Below, in pieces: positions 1 through 64,000 of a stretch of 64,000 nucleotides of DNA (position 1 is the stretch's first letter; each line of letters starts with the position of its first letter). This stretch comes from Schizochytrium sp. TIO01 (lineage: Eukaryota; Protista; Bigyra: Labyrinthulomycetes). Location: assembly GCA_004764695.1 (NCBI GenBank), contig SMSO01000025.1, positions 5,062,862-5,126,861 of the forward strand. Reading direction: 5' to 3'. The notes beneath the pieces were generated by a model. That model saw only the letters and a list, made by a program, of their open reading frames with translations. It made no database searches and had not been told where the DNA came from. The position numbers were made by a program, and so were the translations under genes.

Positions 1-759
1 AAGCAATTGTGATATGCAGGAAGAAGGAAAAAAAGAGAAAGAACCCTTTCTTTCTAAAGTTCTTTTCAGGTGTGTTTTTTCAACCAGGTGGTTGGATATT
101 TATTGTTATGTATTGTTGTTTGTTTTATCTGCAAGGAACGCCGGTTCTCTTCCTTCTCTGCGCTCTTTCCCTTATTTCGACCCAAAAGCTCAGCATTGGA
201 CAGCTCAACCGGTCTACTGTAGCTCCCTCATCAAAAGCGCGCGGGCCGATACCATTATGCTTTCATTGGCTCCGCAGGCACCATTCCGAAGAAGGCCAAA
301 CAGCCAGCGCTAGGTCCTTATTACCTGCCTATGCACTCTCGTCCATTTACTATATGTTGTTTTAAAGTTAAAATAAATATGTGTTTAGAGGCCGTTGTTT
401 TCAACAGTACTTTTATGTAAAGTAATAAAAAGAAAAAAGTAAGTTTTTAGTTTGTTTTGTACACATACATACATACATACATACATGTACGGTGGATGCT
501 TCCATGGCAGGGAAAAAACAGAGGAGTCTCTCGTATGCATGCATATAGATATATGTATGTATAAACAGAGGAGCCCTTCGATATTCATCTTCGTTTCTAA
601 CGCTTTTTATTTTATTTGGTTTCAAAACTAGCTAGCGGATAAGTAAATATTCATTCAAAGTAGCCTAAAAGACTAGTGAGTACCTACTAACTATCACGGG
701 CGCCGTGAAAAGATACAGAAGGAGGAACCTTTCTTTCTGCCTTTGTCTCTCCCTCTGTG

Positions 760-760
<1 letters not shown>

Positions 761-856
<96 letters not shown>
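761..856. repeat. (ATCT)n microsatellite
   Basis: Perfect tetranucleotide run; explains the spurious SIYL ORFs. Confidence 0.97.
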
Positions 857-1327
857 CTGGCTCTGCCTGTGGACAGAACTGCTTGCCCAAGGCGACTGAT
901 CTCGAGCCTCGCGCTTTCCCTCTCCGGGCACCTGTCGGCTTTTCGAGGCCCGCAGCAGAAGAAGCAGCGGCAGGAGACCAGCTCGAGGCAGTTTTGTTGT
1001 TCGAATCAAAGGCAGCAAACAAAGCAAGAGATTAGAAAGAAAGAAAGACATGAGAAAGAAAGAATGAAAGAGTGGTTGCTCCATTTAATTTTAATTTTAA
1101 TTTTTTCATTCATCCATTCACTCACTCATTATCTTCTTAGTTTTTGGCTTGATCGGGGAGACGGTGGTTTTTACGCTGCGGCAAAGAAACCAACAAACTG
1201 AAAGGAAGGTGGCGAATGCAAATGTTTGTTTTCGTTCGTTCATAGAGAAAGAGAAATGAAAGAAAGCAGAATAAACTCATTCTTCCAGCGCAACGAAGGC
1301 GGAGCAAACGCGATATAATAATACTAA

Positions 1328-1368
1328 ATGAATGAATGAATGAATGAATGAATGAATGAATGAATGAA
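1328..1368. repeat. (ATGA)n microsatellite
   Basis: Direct reading. Confidence 0.9.
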
Positions 1369-2036
1369 TTAGAGTAGAACCAAGAGGAAGATGCCTCATG
1401 AAACGAGGACAGCGCCGCAAATAAGCAGTCGAAGCTTCACTACCGAAGAAACGAGCTTTAGCTTTCTTGAAGCGCTCACTCACTGCCTCGGGCTCAGTGC
1501 TTTGTACCTTTCACTCGCGAAAGAGTGGACTTGAACGCAGAAGTGGAAAGGAATCCCCGCTCTTCGGAAGGTTTCGTTTGATTTAGTTCTTTTGAGTTGC
1601 AGGCTGAAGAGAAGAGAAGAAGAAGAAGGTAGAATACCACTAGGCATGCAGACTAACCAACCCAGTAACCAACTAAGTAGCTAACTAACCAACTAGCTAA
1701 CTAGCTAGCAATCCAACTAAGTAATTTTTAGTTTTAGTTTAAAAGAAGGATGAAAAAGAAAATACTTTACCTGTAAAGAGTGTAAAGAGGAAAAAGCAAG
1801 CAAGTTTAAGGCCTTTGGAGACACCATAAAAGATGAGAGGACCAGAACTTACAATAAGCAGAAAGAAAAAAGACAGAAGGAAGTGACCCTCGGCTACTAG
1901 CTAGCTAGGGGTGTGTAGAGAGGTACCTAATGTCGAGCCAGAAAAAGCCAAGATAAAGATAGTCATACTTAGCATAATCAACCAGCTAAATTAAACTAAA
2001 TTTCATTCTTGAAAGGAATCAATTATAAAAGACTAA

Positions 2037-2068
<32 letters not shown>

Positions 2069-2256
2069 ACGCATTCATTCATTCACTATAAAATGATAAC
2101 TTACGTAAAAGAATCAGAATAGCAAACATTTGAAAAATCAAAGCAATTCAAATCAAAGCAGGAGAGGCGGAGGAGGACGGCATCCAAAACCGCATCACGA
2201 ACTCGCAAGGTTGACCTTGAGATAAGGTTTCGAGGAGAGACAAGAGCGAAGACAAG

Positions 2257-4671
2257 ATGAGCACCAAGAAGGTGTACAAGGGCCGCTCATGGGTCACCCA
2301 GCCCGGCGAGTGGGAGCAGGAGAAGCACTACTACCCGCGTGCCCTCAACGCGCAGCTCCATCCGCTGGTGCAGTCGTTCATGTCCCTCGACAAGAAGCGA
2401 CTCGCCATGCGCTACTGCCACCTCCACCCGGAGGCGAACCAGGAGAAGCTGCTCGAGGTCCTCTCCTACAAGCCCGCGTTCTTCAAGTGGAGTGGCGCTG
2501 ATCTCTTCTGCGTCACCAACGAGAGCGCCAACCGCCAGATGATCGTCATTGAGACCAACAGGTAAGTCAACGCAAAACATACAAACAAGCAACGAGGACA
2601 CGGATTTGAATCATCGTCGCCATTCGAACCATGGTAATATTTATTAGCAATTCCTCTTGCATGGCCTGCTTCTTCTTCCTCTTCCTTCTGTTTGATATCT
2701 ATCTGGCCAGATTCCTTTCTTCTCCACTTCATTGATGCTCGCCGGAGAATCGCATCTAGCACACAGGGGCTCTCGTGGACGCGGCGAGCCGTGCAGGTAC
2801 AGGCCACCAGGGCGGGGCTGTCGGTGCCGCGATGACGATGGCGAGATGCGTGGAATAGCGAGAAGCAAGTGAATCTGCGCTGCGGAATACATATGTATAT
2901 ATGTATATCCTTTGTCAAGTTTTTTTTTTTTTTCTTCTTCTCTCGCGATTCTAAAGATACAAAAAATAAAGCTTTTGAGCGAACGAGAAGAAAGCACGGC
3001 GGCCAGTTCTTAGCGGTCGCGCGCTAGGGCTGTGTCGATTGAACAGCAATGGCGAGGAGGGGAAGGGAACAGCAGCAGCAACAGAAAGGCTTTTAGGAAG
3101 ACTTGAGGGACCTGATTTGAAGACGCAGACTATGACTAACATTTAGATTGGAGTTCTTCTCCTCCTGATTATCTTTGCTCATGACACAGCTGCCCCAGTG
3201 GCCAGAAGTCCATGCCTGTGGCCGGTTCCACCGAGACCGAGTCCAGCAAGGATACCGGATACTACCGCATGATCTCTGAGACCTTTGGCCCTCTTGTCAA
3301 GGAGAAGGAGGCTGATCTCCCTGATGGTGTTTTTGCTGTTATCTTCGACAAGAACCCCATGGAGGCCACCGGATACGCTCAGTGTAAGTTATTTCTCTTA
3401 ATTCTGCACTTCAGCTTGTCTGAAGAGCACACACGTTGAAATACGTGGTAAACCCAAACCTAAACTGGTTATAGATAGACTAACCATCGATATACCTGGC
3501 GATCATACGAAAATCTTATTGCAATCGGGAAATACAAATGATAACAGGCATGAGCGATTACCTTGGCAAGTCTGTCTTTTTGATCGAGTTTTTCAAACTC
3601 GACCCGAACCCACCTGCTAAATGGACTGTGGACGGCGTCCTCTTGATCCGCGTCAAGAAGTCTGAGCTCCAGAAGCACTACCCGGAGAAGGTCGCCCTTG
3701 GCCAGCCTTGCAAGGACCCGGAATATGCCCAGGACTACGTATGGGTTCCCGTCCGTGCTGCCTTCCGCTACGTGACCATTGCTCCCTGGAGCCGCATCCC
3801 CATTGTCACCAAGACCCTTGTTCTTAACCCAATCATCTCCTGCCTCAGTGGTGGTCGCAACAAGCTTGTAGCCAGCAAGTCATACGACTTCCTCAACGCT
3901 GAGCTCGCTGAGTTTGGCTTGAACATTCGAGCCCCCGAGACCATTAGTGACGTTTCCTTGACCGAAATTCCCCTGTACCTTAAGGCAATGGGCTATGTCG
4001 GTGTAATTAAGGTCCCTTACAGTAATGCTGGTCAGGGTGTCTTCACAATTACCTCCAAGGCTGAGCTTGACGAGTTCATGGAGTGGGCCAAGGACACTAT
4101 CTACGATCAATACATTGTTCAGGCTCTTGTTGGTAACTCCACCTGGTCTAGCCGCTCCAACAATGGAACCTTCTACCACGTCGGTACCATCCCTAACACC
4201 AAGTACCGCATCTATGTTGCCGATGTTCGTATGATGATTTGCGCTACCGAAGATGGCTACCGTCCCTTGGCCATCTACGCCCGCCGTGCCGCAGAGCCTC
4301 TTGCAGAGACTCTTGATGGCTCCACCGCCTCTTGGAACATGCTCGGAACCAACCTTTCCATTGCCAAGGCTGATGGTACCTGGGATAGTGACACTGGCCG
4401 TCTTCTTCTCATGGACCGCAAGGATTTTAACAAGCTTGGTCTCTCTGTTGATGATCTTGTTGATGGTTTCATCCAGTGTGTCATGGCCTCGACTGCAATT
4501 GACCAGATGTGCAAGCGTCTCCTCAAGAAGGACAACTTCGACAAGGAGCTCTTTTCTAGTCTCAACAAGGATCCTGGTTTCATGAGTGAGGTCATTACTC
4601 TCGAGGCTATCAAGGCCGCTCGCGAAGCCGAGGAGGCTGCGGACGCGGACTCCGTCCCCAAGGAGGCCTAA
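2257..4671 (+). CDS. Circularly permuted ATP-grasp amide/peptide ligase, uncharacterised family; join(2257..2561,3190..3383,3548..4671), 540 aa
   Basis: Three ORF fragments join in frame through canonical introns (GTAAGT at 2562 and 3384; CAG acceptors ending 3189 and 3547). Splicing restores GADLF...IETNSCPSGQKSMP (D..ExN metal motif). Later motifs are VIKVPYSNAGQGVF, YIVQ and ADVRM. ExN before the K..GxG loop is the permuted order seen in eukaryotic glutathione synthetase and glutathionylspermidine synthetase. Confidence 0.8.
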
Positions 4672-6513
4672 ACCAACAAGAGTTTGTCTGATCAAATGGA
4701 ACTGAGGGACTGCGCGTCGTACAATCCCGGAAGGGATAGTTCTAGCTCTAGGTCAAAAATCCCGTTGCCCCACACGCACATCTCTGTGATACATATGGTG
4801 AACAAGATTCACTAATCTACATACGATCTATGGTCTGCCACACACAAATTCACACAAAATGCAGGCTATTTTTCAAACTCCATTGTCCTTGAGCTCCATC
4901 GCAAAGGTTTCTACATTACCCACAGATTACCCACGCATTTCTAATCACCGGCGCTCCGGTAGGGTACGAAGCCGAGACGAAAAGACTGTCTCGTCGGCGT
5001 GCCATGTTTTCATCACACGGGAATTAATTACGTCACATTTTAAGCCCTGCCACTATACTGCAAAATCAAAAATGCTATTCTTTTAACCTTCATCTCTCTC
5101 ATCTTGCATGTGTGCACCGTCCGGTCGGCCCATCTTTGTCAGTATCTTATCTTGAGACCGCTTTGATTTGACGAACCCCGTTGAGATTTTTTTCCCTCTA
5201 ATTTTCACAGGTACTTACAAAACCATATCTCATATCACAATAGTAATATTTGTTGAAATGGAATAGATAATAGCTCGTCGCAGCTTTTTGTTCTAAAAGC
5301 ATCATAGCTTTGGTAGTCACTGGCCATCCCTAATACCCCTGCACATTATGCTATCTCTCAGAAGTCTTCGTATCTTTTGGTCTAGTATATGGCTGTGTCT
5401 TTGCCTAATCTTCGATTATAAACGAGCCTGACAATATAAAGAAGTGGTTCCAGTATTTCTCCAAGGACCCGTTTTCGACTCTTTCTTTTTAACCTTTTCA
5501 ACAATCAGGCGGAGCTCCGCATTCACTTCCGACTGTCTGAGACTCGCGGCAAAAGGTCAGTCTCAACTCGCAAGGCTACAGATTCGTTCCCGAGTAGAGC
5601 GTACTTCCGTGAAGAAACCAGCTCTCAGAGGCGAACTTAGATTACAAAATTTCATTTCGCCATGTGCACACCCCTGAATTCCTGTATATATATCCTCCCT
5701 CGAGGACATGGTGCATTCGAGCGAGGGTGGGATCTTGAGTACGTATAGCTTGCCCTCAATAGCATAATAAAAGAGCAGAGTATCTAAAAAAACCATTTGT
5801 ATGATTTCAATTCTTATGGAGAATGTAGAAACGAAGAATTTCAGGTTTTAGACGAACGGAGTGCCCAGGCTAAACCCAGAAAACTTTGTATAGACTTTAT
5901 ATGAAATAAAAGTAAGAAAAGGATATCGATGACTGCTCTTTGAGGAAGTAGAAGACCAAAAGTTGAACATTGCAAAATGTTGCGATGGGTTCTCAGGAGC
6001 AAGAGACTTCAGCATATTGCATCGAAGTGAAAAGGAAACTTTTCAAGGGTAATTTAAAAAAAATTAAAGAGAGGTATTCAGAAAATAAGATAATCTCAAA
6101 TTCAACGGTAGTTATCGACGTGTCAAAAAAATGAAGAAAGAGCAAAAGGCACACGGGAGTTCTTCTTGTTGATCTGCAGATAATGCTTAATAAGACCGCG
6201 TGCAGAAAATTGGTATTGCTACTCTTCACAATGCATTAGTGCTTTCCAAGGTAGAATTTCGCTTGGTTAGCATGTTCAGAATAATACTGACAAAAGGATA
6301 GAGTCTCTCTATCAATGCTGCTCTGCTTTGATATTTTGCTTTCAAATGATCATCATTGCCTTGGTCGCCCGAATTGGTTTCATTGAAGTGTCCAAAGTGC
6401 TAAACAATGATATTTCTTCTCTCTAAAATAGAAGATTATATACGCCAGCAAAAGAATGTTTGAACTATTTGGGGACATAGGAAACCAAACAGTCATACTG
6501 AGCGATGGGGCGT

Positions 6514-8370
6514 TTAGGTGTGTCCGTCATCAACCTTGCCCTTGGGGAGTTCATCCTCGACATAGCCCAGGTGGATGATACGGTCACCGGCGGCGCAAAT
6601 GGGGTTGGTCGACTTACCAACCACGATAGCATCAGCCGGGGCCTTGAGGGTGTACACAACGTCACCAAAGAGGTTCTGCACAATGGCAACAATCTCACCC
6701 TGAGTCACCCAACTGTTGACCTCAGGGCGCACACGCAAAACACCACCTGCCGGGGAGTAGATCCACTTGGATCGAGCACAAATGGTTGTCTTGGTGTGGA
6801 GGGGGTTTACACTTCCACGGCGGACCATGGAGCGGCGCTTGTGTGGAGAAGGCGGCTTGGTAAGCGGGGAGAGGGGAGGGGGCGGGGACCCCTTGGCAAG
6901 CTCCATGAAGCTGTCAACACTACTACGCTTCTTGAGCTCAAAGTCACTTTCGCCCGATCTAGTGCCAAGAGGAGCGAGGGGAGGAGGGGGTGAAGAAGCG
7001 TCGAGCGTGAGTTCCTCACCAAGGTACTTTTCGTCGAGAACCATCTCTTCCTCTTCATCATCACCAGCAGGAGGTTCGTCTTCTTCGTCACCAAAGCTCT
7101 GAATATCAAGCCAACGCATGACATTCTCCACACCATAGAGAGCAGAAGACACAAAAGTGTTGTGGAACACAAGAGGGTCACCAATCTCTACAGTAATACT
7201 CGGGATACCCAGAGCCATGGCTGCAGAACGGAGGGAGCCGTCAGGTGCTGTGTTGTGGACAATAATTTGAGGGTGCTGGAGAAGCGCCATCTCGTGACTC
7301 ACAGGGTGGCGCATGTCGGCACGCACGTAAAGACTGTTCTTGCGGCCAAAACTGGCCGTGTGCATATCGATGTGGTAATCGAACTTCTTAATAATCTTTT
7401 CCAGCACATGGTGTACATAGGTCTGACCGCAGTTACCCTCGGCCTTACCGGGGAAGAGACGGTTGAGATCCTGGCCGTCATGGAAGCCACGCTGGCGACG
7501 TTGGTAACCGGGAGGGTTAAGAACAGGAATCGAAACGACAGTACCCTTCATGGTATCAACATCGATCTCACGGAAGAGACGGAAGATGAGGGGAATACCG
7601 TTGAGCTCGTTACCATGGAGTGCGGAGGTGATACCAAGGACAGGTCCTGCAAAGCGGCCCTTAGCTACAGTGACATGAATAGTGATATAGTCACCAAGTT
7701 CGTTGGGCACGAGAGCAAGCTTGAGGCGGGTAATCTGGCCAGGAGGCAAGGACTCAAGAGCAAGCTCAGAGAGCAGAGGCACAGGCTCATCAACCTCGAG
7801 CTCGTTGAGGCGCTCAACAGCCTCGCTCTCGTCGTACTGAATCTTCTCGTTGGAGCCCATGAGGTCATCGATCTCCTTGTGAAGCGCGTCGAGGGTTTCA
7901 CCATGCTTAATACGAGACTGCACGACACGCTCAGAGAGCTTCTCAAGAAAAGCAATAATTTCGGGGGGTGAGTCATCTTCGAGGTGCTTAAGAACCTTCT
8001 TGAGAAGCTTGTTCTGACCTTCGTGGTTGATTTCGTTGTAGCGTGCCAAGCGCTTCAGCGTAAGAACCCACTTAAGCTGGAGCTCATGGTCCGGCTCAAG
8101 GCCAGCCTCCTGAAGCCTTGCCGCATCAGCCTTAATCTTGGTGCGAATCTGCTGCACCTGACGTTTAAGGTGTCCATCGATCTTGAGCACCTCGCGCTTC
8201 CACCGCGGCTTGAACTCCTCCATAAAGTCATTCACCATCTTGAAGCGGCCGAAGGAGTCAATGTGAGCATTGAGAAGCTGCTTGAGCTCCTTGTACTCGA
8301 GAAAAAGGTCAATCCATTTCGCATTCCACGAAAGGTTCTGCTCAAGGCGAATAGTCTTACCAAACTTCAT
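6514..8370 (-). CDS. SPX-domain / M14 succinylglutamate desuccinylase-aspartoacylase (AstE/AspA) family Zn hydrolase fusion, 618 aa
   Basis: N-terminal SPX signatures MKFGK...W...LEYKELK and YNEINHEGQNKLLKKVLK. M14 motifs LHGNE, DLNRLFPG, IDMHT and TVEIG. C-terminal SPAGG...GEIV...APADAIVVG...GDRIIHLG is the barrel-sandwich hybrid domain typical of AstE/AspA proteins. Confidence 0.9.
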   Translation of the reverse strand: MKFGKTIRLEQNLSWNAKWIDLFLEYKELKQLLNAHIDSFGRFKMVNDFMEEFKPRWKREVLKIDGHLKRQVQQIRTKIKADAARLQEAGLEPDHELQLKWVLTLKRLARYNEINHEGQNKLLKKVLKHLEDDSPPEIIAFLEKLSERVVQSRIKHGETLDALHKEIDDLMGSNEKIQYDESEAVERLNELEVDEPVPLLSELALESLPPGQITRLKLALVPNELGDYITIHVTVAKGRFAGPVLGITSALHGNELNGIPLIFRLFREIDVDTMKGTVVSIPVLNPPGYQRRQRGFHDGQDLNRLFPGKAEGNCGQTYVHHVLEKIIKKFDYHIDMHTASFGRKNSLYVRADMRHPVSHEMALLQHPQIIVHNTAPDGSLRSAAMALGIPSITVEIGDPLVFHNTFVSSALYGVENVMRWLDIQSFGDEEDEPPAGDDEEEEMVLDEKYLGEELTLDASSPPPPLAPLGTRSGESDFELKKRSSVDSFMELAKGSPPPPLSPLTKPPSPHKRRSMVRRGSVNPLHTKTTICARSKWIYSPAGGVLRVRPEVNSWVTQGEIVAIVQNLFGDVVYTLKAPADAIVVGKSTNPICAAGDRIIHLGYVEDELPKGKVDDGHT

Positions 8371-9831
8371 CCTGTCAGAACGCTTTTGTTGCTGTCGACG
8401 CTAAACAGCTGCACACCTCGACCTTCGCTCAGTTGTGTGTTTGCTGCTGCAACTAATATTACGTTACTTCTCGCAAACTAACGCAACTGCAATCAATCTT
8501 ATCACACTGCCGTGTATTGCAATATAATTCAATGCAATGCAATACAATGCGAATGCAGATATACGGAAATGCTCCCCAAAAGACTACGGATCTCTCTTAT
8601 CCTCTCTGCGTGATCCAAACCCGACGCGAAAGTACAAAGTAAGCATAAGGAAAGCAGGTTAGTCAACAGTAAACAACTCTCGCAACGTTGTGGTTGCCCT
8701 GGCCCTTCACGGGCTGTCGAGCAGTCCCTCGCTCGCTCAAACAGGCACACCAGAAAGCCGAGGCAATCAATTGCAAATCAATTAGTTCGACTTTCAATCA
8801 AGCACCTGAAAAGACAAGCGCTCTGCTTCAACGGATTCCGCCGCCAGGCCTTCTCCGAGGCTCCAGGCGGCAGGGAGCTCGAGGTCGAGGAGATCACGGC
8901 CACACCAATCCAATCCGATCAAGGCCAACATGAGACGGGGAACTTACGCAGGTAGAGACCACGCCGTGCAGGCGAGGGAGGGCAATCCGAAGTAATACAA
9001 GATAGCAGTCTGCTGCGCCTTTTTTGGTTGACCTTCGTTTGCTGATCCTAACATTAAAAATAAAGCAGATCTTTCTCCATCTTTTCTACAATAGATCTTC
9101 TCCCTCTATATAATAAGGGAAAACCATAATGCATCAAAAGCCTTTTCACCCTTTCTATTTAATTAAAAGAGGATTTTTGTTTTTTAATCTTAATTTAAAT
9201 TATATAATAATGTAGGATATCTACTGTTTCCCCATAGGATTTGATATTTATTTAATATTATAGTTATTGTTAATTTTTTTAATTAATAAAAAAAATAGCT
9301 TGAGGATGTGGCAACTTGAACAGATTGAAAAAGAAAGCAAGTAAATCAATATGGCATTATAGCCTACCTACAATCGAAGTTGAGGTTTCCTACGAAAATT
9401 AGATAATTCAAGAGGGGGGGCAAACGCGCTGTTATACGTCCTATACAGGATACTGTACTGTAGTCTGTACCACATGGTCGACCTCAAGCGCTAAAAAGGG
9501 CGCCTTTATACTCTGCTCCTGTACAAATATTCGTGTATTTATTATAACATTTATTATCTATATTTTAATTAAAAGAGAAAGATAAAAACTACAGATTGAT
9601 AGTAGTTGCTTAGAAGCTATGGTGCTGATCTGAGAAGACGTTGGGATGGTAACTTGTCGAGGCGGAATGGGTCAGTATCGCAGACCTCGCCGGGTATAAA
9701 CTCGTTTTCATAGCTGCTTGGCTCGAAAGCGGGGGGTCCACAAAATAAACAATCTTTGATTTCGCGCAGGCAAATAGGTGCCTACTTACATACGCAATCA
9801 CCGGGTCACTTTGTACATATACATAAACATT

Positions 9832-9868
<37 letters not shown>

Positions 9869-10228
9869 TATTTATTTATTTTTAAAGTATTTGTTTTTGA
9901 TAAAATAGCTTGGAAAGAAGAGACGATAAGAGATTGCATGAGATATGGCCCTTCTCTTTTCGTTTCGCTGTGGCGGTGTCTTTCAAGAGAGGCTTCGATT
10001 CCTACGCAAAACATGCAAAGTTTCACGGCGAAAGACGAAGGAGGGCCTGCTTTGAACCTCCTGTCAAAAGGCGTTCTGTCTTCGCACAACGGCCAGCAGC
10101 ACTGTGTCGTCTTCGCGGAAGTAGAGTATCATCATAAGATTACATTGTGTTGGATTGTCGTTACGCTCTTCGTTATCTTATCCTATGACTTTATTAAATT
10201 AAAAAAAAAAAAAAAAAAAAAAACAAAA

Positions 10229-10264
<36 letters not shown>

Positions 10265-10337
10265 ACGTGGTGCCTTTCCACATAAAATAACTTTAAAATG
10301 AGACTTTCCAGCAGTACGTACAGTACTCTGTTTTATT

Positions 10338-10497
<160 letters not shown>

Positions 10498-13400
10498 TTT
10501 TATCCATTGATTAAACTAAAGTTATTCATTCATCCACAGAGAACGAAGTTTTAAGCTGAGGAGGGAAAAGCCAAAAGAGAGAGGATCGATTGAAAGGAAA
10601 GAAAGCGCCCAAAAGCAAAAGTACGGCGCCACTCGTAATCGCAATCGAACGATTCTCCGCAGTTCTTGGCATGCCTTATGCACCCAAAGAGAGAACCTAT
10701 CAAAGCAAGCAAACGCATACTCAGATCGATCGATCGATGTAGCCTCAAAGAGTGGTTTGTTTCTATTATCCCAAAGATCATTCATTGATTTTCATTCACC
10801 GACCCATCTGCTCCTAGGAGACCCAGCTAGCCAGAACTCTTATGCAACAGTTCCGCGGCAGTGGTAGCGATAGGCCTAGTCGCCGACTAGCGTGGGGCCA
10901 GTAGCCGCGAATAGGCAAAACCCTAGGGGCGCCTGCCGCTATATAATAACGTGCGGCACGCGACAAAGTAGAGCCGGAAGAGGCGCCCTTCGGCTCTGGG
11001 CCCGGCTTCCTCGCGCAGAAGCCGGCGGCGGCCCATCGCGCTGCCGGAGAGCCCCTCGCGAGCTCCGCGGGTCGGCACCTTCCGGCTGGGACGATCTCTC
11101 GGGCGGCCGCGGAGGCAGAGCTCGAGCGAGGAGGGAGGCCTGATCTGACTTACTTGGTTTCTTGATCTTTCATTCCTCTTTTACGCTATTTAACAAACTT
11201 CGCTCTTTTTTTTTTCCTTTTTTTTTTTTTTTTTTTTAATAATTAAAATGCTGTTTGTTATGGCTATAGGACTGAAGGAAAGAAAGAAAGAAAGAGAGAG
11301 TTAAAAGAAATGATGAAAAGACATGTGCCGCGAAGAAAAAAAAAAAAAAAAAAAAAAAAAAAGCGAGCCTCAAATAGAGGTTACTTGAAGCAGCGCCAGG
11401 CAAGTGTTGATTGAGATAGCTGGGCTTGGAGATGGCCACGGGGCGACGCAGGAGACGCGGGATCAGGGAGTTCGACACGTAGATATGGGCGGCTGTGAGG
11501 TGCGTGGAGCGACGGGATAGAAACTCCTGTCTCGAGCAGATAGAAGAAGAGGGCGCACACACAGGCTGTGATGAAACCTGCTAAATGTCACGAACGGGGG
11601 TGTTTGACTAACTTACGGGGAAGAATTACAGGGTTTACAGGAGTCTGCGAAAGGTCGAGATTGCACGCGAGGAAAGCGATGCGACAGAGGTCGAAGATCA
11701 AGGCTTGGAGGCCAGAGGAGGCGTTAGAAGGCACCCCGAAGATATATGCGAGGGCGGAGGTGCCATGTGCAGCAAGAAAATGCCCTCCACGAGACTCCGG
11801 TGGCTCAGTTTGACGATGCTTGCGAGGGAATCACGGCATGACCGTGGTGTGCAATACAGCCGTGGGACTAAGGCTGGTCAGCACGTGAAGATGTGCGCAA
11901 CATGAATAGACAACAGCGGGGTTGAAAGCATAGAACTGAAGATAACTGGCCCTACTCAGACGAGGTCTTTACTTGATCAGCACGTGCAGTGCAAGTGGCA
12001 TTGTATTTGGCCGATTTGGGGGCAGGCTGGTGCATTGTATCGATGTGATGCATGCCGCTCGCCGGGGCTTATTCTAAAGATGTCTTTCTTAGCTAGGTGT
12101 GCACTTACTCTTATGCATTATGACGATTGATTGAATGATTGAATGATTAATTGGTTGACGAAACATACTTGGGCTCAATACCATAGCCCGCATCCGGGAG
12201 GGTACACTGCCTGGTCAGAGCTTTCACTGGTATCTATTTGATGATGCAATGATGGTTCTCGAACTTCAATCAACCAGAGCATTTCGCATTCTGTGAATAA
12301 CCTGCGTTGTTGTGAGAAAGTATGACGCATGGTAGTGTAATCAACTACCAGCACTGCAGACCTGGAAAAAAGTTTCCTTGGATTGTGCATAGTGAAGAAA
12401 AGGGCTAAGTTCACACAAGCAGACAAAAGTGCTCAAGAGGAAGCAAAGGCTCGATTTACGTTGAGTCTACTCAAGTCAAGAGCTTCAAACTGCTGCTGCC
12501 AGTACATATAGAGGGAAGAGTTCCCAAAAATGATTTTTATTTATGACTATCAACAGGACAACTAAAAGTAAAAAGAAAACATATTCCACTAAGTACGGCT
12601 TTGCCTTCATAAGTAATCACATGCCTGTAAGTGAGAAAGAAAGAGAGGCTATCGAGAAATACACTGAGCAAACAGAGTCAAAAGTCGCGACTTTATTCGA
12701 TAGAATGGAAGCGAAGTGGGCTTACAGAATGTTGCACCCTAATTATCGCAAATGCAAGCAGTTTGTGGGATAGGGTGTTACTGCGTGGTCCTTGCAGAAA
12801 GCTGGACGTTGGGTAGTTGCGTGCTGCTGAGAAAGACAAAGCGTTAGATACTTCAATATTTCAATTGTATTTCAATTCGAAGCTTCCTCGAATGAACTAT
12901 TCTAATTCGAAGAAACTGACCCTTATCATATACAATGTGTAGTAGCTAAGCCTATCTTTGGCTTAATTAGACTTATCATGATTTCAATCTTTTTTTGTTT
13001 TTTGTTTGTTAAAATTTTAGAGCTTTCCTAGCTATTGTAGATTTTGGCTTTTAAAAGAAAGGTTCAACCACGGACTCCTAACTTTGCTAGAACTAAGTTC
13101 CTTTCCGGACAAATGCCATGGGATCTTTAAAACTACAAAGCTTTTCTGAGAACACTACGTCTTGTCTGCTCAAATTTTCCATAATGGAAAGAAGTTCTCA
13201 GACAGCATTCTGCACGTGATGCTATGCACATGAAAACAGGATAAATGCGCAACTCATCCCTGTAGTGATCTCACCGTGCTTCTCACGACCGGCACTCTAC
13301 ATACCCAAATTAGGTTTGCTTTCGTGCGCTAAACAATGAAATTGCATGCAGACAGAGATAAATATAAATGAGCCCTCTAATCGACATGAATTAAAGCAGT

Positions 13401-14012
13401 ATAAAGCGTAGAAAATAACAATGAATGTTATCCCACTTTCTGCTGACTACTGCTCTATGTCACATCGCAAAGAAACATGTATACCCCTTCGTCACACTTA
13501 CGAATTTATACACGAACTCAGATCCTCTCAATAAATCTCATCGAGAGAATACTCAATCAGACACGCTGCGCTATAAAGACCCTCAAATAGTTTTCCGAGG
13601 TAAACACGCATGCTCGATTCTGACTTCAGTCAATTTTCATATCATCAACCGAAATGGGTCTGCCATGTTACCTAATTCTCCTACACCACAGAGACTGTCC
13701 TCGTGCATTCATTACGGAATAGCTTTCTCGCAAACTCCATCTCATCGGGCACCAACATCTTTATCTATTGCCTGCCGAGGGAGGAAATTAATATAACGCT
13801 CTTCTTGATTATGATATCTAGGCCGATGTATTCTGCCATTCTTGTAGTGAAGTGAAGATCTGATTCTAAAAATCGCCTCTTGGTCTTAGCTGACCGAAGG
13901 CAGGTTTTTCCAGTGTGTCTCCACAGCAGTTCTCTAACTGCCACTAAAGCCCAATAGAACGAACGCATTGGAATTTTTGAATTTGCAAAAGTCAATTGAA
14001 GGAGAGCGGAGC

Positions 14013-17000
14013 ATGAGCGTGCGCGTATACGAGGTCGTATACACGAAGCAAAAGCAACAGAAGCGCAAGGTAAGTCCATGCGACAAGCACCGGGCACTGT
14101 GAGGTACTCAATACTGACAACCACTGGGAGCTTGGCACACCGAGAGGGTGATGCTGACAATATTGACGATGGCTAGAGATGGAGCGATGGGTTCGTGAAA
14201 GTCTCAGCGGAACGCAAGAAGTTGATTCTCTATGCTGCTAGCGAAGAGCAGCCTGGTCCAGAGGTCGCGCTGAGAGGTCGCGTGCTTGACGAACTGTTCG
14301 TGCAGGACGTGGAGAACCTGGAGGAGGAGATTGAGTTTGAAAAGTTCCTCGTGGAAATTGGTTCCCGCGTTCACTTTGAGAGTGCAGTGATCTCAACAGA
14401 AAGTACTGCAGGCGCTGAGAATGAGCAAGTCTCTGCAAAACAAACCCCAGCTAAACCTAGTATGACTGGCTCTCAGCGAGGGTTGCGACAGCAACCTCCT
14501 CTTTTCTCCGGATCACTGCGAAGACCAACGATTTCAAATCAATATTGCAGCCAAAGCCGAAGTGAGAAGTGCCATCAAGAACCTCAAGACTTCGTCGGGA
14601 GGTATAGACCAATACCTCCATCGTCAATCCCAGTCGCAACAGAGCCTTCTCAGTTGCGAGGCAATTCACTTGCAGCAAGGGGATTTCAACGCAACCGTCT
14701 TGGAGCTGCACTTCCAGCTTCGACTCCTGCTCAAGGCTCATCGAGAGGGCAGGAGAACGTGACAAACTACATACCGGAAGCTACTAAAGAAGCCCCGCGA
14801 AACATTATGCCAAGGATGGCTATGCCAGGGCCTTCTGGGACGACATGCACATCAGGCGACCTTCTTGAGCTGATGGGGTTCGAAGAACCCTCAAGTGTGG
14901 ACGAAAACAAATCTAATCTTTCCAATGCAGACCCTCCTTCCCGCTGTACCGAAGAAGAAGTGGTAGATTCGCCGATAAAACCAAGCAAAATGGATTTTAA
15001 GAATGCGCGTTCTATTCCTGCTCCTGTACGTGGCGCTTTCAAGAAACCAAGGTCCAACGGAACACCAAGCCCAACACCTTTGGCTAAGCCACGTCCTGTT
15101 TCAAATAATTCACAATCCAATGACAGCACCGCGAGTCGCATTAACAAAGGCCCATCTTCAGGTCCAAGATGCTTTCCCCAAGACCTTCTACCTGAAGGCA
15201 CGCTTCGCCTTAATCTTCGATTTCGACAGACAGGACCCTGGGACACGAATCGTAAGATTTTTCACCAATTGCCCTCTGCGCATGCGTCTAGTGCTGAGCA
15301 TATGCATAATTTCCAGAGTACCTCTATAGCCATCATGACAGAAGAAATCCAAGCAAGTCTCGATGATTTCTTTGAGTTTCTCTCTAGAACAGGACCCCAG
15401 CGAACACAGGCTCGATATGATGAAAAGTGCACGCTGTACCGGACTCAGCCCAAAAGTGCACAGATGCAAAGGAAGTTCAAAAAGAAAGGCAACAAGTCGC
15501 GTGGAGGCTATAGCAAAAGAGGAGACTATGATAATACTGCTGAAGCCGAGGTTTTGGAGGATGACGAAGACGATAGTGATGAAGATGGGGGTCCTGTGGA
15601 CGAAGTCAAGAAGCCGCGCATTTTTTTAAACTCAGCTCGTTTACGAGAGAATCATAATGCGCGCAAGGCTTGCCGTTATGGCGATCTATGGTTTGTATCA
15701 CGAAACCCATTCTTCTATGGTAATGGCGAGAAAGAAATCGAAGTTTGGATCTTCCAATCCGTGTGGCATGGGCCAACTGCAGAAGGTGTACTCGAGGTTG
15801 TTCCGATTTCAGAAAACTTTGATCCACGTCGTGTATCCTCAAATTGGCAGCACAAAACTCGAGCATATGCTTTGTTTGGGCCCAACTTGGATCACAAGGT
15901 AGCCATGGCTCGTGTACTCACCGAGATGGGACCACATAGCCTGCCCATATACCCCTCTCTTGTTCTACCTCAGGCGCGTTTACAGCCGGCTAAAGGGATG
16001 TTCCCAGGGGATTCTCGTGCAAAAGAAATTTCTGAGTGTCTCTTTGAGCAGACGGTAAAGGATTTTCAACTTAATGAAGATCAAACACAGGTGCTTCGAC
16101 AAACACAAAAGTGGTTGACAGCTGAGCAAGCAGATCCTGTTGTACTTGTACATGGTGCTTACGGCTCTGGTAAGACACAATTGTCTGTGGCTACTATTAT
16201 GTATCTCACCAAGGTCTTGGATACCTTGGGTGATCAAAGCTTTCGCATTTGTGTTGCTGCTGCGACAAATGTCGCTGTCGATAATGTTCTCAAAGCATTG
16301 AAGCGTCGAGGTTTCCTTGCATTTAGTCGTGTTGGAAGCATTCGTAATATGGATCAAGAGCTTCTGGAACATATATTGCACTATAATGAACGTGGCCTTG
16401 CTGCCGCTGTGCAGGAGGCGCGCACGCAACTCTCTGAAATGATGAATAGTGACACAGGTTCTTCTGCAGGGTTATCGGTTGATCAGTCAACGACCTCGCA
16501 ATCGCGAAGACAAGCCACTCAAGCAATTAGGAAAGCTCTTCGCCATCTGGAGCACACCGCCTTACCAAAGCTCGCCAAAGAGCAACAAGAGCGCGAGAGC
16601 TCATTTCGTGTGGTTGGTGTAACGTGTTGTAGTGCCTCTCGCAATTATCTAATGCAAACGTTCGAGAAACCAGGTGTCCGCACAATTTGTCTTCTTGATG
16701 AGGCAGCTCAAGCAGTGGAGGCTCTTACCATGCTTCCTTTGGTCCGTAGCCATGCAGAGTTTGCAATGATGGTTGGCGACCCGTTGCAACTACCTCCTGT
16801 GACAGCGACCCGTGGAGGGAATTCTAAACTTCTTCAAAACAACACTGTATATGCAGATGGAGCAACATCATTATTTGAACGACTGAGCCGGCTTGGTCGA
16901 GATCCGGTTCGTCTCACGGTGCAATATCGTTGTCACCCGTCCATCAGTGATATCTCGAGTAAACTGTTTTACGAAAGTGGCGTGCGCACTGGCATTACTG

Positions 17001-17566
17001 CAGGAGACCGCCAAGCCTTAGTCGCGGGCCTTCCTGCTGCTGGATTTTATGACGTTGCACAGACTCACGAGATGCGTACTGATAATGGGTCCTTTGTGAA
17101 CGATCGTGAACAGACCTTGGTATGTATGATGGTTCTGAAACTTGTTGAAGCAGGAATTCGTCCGGAGCAGATTGGTGCGATTGCATTATATCGAGCTCAA
17201 GCTTTGGCTATCGAAAAAAGGCTGGATGAGAGCGGCCGTGCTCATGGGGTTGCCGTATCAACCGTGGATGCTTTCCAAGGTGCAGAACGAGATATCATAA
17301 TTATTTCGACATGCAGAACTACAGGCCCGGGATTCACAGCTTGCCCACGACGTGTGAATGTAATGATTACAAGGGCACGGCACCACTTAATGATTTTAGG
17401 ACAGCATTCTGCCTTATCTGGGTCAAAGCTCTGGCGAGATGTACTGAAGGAGTGCGAGACCAACGTTCCCTTGGAGGCGGTACTTGAACGCCTGGCTGAT
17501 GCTGCTCAAGAGGCAATGTATGAGCCGGATGAGGATGAAGAAAATGAAGCAGCCGCGTTTCTGTAA
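14013..17566 (+). CDS. ZGRF1: ZGRF1-like Upf1/DNA2-type SF1 helicase with N-terminal DUF2439-like domain; join(14013..14069,14177..17566), 1148 aa
   Basis: Exon 1 MSVRVYEVVYTKQKQQKRK is followed by GTAAGT (14070), with a TAG acceptor ending 14176, giving ...KRKRWSDGFVKV...KLILY (DUF2439 pattern). Helicase motifs: HGAYGSGKT, ATNVAVDN, LDEAAQ, GDPLQLPP, QYRCHP, STVDAFQGAE, NVMITRAR. Confidence 0.8.
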
Positions 17567-18070
17567 TCTTTCGTTGCAAAAGCTGATGCCAGGCACGGTC
17601 AATGCTCAAAATGTAGGTTCTATATCAAAGTATATTCATCTTTTCTTTTTTTTTCCTTTCAAATTTTAAAAGTGAATGTTTTCAAGCTCTGGTAATTCTA
17701 TGTGATGCTTCAGGACTAAACAGTATACACCCAATTGCAATGTCTCAATCAAAGTGGATGCTGATTAGAACCTTGAATTTTTAAATTGTCAATCGTCGTT
17801 TAACTCTAGAGGTACCTACGAGGTATGCTGAACTGAGGGCTAGAGACTGGCATTTACTTTTCCAAGTCAACCCACGCTAATGACCATAGAAAGCAGCATA
17901 TGTAGAGATTCAATTATCTTACTCCAAAATGCATGAAACTGAACATGGAATTAGCTAAAAACAGAATTGTGCACAAAGAATTCTTGAGTTCTATTACAGA
18001 TGGAAGTACATACTAAAATAGAAGGAGAGACATGACAAAAGTTGTTCTTAACTTGTTTGGTATACTTTAT

Positions 18071-20446
18071 TTAAAGGTCTGAGTAGTCAATTACGGTGCG
18101 AAATTTGCGAGGCGGGGCAGGGGCATTGGAGGACAAGTTGTCTTTGGTGCCAGACGGTCCATCAGGTCCATCGCCAAAGTGAGCCTGATAATAGGAACGA
18201 TCCTTAGGCTTTGCGTATTCGGGTATTGGCGGAAGCGGCTTGTCATCAGCTTCAAGGAACTCCTGGCGAACGATTTCGCGAACAGCCTTGACGCGAGCCG
18301 CATTAACGTGCTCCGCCTGTTTTGTGCGGATGTGCTTGTGCACGAATGACTCTGATGCAAAGCGTTTAAACGGAGGGAGCAGGCATCGGTACTTGCCTTT
18401 TTCCTCAAAGCGTGTCTGTGATTTGCAAAATTCTTCCTCAGCTTCGTCCATGAGCTTTTGTGCGCGCTCAATCTTTGCTGCACGTGCATCGCGCTCCGCC
18501 TGGACCTTTTCGGGTTGGAAGCGCTCGAGCCAGGAGGTCACAGCCTCATCGACGTTGCGAAGGTAGGTGGATTTGCGAGGCTCAAGAATCTCCTTGAGCG
18601 CAGCAATGAAGGTGTCTTCATCTGCATCGGCTCCGGTCTTTTCTTTCGCAGCCTCAATATCTGCCCAACCGGTCTTGAGTATGTCATCTCCAGGAATGTG
18701 CCGCAGGTACGGCAACATATTAAGCTGGATCATCTCTCCTTGGGAAACATACATGCGATGTCCGTAGTAGCAGGTAAGGTGAACGTGGCGAAGGTATCCA
18801 ATGATAAGATCGAGTTCTCTGCGCTGACGCGCAAGCTCACGGTCCTTCTCACTGACAGCAGCGCTTTTGTTTCCCTCGTCAGCGTCGTTTTTGTTATTAC
18901 TGGCGTTGTCTTCATTGTCTTCATTGTAATCGTTACTGCCAGACCGCTGGGAGCTAGTCTTGGTACCGGCAGAGTTGAAGGCGTCTTCCAGAGCCTCCTG
19001 CGCAGCAGGCGCCTTGAGGAAAGCATCGAGGCCGTCTTCGACCCTACGTGCCTGGTCAAGAATGTGAGCTACAGCACGAGCCTGTGCAAGATCAATTTTG
19101 ATACGGGCTGGACTGGATACCTCCTTAAAGGCAAAACGGTTACCCAATAGGCGTCGCTCTAAAACAGTAAGTTCAACTTCCTCAGGATCCGCTCCTGGCG
19201 TCGTTGGTGTGGCCTTCGCAATAACTTTGCCCTCCACTCGCAGGGCCTCCGCGGAATCTTTGCTGTCAAAGACCACCCAGGCGTCCCTGTTAAAAAGGTT
19301 CCGGCCACCACTCTTGCGCGAGGCTGCTGCTCCCGCCGCTGATGCTGAAGACGACATGGATGACGACCCTCCTGCAGCGGAAGACTGTTTCTCCAGGAGT
19401 AGGGGTTCTCCCACAAGGATCTCGAGGTCCGTAGAGATTTCTTCCCTGGGGTTCTCGGAATCTGTATTCTTAATCTTTCCAAGAGTTTCCTTGACGGCAG
19501 TTGTCAAGGAGTTTGTCGTAACTGAAGGCGGCACCCTCGGGATAAATACCACAAACTTGTCGGCGAGAGGGTCTCCAACAGCCTTGCCAATCTTTGCCTT
19601 GCGTCGAGGCTCTGGAACCGCGTCAAGTACAGGGCAAACATTCTCAAGATCAGCTATGCCTTTCGCATCCCGAAGTCGCGCCGCTTCCGCTGCTGCGTGT
19701 TTTTCCAAGCCTTCTTCGAGTGCCTTGACTCGGGTAACGTCGTACCTACTCAAGAACCACTCTTCGGCACCATGCGCCTCAAAGTATTCGCTCGCTGCTT
19801 TGGCTTGCCATCCTTCCACGTACGCTTGATACCCTGATTCTGATACTGGCAGACGGTTGTTCTCTTGCTGTCTCGCCCACGCTGAAAACGACCACAATGG
19901 ATCCACCTCACGTCCATCGCTGGTTGTCGCAGATGCTCGATCTCCCAAACCGCTTCCATGTCCATTCCCACGCTCAGAGCCGCGGTCTCCTCGGCGCCGC
20001 TTGGATGCCCTACCTCCGCTACGACTTCTCCTCGAGGAGTTCCTCATCGACGATCTTTCTCTTGAAGGACTGCGCTGTCTTCTGGAGATCCTCGACCATG
20101 ATCTAGATCTGGATCTGGACCTGCGTGAGTCTCCTCGTTGGTCTCGAGTATCACGGTTGTCCCGAGAATCCCGATGATCGCGAGAGTCACGATAGTCTCG
20201 AATGTCTCTAGAGTCCCTGGAATCCCGAGGATCATTGTCACCTCTGCGCTGGTGGTGGTAGTCTCGACCGTGCCTCCGCTGCCGTGCAGGTGGCGACCGT
20301 GAGGACCTGCGGCGCCGCTGTTGGTGCCGGTTGCGTCTGGAGGAGGTCGCAGAAGAAGCTGAGTGGCTCCTTGAAGAAGCTGAGGACCCTGCAGAGGGGC
20401 TACGGCTTCGCCGCCGCGGCGAAACCGACCCGTCGCGAGACCTCAT
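18071..20446 (-). CDS. SRRT: SERRATE/Ars2 RNA-processing factor, about 791 aa from the first ATG
   Basis: RS/RD-rich N-terminus; YFEAHGAEEWFLSRY (DUF3546-like); RRM-like middle region; LDLIIGYLRHVHLTCYYG; zinc-finger-like KYRC...F...FVHKHI; C-terminal RTVIDYSDL. Confidence 0.85.
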   Translation of the reverse strand: MRSRDGSVSPRRRSRSPSAGSSASSRSHSASSATSSRRNRHQQRRRRSSRSPPARQRRHGRDYHHQRRGDNDPRDSRDSRDIRDYRDSRDHRDSRDNRDTRDQRGDSRRSRSRSRSWSRISRRQRSPSRERSSMRNSSRRSRSGGRASKRRRGDRGSERGNGHGSGLGDRASATTSDGREVDPLWSFSAWARQQENNRLPVSESGYQAYVEGWQAKAASEYFEAHGAEEWFLSRYDVTRVKALEEGLEKHAAAEAARLRDAKGIADLENVCPVLDAVPEPRRKAKIGKAVGDPLADKFVVFIPRVPPSVTTNSLTTAVKETLGKIKNTDSENPREEISTDLEILVGEPLLLEKQSSAAGGSSSMSSSASAAGAAASRKSGGRNLFNRDAWVVFDSKDSAEALRVEGKVIAKATPTTPGADPEEVELTVLERRLLGNRFAFKEVSSPARIKIDLAQARAVAHILDQARRVEDGLDAFLKAPAAQEALEDAFNSAGTKTSSQRSGSNDYNEDNEDNASNNKNDADEGNKSAAVSEKDRELARQRRELDLIIGYLRHVHLTCYYGHRMYVSQGEMIQLNMLPYLRHIPGDDILKTGWADIEAAKEKTGADADEDTFIAALKEILEPRKSTYLRNVDEAVTSWLERFQPEKVQAERDARAAKIERAQKLMDEAEEEFCKSQTRFEEKGKYRCLLPPFKRFASESFVHKHIRTKQAEHVNAARVKAVREIVRQEFLEADDKPLPPIPEYAKPKDRSYYQAHFGDGPDGPSGTKDNLSSNAPAPPRKFRTVIDYSDL

Positions 20447-23400
20447 GACCAAATAGGTGAATCCTCAACGACGGCCACCACTGTCCTCGGAGACAGGCCC
20501 TCGATGCGCCGGGGAGGCCCTCCTCCCGGCACGCAGACACACGCCTCCGGCAAAAACGAGACGAGTTAAACGCCTCAAATGCCCTGCGCCGAGGCCAGCG
20601 CCGCCAACGAGCGAGCGCACTTGCTTCGCTTTCTGCCGCCGCTTGGAGTTTGATTTCGATTTTTATTCGTCTCATTCTCCATTATACGTACCTTCTACGG
20701 ATTTCTTTACCTCTCTTTCTTAGGATCACAGTTGGCTAATGTTATCACTAATGTTATCACTGGTCCTGTGGCAAAACATCATTCGCGAGATCATTCATTC
20801 CTTCATTCATGCGTTCATTCGTTCATTCGTTAATCCTTCGTCCATCATCCATCCACTGTGGCCACTTTCAATTACCCCCAATCTTCGGATTGGTGTCCAG
20901 GCCCACGCTCAAGCTTCTCTAGCCCTCGTATCGCTCGCGGCACTGCAGACCGTGGAATGTTTGGCTCCTCCTGCTAATAACAAACAACGAAGATGATTGT
21001 TGCTTTTGCGGTTTCTGTGGATTAGGGGACTCCTGAGTTGTCATTCGCAATACGCTGGTTCATAATTCCTGGGCAAGTTAAGGGGAGACATCGGAGCAGA
21101 ACCCTCTGGATTGAGGTCTGCCAGCGGACCCCAGAACTGCTATTTTGACGCGAGTTGGGAGCAATCTCGCCTCGAAAGGACTTAGTCGGTTTTTTCCCTT
21201 TCTTCGCAGGTCGATGACTGGAGTCCTTGTACTAAGAGTACTACGGGTACCTACCTACTTTAGCGTAACGACCAATGCCATGCCTGGTAGCAGATGGAAA
21301 CGATTAGGTAGACAGACAAATCTACATTGAGGACCGCGGGCAAGGCAGTGCCAGCTATGCAGCAGTGCGGCGGTGGATTTCAACAACGAGCACATAATCT
21401 GAGAGCACAGATTGAATTGATTGTGGACGACTGAGTTGATACAAGCGAATGGGATGGTGAAACTTCACGTAGATCTGTAAAGGTCAAGGGAGGCCGCAAC
21501 CAATTTGGATATTCTGAAAGTTGCCTATCGGTGGTCAATCATTATGAACCAAGAGCGTGAGACGGGCGGGTGACTTGCTGCGCAAGGGAGGACACCATTC
21601 GTTTATGCCTGTCGTCTTGATTTTTTGTGGGCAGTGAAAGTGATACTTCTCGTTTCTTGACTCGCTTCCTTTCTCTGAGTCGCTACTATAATTTAGAATA
21701 GAGCTTGAAGCGGAAAAGCGAGCAGGCAAGTAGTCTTTCTGTCTATATCTTTCCTGTTCTTCTTAAAGTTAATACTTGCTCGCCTTAGGAGAGAATCTAT
21801 AAGACTGGTTTCCACAGATGAGTCAAGACATTCTTAACTTGGCAAAATCAAGTTCTGGTACATTACCTATGAATTAATATCAGGAATTTGCTTTAAAACG
21901 ACACCAGAACACCGCTAAAATACAAAATCAAGCTGCACATAAAGGAAGCATCGGTTTGCCTCCTGCACTGCATTTTCTGCTTTGGATGGTCATGAAAATG
22001 ACAGCATGTTGTTTTGCCCCCCTTTCCAAATCCATGCAAGTTGGCTGGCTGTTTCTAAGATAAAACTGAGAAACGTTAATCACGATTGACTTACAACCAC
22101 GGCATCAGAATACATATTTAGAGATGCAGTAATTGCTGTGAGGATCATATTTTTTCCTTTTCAACTTCGATAGTAAAGACAGTAGCAACCGAAAATGATG
22201 GAACGAGCAACTTTATTGCTATTGCAATAAGAGGGACGCATGAGTCAAATAATTGTTCATAACGTTTTACCTATTGTACATTAAGAAAAGGGAAAAGTTC
22301 ACTTAAATGCCAATAATCGCAATATAGTCTGCAATAGACGCTGCGGCCAATGTGGCCCGACTTCTGTCTTTAAATAAAGACTGATTACAATGATACCAAA
22401 TAGGTGGTTTGAACTTCTCAGCTTCTAAATAGGGTCTGCAAGCTTCTCTTTAACTATACTTATGACGAAGTGGCGAAGATGCTGCAATGTTCAGTACAAC
22501 GTCACTAGCCAGTAATTTGAGTTAAGCTCGTTATTTATACGAACGCACGCCATATTATTCTTTGAGTGTACTTGCAACATCGATTTTCCGTGCTTTTTCA
22601 CGAGCCCATAAGAACAAATATGGGAATTGAGGCTCAAACCGATACAGGAACATGTTTGTGTTTAAAGTAAAAAGAAAAAACAAGTTTCTTTACCTAAATT
22701 GAAGCATAAAATGGAAAATCCTCGGATAGTCTCACCGTCAAAAAAATAAATAAAAAATCAAATGTCTCCCGGATGAAATTAAGATTTATCATGGATTGCT
22801 CAAGATGATGTTCTCTTTTTATACACTCGCAATCAGCACGATAGAAGTGCTGGACGAAGCACCTGCATCAGGTTGTTTACACCAATAGAGAGTCGCCCGG
22901 GCTATTCGTAAAAGATTTAAACAACTCGCAGCAAAGACGTTCTGTCAAGACGCTCATTCAGACTAGTTGACCTATGCCATCAACTTGGGGTTCGTGCTTT
23001 TCAATAGTTTGCTAGAGTCTGCCTACCTGCCTTTGGAGAACGGAAAGTTTGCATGAGTAAGCAGTACACCTCGACTCGCTTTCTACAGGGGAGTCGTTTG
23101 TTCGTTCTTCTAGTATCAGTTTTTGTTTCTATGCCTTGTTTAGTCTTTGTCACTGCATTTGGGCGTTTCTTTTGACTAATTAGCGGAAATGGCCTATGTA
23201 TTTGGGGGGTCATCTGTTCGAAAATGACAAACCTGGTCACGTTGCTAACTATAGCACGCTGCTCTCAACCTTATCAAGGTTCTTCCTTTTTCTTTCATTA
23301 GAAAAAAGAAAGAAAGAAGAAAGAAAAAAGAAAGAAGAATGGAAATGAGCCTTTGAAAAAGAAAAGAAAGGAAAAGAAAACAGGACACTAGCATGTAAGC

Positions 23401-24146
23401 TAATTCATTGTGAGAATGCCGAGAATGCCGCGTTTGAGTCACTAACAAACTATCTTGTTCTTCGCTTTCAGGAATGGAAATAACAAAACTATTTTTTGTT
23501 TCGGGAATCGAACAAAAGTGAAGTCTACATGTTGATGGTGATATATAGGGCGCTTCATCATGGAACTTGTGCGGGCCTGAAATAATGTCTTTCAGAAACA
23601 TGTGTCTGTGTCTTGTTCAGTAGAATTGGAAGTCTTACAGTAGTGCAAGAGTGCCTTGGCGTCTTTTCTGTTCACTTTTCCTTGGTTCCTAGCGTTTTTG
23701 TTTCCAGCACGATACAACCCAACCCCGGGTGGCACGAAAAGCAATTCTCACTTCTTTGGCCAAGAGTTCCAACCTTCGAGGGTTCCCCTCACTTGTTCAA
23801 CTTCGCTCTTTCCGCGAGCTGCTCGGATTCAGGTCGCCGGATTCCATTTCATCGGCACGGGTTGGTCGCGTTGCCCGCTTGTTCTTTCACAATGCACGCC
23901 TCGCGATTCGGCCCCGTGCTGTATCCCAGTCCCCAAGTCTCCACGAATAAATAATCCCACAAATAAATAAATCCACGAGCGCCACTTCTTGGCTGCTTCA
24001 CCAATTTAATCATCGGCGAGATGCCGGCATTGCGCTCTCGTGATTCTTCCGCTCGCTCGCACAAGTGTAAGTCCACATTCGCCACTTCACTTGGCGTCAC
24101 ACTCCAAAGGCCGACTGCTCGCCTTTCCCGGCTTCTTCGCTGCGTC

Positions 24147-24477
24147 TCGACCTTCTCCAAAATTCTTCCTGGCCCTTGTGTACATGCCTACGTATAAACA
24201 TACACGTGTAAACGTCTGCGTGTGTTTCATCTCCGTCATGATCGCTCCAGCCCCGCCACAATTGTCCACGACCTCTCCAGATCAACCGCTTGGCCTTCTG
24301 TGAGCCTGTTCGACCTTCTCCAAAATTCTTCCTGGCCCTTGTGTGCATGTCTATCTATATATAAATACGCGTCTATACGTCTGCGTGTGTTTTATCTCCG
24401 CCGCGATCGCTCCAGCCCCGCCACAATTGTCCACGACTTCTCCAGATCTACTACCGCTTGGCCTTCTGTAAGCCTGT
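24147..24477. repeat. Diverged tandem duplication with a unit of about 163 bp (24147-24309, 24310-24477)
   Basis: Both copies begin TCGACCTTCTCCAAAATTCTTCCTGGCCCTTGTGT and contain GATCGCTCCAGCCCCGCCACAATTGTCCACGAC...CCGCTTGGCCTTCTGT. Confidence 0.9.
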
Positions 24478-25103
24478 CGCCGGTTTTACAGGTACGTCGC
24501 CGGAGATCCTCGGGCATATTGCAGCCTAGCACCCACCTACCTGTATCGCTAGCACTGATGGCGGCACTAGCAGCACACTAGCAGGGCATAAGTCTGCGCA
24601 ACCCATTTTGCAATCAAGAGCGGCGCCAAGAACTTGCTCGCCCTCGAGGGCTCTCGCGGCCTGCCGAGCTAGCTAGCCGGCAGGCACCCTCGCCCAGCCG
24701 GCGGGCCAGCCAGTCAGCCAGAGGGCCAGGCCCGAGCGTGGTGCGATGGTCGCCTGTGCTGCTCTAGCTTCGCTGCGGAATCGCCGTTCTCAACTTCATC
24801 GTCCATCGCCTTTTGTGGGAAGTCCTCCCTTCGCCAAGAACCCGTCAAAGCTCCTGCCGCCACTCACGGCTGCGTGGCGCTCGCCAACGCAAGCAAGCAA
24901 GCAAGCAGGCAGGCAGGCGAGCGAGCCAGCACGCAGCTGCAGGGCCCGGAGGCTTGCTTGGCGAGGGCAGGCGAGCGAACAACTTGCTTCGGGGTCCAGA
25001 TCCGCGACTTCGACGATTGATCTTTTGTTGGAGCACTCCATTCATTCATTGCTCATTATTGATTGAGATTATTGTTCGTGTTTTCTTTGACTTTAATTGA
25101 AAC

Positions 25104-25134
<31 letters not shown>

Positions 25135-26123
25135 ATACATAAATAAAATTAAGGTAAAGTTGTCTAAAGATTCGTATTATATGTATAATAAGTGGTACAG
25201 AAAAGAAAGAAAGAAAGAAAGAAAGAAAGAAAAGGGTGAAAAGCCTGCAGTATCAAGGATGCCGCATGAGAAGTCGCGGCTTCCATGATGAAAGCTTCCA
25301 GCGGTGTGTTTGAGTGATTGTTGGGTTTTCTAGCTAGCTAGAGATGGTAGAAGGTGTACGAGAAAGCAGGTACCTACGTAACGATCACTCGCTCGTCTAT
25401 AGATTCCTGATTCCATGAGAGAACTTCGCTTTGACAAACCTACTTCTTCTTTCAGTTTGGTTTAGTTTTTTTTTTTGTTTTTTTCTTCTTCCTTCTTCTA
25501 AAATATTTTGATTAATGTTTTCGTATAAAAGTTTTTAGCTTTAAATTGAAAAATAAATAAAAAAAATAATAATAAGAGGCTGACGACATGAACTTCAAGA
25601 TTTGCCACAGAAATCCAAACCTTAGAACTAAACCTTTATCTGCAGTCAATGAAACACGATTGATCCTGCTCGCACAGCGCAATGCGATTTGTCGCTCCAC
25701 GGTCAAATGACAACAACTATTCCCGAACCCCACAAAAGGCAGGCACGCAGGCAGCAAAAGCAAAAGCAAAAGCGAAAACAAAATCAAAAGCAAAACATTT
25801 CAGGTACCAATTCTATTTTCATAAGCTTGCCTTGATTCTTTCATTCTGTAACGAAAGCAGCAGAAAGTATCTCCAACAAGTTCCCGCACGCCCTGACACC
25901 GTCTCTCTCGGGGATTTAATCAACCTCCTCGTCGTTGTCGCCTCTGATTCCGCCGTGCTCGCCGTCATGGCAACTTCTCCCCTTCGCCAGCCGTGGCCTC
26001 CATAACTCGCACAAACACGCACGCACGCATCCATCATACTTACGCACATGCGTCTATACCGTCAGTCAATCAGCCCATCACAGTACTACGTTGGTATCGC
26101 CACAGCGAATTTGATTAAGTACG

Positions 26124-26542
26124 TGCAATGCAATGCCATGCAATGCAATGCAATGCAATACAATGAATGCAATGAATGCAATACAATGAATGAATCCAAT
26201 ACAATGCAATACAATGCAATCAATGCAATGCAATGCAATGCAATGCAATGCAATGCAATGCAATGCAATGCAATGCAATGCAATGCAATGCAATGCAATG
26301 CAATGCAATGCAATGCAATGCAATGCAATGCAATGCAATGAATGCAATGCAATGCAATGCAATGAATGCAATGAATGCAATGCAATGCAATGCAATGCAA
26401 TGCAATGAATGCAATGCAATGCAATGCAATGAATGCAATGCAATGCAATGCAATGAATGCAATGCAATGCAATGAATGCAATGAATGCAATGAATGCAAT
26501 GAATGCAATGAATGCAATGAATGCAATGAATGCAATGAATGC
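26124..26542. repeat. (CAATG)n satellite grading into (CAATGAATG)n
   Basis: Direct reading; source of the MQCNA/ALHCI pseudo-ORFs. Confidence 0.97.
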
Positions 26543-26986
26543 ACCGCCGCTGCGCCTGCCGCCTTCCTCCGACGTGGTAGAGTGAGTGCAGAAAGAAAGA
26601 AAGAACTCCATCGAGACAGACACCACCTGAAGCCTGAAGCCTGCCTCCCTGATGCCTGCCTCCCTGATGCCTGCCTCTTCAAGACTCAGGCAGGCAGTCA
26701 GGCAGGCAGGCCTGTAGGGGCGCGAGGGGGCTGGCGCGTCGCCGGCGCGCAAGCGGCACAAAGATGGCTGCGGCAACTTCCTTGGGCGGGGCGTCAGGCA
26801 TCCGACTTTGTGCCGCACACTAAATTGCAGAGCTATGAAGTACTTAGTTAGTCCTATGCATTACGAGCAATGAAAGTATTTTATTTGTTTGTTTTATAAA
26901 CTTAAAAGAGCTATTTTTATTAAGTTTAATTAGGGAAAAGAGGCGCTTCAGTATATGTTATGGATTGATTTGATTTATTCAGTGAT

Positions 26987-27125
26987 TTGTTTGTTTGTTT
27001 GTTTGTTTGTTTGTTTGTTTGTTTGTTTGTTTGTTTGTTTGTTTGTTTGTTTGTTTGTTTGTTTGTTTGTTTGTTTGTTTGTTTGTTTGTTTGTTTGTTT
27101 GTTTGTTTGTTTGTTTGTTTGTTTG
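26987..27125. repeat. (TTTG)n microsatellite
   Basis: Direct reading. Confidence 0.97.
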
Positions 27126-29058
27126 TCTGTCATCTGCGTCAGAATCAATCGATCGATCAGCACATGCGATCGTCCTTCCGCTAGAACTTGTGAAAAACGA
27201 CAAGAATCCTCCACAACTCACTCACTCACTCATTCACGCACTCGCTCATTGCCCAATGCACTGCGCTGCACTGCACTGCACTGCGTTGCTCTCGGCCACC
27301 ATGATTCACGGAGATGCACGATTGAAATGAATGAATGAATGAATGAAAGTGCTCAAGCCTGAAGTTCAATCTCGGCGTCTCGACAGCTTAGATTGCCATC
27401 TTCGTGGAAGTCGTCGACGCTTTGGCGATGGCCGCCATTGCAAGAGGAGCAGCTTGCCTGAAGCAACGATGATGCAGCCCTGCCATCGACCAATCGATCG
27501 ATCGATCTTCGTTGACGATGACGATGACGATGACCACGATGCTGCTGCTGCCGCTGCTACTGCTGCTGCCGGTCGTGACGATGCAGATCGCAAGTTCCCG
27601 GAGGCCTTCTTCCTGAGCCGGAGTGAGGTCGCGTACGCCACGATGGCCTCCCTGTTTGTGTGGTGGAAGAACCCGCTCTGAAGAGCCCTGAGTCAGGAGC
27701 GTTTGGCCTGTTCATCGTGCGTTCATCGCCCTGTCGCTGGACGTGTCCTGAAGGAGAGGCCTTCTCGTGCAGGCAGGCAGGCAGGCGGGCGATACCGCCA
27801 GGCCCAGGGGCGTGGCCAGCTCGCGTCTATCGCGTGGGTCGGTCTCTTGCGCGGAACTGCGAAGAGGCGCACGAAGCGAGCACGACTCGACTCCGAGTTC
27901 TCGACCCAAGATGCGGCCGTCCATCGTGGCCGGCAGCTCCAGCTCCAGCGCAAGCACCAAGACACAGCAGCGCTGCTGCTGGGTCCTTCATGGAGCCGTG
28001 GCTTCGCAGACGCGGTCAGTGTCCACCTCCGCCGCCGCCTTCACGCGCGCATGAGATGGGTCCGCAGCAAGAACCGCCGCCCTGAGAACCTCGCAATCAC
28101 CGCCACCACCAGCAGCCATGGGGCTGACTCCGGCTGGGCCGTTGGGCGGCCGCCCGCGAGCTTGGGAGTCCAGGCCTGGGCCCGCCAGCATCAGCATCGG
28201 CAGCGGCAGCATGCGTGAGCTCCATGCTCGCGCGAGCTCTGCGATTCTCCAGAGTTCTGTTTTCTTGGATTGGGCAAAATCTTTGTGATATCTATCTATG
28301 TATCTATCTATCGTCAGGAGAACCCGAGGTTCCAGGCTTCCTCGCCCGTCGTGGCAATCGGCCGTAGGCGGTCGCAAGCGCGAACAAGCGCTCGGCCGGG
28401 GTCTCCTTGCGAGCTCTCCTTGCGGTCTCTGCGACGAGCTGGCCGGTCCCGTGGGCTCTCGGGATCTTCGCTTCGCTTTGGTTTGGGATGATGCTTTGGT
28501 TTGCTCTCTCTCCAAATCCTGATTCTGCTCAATAGGCGTTCTTTTCCCTCGTGATGCGCCCTGCCACCCTCACCTAATAGTTACATACCTCACCATAGGA
28601 CCCGTTCTTTTCATCGGAACGCCTTTTTGTTGTTTTCTTTGTTTTCTTTGTTTAACTTTGGATATTTATTTTACGGAGTGCTATATAACAAAAGTTTTTT
28701 AGTTTTCCATAATAAAATATGCGATTCCAGTTAAACCAAAAACAATGTTTTGATAACAGATAAAACAAATAAATTGTTGTTGTTGTTGTTTTTAACAAAC
28801 AAAAGAGAGAAAGATTTTCCGAACTGAGTCTCGTCATTCATGGTTTTCATCCCTTTGGGTTGCAAAACGGACGGAAGAAGAAGAAGAAGAAGAAGAAGAA
28901 GTCCGCATCACAGGGAGGGGGCGTGTCGAGCGACGCTGATGAGCTCCAGGCTCTGTGCTTTCCCAATGGTGTGCTTGGGAGATCTCCCTTCACCTCATGT
29001 CGCGTAATGCAATTCATCCGTTTGTTCGTTCGTTCGTTCGTTCGTTCGTTCGTTTCTA

Positions 29059-29124
29059 CTTTAGTTTTAGTTTTAGTTTTAGTTTTAGTTTTAGTTTTAG
29101 TTTAGTTTAGTTTAGTTTTAGTTT
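29059..29124. repeat. (TTTTAG)n/(TTTAG)n microsatellite
   Basis: Direct reading. Confidence 0.9.
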
Positions 29125-30201
29125 TCTTTCTTCTTCAAAGCTGTTTTCGCTGTTCTGAGCGACTTAAGAGGAAGAGGGCGTTAGGAGGCGGTAGCAAAGC
29201 CCTACTCTGGCAAAGTGAGAGACCTATTGGGTACTTCGTTCTCGTTTATTCTGCGAATACTCCCCGTCGGAACCTCCTTTCAAAGCACAGGAACTCGCAC
29301 GCTTCACAGGTCTTCCTCGCAGTGCTTTCTTCTTCTTCGCCGCGAACGACGACGGATCACACGATATGATATGATATGATGTCAAAGCAAATCATAGCAT
29401 AGCATATCAGATTAGATCAGATCAGATCAAATCAACGCGGAGACAGGACAGGCAATCGCATTTCTTGGCCTTTTTGGCCTTTTCATGATTCCTCACTCAT
29501 TCCACTTTTCGAAAGAAAAGAAAAGAAAAGAGAATAAAAGAAAAGAGAATAGAAGAAAGCACCTCCACGCTAGCCGTATTTACCGTAAACAGTAGCAGTG
29601 GCGGCTTCCAGCTAAATAAGTATGTGCGCCGTGACAGAACAGAAACAGAAACAGAAACAGAAACAGAAGGAGAGGTGGTAGGTCTTTGCTAGGCTTTACA
29701 CTGAGAGTCCCTTTCAAATGTCAGTGAAAAGAAACAAACTAAAATAAAATGAGACACAATAAACAATAACAATGAATGAACAACAACATTTAATGAATAT
29801 ATGGTGATTAATTGTACATACATTGTGTAAGTGATGACGACGATCGAAAGGAAAAGAGGAAAGAGGAAAGAAAAAGAAAAAGAAGGAAAGCGACGTGGTA
29901 GGGTGCAGCTACTGTTTAAGCTAGGAGGCCAGGCGAGGCGCAGCAGGCCTTCGAACAGGCTGCGAGCAAGAGCAAGAGCGCTTGCTTGCTTGCTTGCTTG
30001 CTTTTCTTGATCGCGTGGAGCTGTGGCCGCGCCAGAGAAGGAGCCGGAGGCAGCAGCAGCGGCCACAGGCCTCGGCTCAGGGCCACGCCTCTTGGCCCAG
30101 CCACGGCGGCCTGGCAGCTCGCTGCTGCAAGGTAGAAGGTGAAAAGTGGCGAATTAACAGATAACATTTGTTTAAGCAGGTGAATGAAAGGAGGGTTGAA
30201 A

Positions 30202-30264
30202 GGGAAGTAAAAGGGAAGTAAAAGGGAAGTAAAAGGGACGTAAAAGGGACGTAAAAGGAAAGTA
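30202..30264. repeat. 11-bp minisatellite GGGA(A/C)GTAAAA x5 upstream of PEPC
   Basis: gggaagtaaaa x3, gggacgtaaaa x2, then degenerate copies. Confidence 0.85.
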
Positions 30265-30662
30265 GATCGGGGTTAATAGGGGGATTGAAAGGGCGGTGAA
30301 AGGAGAGTAAAAGGGGGGTAAAAGGAATGTAAAAGAATGTAAAAGGAGAGGCGCCTCCGCAAGATTTGTCGGGTTCGTAGACCCGGAATTGCCGGAGCGA
30401 TCGGATCGCGACTCGTGACAGCTCGCCGTTGCGCGGCAGCTGAAGCGTGGCCAGACCTGCGTGCGCGCAGGCAGGAAGGCGGGAACAGAGGCAGCCAGCC
30501 CCGCTGCCAGCAGAAGACCCGGCAGCCGGTCGGAGAAGCCTGATCTGTCTGCGGCTCTCATTACCCGCGTATCTATATCTATCTATCTATCTATCGAATA
30601 ACAGCACTTGGCAAATCTGAGAGATCACATTGAGGTATCATTGCCATCTCAGAATTGCGAAA

Positions 30663-33600
30663 ATGATGCGCGCTAGAGCTCGCGGAGCGGCGTCCTCGCT
30701 GGCGCTTGCACCGCAGAAAATGGACTCGCGCAACGTGGCGATGCCGGTGTTTCTGCGCTTGAAAAGTTCTGATGCTTCTTCGTCATCCCCAGGAAGCGAC
30801 ATGCCGATGCCAGATCTTAGCAAACCCGGTCTCCGCACTGACGTTAAGCGCCTCGGCCGCATCTTGGGTGGCATTATCAAGGAAGAGGACGTGAACGTGT
30901 ACAACCACGTCGAAAACCTCCGTCACCTTGCTAAAGACTTCCGTCGCGACTCCAGCCAAGTCGCTTTCGATGATATGGTCCGCACTGCAGGATCCCTGTC
31001 CCCTCGCGAGGCAAAGGATGTAGCAAGGTCCTTCTCGCACTTCCTCGCGCTCTCAAACTGCGCAGAAACCCACCACCGTGTGCGTGAGCTTGAAGAGCTG
31101 CGACGCAGCCAGAACGTCCCATCGCCGTTCCCTGACAAAAAGGACTCCTCGCGTGGCGCAATCCAAGCTCTGCTCGACGAAGAAGGACTCTCCCCACGTG
31201 AGGTACGCGAGACTCTGATCAAACAACGCGTGGAACTCGTCCTGACAGCTCACCCGACCGAGATCAACCGTCGCACGGTGCTGGACAAGCACCGTCGCAT
31301 CAATATGGCTCTTGACGCTTCTGACAGACTTGATCGTCTTAACGAGGGACCTCCCGAAGCTTCCTACGAGCGTCGCGAAGTTGAAGATTCGCTCAAGCGT
31401 GAGGTTGCAAGCCTTTGGTCGTCTGACCAGATCAGACGCTTCAAGCCCACCCCATTCGTAGAGGCCCAAGGTGGCCTTGCTGTCATTGAATCTGTGCTCT
31501 GGACCGCAGTTCCGACATACCTTCGCAAACTTGATGCAGAACTTGTCAGGTCACTTGGAGAGCGCGGACTTTCTCCGGATGAGGCGGGGCTCCCCCTTGA
31601 TGCAGCCCCGATTCGATTTGCTTCGTGGATGGGAGGTGACCGTGATGGTAACCCGAACGTTTCGGCGGAAACCACGCTCCAGGTTGCTGCTTTGCACAGG
31701 TGGCAAGCAGCGACTCTGTACGTGGCAGACCTTGAGGCGCTTTACATTGAGCTCAGTATGAGCACAGGGTTCTCCAATGAAGTCAAGCACTTGGCATCGA
31801 ATATCCACAAGTCCCCTGATACGGTTGAATTGTACCGCCGCATTATTGGCAACTTGAGACTGAGACTGCTTGCAACCGCTCAAAAGGAAGAAAGAGCTCT
31901 CCGAGGAGCGGACTTTACGCCAACTCATGCAGGACAAAACCCGCAGCAGCAGGTCGATGCCAAGCCGCTGGAGAAACCTGAAGATCTCATGGGACCTCTT
32001 AAGGCTATTCATGCGTCGCTCAGGGCGTCTGGAAGATCCGAGATTGCCAACGGAAGACTCGCTGACACAATTCGTCGTGTGGCGGTTTTTGGACTCACGA
32101 TTATGCCGCTTGATATTCGCCAGGAGTCCACAAGGCACCTCGAGGCTGTCGATGCTATCACAAGACATCTGGGACTTGGATCGTACGCTCAGTGGGATGA
32201 GGATACCAAGATCAACTGGTTGTGCCAGGAACTCAGCACGTCACGACCGCTCTTGCCGCATCAGGTGCTCAGTGACTTCAACAACTATGGATTCTCAGAA
32301 ACTGTTGTTGATACCCTTGAGACCTTCCGCGCCGCCTCGCAGCTTGGTGAGGGATCCCTTGGTGCATATGTCATCAGCCAGGCCAAGGCCACCAGCGACG
32401 TGCTCGCAGTGGCTCTGCTCCAACAGGAGTTTGGCATGGTCGGTGCTCCCGCTGCTGCCGGTGAAGGTGGCAACAAGTTTGCCAAGAACCTTCGCCCTAT
32501 GATGCGTGTCGTACCCCTCTTCGAGACCCTCGATGACCTTAACAACGCCCCGGGTATCATGCGCCGTCTTCTTAACCTCCCCGCTTACCTAGGTCGCATC
32601 TCTAACCGTCAGGAGATCATGGTTGGCTACAGTGATTCTGCCAAGGATGCAGGACGTCTAGCCGCTTGTTGGGCTCAGTACCGCTGCCAAGAGGAGCTCG
32701 TTAAGGTTTCTAAGGAGCTCGGTGGTGTGGAGCTGACCTTCTTTCACGGCAAGGGTGGTACTGTCGGACGTGGTGGAAACCCGGCTGTGTACCGTGCTGT
32801 GCTTTCGCACCCTCCCAACACCATCGATGGACGTTTCCGTGTAACTGAGCAAGGCGAGATGATTACGCAGAACTTTGGTGACCCGGCCATCGCGCAGCGT
32901 ATTCTCGATATTTACACCGCTGCTGTCCTCCGCGAGAAGCACTACAAGCACGTTTTGCCTTCAGCAGAATGGCGCCAGACTATGGATGCCATCTCTGAGA
33001 CCTCATGTGCGAAGTACCGCAAGATGATTCGTGAAGAACCTACGTTTGTGCCCTACTTCCGTACTGTGACACCGGAGCTTGAGCTTGGTTCTCTCAACGT
33101 CGGATCGCGCCCGTCGAAGCGTAACCCAAAGGGTGGCGTAGAGTCTCTTCGTGCCATTCCTTGGATTTTTGCTTGGTCCCAGACGCGTTGCCATTTGCCT
33201 GCTTGGCTCGGTGTGGGCGCCGGCCTCAGCACTGAGAACTCCATGGAGCACCTTCAGACCATGTACGAAGAGTGGCCATGGTTTCGCGAGATCGTTGATC
33301 TTATTGCCATGATTCTGTCCAAGGCTGACCCTCCTATCGCTGCCAACTACGATGCCCAGCTCATCCCTGGTGCCTCTGATAACGATGATGTAAAGGACTC
33401 CATGGTTGAGCTCGGTAATGCCATTCGTGAGAGCCTCAAGCGTACCTGTGGCAAGGTTCTCGAGGTGTCTGGCCAGTCTGATCTCAACATGGGTAACACC
33501 ATCCTCCAGCGTGAGCTTGAGGTTCGCTCTCCTTACCTTGACGCACTTAACGTGATCCAGTGTGAGGTGATGCGCCGTCTGCGTCAGAACGAGTTCGCCT

Positions 33601-33683
33601 CTGCCGAAGAGGAGGCCTTCCTGCGTGATGCCTTGCTCATTACCATTAACGGTATTGCCGCTGGCCTCCGCAACTCCGGTTAA
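30663..33683 (+). CDS. ppc: Phosphoenolpyruvate carboxylase with a probable mitochondrial presequence, about 1006 aa
   Basis: VLTAHPT, SWMGGDRDGNP, VVPLFETL, QEIMVGYSDSAKDAG, FHGKGGTVGRGG, LRAIPWIFAWSQTR and C-terminal RNSG. The first ATG is at 30663 and starts an Arg/Ala/Ser-rich leader. Confidence 0.97.
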   Translation: MMRARARGAASSLALAPQKMDSRNVAMPVFLRLKSSDASSSSPGSDMPMPDLSKPGLRTDVKRLGRILGGIIKEEDVNVYNHVENLRHLAKDFRRDSSQVAFDDMVRTAGSLSPREAKDVARSFSHFLALSNCAETHHRVRELEELRRSQNVPSPFPDKKDSSRGAIQALLDEEGLSPREVRETLIKQRVELVLTAHPTEINRRTVLDKHRRINMALDASDRLDRLNEGPPEASYERREVEDSLKREVASLWSSDQIRRFKPTPFVEAQGGLAVIESVLWTAVPTYLRKLDAELVRSLGERGLSPDEAGLPLDAAPIRFASWMGGDRDGNPNVSAETTLQVAALHRWQAATLYVADLEALYIELSMSTGFSNEVKHLASNIHKSPDTVELYRRIIGNLRLRLLATAQKEERALRGADFTPTHAGQNPQQQVDAKPLEKPEDLMGPLKAIHASLRASGRSEIANGRLADTIRRVAVFGLTIMPLDIRQESTRHLEAVDAITRHLGLGSYAQWDEDTKINWLCQELSTSRPLLPHQVLSDFNNYGFSETVVDTLETFRAASQLGEGSLGAYVISQAKATSDVLAVALLQQEFGMVGAPAAAGEGGNKFAKNLRPMMRVVPLFETLDDLNNAPGIMRRLLNLPAYLGRISNRQEIMVGYSDSAKDAGRLAACWAQYRCQEELVKVSKELGGVELTFFHGKGGTVGRGGNPAVYRAVLSHPPNTIDGRFRVTEQGEMITQNFGDPAIAQRILDIYTAAVLREKHYKHVLPSAEWRQTMDAISETSCAKYRKMIREEPTFVPYFRTVTPELELGSLNVGSRPSKRNPKGGVESLRAIPWIFAWSQTRCHLPAWLGVGAGLSTENSMEHLQTMYEEWPWFREIVDLIAMILSKADPPIAANYDAQLIPGASDNDDVKDSMVELGNAIRESLKRTCGKVLEVSGQSDLNMGNTILQRELEVRSPYLDALNVIQCEVMRRLRQNEFASAEEEAFLRDALLITINGIAAGLRNSG

Positions 33684-34208
33684 ATCAACGAAAACATTGA
33701 TGCTGGATTTGTACTCTTTAATTTTTCATGTTGCACTGCGTCTGAACAAATGATAAAGAGTATGATTTGACCTTCAGCTATGTACGCTCGTTACTTCTTT
33801 TTTGTTTTTTTCAATCATCACTCCACCTTTTACTCCAACTTCTTTCTAAACCCAAAACATAACATACCTTTTTATCTATCACTAATTTCTACTCATCCCT
33901 TGCAAGCTTGAACATACCTTCTGCGTAGTAGTTTTATGTTGTCCGCAAAGTGTTCTCATTTGCTGTATTTCGTTACCATGCAGAGGGAGAAAATGTTTGT
34001 TTGGAAATCTAAACAGGAATTGCATAATCCATATATCGACAAAAAATAGAGAGAACAAAATCTTCCTCGATTACTATTTAAATTACATACTATGCTCTTC
34101 TTGTATAACGCGACTTGAAAGAAATAAAACAACAATAAATCTAGAGACATGGTTGACAAGCAAAGGAACCCTTGAGAAATTCAGAATGGAAGAGAACAAC
34201 CCATGACA

Positions 34209-35801
34209 TTAAGCAATCCTCAAAGATCCCTGCTCATGTTGTGGAGGGTCCACAGCATCCTTTTTGGTAAGGGAGTAATCGGACGATAGTGTCATGTTCG
34301 AATCTTTATTCTCCTGTTGCTCTTGTTGCTCTTGTTGCTGCAAGTCATCTTTAACAGCTTCGATGAGCCCGACCATGTCTTCACCCACAGCTTCATCACC
34401 TGTAACATTCACTGGAACAACAGGCTCCTTAAGACTTGCGCGAGGTGTAGAATTTCCATGCGAGTCAATTTCGCTGATAGACTCGTCAGATAGACTTTTG
34501 CGGCTCGTACCAAATGCCTTGAAGCGGATCATCGCCTGCACCGCATTCCGCAAAAGAGTGACCTTACGCTTTGCGTTCCACTCGCGCATTGGCTCAAGAG
34601 AGCTTGAAAGGTCCACATGCATGGAGCTAGCGAGGAATGGGTGCCCCAAGAGGTCCGGAATCGTAGAGCGTTTCTGAGGATCTGCCACGAGCATCTTTGA
34701 GACAAAGTCCTTGGCATCCTTGCTCACCGGGTCCCACCATGGGGAGTCAAACTCATAGTTGGCGTGGCGAATCTTGTGAAAAAGAGCACGTCGGTCCGTG
34801 CCACGGAAGGGCGGGTACCCGCAGAGCAAGATATAAGCTACCACACCAAGGGACCAAACGTCGCAAGCCCGATCGTAAGGTTTTTGAGAAATTACCTCAG
34901 GTGCGACATAGCCTGGTGTGCCGCATGCAGTTTGCATATTGGAAAAATTCTCCTCTACAAATTCTCTAGCAAAGCCAAAGTCTGCGAGACGAATCTCATC
35001 GTCATCAGTCTTGCTTGCAAGTAAAATATTCTCTGGCTTGATATCACGATGCACAATACCATTCTCGTGGCAGAACTGCACTGTCTTCAGAAGTTTGCGC
35101 ATAATTTTGCGTACATCGGCCTCTTCATAGTATTCGCGCTGCACAACACGTTCAAAAAGTTCACCGCCCTCAGCGAACTCTGTGACAATGTATAACCTCT
35201 CGGCGTCTTCAAAGTGCTCAATGTATGTGATCACGTTCGGGTGGTTCAATTTAGCAAGGATCTCTGTTTCCTTCAGAATCGAAGCAAGCTCCTTCTTTTT
35301 GAGGCGTGCTTTGGTAATTGCCTTGACTGCAACTTTATCTCCGTTTGACATTTCCGCCAAGTACACCTTGGAGTATGCACCTTGGCCAAGTTTCTTCAGA
35401 ATACGGTATTTATTCGGCTGTTGCTCATTTTTGTCAGCTGCGCCCGAGCCGGCAGAAGCCGAAGATCCAGTGGAAACCATGGAACCACGAAGAGCTTGAC
35501 CAGCGACCATATCTGCGTTGACGTTGCCCCCAGTCGGTGTAGACGGCAAATTCGACTTTGATGATTTCTTGTTACCCCAGGGTTCTGCTGGTTTCTTCTT
35601 TGTGGATGCTTGGCGACTCTTGCGCTGAGAGGCGTTGTCCGCCTTGAGCGCAGCTTTCTTGGCGCCGGTACCGGTAGATGCTGCGTTAGGCGACGCGGGA
35701 TTACTGCCTCCTGCGATCATATTTGCGGCCTCTGCAGCATTTTTCCCGCCTTGTTTGCTGTTTTTTCGCGTGAAACGTATCAGCGTCCACGGCGCCACCA
35801 T
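34209..35801 (-). CDS. Ca2+/calmodulin-dependent (CAMK group) Ser/Thr kinase, about 530 aa from the first ATG
   Basis: LGQGAYSKV, VAVK, GGELF, HRDIKPEN, DFG, CGTPGYVAPE and DVWSLGV...GYPPF. The post-kinase WNAKRKV...AVQAMIRF resembles the CaMK autoinhibitory/calmodulin-binding helix. The start is uncertain because the ORF track uses an upstream non-ATG codon. Confidence 0.92.
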   Translation of the reverse strand: MVAPWTLIRFTRKNSKQGGKNAAEAANMIAGGSNPASPNAASTGTGAKKAALKADNASQRKSRQASTKKKPAEPWGNKKSSKSNLPSTPTGGNVNADMVAGQALRGSMVSTGSSASAGSGAADKNEQQPNKYRILKKLGQGAYSKVYLAEMSNGDKVAVKAITKARLKKKELASILKETEILAKLNHPNVITYIEHFEDAERLYIVTEFAEGGELFERVVQREYYEEADVRKIMRKLLKTVQFCHENGIVHRDIKPENILLASKTDDDEIRLADFGFAREFVEENFSNMQTACGTPGYVAPEVISQKPYDRACDVWSLGVVAYILLCGYPPFRGTDRRALFHKIRHANYEFDSPWWDPVSKDAKDFVSKMLVADPQKRSTIPDLLGHPFLASSMHVDLSSSLEPMREWNAKRKVTLLRNAVQAMIRFKAFGTSRKSLSDESISEIDSHGNSTPRASLKEPVVPVNVTGDEAVGEDMVGLIEAVKDDLQQQEQQEQQENKDSNMTLSSDYSLTKKDAVDPPQHEQGSLRIA

Positions 35802-38094
35802 GCTTGGTGCCCGCTCGAGAGCATTTGGAGCCCATTCTGTTTCTGAGTCAAGCTGTTGTGTTGCTCTGGATTCACTGAAAAACTTTTTCAGTAGTTCCAC
35901 TGCCCACCTCAAGGGAGCAGAAGACACCAAGAATGGGGCCTTTTCCTCTCCAAGTTTTGCTCCGGTGTCTGTGGCTCAGCAAGTCCCCAAAGCTGGCCCT
36001 GAGCAAGACGAAATTCAAGGAGGTCTTGCAATCAAGGGGGGTTTAACAACACGAAACTAGATCGGGAAAGCGATCTCGAGGAGCTCAAACCTCAATCAAG
36101 CGCTACGTAAGCAAGTAAGTCCCCTCTCAGCCAAAGCCGTGAGCAAGAGAATGAATGAACGCACGACCGCAAGTGTCCGAAAAGCGCAAGTCAACTAAGC
36201 AAGAGCACGCCTCGCGACCCTCCGCGGTGGTGTTTGCTACTGCCGCCGGTGTTGCTGCTGGCTGCACTGCCGCCGGCCTGCTGCAGTTATTTCAGGTCTG
36301 CTGATGGATGTTGGTTTGTTTGTTTCTAAGTTTAACTTTGTTTGATGTTTGCTTCTGATTCCTACGATCGAAGTTCCCATTTCGAAAAAGAAGACGATTA
36401 AAGGCACAGAGAAAGTAAGAAGAAGAAGGAAGTGGAAGAAAGCTCAATTAAAAGCGGAGATTACAGAAGAGGAAAGAAGAACTTTCGAAGCATTTAACTA
36501 ACTATCTACCCTCTACTGCCGCAGTAGTGTTGCCTACGCCCCTTATTACCTTTATCATCTTCAGAAGGAAAACTATACGGATAAAGTGAAAAAAATAAAT
36601 TTAAGAAGAGCTCAATTTGTCAGTTAGACCGTTCCTACCTTTATTCATAGTACTCCTCCTTTGAAAAGCTCTTATGTTAAACTCAGCAAAGAGCCCTTCT
36701 AACCTCTACTCTATCCCTCATATTATAACAACACCCAGTTCCAAGATAAAATTTATCTCAAGCAAAGAAACAAGGGGTCTCGGGAGAAGACATATGTATT
36801 CTGTCCCTGTTCCTCTTTTCTTCCTCGCTTCTATAATTTCAGTTAGCACTTTCTATCTGAAGCTAAAGAGAGCCACCTGAGGAGGAGTTATGGCGCTGCT
36901 AAGGAAAATATTAGGAGGAGGGCTGCCCAGCTCGCTGTGATGAGGTAGTACTCGTTAGAAGGACCTTAGTTCCCTGGCGCTTTTTTATTTTTTCAATGTT
37001 TTATTTTCTTTATTTTTTAACTTAAAGATCGTAAAATAAAACAAGTTGGCTGTTTCCGTCTCTTCTACTAAGGGACATGTAACAAAGATCTCCTCCGTAG
37101 GTGGGAGGAGCGGGAGACTTTCAGTAGCTGCGGGACAAGAAGAGCCAAGCAGAGAGTGGGATCTCGGGCCAGTCACGGGAGGGAGACACTAGCTGCGGGT
37201 CGGGCTGGAGGGACATGTGGTATGGCGCTGTGGTAGGGGCGTTTTGTTGAGGGTGGCACGCTCAACAAACGCACGCGCTGCGCAAATAAAAAGGATGAGA
37301 AATGAGAGTATTCCGAATGTATGTTAATGTCTCCGGCGAAGTCTTCGGAGCAATCGCAGAAATCGTCGGTGCTTCGTTCCACTGCTCTGAGAAGGGCGCC
37401 GAAGCCGTGGCCAAATGCTGTTCGTCTTGCTGGCGCAGCCTCAAAGAGCGTACACACACCTCTATCGATTGGGGTCAAAAAGAGGACAAGGCAGCAAAGC
37501 AATCCCCGTGATTGCCGTCTTTGTTTCTCTCCTTTCCTTCCCTTCGCATATATTTATTTACATTGCATTGCATTGCATTGCATTGCAGTTCATCGACGGC
37601 GTTGGCGATTTGCAAAAGTTGTTCTTCTAAAAGTCAGTCAGTTAGTCGGTCAGTCAGTCAGTCAGTTAGTCAGTGTCGAGTGTTTGTTTTGTTTGTTTGT
37701 TTGTTTGATTGTTTGTTTGTTTGATTGATTGATTGATTGATTGCAAGACACTCTCAGGCGGCTTGAAGGAAGGCTTCGAAGTCCATCTCCGCTTCTGCAG
37801 ACAGACCTTTACCCGTGTTCCTTGAGCGTCTTCTTCAGATCATGTCATAATAATCTCGAGCCGAGGCATTCTCGCAGCCCCAGGGTTTGCAAACTGCCGG
37901 AGAGAAGAACCACGAGGTCAACGAGTTCTTCAAGAGCGCCGGAGCAGGGCCTGAAGGCAGGACATGGAGCGAGCTGCTTTCTTCTGCTCTTCGATAGTGG
38001 GCGGCGACCATGAATTCAGGGTGAGCGCAGACAGTGATTGGAATATATATATATATATATATATGTGCATCCGCTCTTGAAATATCACCTCTGT

Positions 38095-38209
38095 TATGTA
38101 TGTATGTATGTATGTATGTATGTATGTATGTATGTATGTATGTATGTATGTATGTATGTATGTATGTATGTATGTATGTATGTATGTATGTATGTATGTA
38201 TGTATGTAT
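38095..38209. repeat. (TATG)n microsatellite
   Basis: Direct reading. Confidence 0.97.
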
Positions 38210-39030
38210 CGCCATCGTCATCGTCATCATCATCAAGACACCATTCAAGTCGTCGTGGACTAGTTGCTGAGAGCGCTTTGCGGGAAAGCCCGCACTCATC
38301 TCATGGAGACCGGCTGCATTCCGTGCTGCACCTCCTTCGCCGCCCTGCTCTTTGTGAGGTGTTGCTATCTTCATTCGCAATCTTGCCGTTTATTCGTACC
38401 TCTTGTTTGCAAACTCTCAATCGTCAAAGATCCTGGAAGTCGCCTGTTCATTGGTTCTTACTTAGTTTCATACAAATTTATAAAGAATCGCCACAGTAAG
38501 TAATAAGGAGAGGGAACCGGAACTCCCTTCATACTGTTCGTACGTAATCCTTCCTTACTTTACTATGGAGCTTTTTCACTTTATTTTCATTTAAACTTTG
38601 AATTAAAATTTAACTTTTAAAAAAGAATTGAATAACAATTATGAAAGCTCAGCAACAGAGAGAGAAGAAGAGAGGAGACAGCGAGTGGCTCGAAGAAGAA
38701 ACTGGCGAAGGCAAAGGCCAAAGCTTCGATTGCGAAGGCGCCTTCGCCGCTCCCGGACGCCCCGTCTCCGCCGGAGACCCGCCTCAGGTCGCAGCGGCCT
38801 CCTCAGCGAGGGCCTGGCCTCTGCGGCAACCGATCTCTGCCTCCGATGGATAAATCCCAAACTGGTTTTGGTGGTGCAGGTGCGTACCGGAGGGAACGAA
38901 TAAAATACGCCGTACGAAATTGACGAGAGCCCCCGTGTTTAACGTGTTTAACGGCGATATTGCCGAATTTAGGACAACGGCGCCGCCGCTGCTTAGTGAA
39001 CAGAAGAGCAACTCGAAGGACGCGAAATTT

Positions 39031-39081
39031 GAATTCGAAGGATTTGAATTCGAAGGATTTGAATTCGAAGGATTTGAATTC
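39031..39081. repeat. 15-bp tandem repeat GAATTCGAAGGATTT x3
   Basis: Direct reading; flanked by further TTCGAA/GAATTC words. Confidence 0.9.
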
Positions 39082-42000
39082 CGAACGAAAGCGATTTCGA
39101 ATTCCAACAAATTCGAATTCGATGTCGGATTCGAACTCGAGGACGCCTTCGACGCTCGCGCTGCCGCTCGCGAGGCGGCGACGTGCGGAGAGGCGAGAGG
39201 CGGCCCACCCGCCTGGTCGCGCAGGCCCCCGCTTGCTTGGGAGAGAGGGCGACGAGGTGCGTGAACGCAGATGAGAACGATGCCGCCCCCGAAGCCGCCC
39301 TGGCCCTGAGCAACGGCGAGGTCTCCTTCGAGGCGGTGGCAAAGCTCGAACCAGCCAGCCAGCCAGCCGGCCAGCCAGAGCGGGCGAGCGAGCGAGTCGG
39401 TTGGGCCTGCCGCAGAAGGCCTGCCCAGTCAACGGCTACACAGCCTGCGTCGTCGTCGCCCGCCTGGTCGAGCGCCATCTCCATCCCCGCATCCCGATGG
39501 ACGGCCGTGCCGAGGCGGCGCAGGGAAAGCGGCGTGGAGCATGGAGCCCAAGCCGACCTGCAGCTCGACAGCCGGTCGGTCGGTCAGACGGCAGCTGCGG
39601 CCACGACCCCGTCGCCAAGAACTCCAGCCCGCTCCTGGAAAATGGATACCTTGGCCCGTGCATGTGACATCCATTGAGACGACGATGAGGATGTTCTCTC
39701 TTATTATGTGCTGGACGATGGAAGATTTTGTCTGTTGGCAGGGAGGCGTGGGCGGACCTCGCCGATGGCGTGGGGAAAACGGCCAGCGGCAGAGGAATTA
39801 TCTCGGCCGAATTGGCTTCGGTCAGCTCGCCTGGTCCCTCCGCGGCTCGAGCTTGGGAAGCGCTCCGAGTTATCGAAAACTTCAACTACGAATTCTTGGT
39901 GGTGTATTATTTGTTATTGTTATTGTTGGTGTTCTTCTTCTTAGTATTACTATAGAAAAAGCTTTTTCGATTTTTTATTTTTTTATTTTTTTAAAAATAG
40001 AAATAAAAAAATAAATCAAAACGAAGTAGTAAGGTAAGTCATAGGTACCTACTATAAGGGAGCGCCTAGTTTCATTAGTCAAAGTGAATAATTTAAATCT
40101 TTTAGCAGCTAAAGACTGATTCTGGATAAACCCACAGGCATGGTTGACTTGTGGGGGATCTCAATGCTAGGTGCAGAAGAACAGTGGGAAAGGAGATACG
40201 TGATTGGAGTGGACTTGCAGCTCTTTGAGCTTGCAAAGCTCGAAGAGTACAACATGAATCATAAGAAACTGAAGTTGAAGGGAGAATTGATCTGTAGAAA
40301 GTCGTTTGCTGCCTTACACAAGAAATATAAAACTAAAATAAGAGAATATGAAGAATGAAAGTGGGTATGCATGACATAGCTCGGCTAGCTGTGTAAGTAA
40401 AACATCATGAGAGACATAGGCCGGAAAAGGGCGGATGGTTAGCGAGGTAAAGAACCAGTCGATCGCAATAGTGTTAAGTGGCTCACGATCCTCCTTCGTT
40501 GGCCATGAGAGGGCTTTTGGCGCGTGTGGCTCGCTCCTATCCCAAAGAGGAAGAGTCGGCATCGCAAGGAAGCGCACACCGCTGGACGAAGTTTGTGCTC
40601 ATAGAATTACATTCCTTTCTTCAAACTTTCGAAAGCGGAACTTTGCGGGACCTGGTGGTGCGGTATAGGGCACATTTTCTAAAGCAACAACCAGAAATAC
40701 ACTTGTAGGTAGAAACACGCTGACTGGCATGGCTGAAGATACAGAGCATCGTGCCTTTTTCTCATGATTGGTGGGTACGGCGGCGTCAGATGACCTGAAC
40801 TTTTGTTTCAAAAGGGTCATTGCGAAGGAATTTTGAATCAATCATATACCTACCACCTACAAATGCCTGGATATAATTGGCCTTCCACAAGCCTGTTCAG
40901 CCTTGTGTTGCGATGATATGTGAGCCTTGCGATGGTAGCAACGCAATCAAGTTCCCTCTAACAAATTGCAACAGAATTCTAAAATACGATGCAGGGGATT
41001 CATATCGAAATCCGTTCCTTTCCAAGGTGCTAGATTCATCGCTGGGTGTTTAATAGAGTTCATGCAAGCTATCAATCTAATCTAGACTTATCTGCGCGCA
41101 AGCAGGGCTCGAATGTCACTTGTGTTCTCAGTTGCCCACAGGCTGGGCAGGGCTTCCCGAACGATGATTGCGATGGCGGAGACTGTAATTTACAGAGCAA
41201 AGTTGCTGTAGGTGAGCTAAATAAAACAAAACGTGATAATCACGGAATCCGTCAAGCACTACTAAGCGTAAAAGAGAAAAGCGGTTGCTCTACTATAGGA
41301 CCTTACGTTACAGGATGATACCTACAATCCACTTGCCATCTACACGAAAGCGAGTCGTACCACTCACTGACAGACGAAGAGTTTGTAGTAGCTACGATCC
41401 ATATACAGCATGACCCTGCTTCCCAGTCGTTCGTTTAGAATTTGATGTTTTGGTATACTGGCATCCATAAGATATTTAGAATACAGCAAAATATGGGAAT
41501 ATGAGGATTGTATTTATATAATGAATATTTCAGTTTCTTGGAACGAAAATACTTTAGCTGTTAGGTCTTTATACAACGGAATAATTATTTTTCAATTCGA
41601 TGTGACACCCAGACAATCTATATTTTGCAAAACAAAAAAACAAAAAAAAAAACGATTCTTGGCTCATCAATTAAGTGTCCTGGAAAAACTCAAAGCTCAA
41701 CAATAGTTTCTTTCGAAGTTGTCTAGTATCAATCTCAAATCGTCAAATTGTTCCTGCCAGAATAGAGTTTTGAAAGCCAATTATTAATCTATAAGACGAC
41801 ATTCCGTTTTCGACAATTTAAGTAGTGTATTTCTTAGGGCCGCCAGTTTGCCAAACGACGCGCACCCCAACAGAGCTAGTAAAAGGAAAACCATTCCGTT
41901 GAACGTTTTACTGGCAAAAGCCCTAATTCCTGCGTTTTTATAAAAGGATTTTCCTGGGGGTATTCATTTTAGACTTGGGTGGGGTTGATGTTGTATTGTG

Positions 42001-42595
42001 TTTGCTCCGCTGCATTATAAGTATAGTGTCAGTGTGATACATGCACCAAAATGCCAAAGATTATGACCAGAGGGGATGCCATTAAGGTTGGAAGAGATGG
42101 AGATGTGTCTCGCAAAAGAGAATCGCACTATTTCAAAAGAGGTAGACTGAGAAGTCCAAACGCTGAATAGAAGATCCTTTGTTTCATTTTATATAATTAC
42201 TCGAAATTATAAAGCATGGTGAAATCATTTGAAACGAAGATTGAGAGTTAATGGTCTTAATATGTAATTGACTCGGTTCATGATAAGCCTATTAATTACT
42301 CTGAGAACCACTGCACCCAGATATCATAAATTTCTTGTACTCCACAAATAGTAATACGTGAATCATGATATAGAAATTGCATTACGGAAAGGAATCTTCA
42401 GGTTTGCACATTAAAATAAAGAAGATTAAAAACTTACAGCGACTGCTACAGAGAATGTGATTTCTTATAGTTTGCAATCTTCAAAGAAAGTCACCGTAAG
42501 GTTATGTACAACAGCATAACTAATGCCGGGCAATTGAGATGTGCAACTCGAAACTTAGGATGTACGAGGCAAATGAATCACAGTTAATTAAAGGT

Positions 42596-44590
42596 TTAGT
42601 CGACAATTTCATGGGCAAAGACTTCACCAGGTTTGGGAAGGCGAAAGTCATTGGGATTAAAGGACTTTTCGTGAAGCGCAAAGCGTCTGTTGAAGTCATC
42701 CTGCTCGAGGTCCTTGAAGAATTTATCACATTTGCTGCCAGGGTAAGGGATTTTACGCTCGCGGCAGAGATTCTTCTTCTTTTCTTCAGTTTTCTTGACA
42801 ATACGCTTGCGCTCATTTTCAAGACGCTTAGCAGTCTGCTGAACCTTACCAACCTTTTTGTTTTGCTTGGTAAGGTCCTTATCGTTAAAGTCAATAAAAG
42901 TATGGCACGGATTATAAACAATCTTGTGGCATGACTCGGAAAGCTCACTAAAGATAAGCTCCCAGCCACCGTACTTATCACCCTTAACCATACCCTCGAA
43001 AGCCACAGGTACCTCGTGGAGCTCTTGAACTAAATCATGTGTATCTGCAATAAAACTAGCCATATCCATCTTATGATTTGGCTCAAGCTCTGGGTTGCCT
43101 GATGTTTTTTCTAGGTAGACCCTGAAGGTCTTGTCGATGACAAAGTCGACACTGAACAATTGATACGAGCCCTTACGGCGACGGATCTTGGTGCGTGCCG
43201 CGTGAAACAAAAATCGTGCTACCTGTTTCATGGAACTTTGTAAGAAGGTATCCACATAGTGTGAACCGGTAATCTTCTCTTTAGCCAAGTATTCTTGGAA
43301 GTACTCGAATGATACCTGAGTCGCGCCATTATCAAACTGATATGGCGAGTTGAACGAAGCCCCGTTGGCAAGTCGAACATAACCCTGGCGGAAGAAGACC
43401 ATCATCGGCAAGGTGCTTCCAATGAGCATGTAACTACGCACATCAAAAAGCTTACCGTCAAAGCCAGTAAATGGATTAGCCACTAACATAGAGGCCAACT
43501 TGGTTGCCTCGCGGGAAGAATACGCATTAGCGTTGTTAGCGCAAAAGTTTGGATCTGCTGCAATATCTCTGGATGACTTCAACGTGATCTTTTCTTCACC
43601 AGTGGCCGGGTCAAACTCCGAGAGCACCCATGCATCAGTAGGGTGACGAGCCACCGATTTTTCAAGTTTGGCACAGTCTGAGGCCACGTCATAGAGGTAT
43701 TGTAGCGGTTGAACCTTGAGCGCATTGTAAGAACATCCAAAGTTCTTTGCCAAGCGCGAGCGGGCTACATACTGCTCCAGGAGGGAACCGTCCAATCCAG
43801 ATGCGCCCATGAGTGCATTCAAATAGGTGCTTCCCTCATGCTGCTCATAGATAGTGCTGAAGACCTCTGGTTTACTAGCCCTCAACTTCACAAGTGTCTT
43901 GCTATCTGTGAGCACAAAGGTCGACAATACGCGGTCCTCCAGAGGCTTATCATTTGGCTTGAGCCTCCAGCGGCGAGCCACAAAGTCGTCAATAACCGCC
44001 TTCGGGCACGAGGCTTTTCCTGCACGCAAACATGTGTAGATGCGTCGCTTCCACTGACGTTTCTTATCCAAGATGAAGAATGGTGCCGTCACCTGCGGCG
44101 AAATTCGTCGAATACTACACTCTCGAGGTGGCCGTTTTGTCACAAGCGGTCCTTGCAGCTTGTCCCAACCCAAATTCCCGTGTTTGGACTCAATCACATC
44201 TACGCCCTCCATGGACACTGATTCATCTTCGTCGTCGTCGTCTCCATCCTCAGACTTTTTCCTGCGTTTTTTTGTAGGCTTTGCAGCTGCAGCAGCACGT
44301 GCCTCCGCTTCTGCAACGTCGTTACTCCCGCCGGATCCAAATGGTTTCAAAAGGACGAAGACAAGCACAAGCATAAGTACAATGACAGCCAGCTTCTTGG
44401 GTGGCATTCCAGCGATGGCCTTGACCGGGGAGGAGGCCAGTCCCGGTGTCGAGGATGAGGTCGTGGAGGACTTCTCATGGTCCTTATCCTTGCGCTTGGA
44501 ACTTGGAGATGCATCGTCACTCTTGCGGCTCTTACTCGACTTCTTGGCCTTCTTGGCCTTTTTGGCAAGCTTGCCGTCGTCGCTGCCCAT
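42596..44590 (-). CDS. Type II membrane protein with a tubulin-tyrosine ligase/polyglutamylase (TTL)-like ATP-grasp domain and degenerate catalytic motif, about 664 aa
   Basis: Lys-rich N-terminus and a single hydrophobic helix KKLAVIVLMLVLVFVLLK. TTL-like KLFDVRSYMLIGST.PMMVFFRQGYVRLA and YQLFSVDFVIDKTFRVYL. The canonical LEVN is replaced by LEKTSGNP. Confidence 0.7.
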   Translation of the reverse strand: MGSDDGKLAKKAKKAKKSSKSRKSDDASPSSKRKDKDHEKSSTTSSSTPGLASSPVKAIAGMPPKKLAVIVLMLVLVFVLLKPFGSGGSNDVAEAEARAAAAAKPTKKRRKKSEDGDDDDEDESVSMEGVDVIESKHGNLGWDKLQGPLVTKRPPRECSIRRISPQVTAPFFILDKKRQWKRRIYTCLRAGKASCPKAVIDDFVARRWRLKPNDKPLEDRVLSTFVLTDSKTLVKLRASKPEVFSTIYEQHEGSTYLNALMGASGLDGSLLEQYVARSRLAKNFGCSYNALKVQPLQYLYDVASDCAKLEKSVARHPTDAWVLSEFDPATGEEKITLKSSRDIAADPNFCANNANAYSSREATKLASMLVANPFTGFDGKLFDVRSYMLIGSTLPMMVFFRQGYVRLANGASFNSPYQFDNGATQVSFEYFQEYLAKEKITGSHYVDTFLQSSMKQVARFLFHAARTKIRRRKGSYQLFSVDFVIDKTFRVYLEKTSGNPELEPNHKMDMASFIADTHDLVQELHEVPVAFEGMVKGDKYGGWELIFSELSESCHKIVYNPCHTFIDFNDKDLTKQNKKVGKVQQTAKRLENERKRIVKKTEEKKKNLCRERKIPYPGSKCDKFFKDLEQDDFNRRFALHEKSFNPNDFRLPKPGEVFAHEIVD

Positions 44591-46062
44591 CTTCGAAACA
44601 GACACTTCAGCAAATAAAAGGCTCGCAAGAGATTAGGTGAAGATTGCCGAGATCTGATCAGGAACTGATCAAATTTGATTGAATTCAGACCGATTTGGAA
44701 GGGACAAGACTAATGTCAACACAGATGAGTGGGTTGTTGGATGGATTGGTTTGAAATCGAAGAGCCTTGAGCCTTCTTCGATAAGGCCGGGCAAAGCCTT
44801 GAGTTGGGACTCGACTGTCGGCGCCTCTATACAGAGGCAGTGACAGGAGAGCGACGTCTCGCACGCCGCAAGACACCCTCGCGAGCGCCCACAATGCGCT
44901 CCGCGTTCATGATCTGCAATGCTCTCGCTCCGCTTTTATTCTTCTCCATCGCATCGTTATCATGATTATTATCACTATGTGATTTATGAGCTACTTAGTA
45001 CTATGTATATTATATATCGTCGATCATTGACCAATATCGACTCTCCATATTTTAAATAGTAAGGAACGCAGTAGAACGGAGGGCAGGCTATGTAATCCCG
45101 CGGAGGGAGTGCTGTGGAGGTAATTAGGGGAGACTGCGGAAAAGATGGAGAGACGTCTGGAATACACCTTAAGAATGGACAGCGCGACACTGCCTTTTTG
45201 CTCGTGTTTTTTTTTTTTGAAGGCTTGATTGTATTGTGCAGAGCGATTGAGGCGACAGGAATTGACATAGTTGCTGATGATGAAGAAAAGATAGCAAAGA
45301 CATTTCCAATAAAGGAAAATTTATTAGTGCAGAAGAGATGTCGCGGATTTGGGATATTTTTTCGAGAAACTGTGTCACATGATAGAATTAGATCGAAGCA
45401 AAGAATGCTTACGATTTGCAAGCTTGCTTGCTGCTATGCTGCAAGCTCGGCGAATGGTAGTTTAGTGGCTTCATAGGGTCATCTCGCCCTTGAGCTTTCA
45501 TGAAACTATATGTATGTGTGCTAAAATCAGGTGGGTGAACTTTTCATCGCGCATGGAAACACCAACTTATCATCACCAACATTCAAGAGAAACGACCTAC
45601 AAACGTGACTGTGTTTTGCACATTCCGGTATAGAACTTGAACGAACGCAGTCTCTCTCCCGCAATCGTTGCAAGATTGAAGCCTATTTTACCGTGATTCA
45701 TTTTACAGGTCAAGAAATTTTGAATGCACAGAAAGATAGGCCGAGAGGGTTGCGAACCTCAAAACAGCCAATACAGATATAAATTCTGACAAATAATGCC
45801 ATGCCCTTTTGGCTGTTATTTATAGCATTTAAACTGCCGGGACCGCCGCAGACGATCATTGATTTAGCAAACACAAGATATTGCACATGGCACGAGATTA
45901 CACGGTTCGGCAGATGCAAAAACTATATGAAAAACGATGATATTGTTAGGATAATTTGATAGGCAGGGAGGTGGCTACAAAGAGCAAGAAGCGCTCATAA
46001 GAAATGAGTAGTAGTAAAAAAAAAGAAAACAAAGGGGACTATAACAGCATCCAGATGTTGGC

Positions 46063-47167
46063 TTAAGTAGACTGCTTCTTGTACTCCTCCATCATGCGCT
46101 CGCAAGGTCCCTTAAGGGCTTTCATCTCTTTCTCATCCTGTGACGCAAAAATGAATTTGCATCAAATGGGAACACATCAATTTGATTGAGTGAAAATATA
46201 AAACATAGTAGGAACCAGACACGGTAAAGAACGGCCAAACAGCAATACGAAACGTTAGCATCAAAAGACATTAAGCATATAACAACAATCCTCCAAGAGG
46301 TATTCTTTATGGCAAAACTTACGACAAGAGAGAACTCGAGCACAAAGAACATGAAGTGCTTAAAGCAGGTGTTAAGGTGAGCAGCTGCATCAAGCTTCTC
46401 AATGGTGGTGAAATGACGATGATAGATGATGGCAAAGATTCTGAAGATATCCAACATATTCACCGCAAATTATAGTAAAAATGATATGCACGCGTTAAAC
46501 ACATTCAAAAGCGGAGCCATGCATCAAAAGTTAGTACATGAAAGGGAACTACAACGCATATTAATCTCAAAGACAGCCTAGTCCCAAATGGTGAATATTG
46601 AAAGCATCATATGAAATGTATGCATGTATGCCTCAGCTTAGACTTTACATATCTTGCGCATCTACATATGCGTGTTTCAATTTTACGAGCAATAACTTAC
46701 CTAAACAACCTTTTGAAGATATCTTTGACGTAGTTCTTGAACTCCGATGGGAATGCCTGGGTTTCAGAGACGGGGAAAATATCCTCGTTGTTGATCTGAT
46801 CCTCGGTCCACAAGAGTACGAGATCGACGTATTCTGGGGAGGAGACACGCATGGGCTTAGTAACCTGTACGCCGTCCGCCCATCTGTACTCAAATCCGGG
46901 CGGGAAACCTTCGCCAGGCTTGGTAAATTTGGCGGCATCATCCGAGACGAGGCCGTAGAGAAGCGAGATCTCATTAAAAAAGTCCACAGTGTTAGCCGCG
47001 AGCCACTCGTTGAGGTCCTCGTTGTCGGGAAGCGTCACTGCTGCACGAAGGTTTCCTGATCCCAGCGTACGCTTTGTATACGCCGAAAGGGTGCTGCGCT
47101 TAGCTGTCGCATGCTTCTTGACTGGCCGCAGAGTCGATTTGTTCGCGCGAGACTTGAGGAAATTCAT
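46063..47167 (-). CDS. MOB1: MOB kinase activator (MOB1-like); complement(join(46063..46137,46323..46440,46701..47167)), 219 aa
   Basis: TLGSGNLRAAVTLPDNEDLNEWLAANTVDFFN, EYRWADG, IFKRLFRIFAIIYHRHF and HLNTCFKHF. Two GTAAGT..CAG introns keep the frame to TAA at 46063-46065. Confidence 0.9.
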
Positions 47168-50000
47168 CTTGCCCACGACTTCTGGAGCTTCGGCACCTGC
47201 GTTGACTCCAAGCAGAAGCCACTCGAGAAATACCACTACCACACACGCAAAGGCAGCTCTGCCGGGCCTGGAATAGCTTTGCCGACGGCCGTCGTACGTC
47301 GCAGACTTTGCCAGGACAAAGCGAAATGGAAATGAGGTAGGTTACGTACTCACATTCTTATTCTTCACTATTCCGGTTAAAAGAAGGAGGCAGCCAAAAA
47401 AAAAACAAAAAAAACTCTTTTAGGCTACTTATAAATAAACAGCTATTAGTACCAGTAGGTACTAACTAACTTTTTGCTTACCATCTTAGGTGTAGCCTGA
47501 GAGACAGGCCTTGCGTCTTCCTGCTCTGGCGGCCATCTTCCTGGAACTTGGTTGCTGCTTTGTGTTTCGTTGATGTCTTCGACTGACCGACCGACTGTCT
47601 GTTTTCAACTGAGGTGATTTACAAATAAAAGTTTCGATTCACATCTATTTATATATTATATACATACGTAGATAGCAGAAAAAAGGAAACAAAAATGTAG
47701 AGATTTGTCATTTTCCAGCGTGAACTATTCTTCTTTCTTCGAAGGCTCCAATTGCAGAGGGATATGAGCAAAGCAAGCAAACTGGCGCTGCCTCCGAGTT
47801 TGCCTTACATAATATGGGTCTCCATTCCTTCAAGAGTCAAGCTTTGTTCAAGTTGTTTGTCGCTAAAGAGGAAACTGTGTTTGAGTGTTTCGACTGATTG
47901 ATTGACTCTTCAATTGTGAAAGTGAACGTGTCAAAGAATCAGTCAAACGCTCTGCGCCGTAACCGTCTGATGAACTTAAGACAAGCCTCGTGAGGACGCG
48001 CGAACGGAACGCATCCTGGGTTTCACGCTTGGCCAAGACCTCGAAAGAGAGCAGCGCTGGCCCAGAAAAGTCATTCGCGCCTTGATTCTTCAAGCAGAGG
48101 CGAGACCCGGCTGACCGACTGCTCACCGACCTAGGTTTATCTACCACCTGACCAAGAGTCATTATGTATATATTTCTACTATTGAATCAATCGGGTCTGG
48201 TGGGAAGACGCTTGCGAATCAGTAGCACTCCGATAAGAGCATCGCACAATACACCAGTCTGTTAAATGAAGTCGGACAGGTCATGCCACGAAGTTGGAGA
48301 TCATGGTTTCAAAGAACTCGTCAAAGAGGAACCTTTATTCAGATTTCAAGATGGCTTTGTATGGGTTCGCACCAAGCAATATATCACCGTGGTGGTAGAG
48401 TATCACACTCGAAGGTCTCAAGTTCTTGAGAAAGTAGAACTCGATCTATTCTAAAAAGGTCTGGATGAAGTTCTTGGAAAGGGCGGTTCACGATACGTGG
48501 GTGCAACAGGATAACTTTAAAGCTGTCGCTCGAGCTTAGGCTTGAAGTCAAACTCGCACAGACGTTGCTTTCTCAGGAGGAACAAGAGTCAGAATGTAAA
48601 GAGCAACTTCAGGATAGAGCTCCAAATAGTCAAGTTGTCTTTCGGAGCGCGGAGGGTGTCGAAGCGGTGCACGTGCAATAAGTAGTGTGAGTGTGTGAAA
48701 CGACTTGCAATATCTCATAACGCGCGACATTCGTGGAAGTCATCAAGGGTCTCCATATTATCTCAAGTATCCTAAAACCTTATTCACAATGAGAGGTGAG
48801 GGTAGTGGTAGGTCGTGTAGGTCTCAACTTTCCTTTCGTTGCTTTCCATTCTCATTTTCTAAGCACAATAGTAAGTCGAAGCTAAGTTTTTTTCCTAATA
48901 TATTTGTTTATTTATTTATCTATGTAATTTTAATTTTTTAAATTAGAAAATTTAAAAAAACGTGTGTAAAAGTACCAACTAGATTAGCACATAATTAACG
49001 ATCACTATTCGTGTTTCATTGCTATGGGTTTAAGTGGAAGCAAGAACGACGCGGCGGGGAACCCTCACAAACACGGCGGGCCAGACAAACGTTGCTATTA
49101 TTGATTCCACATCTCTATAACCAGGCCCAATCGAAATAATTCTAGTACAGGAATATAAAAGAAGCCCTGAGGCAGTAATAATTGTGATTACAGGGATTAA
49201 ATCGAGTACTTTACCTAGAATGAAGCCACAAACTTGAAAGGTTAGAGGGAAACCATGATAATCACCACTTAACTTCACTTGGCGATTGTCATCGTCGAAC
49301 ATGATCGAATTTAGACATAATCTGTTTTGAGACATGCGAGACCCTCTGTAATGTAATTGTGGAGTTTTCGTCGGCAGTTGCGAGAACGTCTGACTTGGGC
49401 GATGGAAAATGATGAGTGAGGTTGCGGGAAAAAAAAGCAAGGGATGGATTATTTGTATTGTTGCCAGAGGCCTATGCTTATCGCCATGTCATCACCTCAA
49501 CCGTGAAAAACGTTGCAGAAAAACATAGCACGGCGCCAATTTTCGGATATGGTGTACTAGAAAATGAAGGAGCTGGGGAAGATAAACGATAGAGGTCGCG
49601 TGGTATATTTGTTTGGCTTTGGGCAATCAATACCTGTACCTAAAAAAATCAAGATAGTGCTGCCCCAAGTGATGCTTGCTCATTGCGATCTTCTTCATCT
49701 TTTGTTTATCTTGTTTGTCTTGTATCATATAGAGCATCCTGGTGAAGGGAAAGCTCAGCAAGGTCTTGTATAAGTTTCTTTGAATAAATCTTCTTTCAGA
49801 GTGTGAGCCGTGAAATTGTCTCGCGATATTCTTGCAGGTCATGAGTTGGAATAAGAGTTAATCGGGAAGCGTCGGAACTGATGGTTGCCGGAGTCGTCGG
49901 ATATGTTTTGAATAAGAGTGCGGGTAGATGGAAAGGCGCAAGGCAAACCCGCATGGGGGGGGGTCATTGCATGAACCTTTACTACTGCCATTATTGCCAC

Positions 50001-52799
50001 TTAAGCTTGCTGTTGTTCCTGCTGCTGTTCCTGCTTCTGCTCCTGTTGTTGCTGCTCCTGCTCCTGCAATCTTGCTTGGTGCTGCTTGCGAGACTCCTCC
50101 TGAAGCTCGCGGTTGAGCTTGACGTAGTCAATTTCGCGGGAAGCGGCAGCACGACGAGGGCGCTTGCGAGAAGGGCCTTCGCCAAGATCGATATCCATGT
50201 TGTTTTGCAAAGCGTTAGCGCGAGCTTGCTCCATAGCACGGCGTCGCTCCAAAAGTAATGTTGCCTCACGGTCTTCTTCCCAGGCGGCGTCCTCGGGATC
50301 GTACAATTCGGTGCTGGAAGACTCGGTAAGGGCAGCCACGTGAGAAGATACAGAACGAGCAAAAGGGCTAATAATCTGGCCTTGGATTTTATAGCCACCC
50401 TCAAGAACAGACACAATCCTGCCCTTGGAGTAGCTGTTCGCAATCTTGACGAGCTGGCGCGTGAGCCAATAGTAATCATGCTCCAAGATAGAGAGATAGC
50501 CCATGTTAATGTCATCGCGCATATGCGCATCAAAGCCTGCTGAGATGATGATCAGGTCTGGCTTGAACTCAGCAAGTTTCGGCAGCACATGGACACGCCA
50601 GCTGGTGCGCCACTCCATTCGCGATTTGCTGTTTTGGCCAACGTCTACAATGTGTGGCTCACCGGGTCCAGGTTTGCCATAGTTTCCAAAGCCATAATTG
50701 GCACCGTCACTCGGGTAGAACATTCCTACACGCGGCGGCGCGAGGGGATCCGGGTCGAGTCCAGGTACGCGCTTTCCGTAACCATGAATGGACGCAAAAA
50801 AGATGTTATCTGGGTCGTCCTCGCTCAACCAAGGCTTGTAAGTCGGCTGCGTCAGCTGCACTGTGCAGAGTGGTGTCTCGAGGCTCGACTTGTGCTCGCC
50901 AGGGACAACGTTGCGAACGCAAGCTTCCGTACCGTTTCCGTGGTGTACGTCAAAATCCACAATGGCAACCTTCTTCACCCCCTGGTGACGATAGACGTTT
51001 CGTGCGTAGGCGGCACCGATGGCAGCGTTGCTCAAAATGCAAAAGCCGTAAGAACCATTCGGGTCAAGCTTGTTGGTAACAACACCGCGCGGCCCAGCAT
51101 GGTGACCGGGTGGGCGCACGGCACAAAATACATTACGGTTTTCGCCCCGCATTACGCTATCGATACCGTTGCAGACTGAGCCAGCAGCGTACAAGGCAGC
51201 CTCAAAACTCTTGCCGGAAATTGAGGTGTCTGTGTCAAGCTCGCCAATCTCGTCTTCGTTGAGCTGTGCTGCAAAACCTCGAATTTTTTGCACGTAAGCA
51301 AAATCATGCACACGCAGGATGTCTGCGATCTCTGCCTGAGTGGGTACACCCCATTGTAAAGACTTCGCAAGTCTTGAGCACCGGAGGCTTCCAATCTCAT
51401 CGTTGAGGAGTACCTTGAGGCGGTTTACATTCTCGGGCGGTACATCAAAGAAACCACGATTCCGCGTCCATGCCGGTCGACAGGTGTAGTGCCTTTCGCA
51501 GATCTCATGGGCCAAGACAAGCGTCGGTTTCTTTGTCGCAGAGGAGGCTGAGTCCGCAACTCCATTCGCAACTTGTTGGGTATCACTCATAGCAGCATCT
51601 GCGTCATCTTGCGTGAGTAGAGCAAGGTCCTCCTTATGACCGTGAGCGCGAGCCCAATCCGCAGGTAAACGGCCGCGGCCATCTTTGCGGCTTGCCAGTT
51701 CTGGTGCCACTGTGAGCAGGTATTTGGTGCCTTCTGTGAATCCATTAGCAGCGGACACGTGAAGTGCAGTCATGTCATACATATCTCCCCTTTCAAGAAA
51801 CAGTGACTTCATTTCCTTCGGAACTCCCTCCACTAGTGTCTTCAAGATCTCAAGGTGGCTCGCTCTGCACGCAATATGCGATGCAAGGCGTCCTTCGAGT
51901 TCCGGTAACAGCCACACATTGGTGAGTCCTCCATGTCTGATAAGCATCGCAAGTGCCTCCACCTCATCATACTCTGCACAGAGATGCAAGCAAGTTCTCT
52001 TGAGGTCATCTAGCGTCGCCACATCGATCTTGTCGGTCTTGTTTGGGCTGGTTGCCGCCACCGCAGCGTGGTCCTCCACTGCTAGAACGAGCTCCAGCGC
52101 CTCCACCGCGAACTTGCGGCATTTCTCCACAGATCCAATTCCCAAGATTAGGTGCGGGATTGGTGAAAGATTACACACTGTTCGTTTCTTTGCACCTGCT
52201 GTGAGGAGCACTTGCATGCACTCTAGCTGGCGCCACATGATGGCCACGTGCAACGGCGTGCAACCCTCATGGTCGCGTTTCTCAAGGAGCCTCGCAAGGT
52301 GTGTGGCCTCCCACTTGAGCAGAACAAGCTTGAGTGTCTCGGGGTCTTCCTTATGTTCCATCTCAAGCGTCATGCGGTGGTCCACATAGCGACTCGATGT
52401 CATGTGCAGCTCGATGAGACGCTTGACGGCCAAGACGTCGCCCTTCTCAGTAGCGTTATGCAGCATGAATTCTGAGCTCTCCACAGCGGAGTCGTCAGAC
52501 CCTTCGTCGTCGTCGTCATCATCATCATCACTGTCGTCGTCGGAGTCGCGAGACTTGGATTTCTTTCCACCGTCGCCCTTGATGGATGGCCGCTGGACGG
52601 ACTTGCTGCCGTCGGTGATGCCGCCATTGGCATTGCCACCATTGACATCATTGTCATCCTCAGAGACGTCATCGTCGTCGTCGTTCTCGCTCCAGTCCTC
52701 GTTCAGTCCATAAGCATCGTCCTTCGAGGGTCCGCCGCCGCCAGCGGCGGCGCCCGAAGAGGAGTCCGCCTTCGCCGCGCCGACAGCCGCCACGTCCAT
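50001..52799 (-). CDS. Ankyrin-repeat class II-type histone deacetylase, about 932 aa
   Basis: Ankyrin repeats (LHNATEKG, TPLHVAI, TCLHLCA, ASHIAC, TALHVSA) precede an HDAC domain with RPPGHHA, GFC, DFDVHHGNGT, SAGFDAH..D and LEGGY. There is an acidic N-terminus and a basic NLS-like RKRPRR near the C-terminus. Confidence 0.93.
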   Translation of the reverse strand: MDVAAVGAAKADSSSGAAAGGGGPSKDDAYGLNEDWSENDDDDDVSEDDNDVNGGNANGGITDGSKSVQRPSIKGDGGKKSKSRDSDDDSDDDDDDDDEGSDDSAVESSEFMLHNATEKGDVLAVKRLIELHMTSSRYVDHRMTLEMEHKEDPETLKLVLLKWEATHLARLLEKRDHEGCTPLHVAIMWRQLECMQVLLTAGAKKRTVCNLSPIPHLILGIGSVEKCRKFAVEALELVLAVEDHAAVAATSPNKTDKIDVATLDDLKRTCLHLCAEYDEVEALAMLIRHGGLTNVWLLPELEGRLASHIACRASHLEILKTLVEGVPKEMKSLFLERGDMYDMTALHVSAANGFTEGTKYLLTVAPELASRKDGRGRLPADWARAHGHKEDLALLTQDDADAAMSDTQQVANGVADSASSATKKPTLVLAHEICERHYTCRPAWTRNRGFFDVPPENVNRLKVLLNDEIGSLRCSRLAKSLQWGVPTQAEIADILRVHDFAYVQKIRGFAAQLNEDEIGELDTDTSISGKSFEAALYAAGSVCNGIDSVMRGENRNVFCAVRPPGHHAGPRGVVTNKLDPNGSYGFCILSNAAIGAAYARNVYRHQGVKKVAIVDFDVHHGNGTEACVRNVVPGEHKSSLETPLCTVQLTQPTYKPWLSEDDPDNIFFASIHGYGKRVPGLDPDPLAPPRVGMFYPSDGANYGFGNYGKPGPGEPHIVDVGQNSKSRMEWRTSWRVHVLPKLAEFKPDLIIISAGFDAHMRDDINMGYLSILEHDYYWLTRQLVKIANSYSKGRIVSVLEGGYKIQGQIISPFARSVSSHVAALTESSSTELYDPEDAAWEEDREATLLLERRRAMEQARANALQNNMDIDLGEGPSRKRPRRAAASREIDYVKLNRELQEESRKQHQARLQEQEQQQQEQKQEQQQEQQQA

Positions 52800-53303
52800 G
52801 TTCGCGGATGGTTTCCGCTCTGTTTGTTTGTTCAATATTTCTCTGTTGTTTATTTCTCTGTTATATATTCCTCTGTTTTCTCTCTTTCTCTGTTTTCTTT
52901 CTTTCTTCTCCACCGTAGTACTCACTTACTCTTCACTATTCATTAAATTTCCTTTTCCCTAATTTCCATCATCATCAACATTAAACTCTTTTATTTCTAA
53001 TATTTTCTCGTCGCCTTGTTTTTATTTTTATTTTATTTTATTTTATTTTATTCATTTATTTTTATACTGAAAAGCTACTAAGTTTTACTTTCCATCGCTT
53101 TCGTCGAGTCACCCATAATCCTCTTCACTTTGTTCTTGAATCTTCCCCTCGCTCTGCTACCTCATCGCCTACCTCGCTAGGCCGGTCTCTCTTTCGTAGC
53201 CTCTCCGCGATAGTCAGCTTGTTTGTTCCTTCGTGAGCTGGTTAGCGTTAGTTGCCTCGAGCTCTTTATTCCCTTCTCTGCCTTGTTGGTTTCTCCTTGC
53301 TTG

Positions 53304-53352
<49 letters not shown>
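53304..53352. repeat. (TAGA)n microsatellite
   Basis: Direct reading. Confidence 0.95.
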
Positions 53353-55107
53353 CTACATAGCAGGCACCTGCTACCTGCCTAGCTAGGAATGTAGTAGCTC
53401 GGCATAGGCGAATCAATCAATCAATCAATCAAATAAATAAATAAATAAATGAATGAATGAATGAATAAACAAACAAACAAATAAAATAATGCAAGAAAAC
53501 ATCAACTGACGGATGATGTTTAGGTACCTGTCATTAGCGAGGGAAGGAAGTTTGAGCGCTATCATTGAATCAATCATTCGATCATCATTCAACAGATGCA
53601 GGTACCTACCTAGCTCATTGCAGACTTCGTTTCTTATGAAGAGCGAATTCAGCTGTTGTAATCAACACGAATGATGATTTGGCCTTTGGAAGCTTGCTTG
53701 CCTGCTTGCTTGCTTGCTCTGCTAGCCAAGGATTGATTAACTAACTGATTATCATTCGTACTTAGCTAAGCCTTCATCTGTCTACGCATACAAACTTACT
53801 TCAAGTTAGGAGGTAGGTACCTACTACCGACCGCCAACCTGCTACACGATACCTACATAAATACATACATACTTACAGACATACTTGCATGCAGAATTGC
53901 ATTCATAATTGCATACTTGCATACCTCTATACACAAAAGCTTGATGTGATTGTCGCTCGCTTTGGGGTTCTTGTTCTTGTTGATCGCCTCGTCTCTTCAA
54001 GTAATATGGACGACCTGGGAGGTCCACTCGCTCGACTAGTACTGCTCACCGCTGTTTGTGCCTCAGTTTACATTCACTTGCGTTGCATAAATGAGTTGCA
54101 TGAAGTTGGTTGGCTGCATTGGGTTGTCTGATTGAGTTGGTTGCATCGCACCGATTTGGTTCGAGATATCGCGTGACTAGCTTGTTCGAGTTGATCCCCA
54201 GTTTAGTAGTACGAGTGCCGCTTCTGACTTTCAAGATCACTCTCTGCCTGTTCTTAGTCTTCTCTTCAATTCTTATCTTCGAAATCTCGAGTAGGTAGGT
54301 AGGTAGCCTGAATTATTCATTTCTTGTTTAGTTGAAAATACAATTAGAAACATTCTTCTTTCAAGCTTCATTGTGTATTTATTTACAATGATTGTCCTGA
54401 AAAAAACATGTTATATTATTTATAATTATATGTTTTAAAGTTAATTTATAAAAAAAAAAAAAAAAAAAAAAAAAAGTTCCTTGTTTCCTTTCTGTGTACT
54501 CCGATATCACAGAAATCACAGAAACCTGTCACAAATTGAAGCATCGTGGCACTGCTCTGCTTTCCCAAGCTGCTTGCTTTCCTGGCAACGCGTATTGTCG
54601 CAGAGCTCTATACTCGCTGATCACGGCCTTTGGCGGTGCCTCTACTGCCTCTCTCAAGTTGGCGACGGAGCACGATATGGCTTTCAGAGTAAATGTGGTA
54701 TTCTTGGAAATGCAGACAAAAGGAAAGTGAAGAGCAGAAGAAGAAGACCGATGAATCATTTTGTCATTCAATTCATCAACGAAGTCTTGAAAACCAACTT
54801 TCAACTCGACGATTGAAGGCGATCGAGTCAACAAGTTTCGACCTACAAATTCGACTCTGGTGCCTACACAAAAATTAAGTCTGTGCTATTCACTCTTCAG
54901 AAGAGGCGCTGTGATGAATGAATGAATCAATGAATGACGAATGAATGAAAATGAATGAATGAATGAATGAATGAAAATGAATGAATAATGAGTGAAGAAG
55001 TATATGAGTGAGGGAAAGTGAGGAAGAATCGTCGTAGCTAAATCAGAAAGAAAATGAATATCAATGAATCAAGAAACAAAAGTATGGGTAGGTACTACCT
55101 ACCAAAT

Positions 55108-55188
55108 CAAACAAACAAACAAACAAACAAACAAACAAACAAACAAACAAACAAACAAACAAACAAACAAACAAACAAACAAACAAAC
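55108..55188. repeat. (CAAA)n microsatellite
   Basis: Direct reading. Confidence 0.95.
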
Positions 55189-56118
55189 TTGAAACAAATA
55201 AACAACTCGAAACAAATAAACAACTCGAAACAAATGAATGAATAAATGAATGTATAAATGAATGAGTGAGTGAGTGAAAGAGTGAATGAAAATGGCGAAT
55301 CAGGAACACAAGAGATGATTCGGAACCCGGACTGAGCAATGCAGAACAAAAAGCACGGACTTCGAAGATGTGCTCACATCGCAACGCTCGAAATCACAAT
55401 CGTGACGGAGAGCGCATGAGATGAATCCACTGAGGATGAATGAATCAATGAATGAATCAATCAATCAATCAATCATGAATCACCGTCATCTCTGGACTGC
55501 AGTGGATTGCAATCGCATGAGAAGAACGTCTGTGATCATCGTGAGCCACGGCCAAACTGTGAATCAAACCTTGAAGACACGATTGCCTGAATCAATCGTG
55601 GATCTCGTGCAGCAGACCTCGGCGATGACCGCGATCATGACGAGCACGACGGTGAGCATTGGCACCACCTCCGCCACGCCTCGAAGCAGCAGCCGGGAAG
55701 CTGCTGGCAGCAATGCAGCTGAGGATGCACTTGTGAGGAACGATTGATTTCGAGGTTCTTGGCAACCAACGCGTGTTGTTCTCGCTCGGCAAAATGGCCA
55801 AGTTTAAGGCAAGGAGAAAACCCATTGCCGTGGCCTCGCCGCGAGTGGGTTGGCAATCATCGCAGGTTGCAAAACGTCGAGGTAGCTTGGTGGGCCGGGC
55901 TGATGATTTTGTGAGATTTGCTTGTGGATTTGGTGCTACGTAGTACGAGTTTGGTGTGCTCCATTTGCAGACAGGCAGATATGCAGGTTTGGTGAAAGAA
56001 GTAAGTTAGTTAGTTCTTTCAAGTTAGTGGCAGGACCGCGAAACCTGGCTGCCCCCCCAGCTCGGCGTGCGGCGATTCCCTCTTTCGGGGCCCGGGAGGC
56101 GCCACTGGGAATACTTGA

Positions 56119-57103
56119 ATGGCCCACTTGCACCGGGGAAATAGCTCACTTGCGGGAGATTTGCAAGTAGGTTATAGCGGCCGGGGGCCCTGAGCTGAAC
56201 CCCGCAGTGTGCACGCGGAAGGCGAAGGGCCACAGTAGGTAGGTAGTAGGTTATACGGAGGGTGATACTATGGAGCTATTGGCTATAACTCAGTGTGTTG
56301 CAGGGAATACTCTACTTGCGCGACCCCATAGCTCATTTGGGGAGCCAACTTGAAACGATTGCGCTAAACTTTGGTGGAACAAATGGCGGAGCTCGCATCC
56401 ACGCGCATCGACGCATACTACGCATACTTCGCACAAACTCGGACCGTGGCGCAGTAATCGTGGTTTTACGCTGTGCAATCATGGAATAATTCACCTGCAG
56501 ACCTGTATCTATGTAGAGGCAGGTGCTCTAAATGTCATCCTCGATATTACCCACTCATTTGCTTTGGTAATTTGAGGAGTTCTTTGTTGATTTGTTGTAT
56601 GTTTGTGCGTAGGTAGTAGCTGTGTCCGAATCCTTTACAATTCCATAATTTGTAGCAGTTCCATCACGAGACAATCAGTTCTGCTATGATGTGCATCATA
56701 TTGGTCCTTCCTCACTCTGCTTGTCGTATCTAGATACTAACTAGGTACTTGCAAATGTAAAATTGAATGCCTTTCCGATGTATCGATATGTAATGAACAC
56801 GAATGACGATTTAACCTTTGGGAGCTTGCTTGCTCTACAGGTTAGCTATTGCAAATAAATTAATTATCCAGCTAAGTCAGAGAGAAACCCTCGTCTCCGT
56901 CTACGCACATAATCTTACCTCAAGTCCAATTAGTGATTGTTTTGGCTTGAGTCTTTACCAAGATTTTTACTTATCACCTCCAACCACTAAGCAGGTCCTC
57001 CTCGCGGCCGTTACGCCCTCCCTCCATAGTCTACTTGCAGACGCTATACTTCACTTCCACTCCGCCCTATAACTCACTTGCAGATACGCTATAGCCCACT
57101 TGC
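56119..57103. repeat. Dispersed 13-16 bp motif cluster, consensus (GCT)ATAGCTCACTTGC, about 11 copies mostly in two groups
   Basis: Copies at about 56119, 56141, 56163 (inverted), 56282, 56307, 56328, 56486, 57026, 57043, 57067 and 57088. Confidence 0.7.
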
Positions 57104-57855
57104 GCCTCGCCAACCGCGGCTGTCTAAGGATCTATGGAAAACGAAGCAACTAACCACCTAACAGGCCCTTCTCAACTCCTAGCGCATTATTTTTGAATGG
57201 AATTTACCTACGCTATCATGGTATGTCTATAATTGTAACATAGTAGTTCTAGAGGGACTATTAGGCAGCCATATAGCGATATGAATGAATGAGTGATAAT
57301 AAATGAGTGAATAAGAGAATGAAGGGATGGATATGATATGATATGGAATGATATGAAATGTATGAATGAATACAAATGAGGTTGAGATCGACCGCAGCAA
57401 TTTGAATTTTGGCTGCGCGAGGGCTCCTCTGCGGCAGCAGCGAGGCGGCTCTGGAGAGCTGGGGGTAGGATCTAAGGCGGATAGACCTGCCTTTCGCTTG
57501 GCGGCGGCGCTCTTCACTGGCTGCCTGGCCTTGTGGCTTCAATCTGTGACCACCGTTCATCATCGAAGGGCTTGCCTTCAAGATCCCGACGGGACACGGC
57601 GCAAAGGGCGAGCGCTTTAAAGATATCAAATTATTGACCGGCGCGGGATATTGGAGCCTTCTGGACGAGAAAGCTTCTGTTTGAATCTTAACTGTCTTTA
57701 AGAAACAACCGTTACTAAGTCGAGTGGACGACGTTCTGAAGCACGACTTTGAAGAAGATATAATACAGAGCTGTAGCAACAGATTAACTGCGCGTCAGAT
57801 TTGCAAAGCGTGCATAATAAAGTGCTAGCGCATAACAGATTAAAAGCTCTGCACC

Positions 57856-60800
57856 ATGTCCTTTAATTTTGGAGGAGTGAATGCTTCAGGAACAGAGTCA
57901 GCCCCGCCAGAGCGATCTGAAGGCAGCGTGCCATCATCCTCAAACTCCACATCTACCTCAGGGTTTAGCTTTGGCAATAGCGGCAACGTTGGCAGCGACG
58001 GCAGTAGAAATGAAAGTGGTGGTGAAAACCCATTTAGCCAGAGCGGTAACTCTGCCTCATTCGCCACCCCGACACCGCAACCGAGGTCTCCCCAGGCTGG
58101 GAGCTCAACGAGGCCAGCATTTACTCCATTCTCAACTTCAGCTCCATCAACGCCCGAAAAGGGATTTTCACTAGTCGGAGGGTCCACACCTGCAAAGACA
58201 AAGAGTCCTACTAGTACTTCGGCTCTTGTCGTACCTAGTGGGGATTGTTCTGAAGAACTCTGTGTGGATGATGTCCTCAAAATCCTCGGCCTGGAGGATC
58301 AAGGCCACGACTGGTTCACGACGGAAGCTCTAGCACTTGCGTGCTCGGGTGAACGTTTGGGTGGCATGCGCACAAACACAGAGCTTGAAAATGACGACAT
58401 TGAAACCTACTTCCCAACAGCATCGCTCGTACAGCTCCTGAACGCTTTTCCAAGGCGGCCAAAGTCAGAGATTGAGGCTGACAAAACACTATCAACCACC
58501 GCTCCCTCCAAAACTCGTACTAGTTTTGTCGATGAGGTCTGTCAGCGCCTAGACCTCAGCAACAGTGCAGGTCGTACTCTCGTGGCAAGATTCCTTGCGA
58601 GCAATGAGGAGGTGGGACTCGGTGTAAGGAGAGCTAACGCTCGCAGGCGCGAAATTCTTCGTGTAGTTCGTCGCAGCAGTGCAAAGCGCGGCGCTGTAGA
58701 GCAAGCACTGGGTAATGTGCGAACTTTTGCCGAACTCGACGCGATTGACTCCGTTGTAGGTCTAGTATCTCTTAACGCCGAACGCTTCCGCGCAACACTG
58801 CAGGCAGATGTGAAACTTGCTCGAGACAATAGCAACGAGATTGTCTTTGGCCTTTGCAAATCAGAGGCCCTTCTCAAGGATGTAGAACGACGTTTTCAGA
58901 ATGAACAAGCTGCACTACTCAACACCATGGTTCTCATGGCAAGGGCAGCTGATGACAACGACAACAAAGCGAAAAGTAATGAGATTTGGCATAACTTTGC
59001 GGTTCGATTTGTTGATGAGCAATGCGAGACTGTCATGGACCACGTGCTTTCCACCTTAGAGCGCAAAGACCTGTCAGACACTCTCGAAAAACTTCTTCTC
59101 AGAATTCTTTTTCACATGCCTGTCACAAAGGAAAAGAAGCTCGCGCTTCGCCTTCTTAGGTCTAAACGCACTAGCCTTATCACACGCGTACCCTACATCT
59201 CTCGTGTTCTTGTACTCTTGTCAAAGCTACGCGCTGGCTATAGTGATGATCTCAAAGAAGCCGTTGAGTCCTGCGGTGCCCCCGCTATTAGTCTTGCGTG
59301 GTCTATTTTCGCAATTGATGGAGACCTTTTCGAATCTAGCTACTCAAGCGGTTTTGAAGATCTTGAAAACATCCGTCGCCAACCCGAATTTGCGGGCCCG
59401 CTTCGCGACATTATTATCTCTGGTATGGAGAATTTTGGCATTCATGAGTTACTCGACAACGAAAAAGACTGTATCTTTATTGCCAAATTATGCGCCACCA
59501 CATTCGCTACTTCGCCAGAGGATTGCGACTTTTTCTGGCGCGAAGAGAACCATCCGCTTCGCAAACTGCTTGAGCAGTTGCAAAATTACCCTAGTGCATT
59601 CCTGGAGCTCTGTGGCGCTCTTGTCTCAAGTGAAAATAGCGCAAGGTATGCGCTGACCTACGTTGGCAAGAAAATCCGCCTTGAGAACCTTGCTCTACTC
59701 TGCAATCTTGTCAAATACCTTGATTACGGTACTATCGCAAGCTTTGACATCATGACGACCACGAGAAACGTAGTTCGTAGCCACATCAATGACCCTCGTC
59801 TGGTGGAAACCCTTCGCAATATTGCAGAAAAATTCCCGCAACATGTTCTAACAGTCTTGGCAAATGAAGCAGACCAATCATCTACATTTCCTGTTCTCAC
59901 AGCCATGCGTCGTGAGCTCGAAAAGGAAATAACTACTGGCAAATACTCTGGCCTTATGAATGGACTGCATCTCATAAGCATGCTCGTTCTCCAAGTTGAG
60001 CGTGAGCACTATTCCTCTGAACTGCATGTTGCCTTTGAAGACGCTGGCACGCATTGTACGCGTGCTGATCTGTCTCGCAATCTCAATGTTCTCGGCTACC
60101 GTGGTGACATTGATATTGCGACGCTCAGGAAACTTGCGCCATCTGACTCCCCAGATGAAATCGATCTCAACCGGTTGTTGCAACTTCTTCGAGTCGGCGA
60201 AGGCTCTTTTTTTCGTGTTCTGAGTCTTACTCTTCAGGGTCGCCGTTCGCAAACCAAACAGTTTGTTTTTCAGGCCGTCAAACTCGTCCGCGAGGTTTTC
60301 CGCAGCCATCGTGGGTGGCGTTTCTCTTCTCAAAAACAACGCTGGGACATTGGAACTCAGACTACCCATATTCTCCACCGTTGCGTCGAGATGCCTTTTG
60401 AGCTTGATGGTGTGCGTGCTAAAGTAATGGACGACCTCATGAACGATACCGCCACTCAAGATGCTCTCAGTGCGAACATTTTTTCTCTCAAGATACCGCG
60501 GGCTACATTTGCTCAAGAACTTGTTGCCACTTCACTAGACCTCTTAGCTGGCGTCCTGAGTCTTGAAGGCTTTGGAACTCAAAAAATTACGTTGCTTTGC
60601 CGCCAGGATCTTGCTGCTAATGTGGCTTCATATATTGGTTTTCCCTCCGAAAGCGACCGGATTACATGCGAGTTTCCCTTGCAGCGCTTGGCAGTGCGAG
60701 TCTTAGAGAACTTTGTTGTATCTTTGGATGCCTTTCGGCGTGCACGTCATCAACAAAAAGCCTCAGGAGGTGTACCTAGTGTAGTTGCGATGCTCTCGAA

Positions 60801-63800
60801 GTCTGCAATGCTTTTGGATGATGTGGCAACTTCTATTGCTAATGGAGAAACCTCCACGCTCGGTCTTCTAACCACATCCCTTGAACTTGAGCCTGGCCTT
60901 GCGGCTATGCTTCTTCAGAACGATGCCATACTCGAGAATATTCTTGACATCCTGCGTGACACGTCTAATTTTGAGGAGTGCCCGCGCCTCTATCTGATGG
61001 CAATGGAATTTCTCGGTACTCTCTGGTATAAACGCTATACATCTATTATTGCCCGACTCTTGGAACTGGAACCAAAGTTCTGGACGCATATGTCCTTCAG
61101 TTTGTACCAAGACATTGACGAGGATATGCTTCTCAGCTCCACCCCCAAGGTGATTAATGCGCAAAAGAATCAGATTTGTGCCAGAGCATGGGCGCTCGAA
61201 ATTATGACCCTAGAAATGGAGACAAGTGGAGTTGGTGGGGCATTCATGGAGCTTATGCGTGACTTGCGCAACGAAGATCGAGATACTAGCTGGCTTAATC
61301 AGTACCCTGTCGCAAGTGTCTCCCTCCATCGAAGTGAAACTCTCTCCGTTGAGTCTTCCAGCGTAGATCTTTCTGCTTTCGTACAGAACCATTCTGGATT
61401 TGTTACACCAAACTTGGACCCGTTCTTGTTCGAACGCCGTCAGTCACGCTTCGGACTGGTAGCCTGCCAGCAGTACGACGTTGATATGCTTCAACGCGTT
61501 TTCCCTGGCGAGGAGACTCTCGCGAAGGAGGTACGTTCGCGCAACTGTGCATTGGCTCTTTCCGAAGCCCAGCTTATGCTATTGCGTGCATGGAAAACCT
61601 ACATGGAGACCCGCTGTTTGATCAGCTGGGAGGATCAACCTAATTCGCCGAGTGATCTAAACACTCCAGTTGACGGTAGCTTTGAGTCCCCGGGCACGCG
61701 TCGTAAGCGCTCTTTTAGCAACACAGAATCCAAACATTGGGGAGATGTTACTTCGTACACACTAGTTGCCAAATTGGCTGCTAACCTTCGCGAGGCAGAA
61801 GACCTTGGTAATGAACACCAACAGTGCTATCTTCGCGAGGTTGTTGAGATGTTCACATCAATGCTGCATTTTAAGATCTTTGAACGTTGTCAATCTTCGG
61901 ACAACAGCATGTCTTCCCTGCTTTTGGATGCACACGCATTCATTCCCCAGGGCAACTTTCGTAAGCGCTCTCGTGAGATACGCGGTGACAAGCTTGTGCT
62001 CGATAGTGATGATTCTGAAAGACCAGGTGCTGTCCAGCTCATTGAACGGATTTTTGACTGCCTGGTGAAGATTCTCGAATTTGCTGAGAATTCATCTGTG
62101 GACACTGCAAGCAAGTCTCGTAGTTTTGTTCTGGAGGTAGTGCGCTCTTTGCTTGCTGGTCTCTTAATGCTGTTTGAAGTCGCCGGAGATGATGAAGCTA
62201 ACACCCAGGCTTCGGCAAAGCTTGCTGAGAAGCGTGTTGGCTCTCTTGAGCCTCTGGCAAAGATGCTTACACGGTATGCAGACGAAACCGAGATTGTTGA
62301 CCTGTGTTTGCCGCTGCTGAGCTTAATTATTTCGGAACTTACAAAAAGCAATGCTGCTGCCATGAAAACCTTGGTTGATCAACAAGTCTTCACCCTCTTG
62401 CAAAAGACATGCATTCAATACTCAGAAGCTTTTGGTCGCCGGTATGCTGATCGTCAGGGTCTCTACATATGGCTTGAGCGCAACGGTTTGAGCGACCTTA
62501 GTGTCAAAGTTCTAAGCGCCACAACGCCCTCCAATGCTACCAAAGGCAATGAAGGGCTTGTTGCTTCTCTCTCTCAGAATAACGACGAAGGTGAGTACAG
62601 CGGTGCCGCATCATCCACCGCTCTTGTAACAGCTGATACGTCCTCTTCACTTGCACTTACGACCGTTGATGAAGAAGATGCATCTGATTTTGAAGCAAAG
62701 GAACAAGCGAAGCGTGATACGAAGCAAAAAGAGAATGAAACTCGCTTGCGCGAGATTGCTCGTCAGCTCGGTTACAAACATTACGAATTACGATCGAAAC
62801 ACAGATCATCTCGAAATTACCGTGATCTTGTAGGATCAAAGGCATCTGGCTATTCCGATGAAGACGGATTAGTTGACATTAGTGTGATTCGTTTGTTTAT
62901 GGACTTTGGTATTACGAGTGTCAACGAGTTGCGAACTCTCGACCACGCAGCATTGCAAGAGATGGGTATCTATAAGCCATCGGATCGCCGTCGTCTTTTA
63001 GATATTATTGACCAACGTGACGCATCCGGATTGACTGGAATTTCTTCTAAAAGGCAAACTGTAGGACCTACTTCAGGTCGGTCTGGGGATGAAAATGACG
63101 CCACAAAGCGTAAGCCTATCTCACGAAAGGTTGGTTTTGAGGCTGCTCAAGAACTCAAGCGCGGCCTCTTGCGGATCCAGATGATTCTCCACATTTTTAA
63201 CTCCGCAGTACTCGTGGACCAAACTACTGTGGGTGCTCACCTCGCACGCCTCAATGTTCTACGTGGTCTTGCTTCTGATCCGTTGCTTCGCTGTGTTGCT
63301 GGTGATAAGCCTTTTGCTTCAAGCATGGATAACCGTGATAACGCTGCATCGATTGCGTTCCGAGGTTACTCGGTGCAGGGGGAGCGCGACCCAGCCCATT
63401 TAGTATGGTGCGAAGCTTTGCAGCTCACTGCAAGTTTGCTAGAAAGCAATGAGAACAGTAAAGAAAACCGTAACGTTGAGCTTGCACTTGAATTTGTTGC
63501 AAACCACCGAGGTACGATCTTGGCTACATTACAAGCCTATAAACATGCAGATAGTGTCATGACACTTGGAGCACTCGATGAAGCTTTGCGCACAACTAAT
63601 CTTATGCGCGCTTTGTCCAAGCACGTTCAACGCTGGCGGCTCCACGGTGAATTGTATGCACCTTTATTGACTGCAGCTTGGACTATGCTTCATGAACTAG
63701 TTGTCGGTAGTGAAGGCGTCCGCCGTCCGTGCTTTTTGGAAGAGTTTGTGCGCACCTTCTTCACCGGTTCTAAGGCTGTCCCTCGCCTTTGTATTTGCAC

Positions 63801-64000
63801 TCGTCCTGTTACTCCACTTGAAATTGAGCAAGATCGTCAGCCTGTAATGGAGTCTCTGCAGCGCAAACCATTGGTTGGAACACCACGCGCGAGCATGGCT
63901 TTAATGCGTACAGCAAGCGTTGTGGAAGAACTTGAATCAGAACAGGAGGCTCCGGCTTCGTCTAGTAAGGGTGGCGTTGTGTCGCAACTTGATGATGGTG
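57856..64000 (+). CDS. NUP188: Large alpha-helical scaffold nucleoporin, Nup188-like; 3'-partial (at least 2048 codons)
   Basis: Open frame from ATG 57856 (MSFNFGG...GFSFG) with no stop seen in the stretches translated; a frame running off the end would explain its absence from the track. It is Leu-rich and helical. EKEITTGKYSGLMNGLHLISMLV and GYSVQGERDPAHLVWCEAL resemble Nup188 conserved segments. The family call is from memory of motifs. Confidence 0.65.
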   Translation, partial: MSFNFGGVNASGTESAPPERSEGSVPSSSNSTSTSGFSFGNSGNVGSDGSRNESGGENPFSQSGNSASFATPTPQPRSPQAGSSTRPAFTPFSTSAPSTPEKGFSLVGGSTPAKTKSPTSTSALVVPSGDCSEELCVDDVLKILGLEDQGHDWFTTEALALACSGERLGGMRTNTELENDDIETYFPTASLVQLLNAFPRRPKSEIEADKTLSTTAPSKTRTSFVDEVCQRLDLSNSAGRTLVARFLASNEEVGLGVRRANARRREILRVVRRSSAKRGAVEQALGNVRTFAELDAIDSVVGLVSLNAERFRATLQADVKLARDNSNEIVFGLCKSEALLKDVERRFQNEQAALLNTMVLMARAADDNDNKAKSNEIWHNFAVRFVDEQCETVMDHVLSTLERKDLSDTLEKLLLRILFHMPVTKEKKLALRLLRSKRTSLITRVPYISRVLVLLSKLRAGYSDDLKEAVESCGAPAISLAWSIFAIDGDLFESSYSSGFEDLENIRRQPEFAGPLRDIIISGMENFGIHELLDNEKDCIFIAKLCATTFATSPEDCDFFWREENHPLRKLLEQLQNYPSAFLELCGALVSSENSARYALTYVGKKIRLENLALLCNLVKYLDYGTIASFDIMTTTRNVVRSHINDPRLVETLRNIAEKFPQHVLTVLANEADQSSTFPVLTAMRRELEKEITTGKYSGLMNGLHLISMLVLQVEREHYSSELHVAFEDAGTHCTRADLSRNLNVLGYRGDIDIATLRKLAPSDSPDEIDLNRLLQLLRVGEGSFFRVLSLTLQGRRSQTKQFVFQAVKLVREVFRSHRGWRFSSQKQRWDIGTQTTHILHRCVEMPFELDGVRAKVMDDLMNDTATQDALSANIFSLKIPRATFAQELVATSLDLLAGVLSLEGFGTQKITLLCRQDLAANVASYIGFPSESDRITCEFPLQRLAVRVLENFVVSLDAFRRARHQQKASGGVPSVVAMLSKSAMLLDDVATSIANGETSTLGLLTTSLELEPGLAAMLLQNDAILENILDILRDTSNFEECPRLYLMAMEFLGTLWYKRYTSIIARLLELEPKFWTHMSFSLYQDIDEDMLLSSTPKVINAQKNQICARAWALEIMTLEMETSGVGGAFMELMRDLRNEDRDTSWLNQYPVASVSLHRSETLSVESSSVDLSAFVQNHSGFVTPNLDPFLFERRQSRFGLVACQQYDVDMLQRVFPGEETLAKEVRSRNCALALSEAQLMLLRAWKTYMETRCLISWEDQPNSPSDLNTPVDGSFESPGTRRKRSFSNTESKHWGDVTSYTLVAKLAANLREAEDLGNEHQQCYLREVVEMFTSMLHFKIFERCQSSDNSMSSLLLDAHAFIPQGNFRKRSREIRGDKLVLDSDDSERPGAVQLIERIFDCLVKILEFAENSSVDTASKSRSFVLEVVRSLLAGLLMLFEVAGDDEANTQASAKLAEKRVGSLEPLAKMLTRYADETEIVDLCLPLLSLIISELTKSNAAAMKTLVDQQVFTLLQKTCIQYSEAFGRRYADRQGLYIWLERNGLSDLSVKVLSATTPSNATKGNEGLVASLSQNNDEGEYSGAASSTALVTADTSSSLALTTVDEEDASDFEAKEQAKRDTKQKENETRLREIARQLGYKHYELRSKHRSSRNYRDLVGSKASGYSDEDGLVDISVIRLFMDFGITSVNELRTLDHAALQEMGIYKPSDRRRLLDIIDQRDASGLTGISSKRQTVGPTSGRSGDENDATKRKPISRKVGFEAAQELKRGLLRIQMILHIFNSAVLVDQTTVGAHLARLNVLRGLASDPLLRCVAGDKPFASSMDNRDNAASIAFRGYSVQGERDPAHLVWCEALQLTASLLESNENSKENRNVELALEFVANHRGTILATLQAYKHADSVMTLGALDEALRTTNLMRALSKHVQRWRLHGELYAPLLTAAWTMLHELVVGSEGVRRPCFLEEFVRTFFTGSKAVPRLCICTRPVTPLEIEQDRQPVMESLQRKPLVGTPRASMALMRTASVVEELESEQEAPASSSKGGVVSQLDDG

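What the first reader, a model, noticed from the sequence alone, without database searches (positions are those of the whole stretch)
2257..8370. Candidate phosphate-gated amide/peptide synthesis-and-breakdown module: ATP-grasp ligase convergent with an SPX-M14 hydrolase
Seen in sequence: a circularly permuted ATP-grasp ligase (+) and an AstE/AspA-type M14 Zn amidohydrolase (-) lie tail-to-tail about 1.8 kb apart, and the hydrolase carries an N-terminal SPX domain. Established: ATP-grasp ligases form amide bonds and M14 AstE/AspA enzymes cleave amides of acidic amino acids. Such ligase+hydrolase pairs (e.g. RimK-type ligases with AstE/AspA-family genes) occur in bacterial neighbourhoods. SPX domains sense inositol pyrophosphates and so report cellular phosphate status. 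Inference: this is a two-gene eukaryotic cluster that makes an Asp/Glu-containing peptide, polymer or protein tag and removes it under phosphate control. A possible analogy is cyanophycin, an N store that accumulates under P limitation. I know of no described system like this in stramenopiles.
Basis: partly seen in the sequence, partly recalled or inferred. Interest (0 to 1): 0.9.

Follow-up and report, generated by a model that had tools for sequence, protein, structure and literature searches.

The report
Phosphate-sensing amide ligase–hydrolase gene pair
Two neighbouring, expressed genes of a thraustochytrid, an unnamed ATP-grasp ligase and a zinc deacylase with a phosphate-sensing SPX domain, match a bacterial operon, so they probably make and break one unknown amide compound under phosphate control.

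Summary
Gene A (+, exons 2257-2561, 3190-3383, 3548-4671; both introns seen in transcript contigs) encodes a structure-verified ATP-grasp ligase. Its E-x-N strand lies at the N-terminus, as in glutathione and glutathionylspermidine synthetases. Its family matches no Pfam model and no solved structure by sequence, yet has over 3,600 homologues. Gene B (-, 6514-8370) encodes SPX plus an AstE/AspA zinc deacylase with intact catalytic and ligand-binding residues.

The proposed functional link is strongly supported:
- A close hydrolase homologue lies beside the ligase in 63 of 80 bacterial loci, usually as ligase, GshB-like ligase, hydrolase.
- In 201 sampled Bacteroidota genomes the ligase and the orthologue-grade hydrolase occur in exactly the same three.
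- The two family trees mirror each other.
- At least 21 eukaryotic genera carry both genes, with the SPX fusion widespread.

Physical adjacency in eukaryotes seems confined to this lineage and Hondaea.

The product is unknown. In 21 loci the bacterial operon is joined to arginine decarboxylase, agmatinase and homospermidine-synthase-like genes. This points to an arginine- or polyamine-related small amide rather than a polymer or protein tag. I found no literature on the system. The scan's first-stage notes had already flagged both genes on this same window.

The parts
2257..2561 (+). Ligase exon 1 (Met1 to the first two bases of the Ser codon after ETN). It holds the N-terminal beta-hairpin with the invariant E-x-N Mg-ligand motif.
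   Evidence: ORF and donor GT at 2562. The splice joint 2561|3190 is seen in 4 runs. Matches Hondaea P0002. E99 and N101 are invariant.
2562..3189 (+). Intron 1 (628 nt, GT..AG)
   Evidence: Joint 'skips 628, GT..AG (cut +4)' in contigs of X1, X2, X3 and X5.
3190..3383 (+). Ligase exon 2 (…SCPSGQKSMP… to …GYAQ)
   Evidence: collinear with P0002.
3384..3547 (+). Intron 2 (164 nt, GT..AG)
   Evidence: Joint 3383|3548 in all four runs.
3548..4671 (+). Ligase exon 3, including the stop codon. This is the ATP-grasp core: VIKVPYSNAGQGV loop, ADVRMM, GTNLS and LMDRKDF.
   Evidence: invariant K320, G327-G329, D391, R393, N434, D455; fold.
4672..5676 (+). Ligase 3' UTR (approximate end)
   Evidence: Spliced contig X3 record 18 runs from exon 1 to 5676, and X5 record 23 runs to 5414. 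Contigs cannot fix an RNA end exactly.
6071..6513 (-). Hydrolase 3' UTR (approximate end)
   Evidence: Contigs X3 record 19 and X5 record 24 begin at 6073 and 6071.
6517..6810 (-). Hydrolase C-terminal beta-domain of the AstE/AspA fold (residues ~521-618). The stop codon is at 6514-6516.
   Evidence: Model strands 529-603 have pLDDT >90. tblastn to the bacterial hydrolases covers residues 520-608. Aligned to DoeB and 3cdx.
6811..7086 (-). Acidic and proline-rich disordered insertion (residues 429-520) that splits the catalytic and C-terminal domains. It is specific to labyrinthulomycetes and a few other eukaryotes.
   Evidence: pLDDT 31-43; a gap in most homologues.
7087..7773 (-). AstE/AspA (M14-like) zinc-hydrolase catalytic domain (residues ~200-428). 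Zn ligands H252, E255 and H337; general base E395; carboxylate-binding R304.
   Evidence: Pfam PF24827 E=2e-33; PDB 3cdx, 2qj8 and DoeB; the residues are invariant in 32 sequences.
7861..8370 (-). SPX domain (residues 1-170): MKFGK start, Y26/K30 and K121-x-x-K124-K125-x-x-K128.
   Evidence: Profile hits to solved SPX domains. Alignment to XPR1 'RKILKKHDK'. Model shows three short and three long helices with pLDDT >90. PF03105 is annotated on homologues.

Best explanation
The two genes are the eukaryotic form of one conserved make-and-break module.

- Ligase. It belongs to a new, sequence-orphan ATP-grasp family. Its permuted layout matches glutathione synthetase and glutathionylspermidine synthetase. 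By inference, it uses ATP to activate a carboxylate as an acyl-phosphate and joins it to an amine. That amine is most likely the alpha-amino group of an amino acid, which gives an N-acyl-amino acid or a short peptide-like amide.
- Hydrolase. This AstE/AspA-type zinc enzyme cleaves that amide and releases a free amino acid. Every characterised member of its family does the same: N-acetyl-Asp, N-succinyl-Glu, N-acetyl-diaminobutyrate and beta-Asp-Arg.
- Bacterial form. The module is an operon that usually also holds a glutathione-synthase-like second ligase. It is repeatedly fused to an arginine to agmatine to putrescine to homospermidine gene set. The metabolite is therefore most likely a masked or stored arginine-, ornithine- or polyamine-related small molecule.
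- Eukaryotic form. The hydrolase gained an N-terminal SPX domain once, early. Breakdown is thereby tied to inositol-pyrophosphate levels, that is, to phosphate status, in the same signalling network that drives the genome's SPX-VTC polyphosphate polymerase.

Shown here: gene structures, expression, folds, intact catalytic and ligand-binding residues, linkage, co-occurrence and co-evolution.

Inferred: the reaction chemistry, the identity of the metabolite, and the direction and reality of SPX gating.
For: Gene models and expression:
- Spliced contigs in four runs confirm both introns and show both genes transcribed.

Folds:
- Ligase model pLDDT 88. Best matches are 3k1t (Z 15.9), LysX/ArgX, Ddl and RimK (Z 12-14), with GS, GspS, YgiC and Cp1B as top Foldseek hits.
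- Hydrolase: PF24827 E=2e-33, and TM about 0.8 to DoeB and 3cdx.
- SPX: 5ijj at 2.5e-10 and XPR1 at 1e-18.

Active sites:
- H252/E255/H337/E395/R304 are invariant. K124 is invariant and Y26/K30/K121/K125/K128 are at least 90% conserved.
- In the ligase, E99/N101/K320/D391/R393/N434 are invariant.

Linkage in bacteria:
- A hydrolase homologue of 45-52% identity lies within 10 kb of the ligase in 63/80 species loci, and in 36/43 loci with full flanks. It is typically about 1 kb downstream on the same strand.
- In three of five genomes without adjacency, the hydrolase is elsewhere in the genome.
- In an even sample of 201 Bacteroidota genomes, the ligase is in three. The orthologue-grade hydrolase (at least 54% identity, over 415 bits) is in exactly those three. 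The others hold only paralogues of 33% identity or less.

Co-evolution:
- The two trees share their topology: labyrinthulomycetes with plasmodiophorids, fungi together, and Rhodothermales with Phormidesmis.

Eukaryotic co-occurrence:
- At least 21 genera appear in both hit lists.

Polyamine context:
- A SpeA-like decarboxylase, agmatinase (above the TIGR01230 cut-off) and a deoxyhypusine/homospermidine-synthase-like gene lie next to or inside the operon in 21 loci.
- For example, L032, L038, L040, L045 and L073 read LIG-ADC-AGM-DHS-c13-GSHB-HYD.

SPX network in this genome:
- A Vtc4-like SPX-VTC gene and at least seven other SPX loci are present.

Family precedent for releasing Arg or Lys:
- CphZ and AotO (PMC9974463).
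Against: - There is no biochemical evidence, and the substrate is unknown.
- The polyamine genes accompany only about a quarter of the loci. These are mostly Saprospiraceae, other Bacteroidia and Rhodothermales, so the number of independent events is small.
- The GshB-like second ligase was not found in the window's genome, so the eukaryotic pathway may differ from the bacterial one.
- The hydrolase has many invariant arginines (R294, R304, R343, R350, R381). That fits a polyanionic (Asp, Glu or dicarboxylate) substrate at least as well as a basic one.
- Outside the Hondaea lineage the eukaryotic genes appear unlinked (contig lengths).
- The single-sequence SPX Pfam score is below threshold.
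- Hit lists were capped at 120 rows. It is therefore unknown whether Mucorales lack the hydrolase, or whether Kickxellomycotina and Pneumocystis lack the ligase.
Confidence: 0.6

Rival explanations
1. Glutathione-like thiol peptide pathway. The ligase is an analogue of the rare ATP-grasp-type glutamate-cysteine ligase (PF08886 / 3k1t). The GshB-like enzyme adds the third residue. The deacylase trims or recycles the peptide.
For: - 3k1t is the best structural match: Z 15.9 over 327 residues.
- The protein atlas lists a PF08886 GshA cluster at score 0.91.
- The operon partner scores 137-252 bits to glutathione-synthase models.
- Canonical GshA (PF04262) is absent from five carrier genomes.
Against: - No Pfam or NCBIfam GshA model matches the ligase.
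- The GshB-like scores are below the equivalog cut-offs.
- The window's genome keeps the ligase and hydrolase without a GshB-like gene.
- A deacylase has no obvious role in glutathione synthesis, and this reading does not explain the polyamine genes.
- Other GshA families (GCS2) were not searched for.
Confidence: 0.12
2. Reversible protein tagging. The ligase adds Glu, Asp or another residue to an acidic C-terminal tail of a protein, as RimK and the TTLLs do, or uses a LysW-type carrier as LysX does. The M14-like hydrolase removes it, as the CCPs do. In eukaryotes, removal is phosphate-gated.
For: - LysX/ArgX and RimK are strong structural matches, Z 12-14.
- CCP5 is among the hydrolase's structural matches.
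- A 106-aa protein with an acidic C-terminus (…ADDDE) sits in six operons.
- The invariant arginines of the hydrolase fit an acidic substrate.
Against: - The acidic protein is in only 6/80 loci and always travels with the polyamine genes, not with the ligase-hydrolase core.
- The hydrolase's closest relatives (DoeB, 3cdx, 2qj8) act on small molecules.
- The top whole-chain ligase matches are small-molecule ligases.
- No candidate target lies in the window.
Confidence: 0.12
3. Cyanophycin-like polymer store. The ligase polymerises Asp, Arg or similar residues, and the hydrolase degrades the products under phosphate control.
For: - CphZ, an AstE/AspA-family beta-Asp-Arg dipeptidase, is a structural relative with TMt 0.67.
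- Arginine-metabolising genes lie nearby in bacteria.
Against: - The ligase gives no hit to cyanophycin synthetase models and lacks a Mur-like domain.
- The hydrolase groups with DoeB and 3cdx, not with CphZ.
- AstE/AspA enzymes cleave a single N-acyl-amino-acid bond, not polymers, and no cyanophycinase-like partner was seen.
Confidence: 0.04
4. The two genes are unrelated neighbours, and the adjacency in this genome is coincidence.
For: - In most eukaryotes with both genes they are on different contigs.
- They are convergent, not co-transcribed.
- The flanking genes, an SF1 helicase and ARS2, are unrelated.
Against: - Operon adjacency in 63/80 bacterial loci.
- Perfect co-occurrence in 201 genomes (roughly 1 in 1.3 million by chance).
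- Congruent trees.
Confidence: 0.05

Closest known systems
Glutathionylspermidine synthetase/amidase (E. coli Gss; relatives YgiC and YjfC)
   Same: - An ATP-grasp ligase with the same N-terminal placement of the Mg-binding strand (aligned over residues ~17-457, Z about 11).
- It is paired with a hydrolase that reverses the ligation.
- It has a polyamine connection.
   Different: - There is no detectable sequence similarity.
- The hydrolase here is a separate AstE/AspA zinc enzyme, not a fused CHAP cysteine amidase.
- AstE/AspA enzymes release an amino acid with a free alpha-carboxylate, not a polyamine.
- An SPX domain is added in eukaryotes.
PF08886/TIGR02049-type glutamate-cysteine ligase (structure 3k1t) with prokaryotic glutathione synthase GshB
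   Same: - It is the best structural match, Z 15.9.
- It is followed in bacteria by a GshB-like ATP-grasp gene, like a gshA-gshB pair.
   Different: - The ligase is not matched by the family's HMM.
- The GshB-like partner is below the equivalog cut-offs.
- A deacylase is an obligatory third partner, and eukaryotes keep the ligase without the GshB-like enzyme.
AstE/AspA deacylases: DoeB/EutE (N-acetyl-diaminobutyrate deacetylase), aspartoacylase, succinylglutamate desuccinylase, and CphZ (beta-Asp-Arg dipeptidase)
   Same: - Pfam PF24827.
- The H-x-x-E…H zinc site, the catalytic Glu and the DLNR carboxylate-binding Arg.
- The two-domain fold, with TMt about 0.8 to DoeB and 3cdx.
   Different: - Scores are far below every equivalog cut-off (DoeB 47 bits against 403).
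- The N-terminal SPX domain.
- A 90-residue disordered insert.
- Obligatory pairing with a novel ligase.
SPX-domain enzymes and transporters (Vtc4, Gde1, XPR1/PHO1, Pho81/87/90)
   Same: - The N-terminal SPX domain with the conserved Tyr/Lys phosphate-binding and lysine surface clusters.
- The fusion to an effector module.
   Different: - The effector is an M14-like amidohydrolase, a combination I found in no paper. Two full-text searches gave 0 hits.
- No link to phosphate chemistry is apparent in the catalytic domain.
TTLL glutamylases with CCP deglutamylases, and RimK with COG3608-type deacylases
   Same: An ATP-grasp writer is paired with an M14-fold eraser. A paralogous RimK/GshB-like plus AstE/AspA pair sits adjacent in the same Bacteroidota genomes.
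   Different: - The ligase family is different and permuted.
- There is no evidence for a protein substrate.

Membership tests
ATP-grasp superfamily | Three-domain ATP-grasp fold | tested here: met
   The model of orthologue P0002 (pLDDT 88) aligns at Z 15.9 to 3k1t and Z 12-14 to LysX/ArgX, Ddl and RimK, with 215-327 aligned residues.
ATP-grasp superfamily | Conserved ATP/Mg residues: the Lys in the K-x-P strand, the Gly-rich loop, D-x-R, N, and E-x-N | tested here: met
   K320, G327-Q-G329, D391, R393, N434, E99 and N101 are invariant in 35 sequences. Assigning them to roles is by analogy, not by superposing coordinates.
ATP-grasp superfamily | Match to a curated ATP-grasp sequence model | tested here: not met
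   There is no Pfam hit for the exons or for six full-length homologues. The best NCBIfam hit is RimK at 13 bits against a cut-off of 143. The family profile finds no PDB sequence.
Circularly permuted ATP-grasp (glutathione synthetase / GspS / CP_ATPgrasp type) | The Mg-binding E-x-N strand is moved from the C- to the N-terminus | tested here: met
   E99-T-N101 lies in the N-terminal hairpin (strands 78-87 and 93-101). Classical enzymes align only to 148-485, using their own residues ~1-230/250. GS, GspS, YgiC/YjfC and 3n6x align from ~20. Pfam CP_ATPgrasp_1/2 models do not match, so it is not a member of those families.
PF08886 GshA (ATP-grasp-type glutamate-cysteine ligase) | Match to the family model | tested here: not met
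   No Pfam hit. The only links are structural similarity and a 0.91 feature score.
AstE/AspA (PF24827, M14-like) | Family model over the cut-off | tested here: met
   115.8 bits against 25, E=2e-33, residues 242-419.
AstE/AspA (PF24827, M14-like) | Zinc ligands H-x-x-E…H, catalytic Glu and substrate-carboxylate Arg | tested here: met
   H252, E255, H337, E395 and R304 are invariant. They align with the 3cdx motifs HGDE, DINR, DMHTA and TELG.
DoeB / AstE / aspartoacylase equivalogs | Score over the equivalog cut-off | tested here: not met
   TIGR02994 47 against 403, TIGR03242 27 against 306, NF002601 20 against 180. The Hondaea annotation 'EutE' is therefore not justified.
SPX domain (PF03105) | Match to the family model | tested here: inconclusive
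   The single sequence scores 11 bits against 27.8, over residues 1-35 only. However, the six-orthologue profile hits 5ijj at 2.5e-10 over 1-165 and Vtc4 at 6e-6. The 32-sequence profile hits XPR1 at 1e-18. PF03105 is precomputed on most homologues.
SPX domain (PF03105) | Basic ligand-binding surface (Tyr/Lys cluster on helix 2, K-x-x-K-K-x-x-K on helix 4) | tested here: met
   Y26, K30, K121, K124, K125 and K128 are present and at least 90% conserved. They align to XPR1 RKILKKHDK. The residue roles come from my knowledge of Wild et al. 2016, not from a test here. Binding itself cannot be tested with these tools.
Cyanophycin system | CphA-type synthetase (ATP-grasp plus Mur-like domains) and a CphZ-subfamily dipeptidase | tested here: not met
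   The ligase gives no hit to TIGR02068. The hydrolase's TMt is 0.67 to CphZ against about 0.8 to DoeB and 3cdx.
Eukaryotic metabolic gene cluster | Adjacency conserved across eukaryotic lineages | tested here: inconclusive
   The Hondaea orthologues both sit on a 64,870-bp contig. In Plasmodiophora and nine fungi checked, the contig lengths differ.

The most novel reading that the evidence does not exclude
Many fungi, labyrinthulomycetes, plasmodiophorids and other protists share an undescribed pathway. It stores a nitrogen-rich cation precursor (arginine, ornithine or a polyamine) as an ATP-built amide. It releases the precursor through an inositol-pyrophosphate-gated SPX-deacylase. This would couple polycation supply to polyphosphate synthesis by SPX-VTC. 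The pathway would have been inherited from, or shared with, a bacterial ligase / GshB-like / deacylase operon that is wired to homospermidine synthesis.
Probability: 0.2. Interest if true: 0.85.

Novelty: new variant of a known kind. Interest (0 to 1): 0.72.

Why it matters
- **An unnamed enzyme family.** The ligase family has over 3,600 homologues at about 50% identity from Saprospiraceae and myxobacteria to Rhizopus, Batrachochytrium, Plasmodiophora and thraustochytrids. Yet it has no Pfam model, no name, no solved relative detectable by sequence, and no paper that I could find.
- **A clear experiment.** The ligase has a fixed hydrolase partner, which makes the work well defined: find the amide that one enzyme makes and the other breaks.
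- **A new SPX output.** The SPX fusion would add a new class of output, amide hydrolysis, to inositol-pyrophosphate and phosphate signalling. So far that signalling is known to control transporters, polyphosphate synthesis, a phosphodiesterase, kinase inhibitors and transcription regulators.
- **Relevance to nutrient and storage physiology.** If the metabolite is arginine- or polyamine-related, it would give a molecular link between nitrogen-cation and phosphate stores. That link matters for oleaginous thraustochytrids and Mortierella, for plant pathogens such as Plasmodiophora and Synchytrium, and for animal pathogens such as Batrachochytrium and Mucorales.

Tried and rejected
- Synteny in Hondaea and other eukaryotes could only be guessed from contig lengths.
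- **Joined protein not built.** Exons were searched separately by reference. The full-length fold was predicted on the Hondaea orthologue P0002, which is 89% identical over exon 3.
- **Ligase sequence searches.** Pfam and NCBIfam on the ligase exons and on six full-length homologues gave nothing usable. PDB searches with the single sequence and with the family profile also gave nothing.
- **Literature.**
  - 'SPX domain' with 'succinylglutamate desuccinylase', and with 'aspartoacylase': 0 papers.
  - ATP-grasp with polyamine, deoxyhypusine synthase and agmatinase: 0 papers.
  - Iyer's amidoligase paper was not in the searchable library.
- **GshB-like gene in the window's genome.** Not found with the L005 protein. 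The family model was not tried there, so this means 'not found with this query'.
- **CN-hydrolase neighbours.** I first suspected these 507-aa genes were Lnt. NCBIfam places them nearest AguB, at 276 bits against 57 for Lnt, still below the cut-off. I left them out of the count of 21 polyamine-linked loci.
- **Other features in the region.** No Rfam family matches in 1-12000, and only microsatellites were found.
- **Earlier notes of this scan.** They only repeat the two observations.
  - Complex prediction, because I do not claim the two proteins bind each other.
  - The search of protein representatives, which gives no names or taxonomy.
- **Recent operon transfer into thraustochytrids, rejected.** Both genes sit inside eukaryote-wide groups in the trees.

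Full report
**What is in the sequence**

The window comes from a 64-Mb, 37-contig genome (contig C24). The genome belongs to a thraustochytrid close to Hondaea fermentalgiana, whose orthologues are 89% and 82% identical.

Gene A lies on the + strand and starts at 2257. My first reading of the donor site was off by one base. The transcript evidence fixes the exons as 2257-2561, 3190-3383 and 3548-4671.

Contigs of four public runs from four studies carry the joints 2561|3190 (628 nt, GT..AG) and 3383|3548 (164 nt, GT..AG). The runs are labelled RNA only by guess. The spliced contigs show that they derive from RNA.

One spliced contig runs on to about 5676. Contigs covering gene B begin at about 6071. 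The two convergent transcripts therefore end about 0.4 kb apart, and nothing else is encoded between the stop codons at 4671 and 6514.

Exons were searched by reference. The full-length fold was predicted on the Hondaea orthologue P0002, which is collinear with my exon model, including ETN|SCPSGQKSMP and GYAQ|CMSDY.

**The ligase**

No sequence method names this protein:
- No Pfam model matches the exons or six full-length homologues.
- The best NCBIfam hit is RimK at 13 bits.
- A 35-sequence family profile finds no solved structure by sequence.

Even so, there are more than 3,600 homologues, all labelled 'hypothetical' and typically about 480 aa. Identity between bacteria and eukaryotes is about 50%.

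The AlphaFold model (pLDDT 88, pTM 0.90) is clearly an ATP-grasp enzyme:
- Z 15.9 to 3k1t, a structural-genomics 'putative gamma-glutamylcysteine synthetase'.
- Z 12-14 to LysX/ArgX, D-Ala-D-Ala ligases and RimK.
- The top Foldseek hits are Cp1B (the epoxysuccinate-amino-acid ligase of E-64 biosynthesis, PMC12568646), 3n6x, GspS, YgiC/YjfC and eukaryotic glutathione synthetases.

Classical ATP-grasp enzymes align only to residues ~148-485, through their own first ~230-250 residues. The permuted enzymes (GS, GspS, 3n6x) align from residue ~20. The invariant E99-x-N101 sits in the N-terminal beta-hairpin.

This is the pattern expected if the Mg-binding E-x-N strand has moved to the N-terminus, as in human glutathione synthetase. 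That comparison rests on my recollection of Polekhina et al. 1999. I could not superpose coordinates.

The family is new at the sequence level.

**The hydrolase**

Residues 242-419 match AstE_AspA_cat at E=2e-33. The nearest solved relatives are 3cdx, 2qj8, 3na6 and DoeB/EutE, with TMt about 0.8. CphZ-type beta-Asp-Arg dipeptidases (TMt 0.67) and CCP5 are more distant.

The following residues are invariant in 32 homologues:
- Zinc ligands H252, E255 and H337.
- The catalytic residue E395.
- The carboxylate-binding residue R304.

All equivalog models score far below their cut-offs. The 'EutE' label on the Hondaea protein is therefore not justified.

The model (pLDDT 81) shows four parts:
- A helical N-terminal domain, residues 3-170, with pLDDT above 90.
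- A disordered linker.
- The catalytic domain.
- A 90-residue disordered acidic and proline-rich insert (429-520), followed by the C-terminal beta-domain.

The N-terminal domain alone scores only 11 bits against Pfam SPX. A profile built from six labyrinthulomycete orthologues hits the SPX structure 5ijj at 2.5e-10 over residues 1-165. The 32-sequence profile hits XPR1, Vtc3/4, SPX1/2 and Pho90 at 1e-18 to 1e-11.

The ligand-binding residues Y26/K30 and K121-x-x-K124-K125-x-x-K128 are conserved and align to XPR1's RKILKKHDK.

The SPX-AstE/AspA fusion is widespread. It occurs in plasmodiophorids, Cafeteria, chytrids, Mortierellomycotina, Kickxellomycotina, Basidiobolus, Pneumocystis and Saitoella.

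**Are the two genes functionally linked?**

- *Adjacency in bacteria.* I fetched 80 bacterial species loci holding the ligase. They come from Saprospiraceae and other Bacteroidota, Rhodothermota, Myxococcota, Cyanobacteriota, Chloroflexota, one bin labelled Alphaproteobacteria and one labelled Asgard.
  - 63 of them carry a 45-52% identical homologue of the hydrolase within 10 kb.
  - Among the 43 loci with full flanks, 36 do. The hydrolase is typically about 1 kb downstream on the same strand.
- *Operon content.* The usual operon is ligase, GshB-like ATP-grasp, hydrolase. The middle gene matches PF02955 and scores 137-252 bits to glutathione-synthase models, below their cut-offs.
- *Genomes without adjacency.* In three of five such genomes, an orthologue of the hydrolase (62-73% identical to that of L005) lies elsewhere.
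- *Co-occurrence.* In an even sample of 201 Bacteroidota genomes the ligase occurs in three.
  - The orthologue-grade hydrolase (at least 54% identity, over 415 bits) occurs in exactly the same three.
  - 58 other genomes hold only paralogues of 33% identity or less.
  - The chance of that overlap is about 1 in 1.3 million.
- *Congruent trees*.
  - Labyrinthulomycetes group with plasmodiophorids and the fungi group together.
  - Fungi and the SAR sequences form one side of a supported branch (SH-aLRT 98 for the ligase, 89 for the hydrolase).
  - The bacterial sub-topology repeats, with Rhodothermales next to Phormidesmis.
- *Co-occurrence in eukaryotes.* At least 21 genera appear in both hit lists.

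Physical adjacency in eukaryotes is another matter. In Plasmodiophora and nine fungi checked, the two proteins lie on contigs of different lengths. Only Hondaea has both on a 64,870-bp contig.

The thraustochytrid genes are not a recent operon import, because both nest within the eukaryote-wide groups. Their adjacency is either an old arrangement kept in this lineage or a secondary juxtaposition.

**What does the module do?**

Every characterised AstE/AspA enzyme cleaves an acyl group from the alpha-amino group of an amino acid that keeps a free carboxylate: N-acetyl-Asp, N-succinyl-Glu, N-acetyl-DABA and beta-Asp-Arg (the last from PMC9974463). The ligase's structural neighbours join a carboxylate to an amine of a small molecule.

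I therefore infer that the ligase builds an N-acyl-amino-acid or short peptide-like amide, and that the hydrolase reverses the step. In bacteria the GshB-like enzyme probably extends the product by one residue.

The second clue is context. In 21 of the 80 loci, three further genes are attached to the operon or lie near it:
- A SpeA-like decarboxylase.
- An agmatinase, scoring above the TIGR01230 cut-off.
- A deoxyhypusine/homospermidine-synthase-like gene.

In L032, L038, L040, L045 and L073 these genes sit inside the operon, as LIG-ADC-AGM-DHS-c13-GSHB-HYD. They follow it in L054, L057 and L067, and lie divergently upstream in L005, L012, L019 and L028. They lie directly upstream of the ligase, on the opposite strand, in the Rhodothermales loci L043 and L064.

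This ties the module to arginine to agmatine to putrescine to homospermidine metabolism. It favours an arginine-, ornithine- or polyamine-related metabolite.

The association is phylogenetically clustered. The many invariant arginines of the hydrolase would suit an acidic substrate equally well. I hold the substrate class at roughly one-in-three confidence.

**The SPX domain**

SPX domains bind inositol pyrophosphates and report phosphate status; this is established knowledge and was not tested here. The window's genome has a Vtc4-like SPX-VTC polyphosphate polymerase and at least seven further SPX loci, so the signalling system is present.

Phosphate-dependent control of the hydrolase is a reasonable inference. 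Its direction is unknown.

An attractive but speculative reading is that release of a polycation precursor is coordinated with polyphosphate synthesis.

**Comparison and novelty**

The closest functional analogue is glutathionylspermidine synthetase/amidase: a permuted ATP-grasp ligase plus a reversing amidase, with a polyamine link. The closest structural relative of the ligase is the PF08886-type glutamate-cysteine ligase. The hydrolase belongs to AstE/AspA but to no characterised subfamily.

The parts are known superfamilies. The following appear to be undescribed:
- The ligase family.
- Its obligatory pairing with this deacylase clade.
- The polyamine-gene association.
- The SPX-M14 fusion.

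Three full-text searches found nothing. I class the finding as a new variant of a known kind, with high practical interest because the decisive experiment is simple.

**Limits**

- Hit lists were capped at 120 rows.
- The runs were contigs, so expression levels and co-regulation could not be assessed.
- Model coordinates could not be inspected.

Noticed in passing
L045:5545-5865 (+); also L032, L038, L040, L067 and L073: A 106-aa protein with no Pfam match and a strongly acidic C-terminus (…EEFGDEKADDDE) always follows the deoxyhypusine-synthase-like gene in the polyamine module. It recalls LysW-type amino-group carrier proteins, or RimK substrates with acidic tails.
   Followed up: partly
G148:C22:183982-185532; G002:C45:203989-205524; G001:C15:64889-66387; G196:C1:980218-981701: A second, paralogous adjacent pair is present in the same Bacteroidota genomes: a RimK/GshB-like ATP-grasp next to an AstE/AspA paralogue 27-29% identical to the operon hydrolase. 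Paralogues at a similar identity (up to 33%) occur in 58 of the 201 sampled genomes.
   Followed up: partly
P0096, P0108 (Diphasiastrum, Sphagnum); P0323, P0358 (Pseudolycoriella, Bradysia): Ligase homologues of a lycophyte and a moss nest among bacterial sequences in the tree. Those of two sciarid flies nest within Mucorales. Either could be horizontal transfer or assembly contamination.
   Followed up: partly
L075 (MAG labelled Promethearchaeota), 10001-11410: An Asgard-labelled bin carries the ligase and a GshB-like gene. No hydrolase was found in the 3.8-Mb genome. Mis-binning is possible.
   Followed up: partly
G003:C38:14573-17295: In one Saprospiraceae genome the ligase locus (L062) lacks partners. 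Two tandem GshB-like genes and the hydrolase form a separate locus.
   Followed up: no
G000:C31:305740-306309, C33:3812860-3813516, C33:4572871-4573152, C30:3266577-3266924: The window's genome has four further AstE/AspA loci, some in open frames of 650-1,030 aa. They may be other domain fusions.
   Followed up: no
Saprospiraceae loci, e.g. L005, L012, L020, L028, L030 and L036, upstream of the ligase: A 209-aa DksA/TraR-zinc-finger protein and a split histidine kinase recur divergently upstream of the operon (20 and 12 loci). They may be a dedicated regulator.
   Followed up: no
window 4572-8400 (run X1, record 7): One 3,999-nt contig spans the whole intergenic region between the two convergent genes. 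It could be read-through or overlapping transcripts, or DNA carried over in that run. Low-depth intron-retaining contigs were also seen across 2532-3215.
   Followed up: no
window 14195-17566 (+) and 18071-20452 (-): The neighbouring genes are an SF1 (AAA_11/AAA_12, Upf1-like) helicase and an ARS2/SERRATE homologue. Neither is related to the pair.
   Followed up: partly
window 760-856 and 10342-10497: Long perfect microsatellites flank the gene pair: (TATC)x24, which creates a spurious 'YLSI' repeat ORF, and (CAAT)x39.
   Followed up: no
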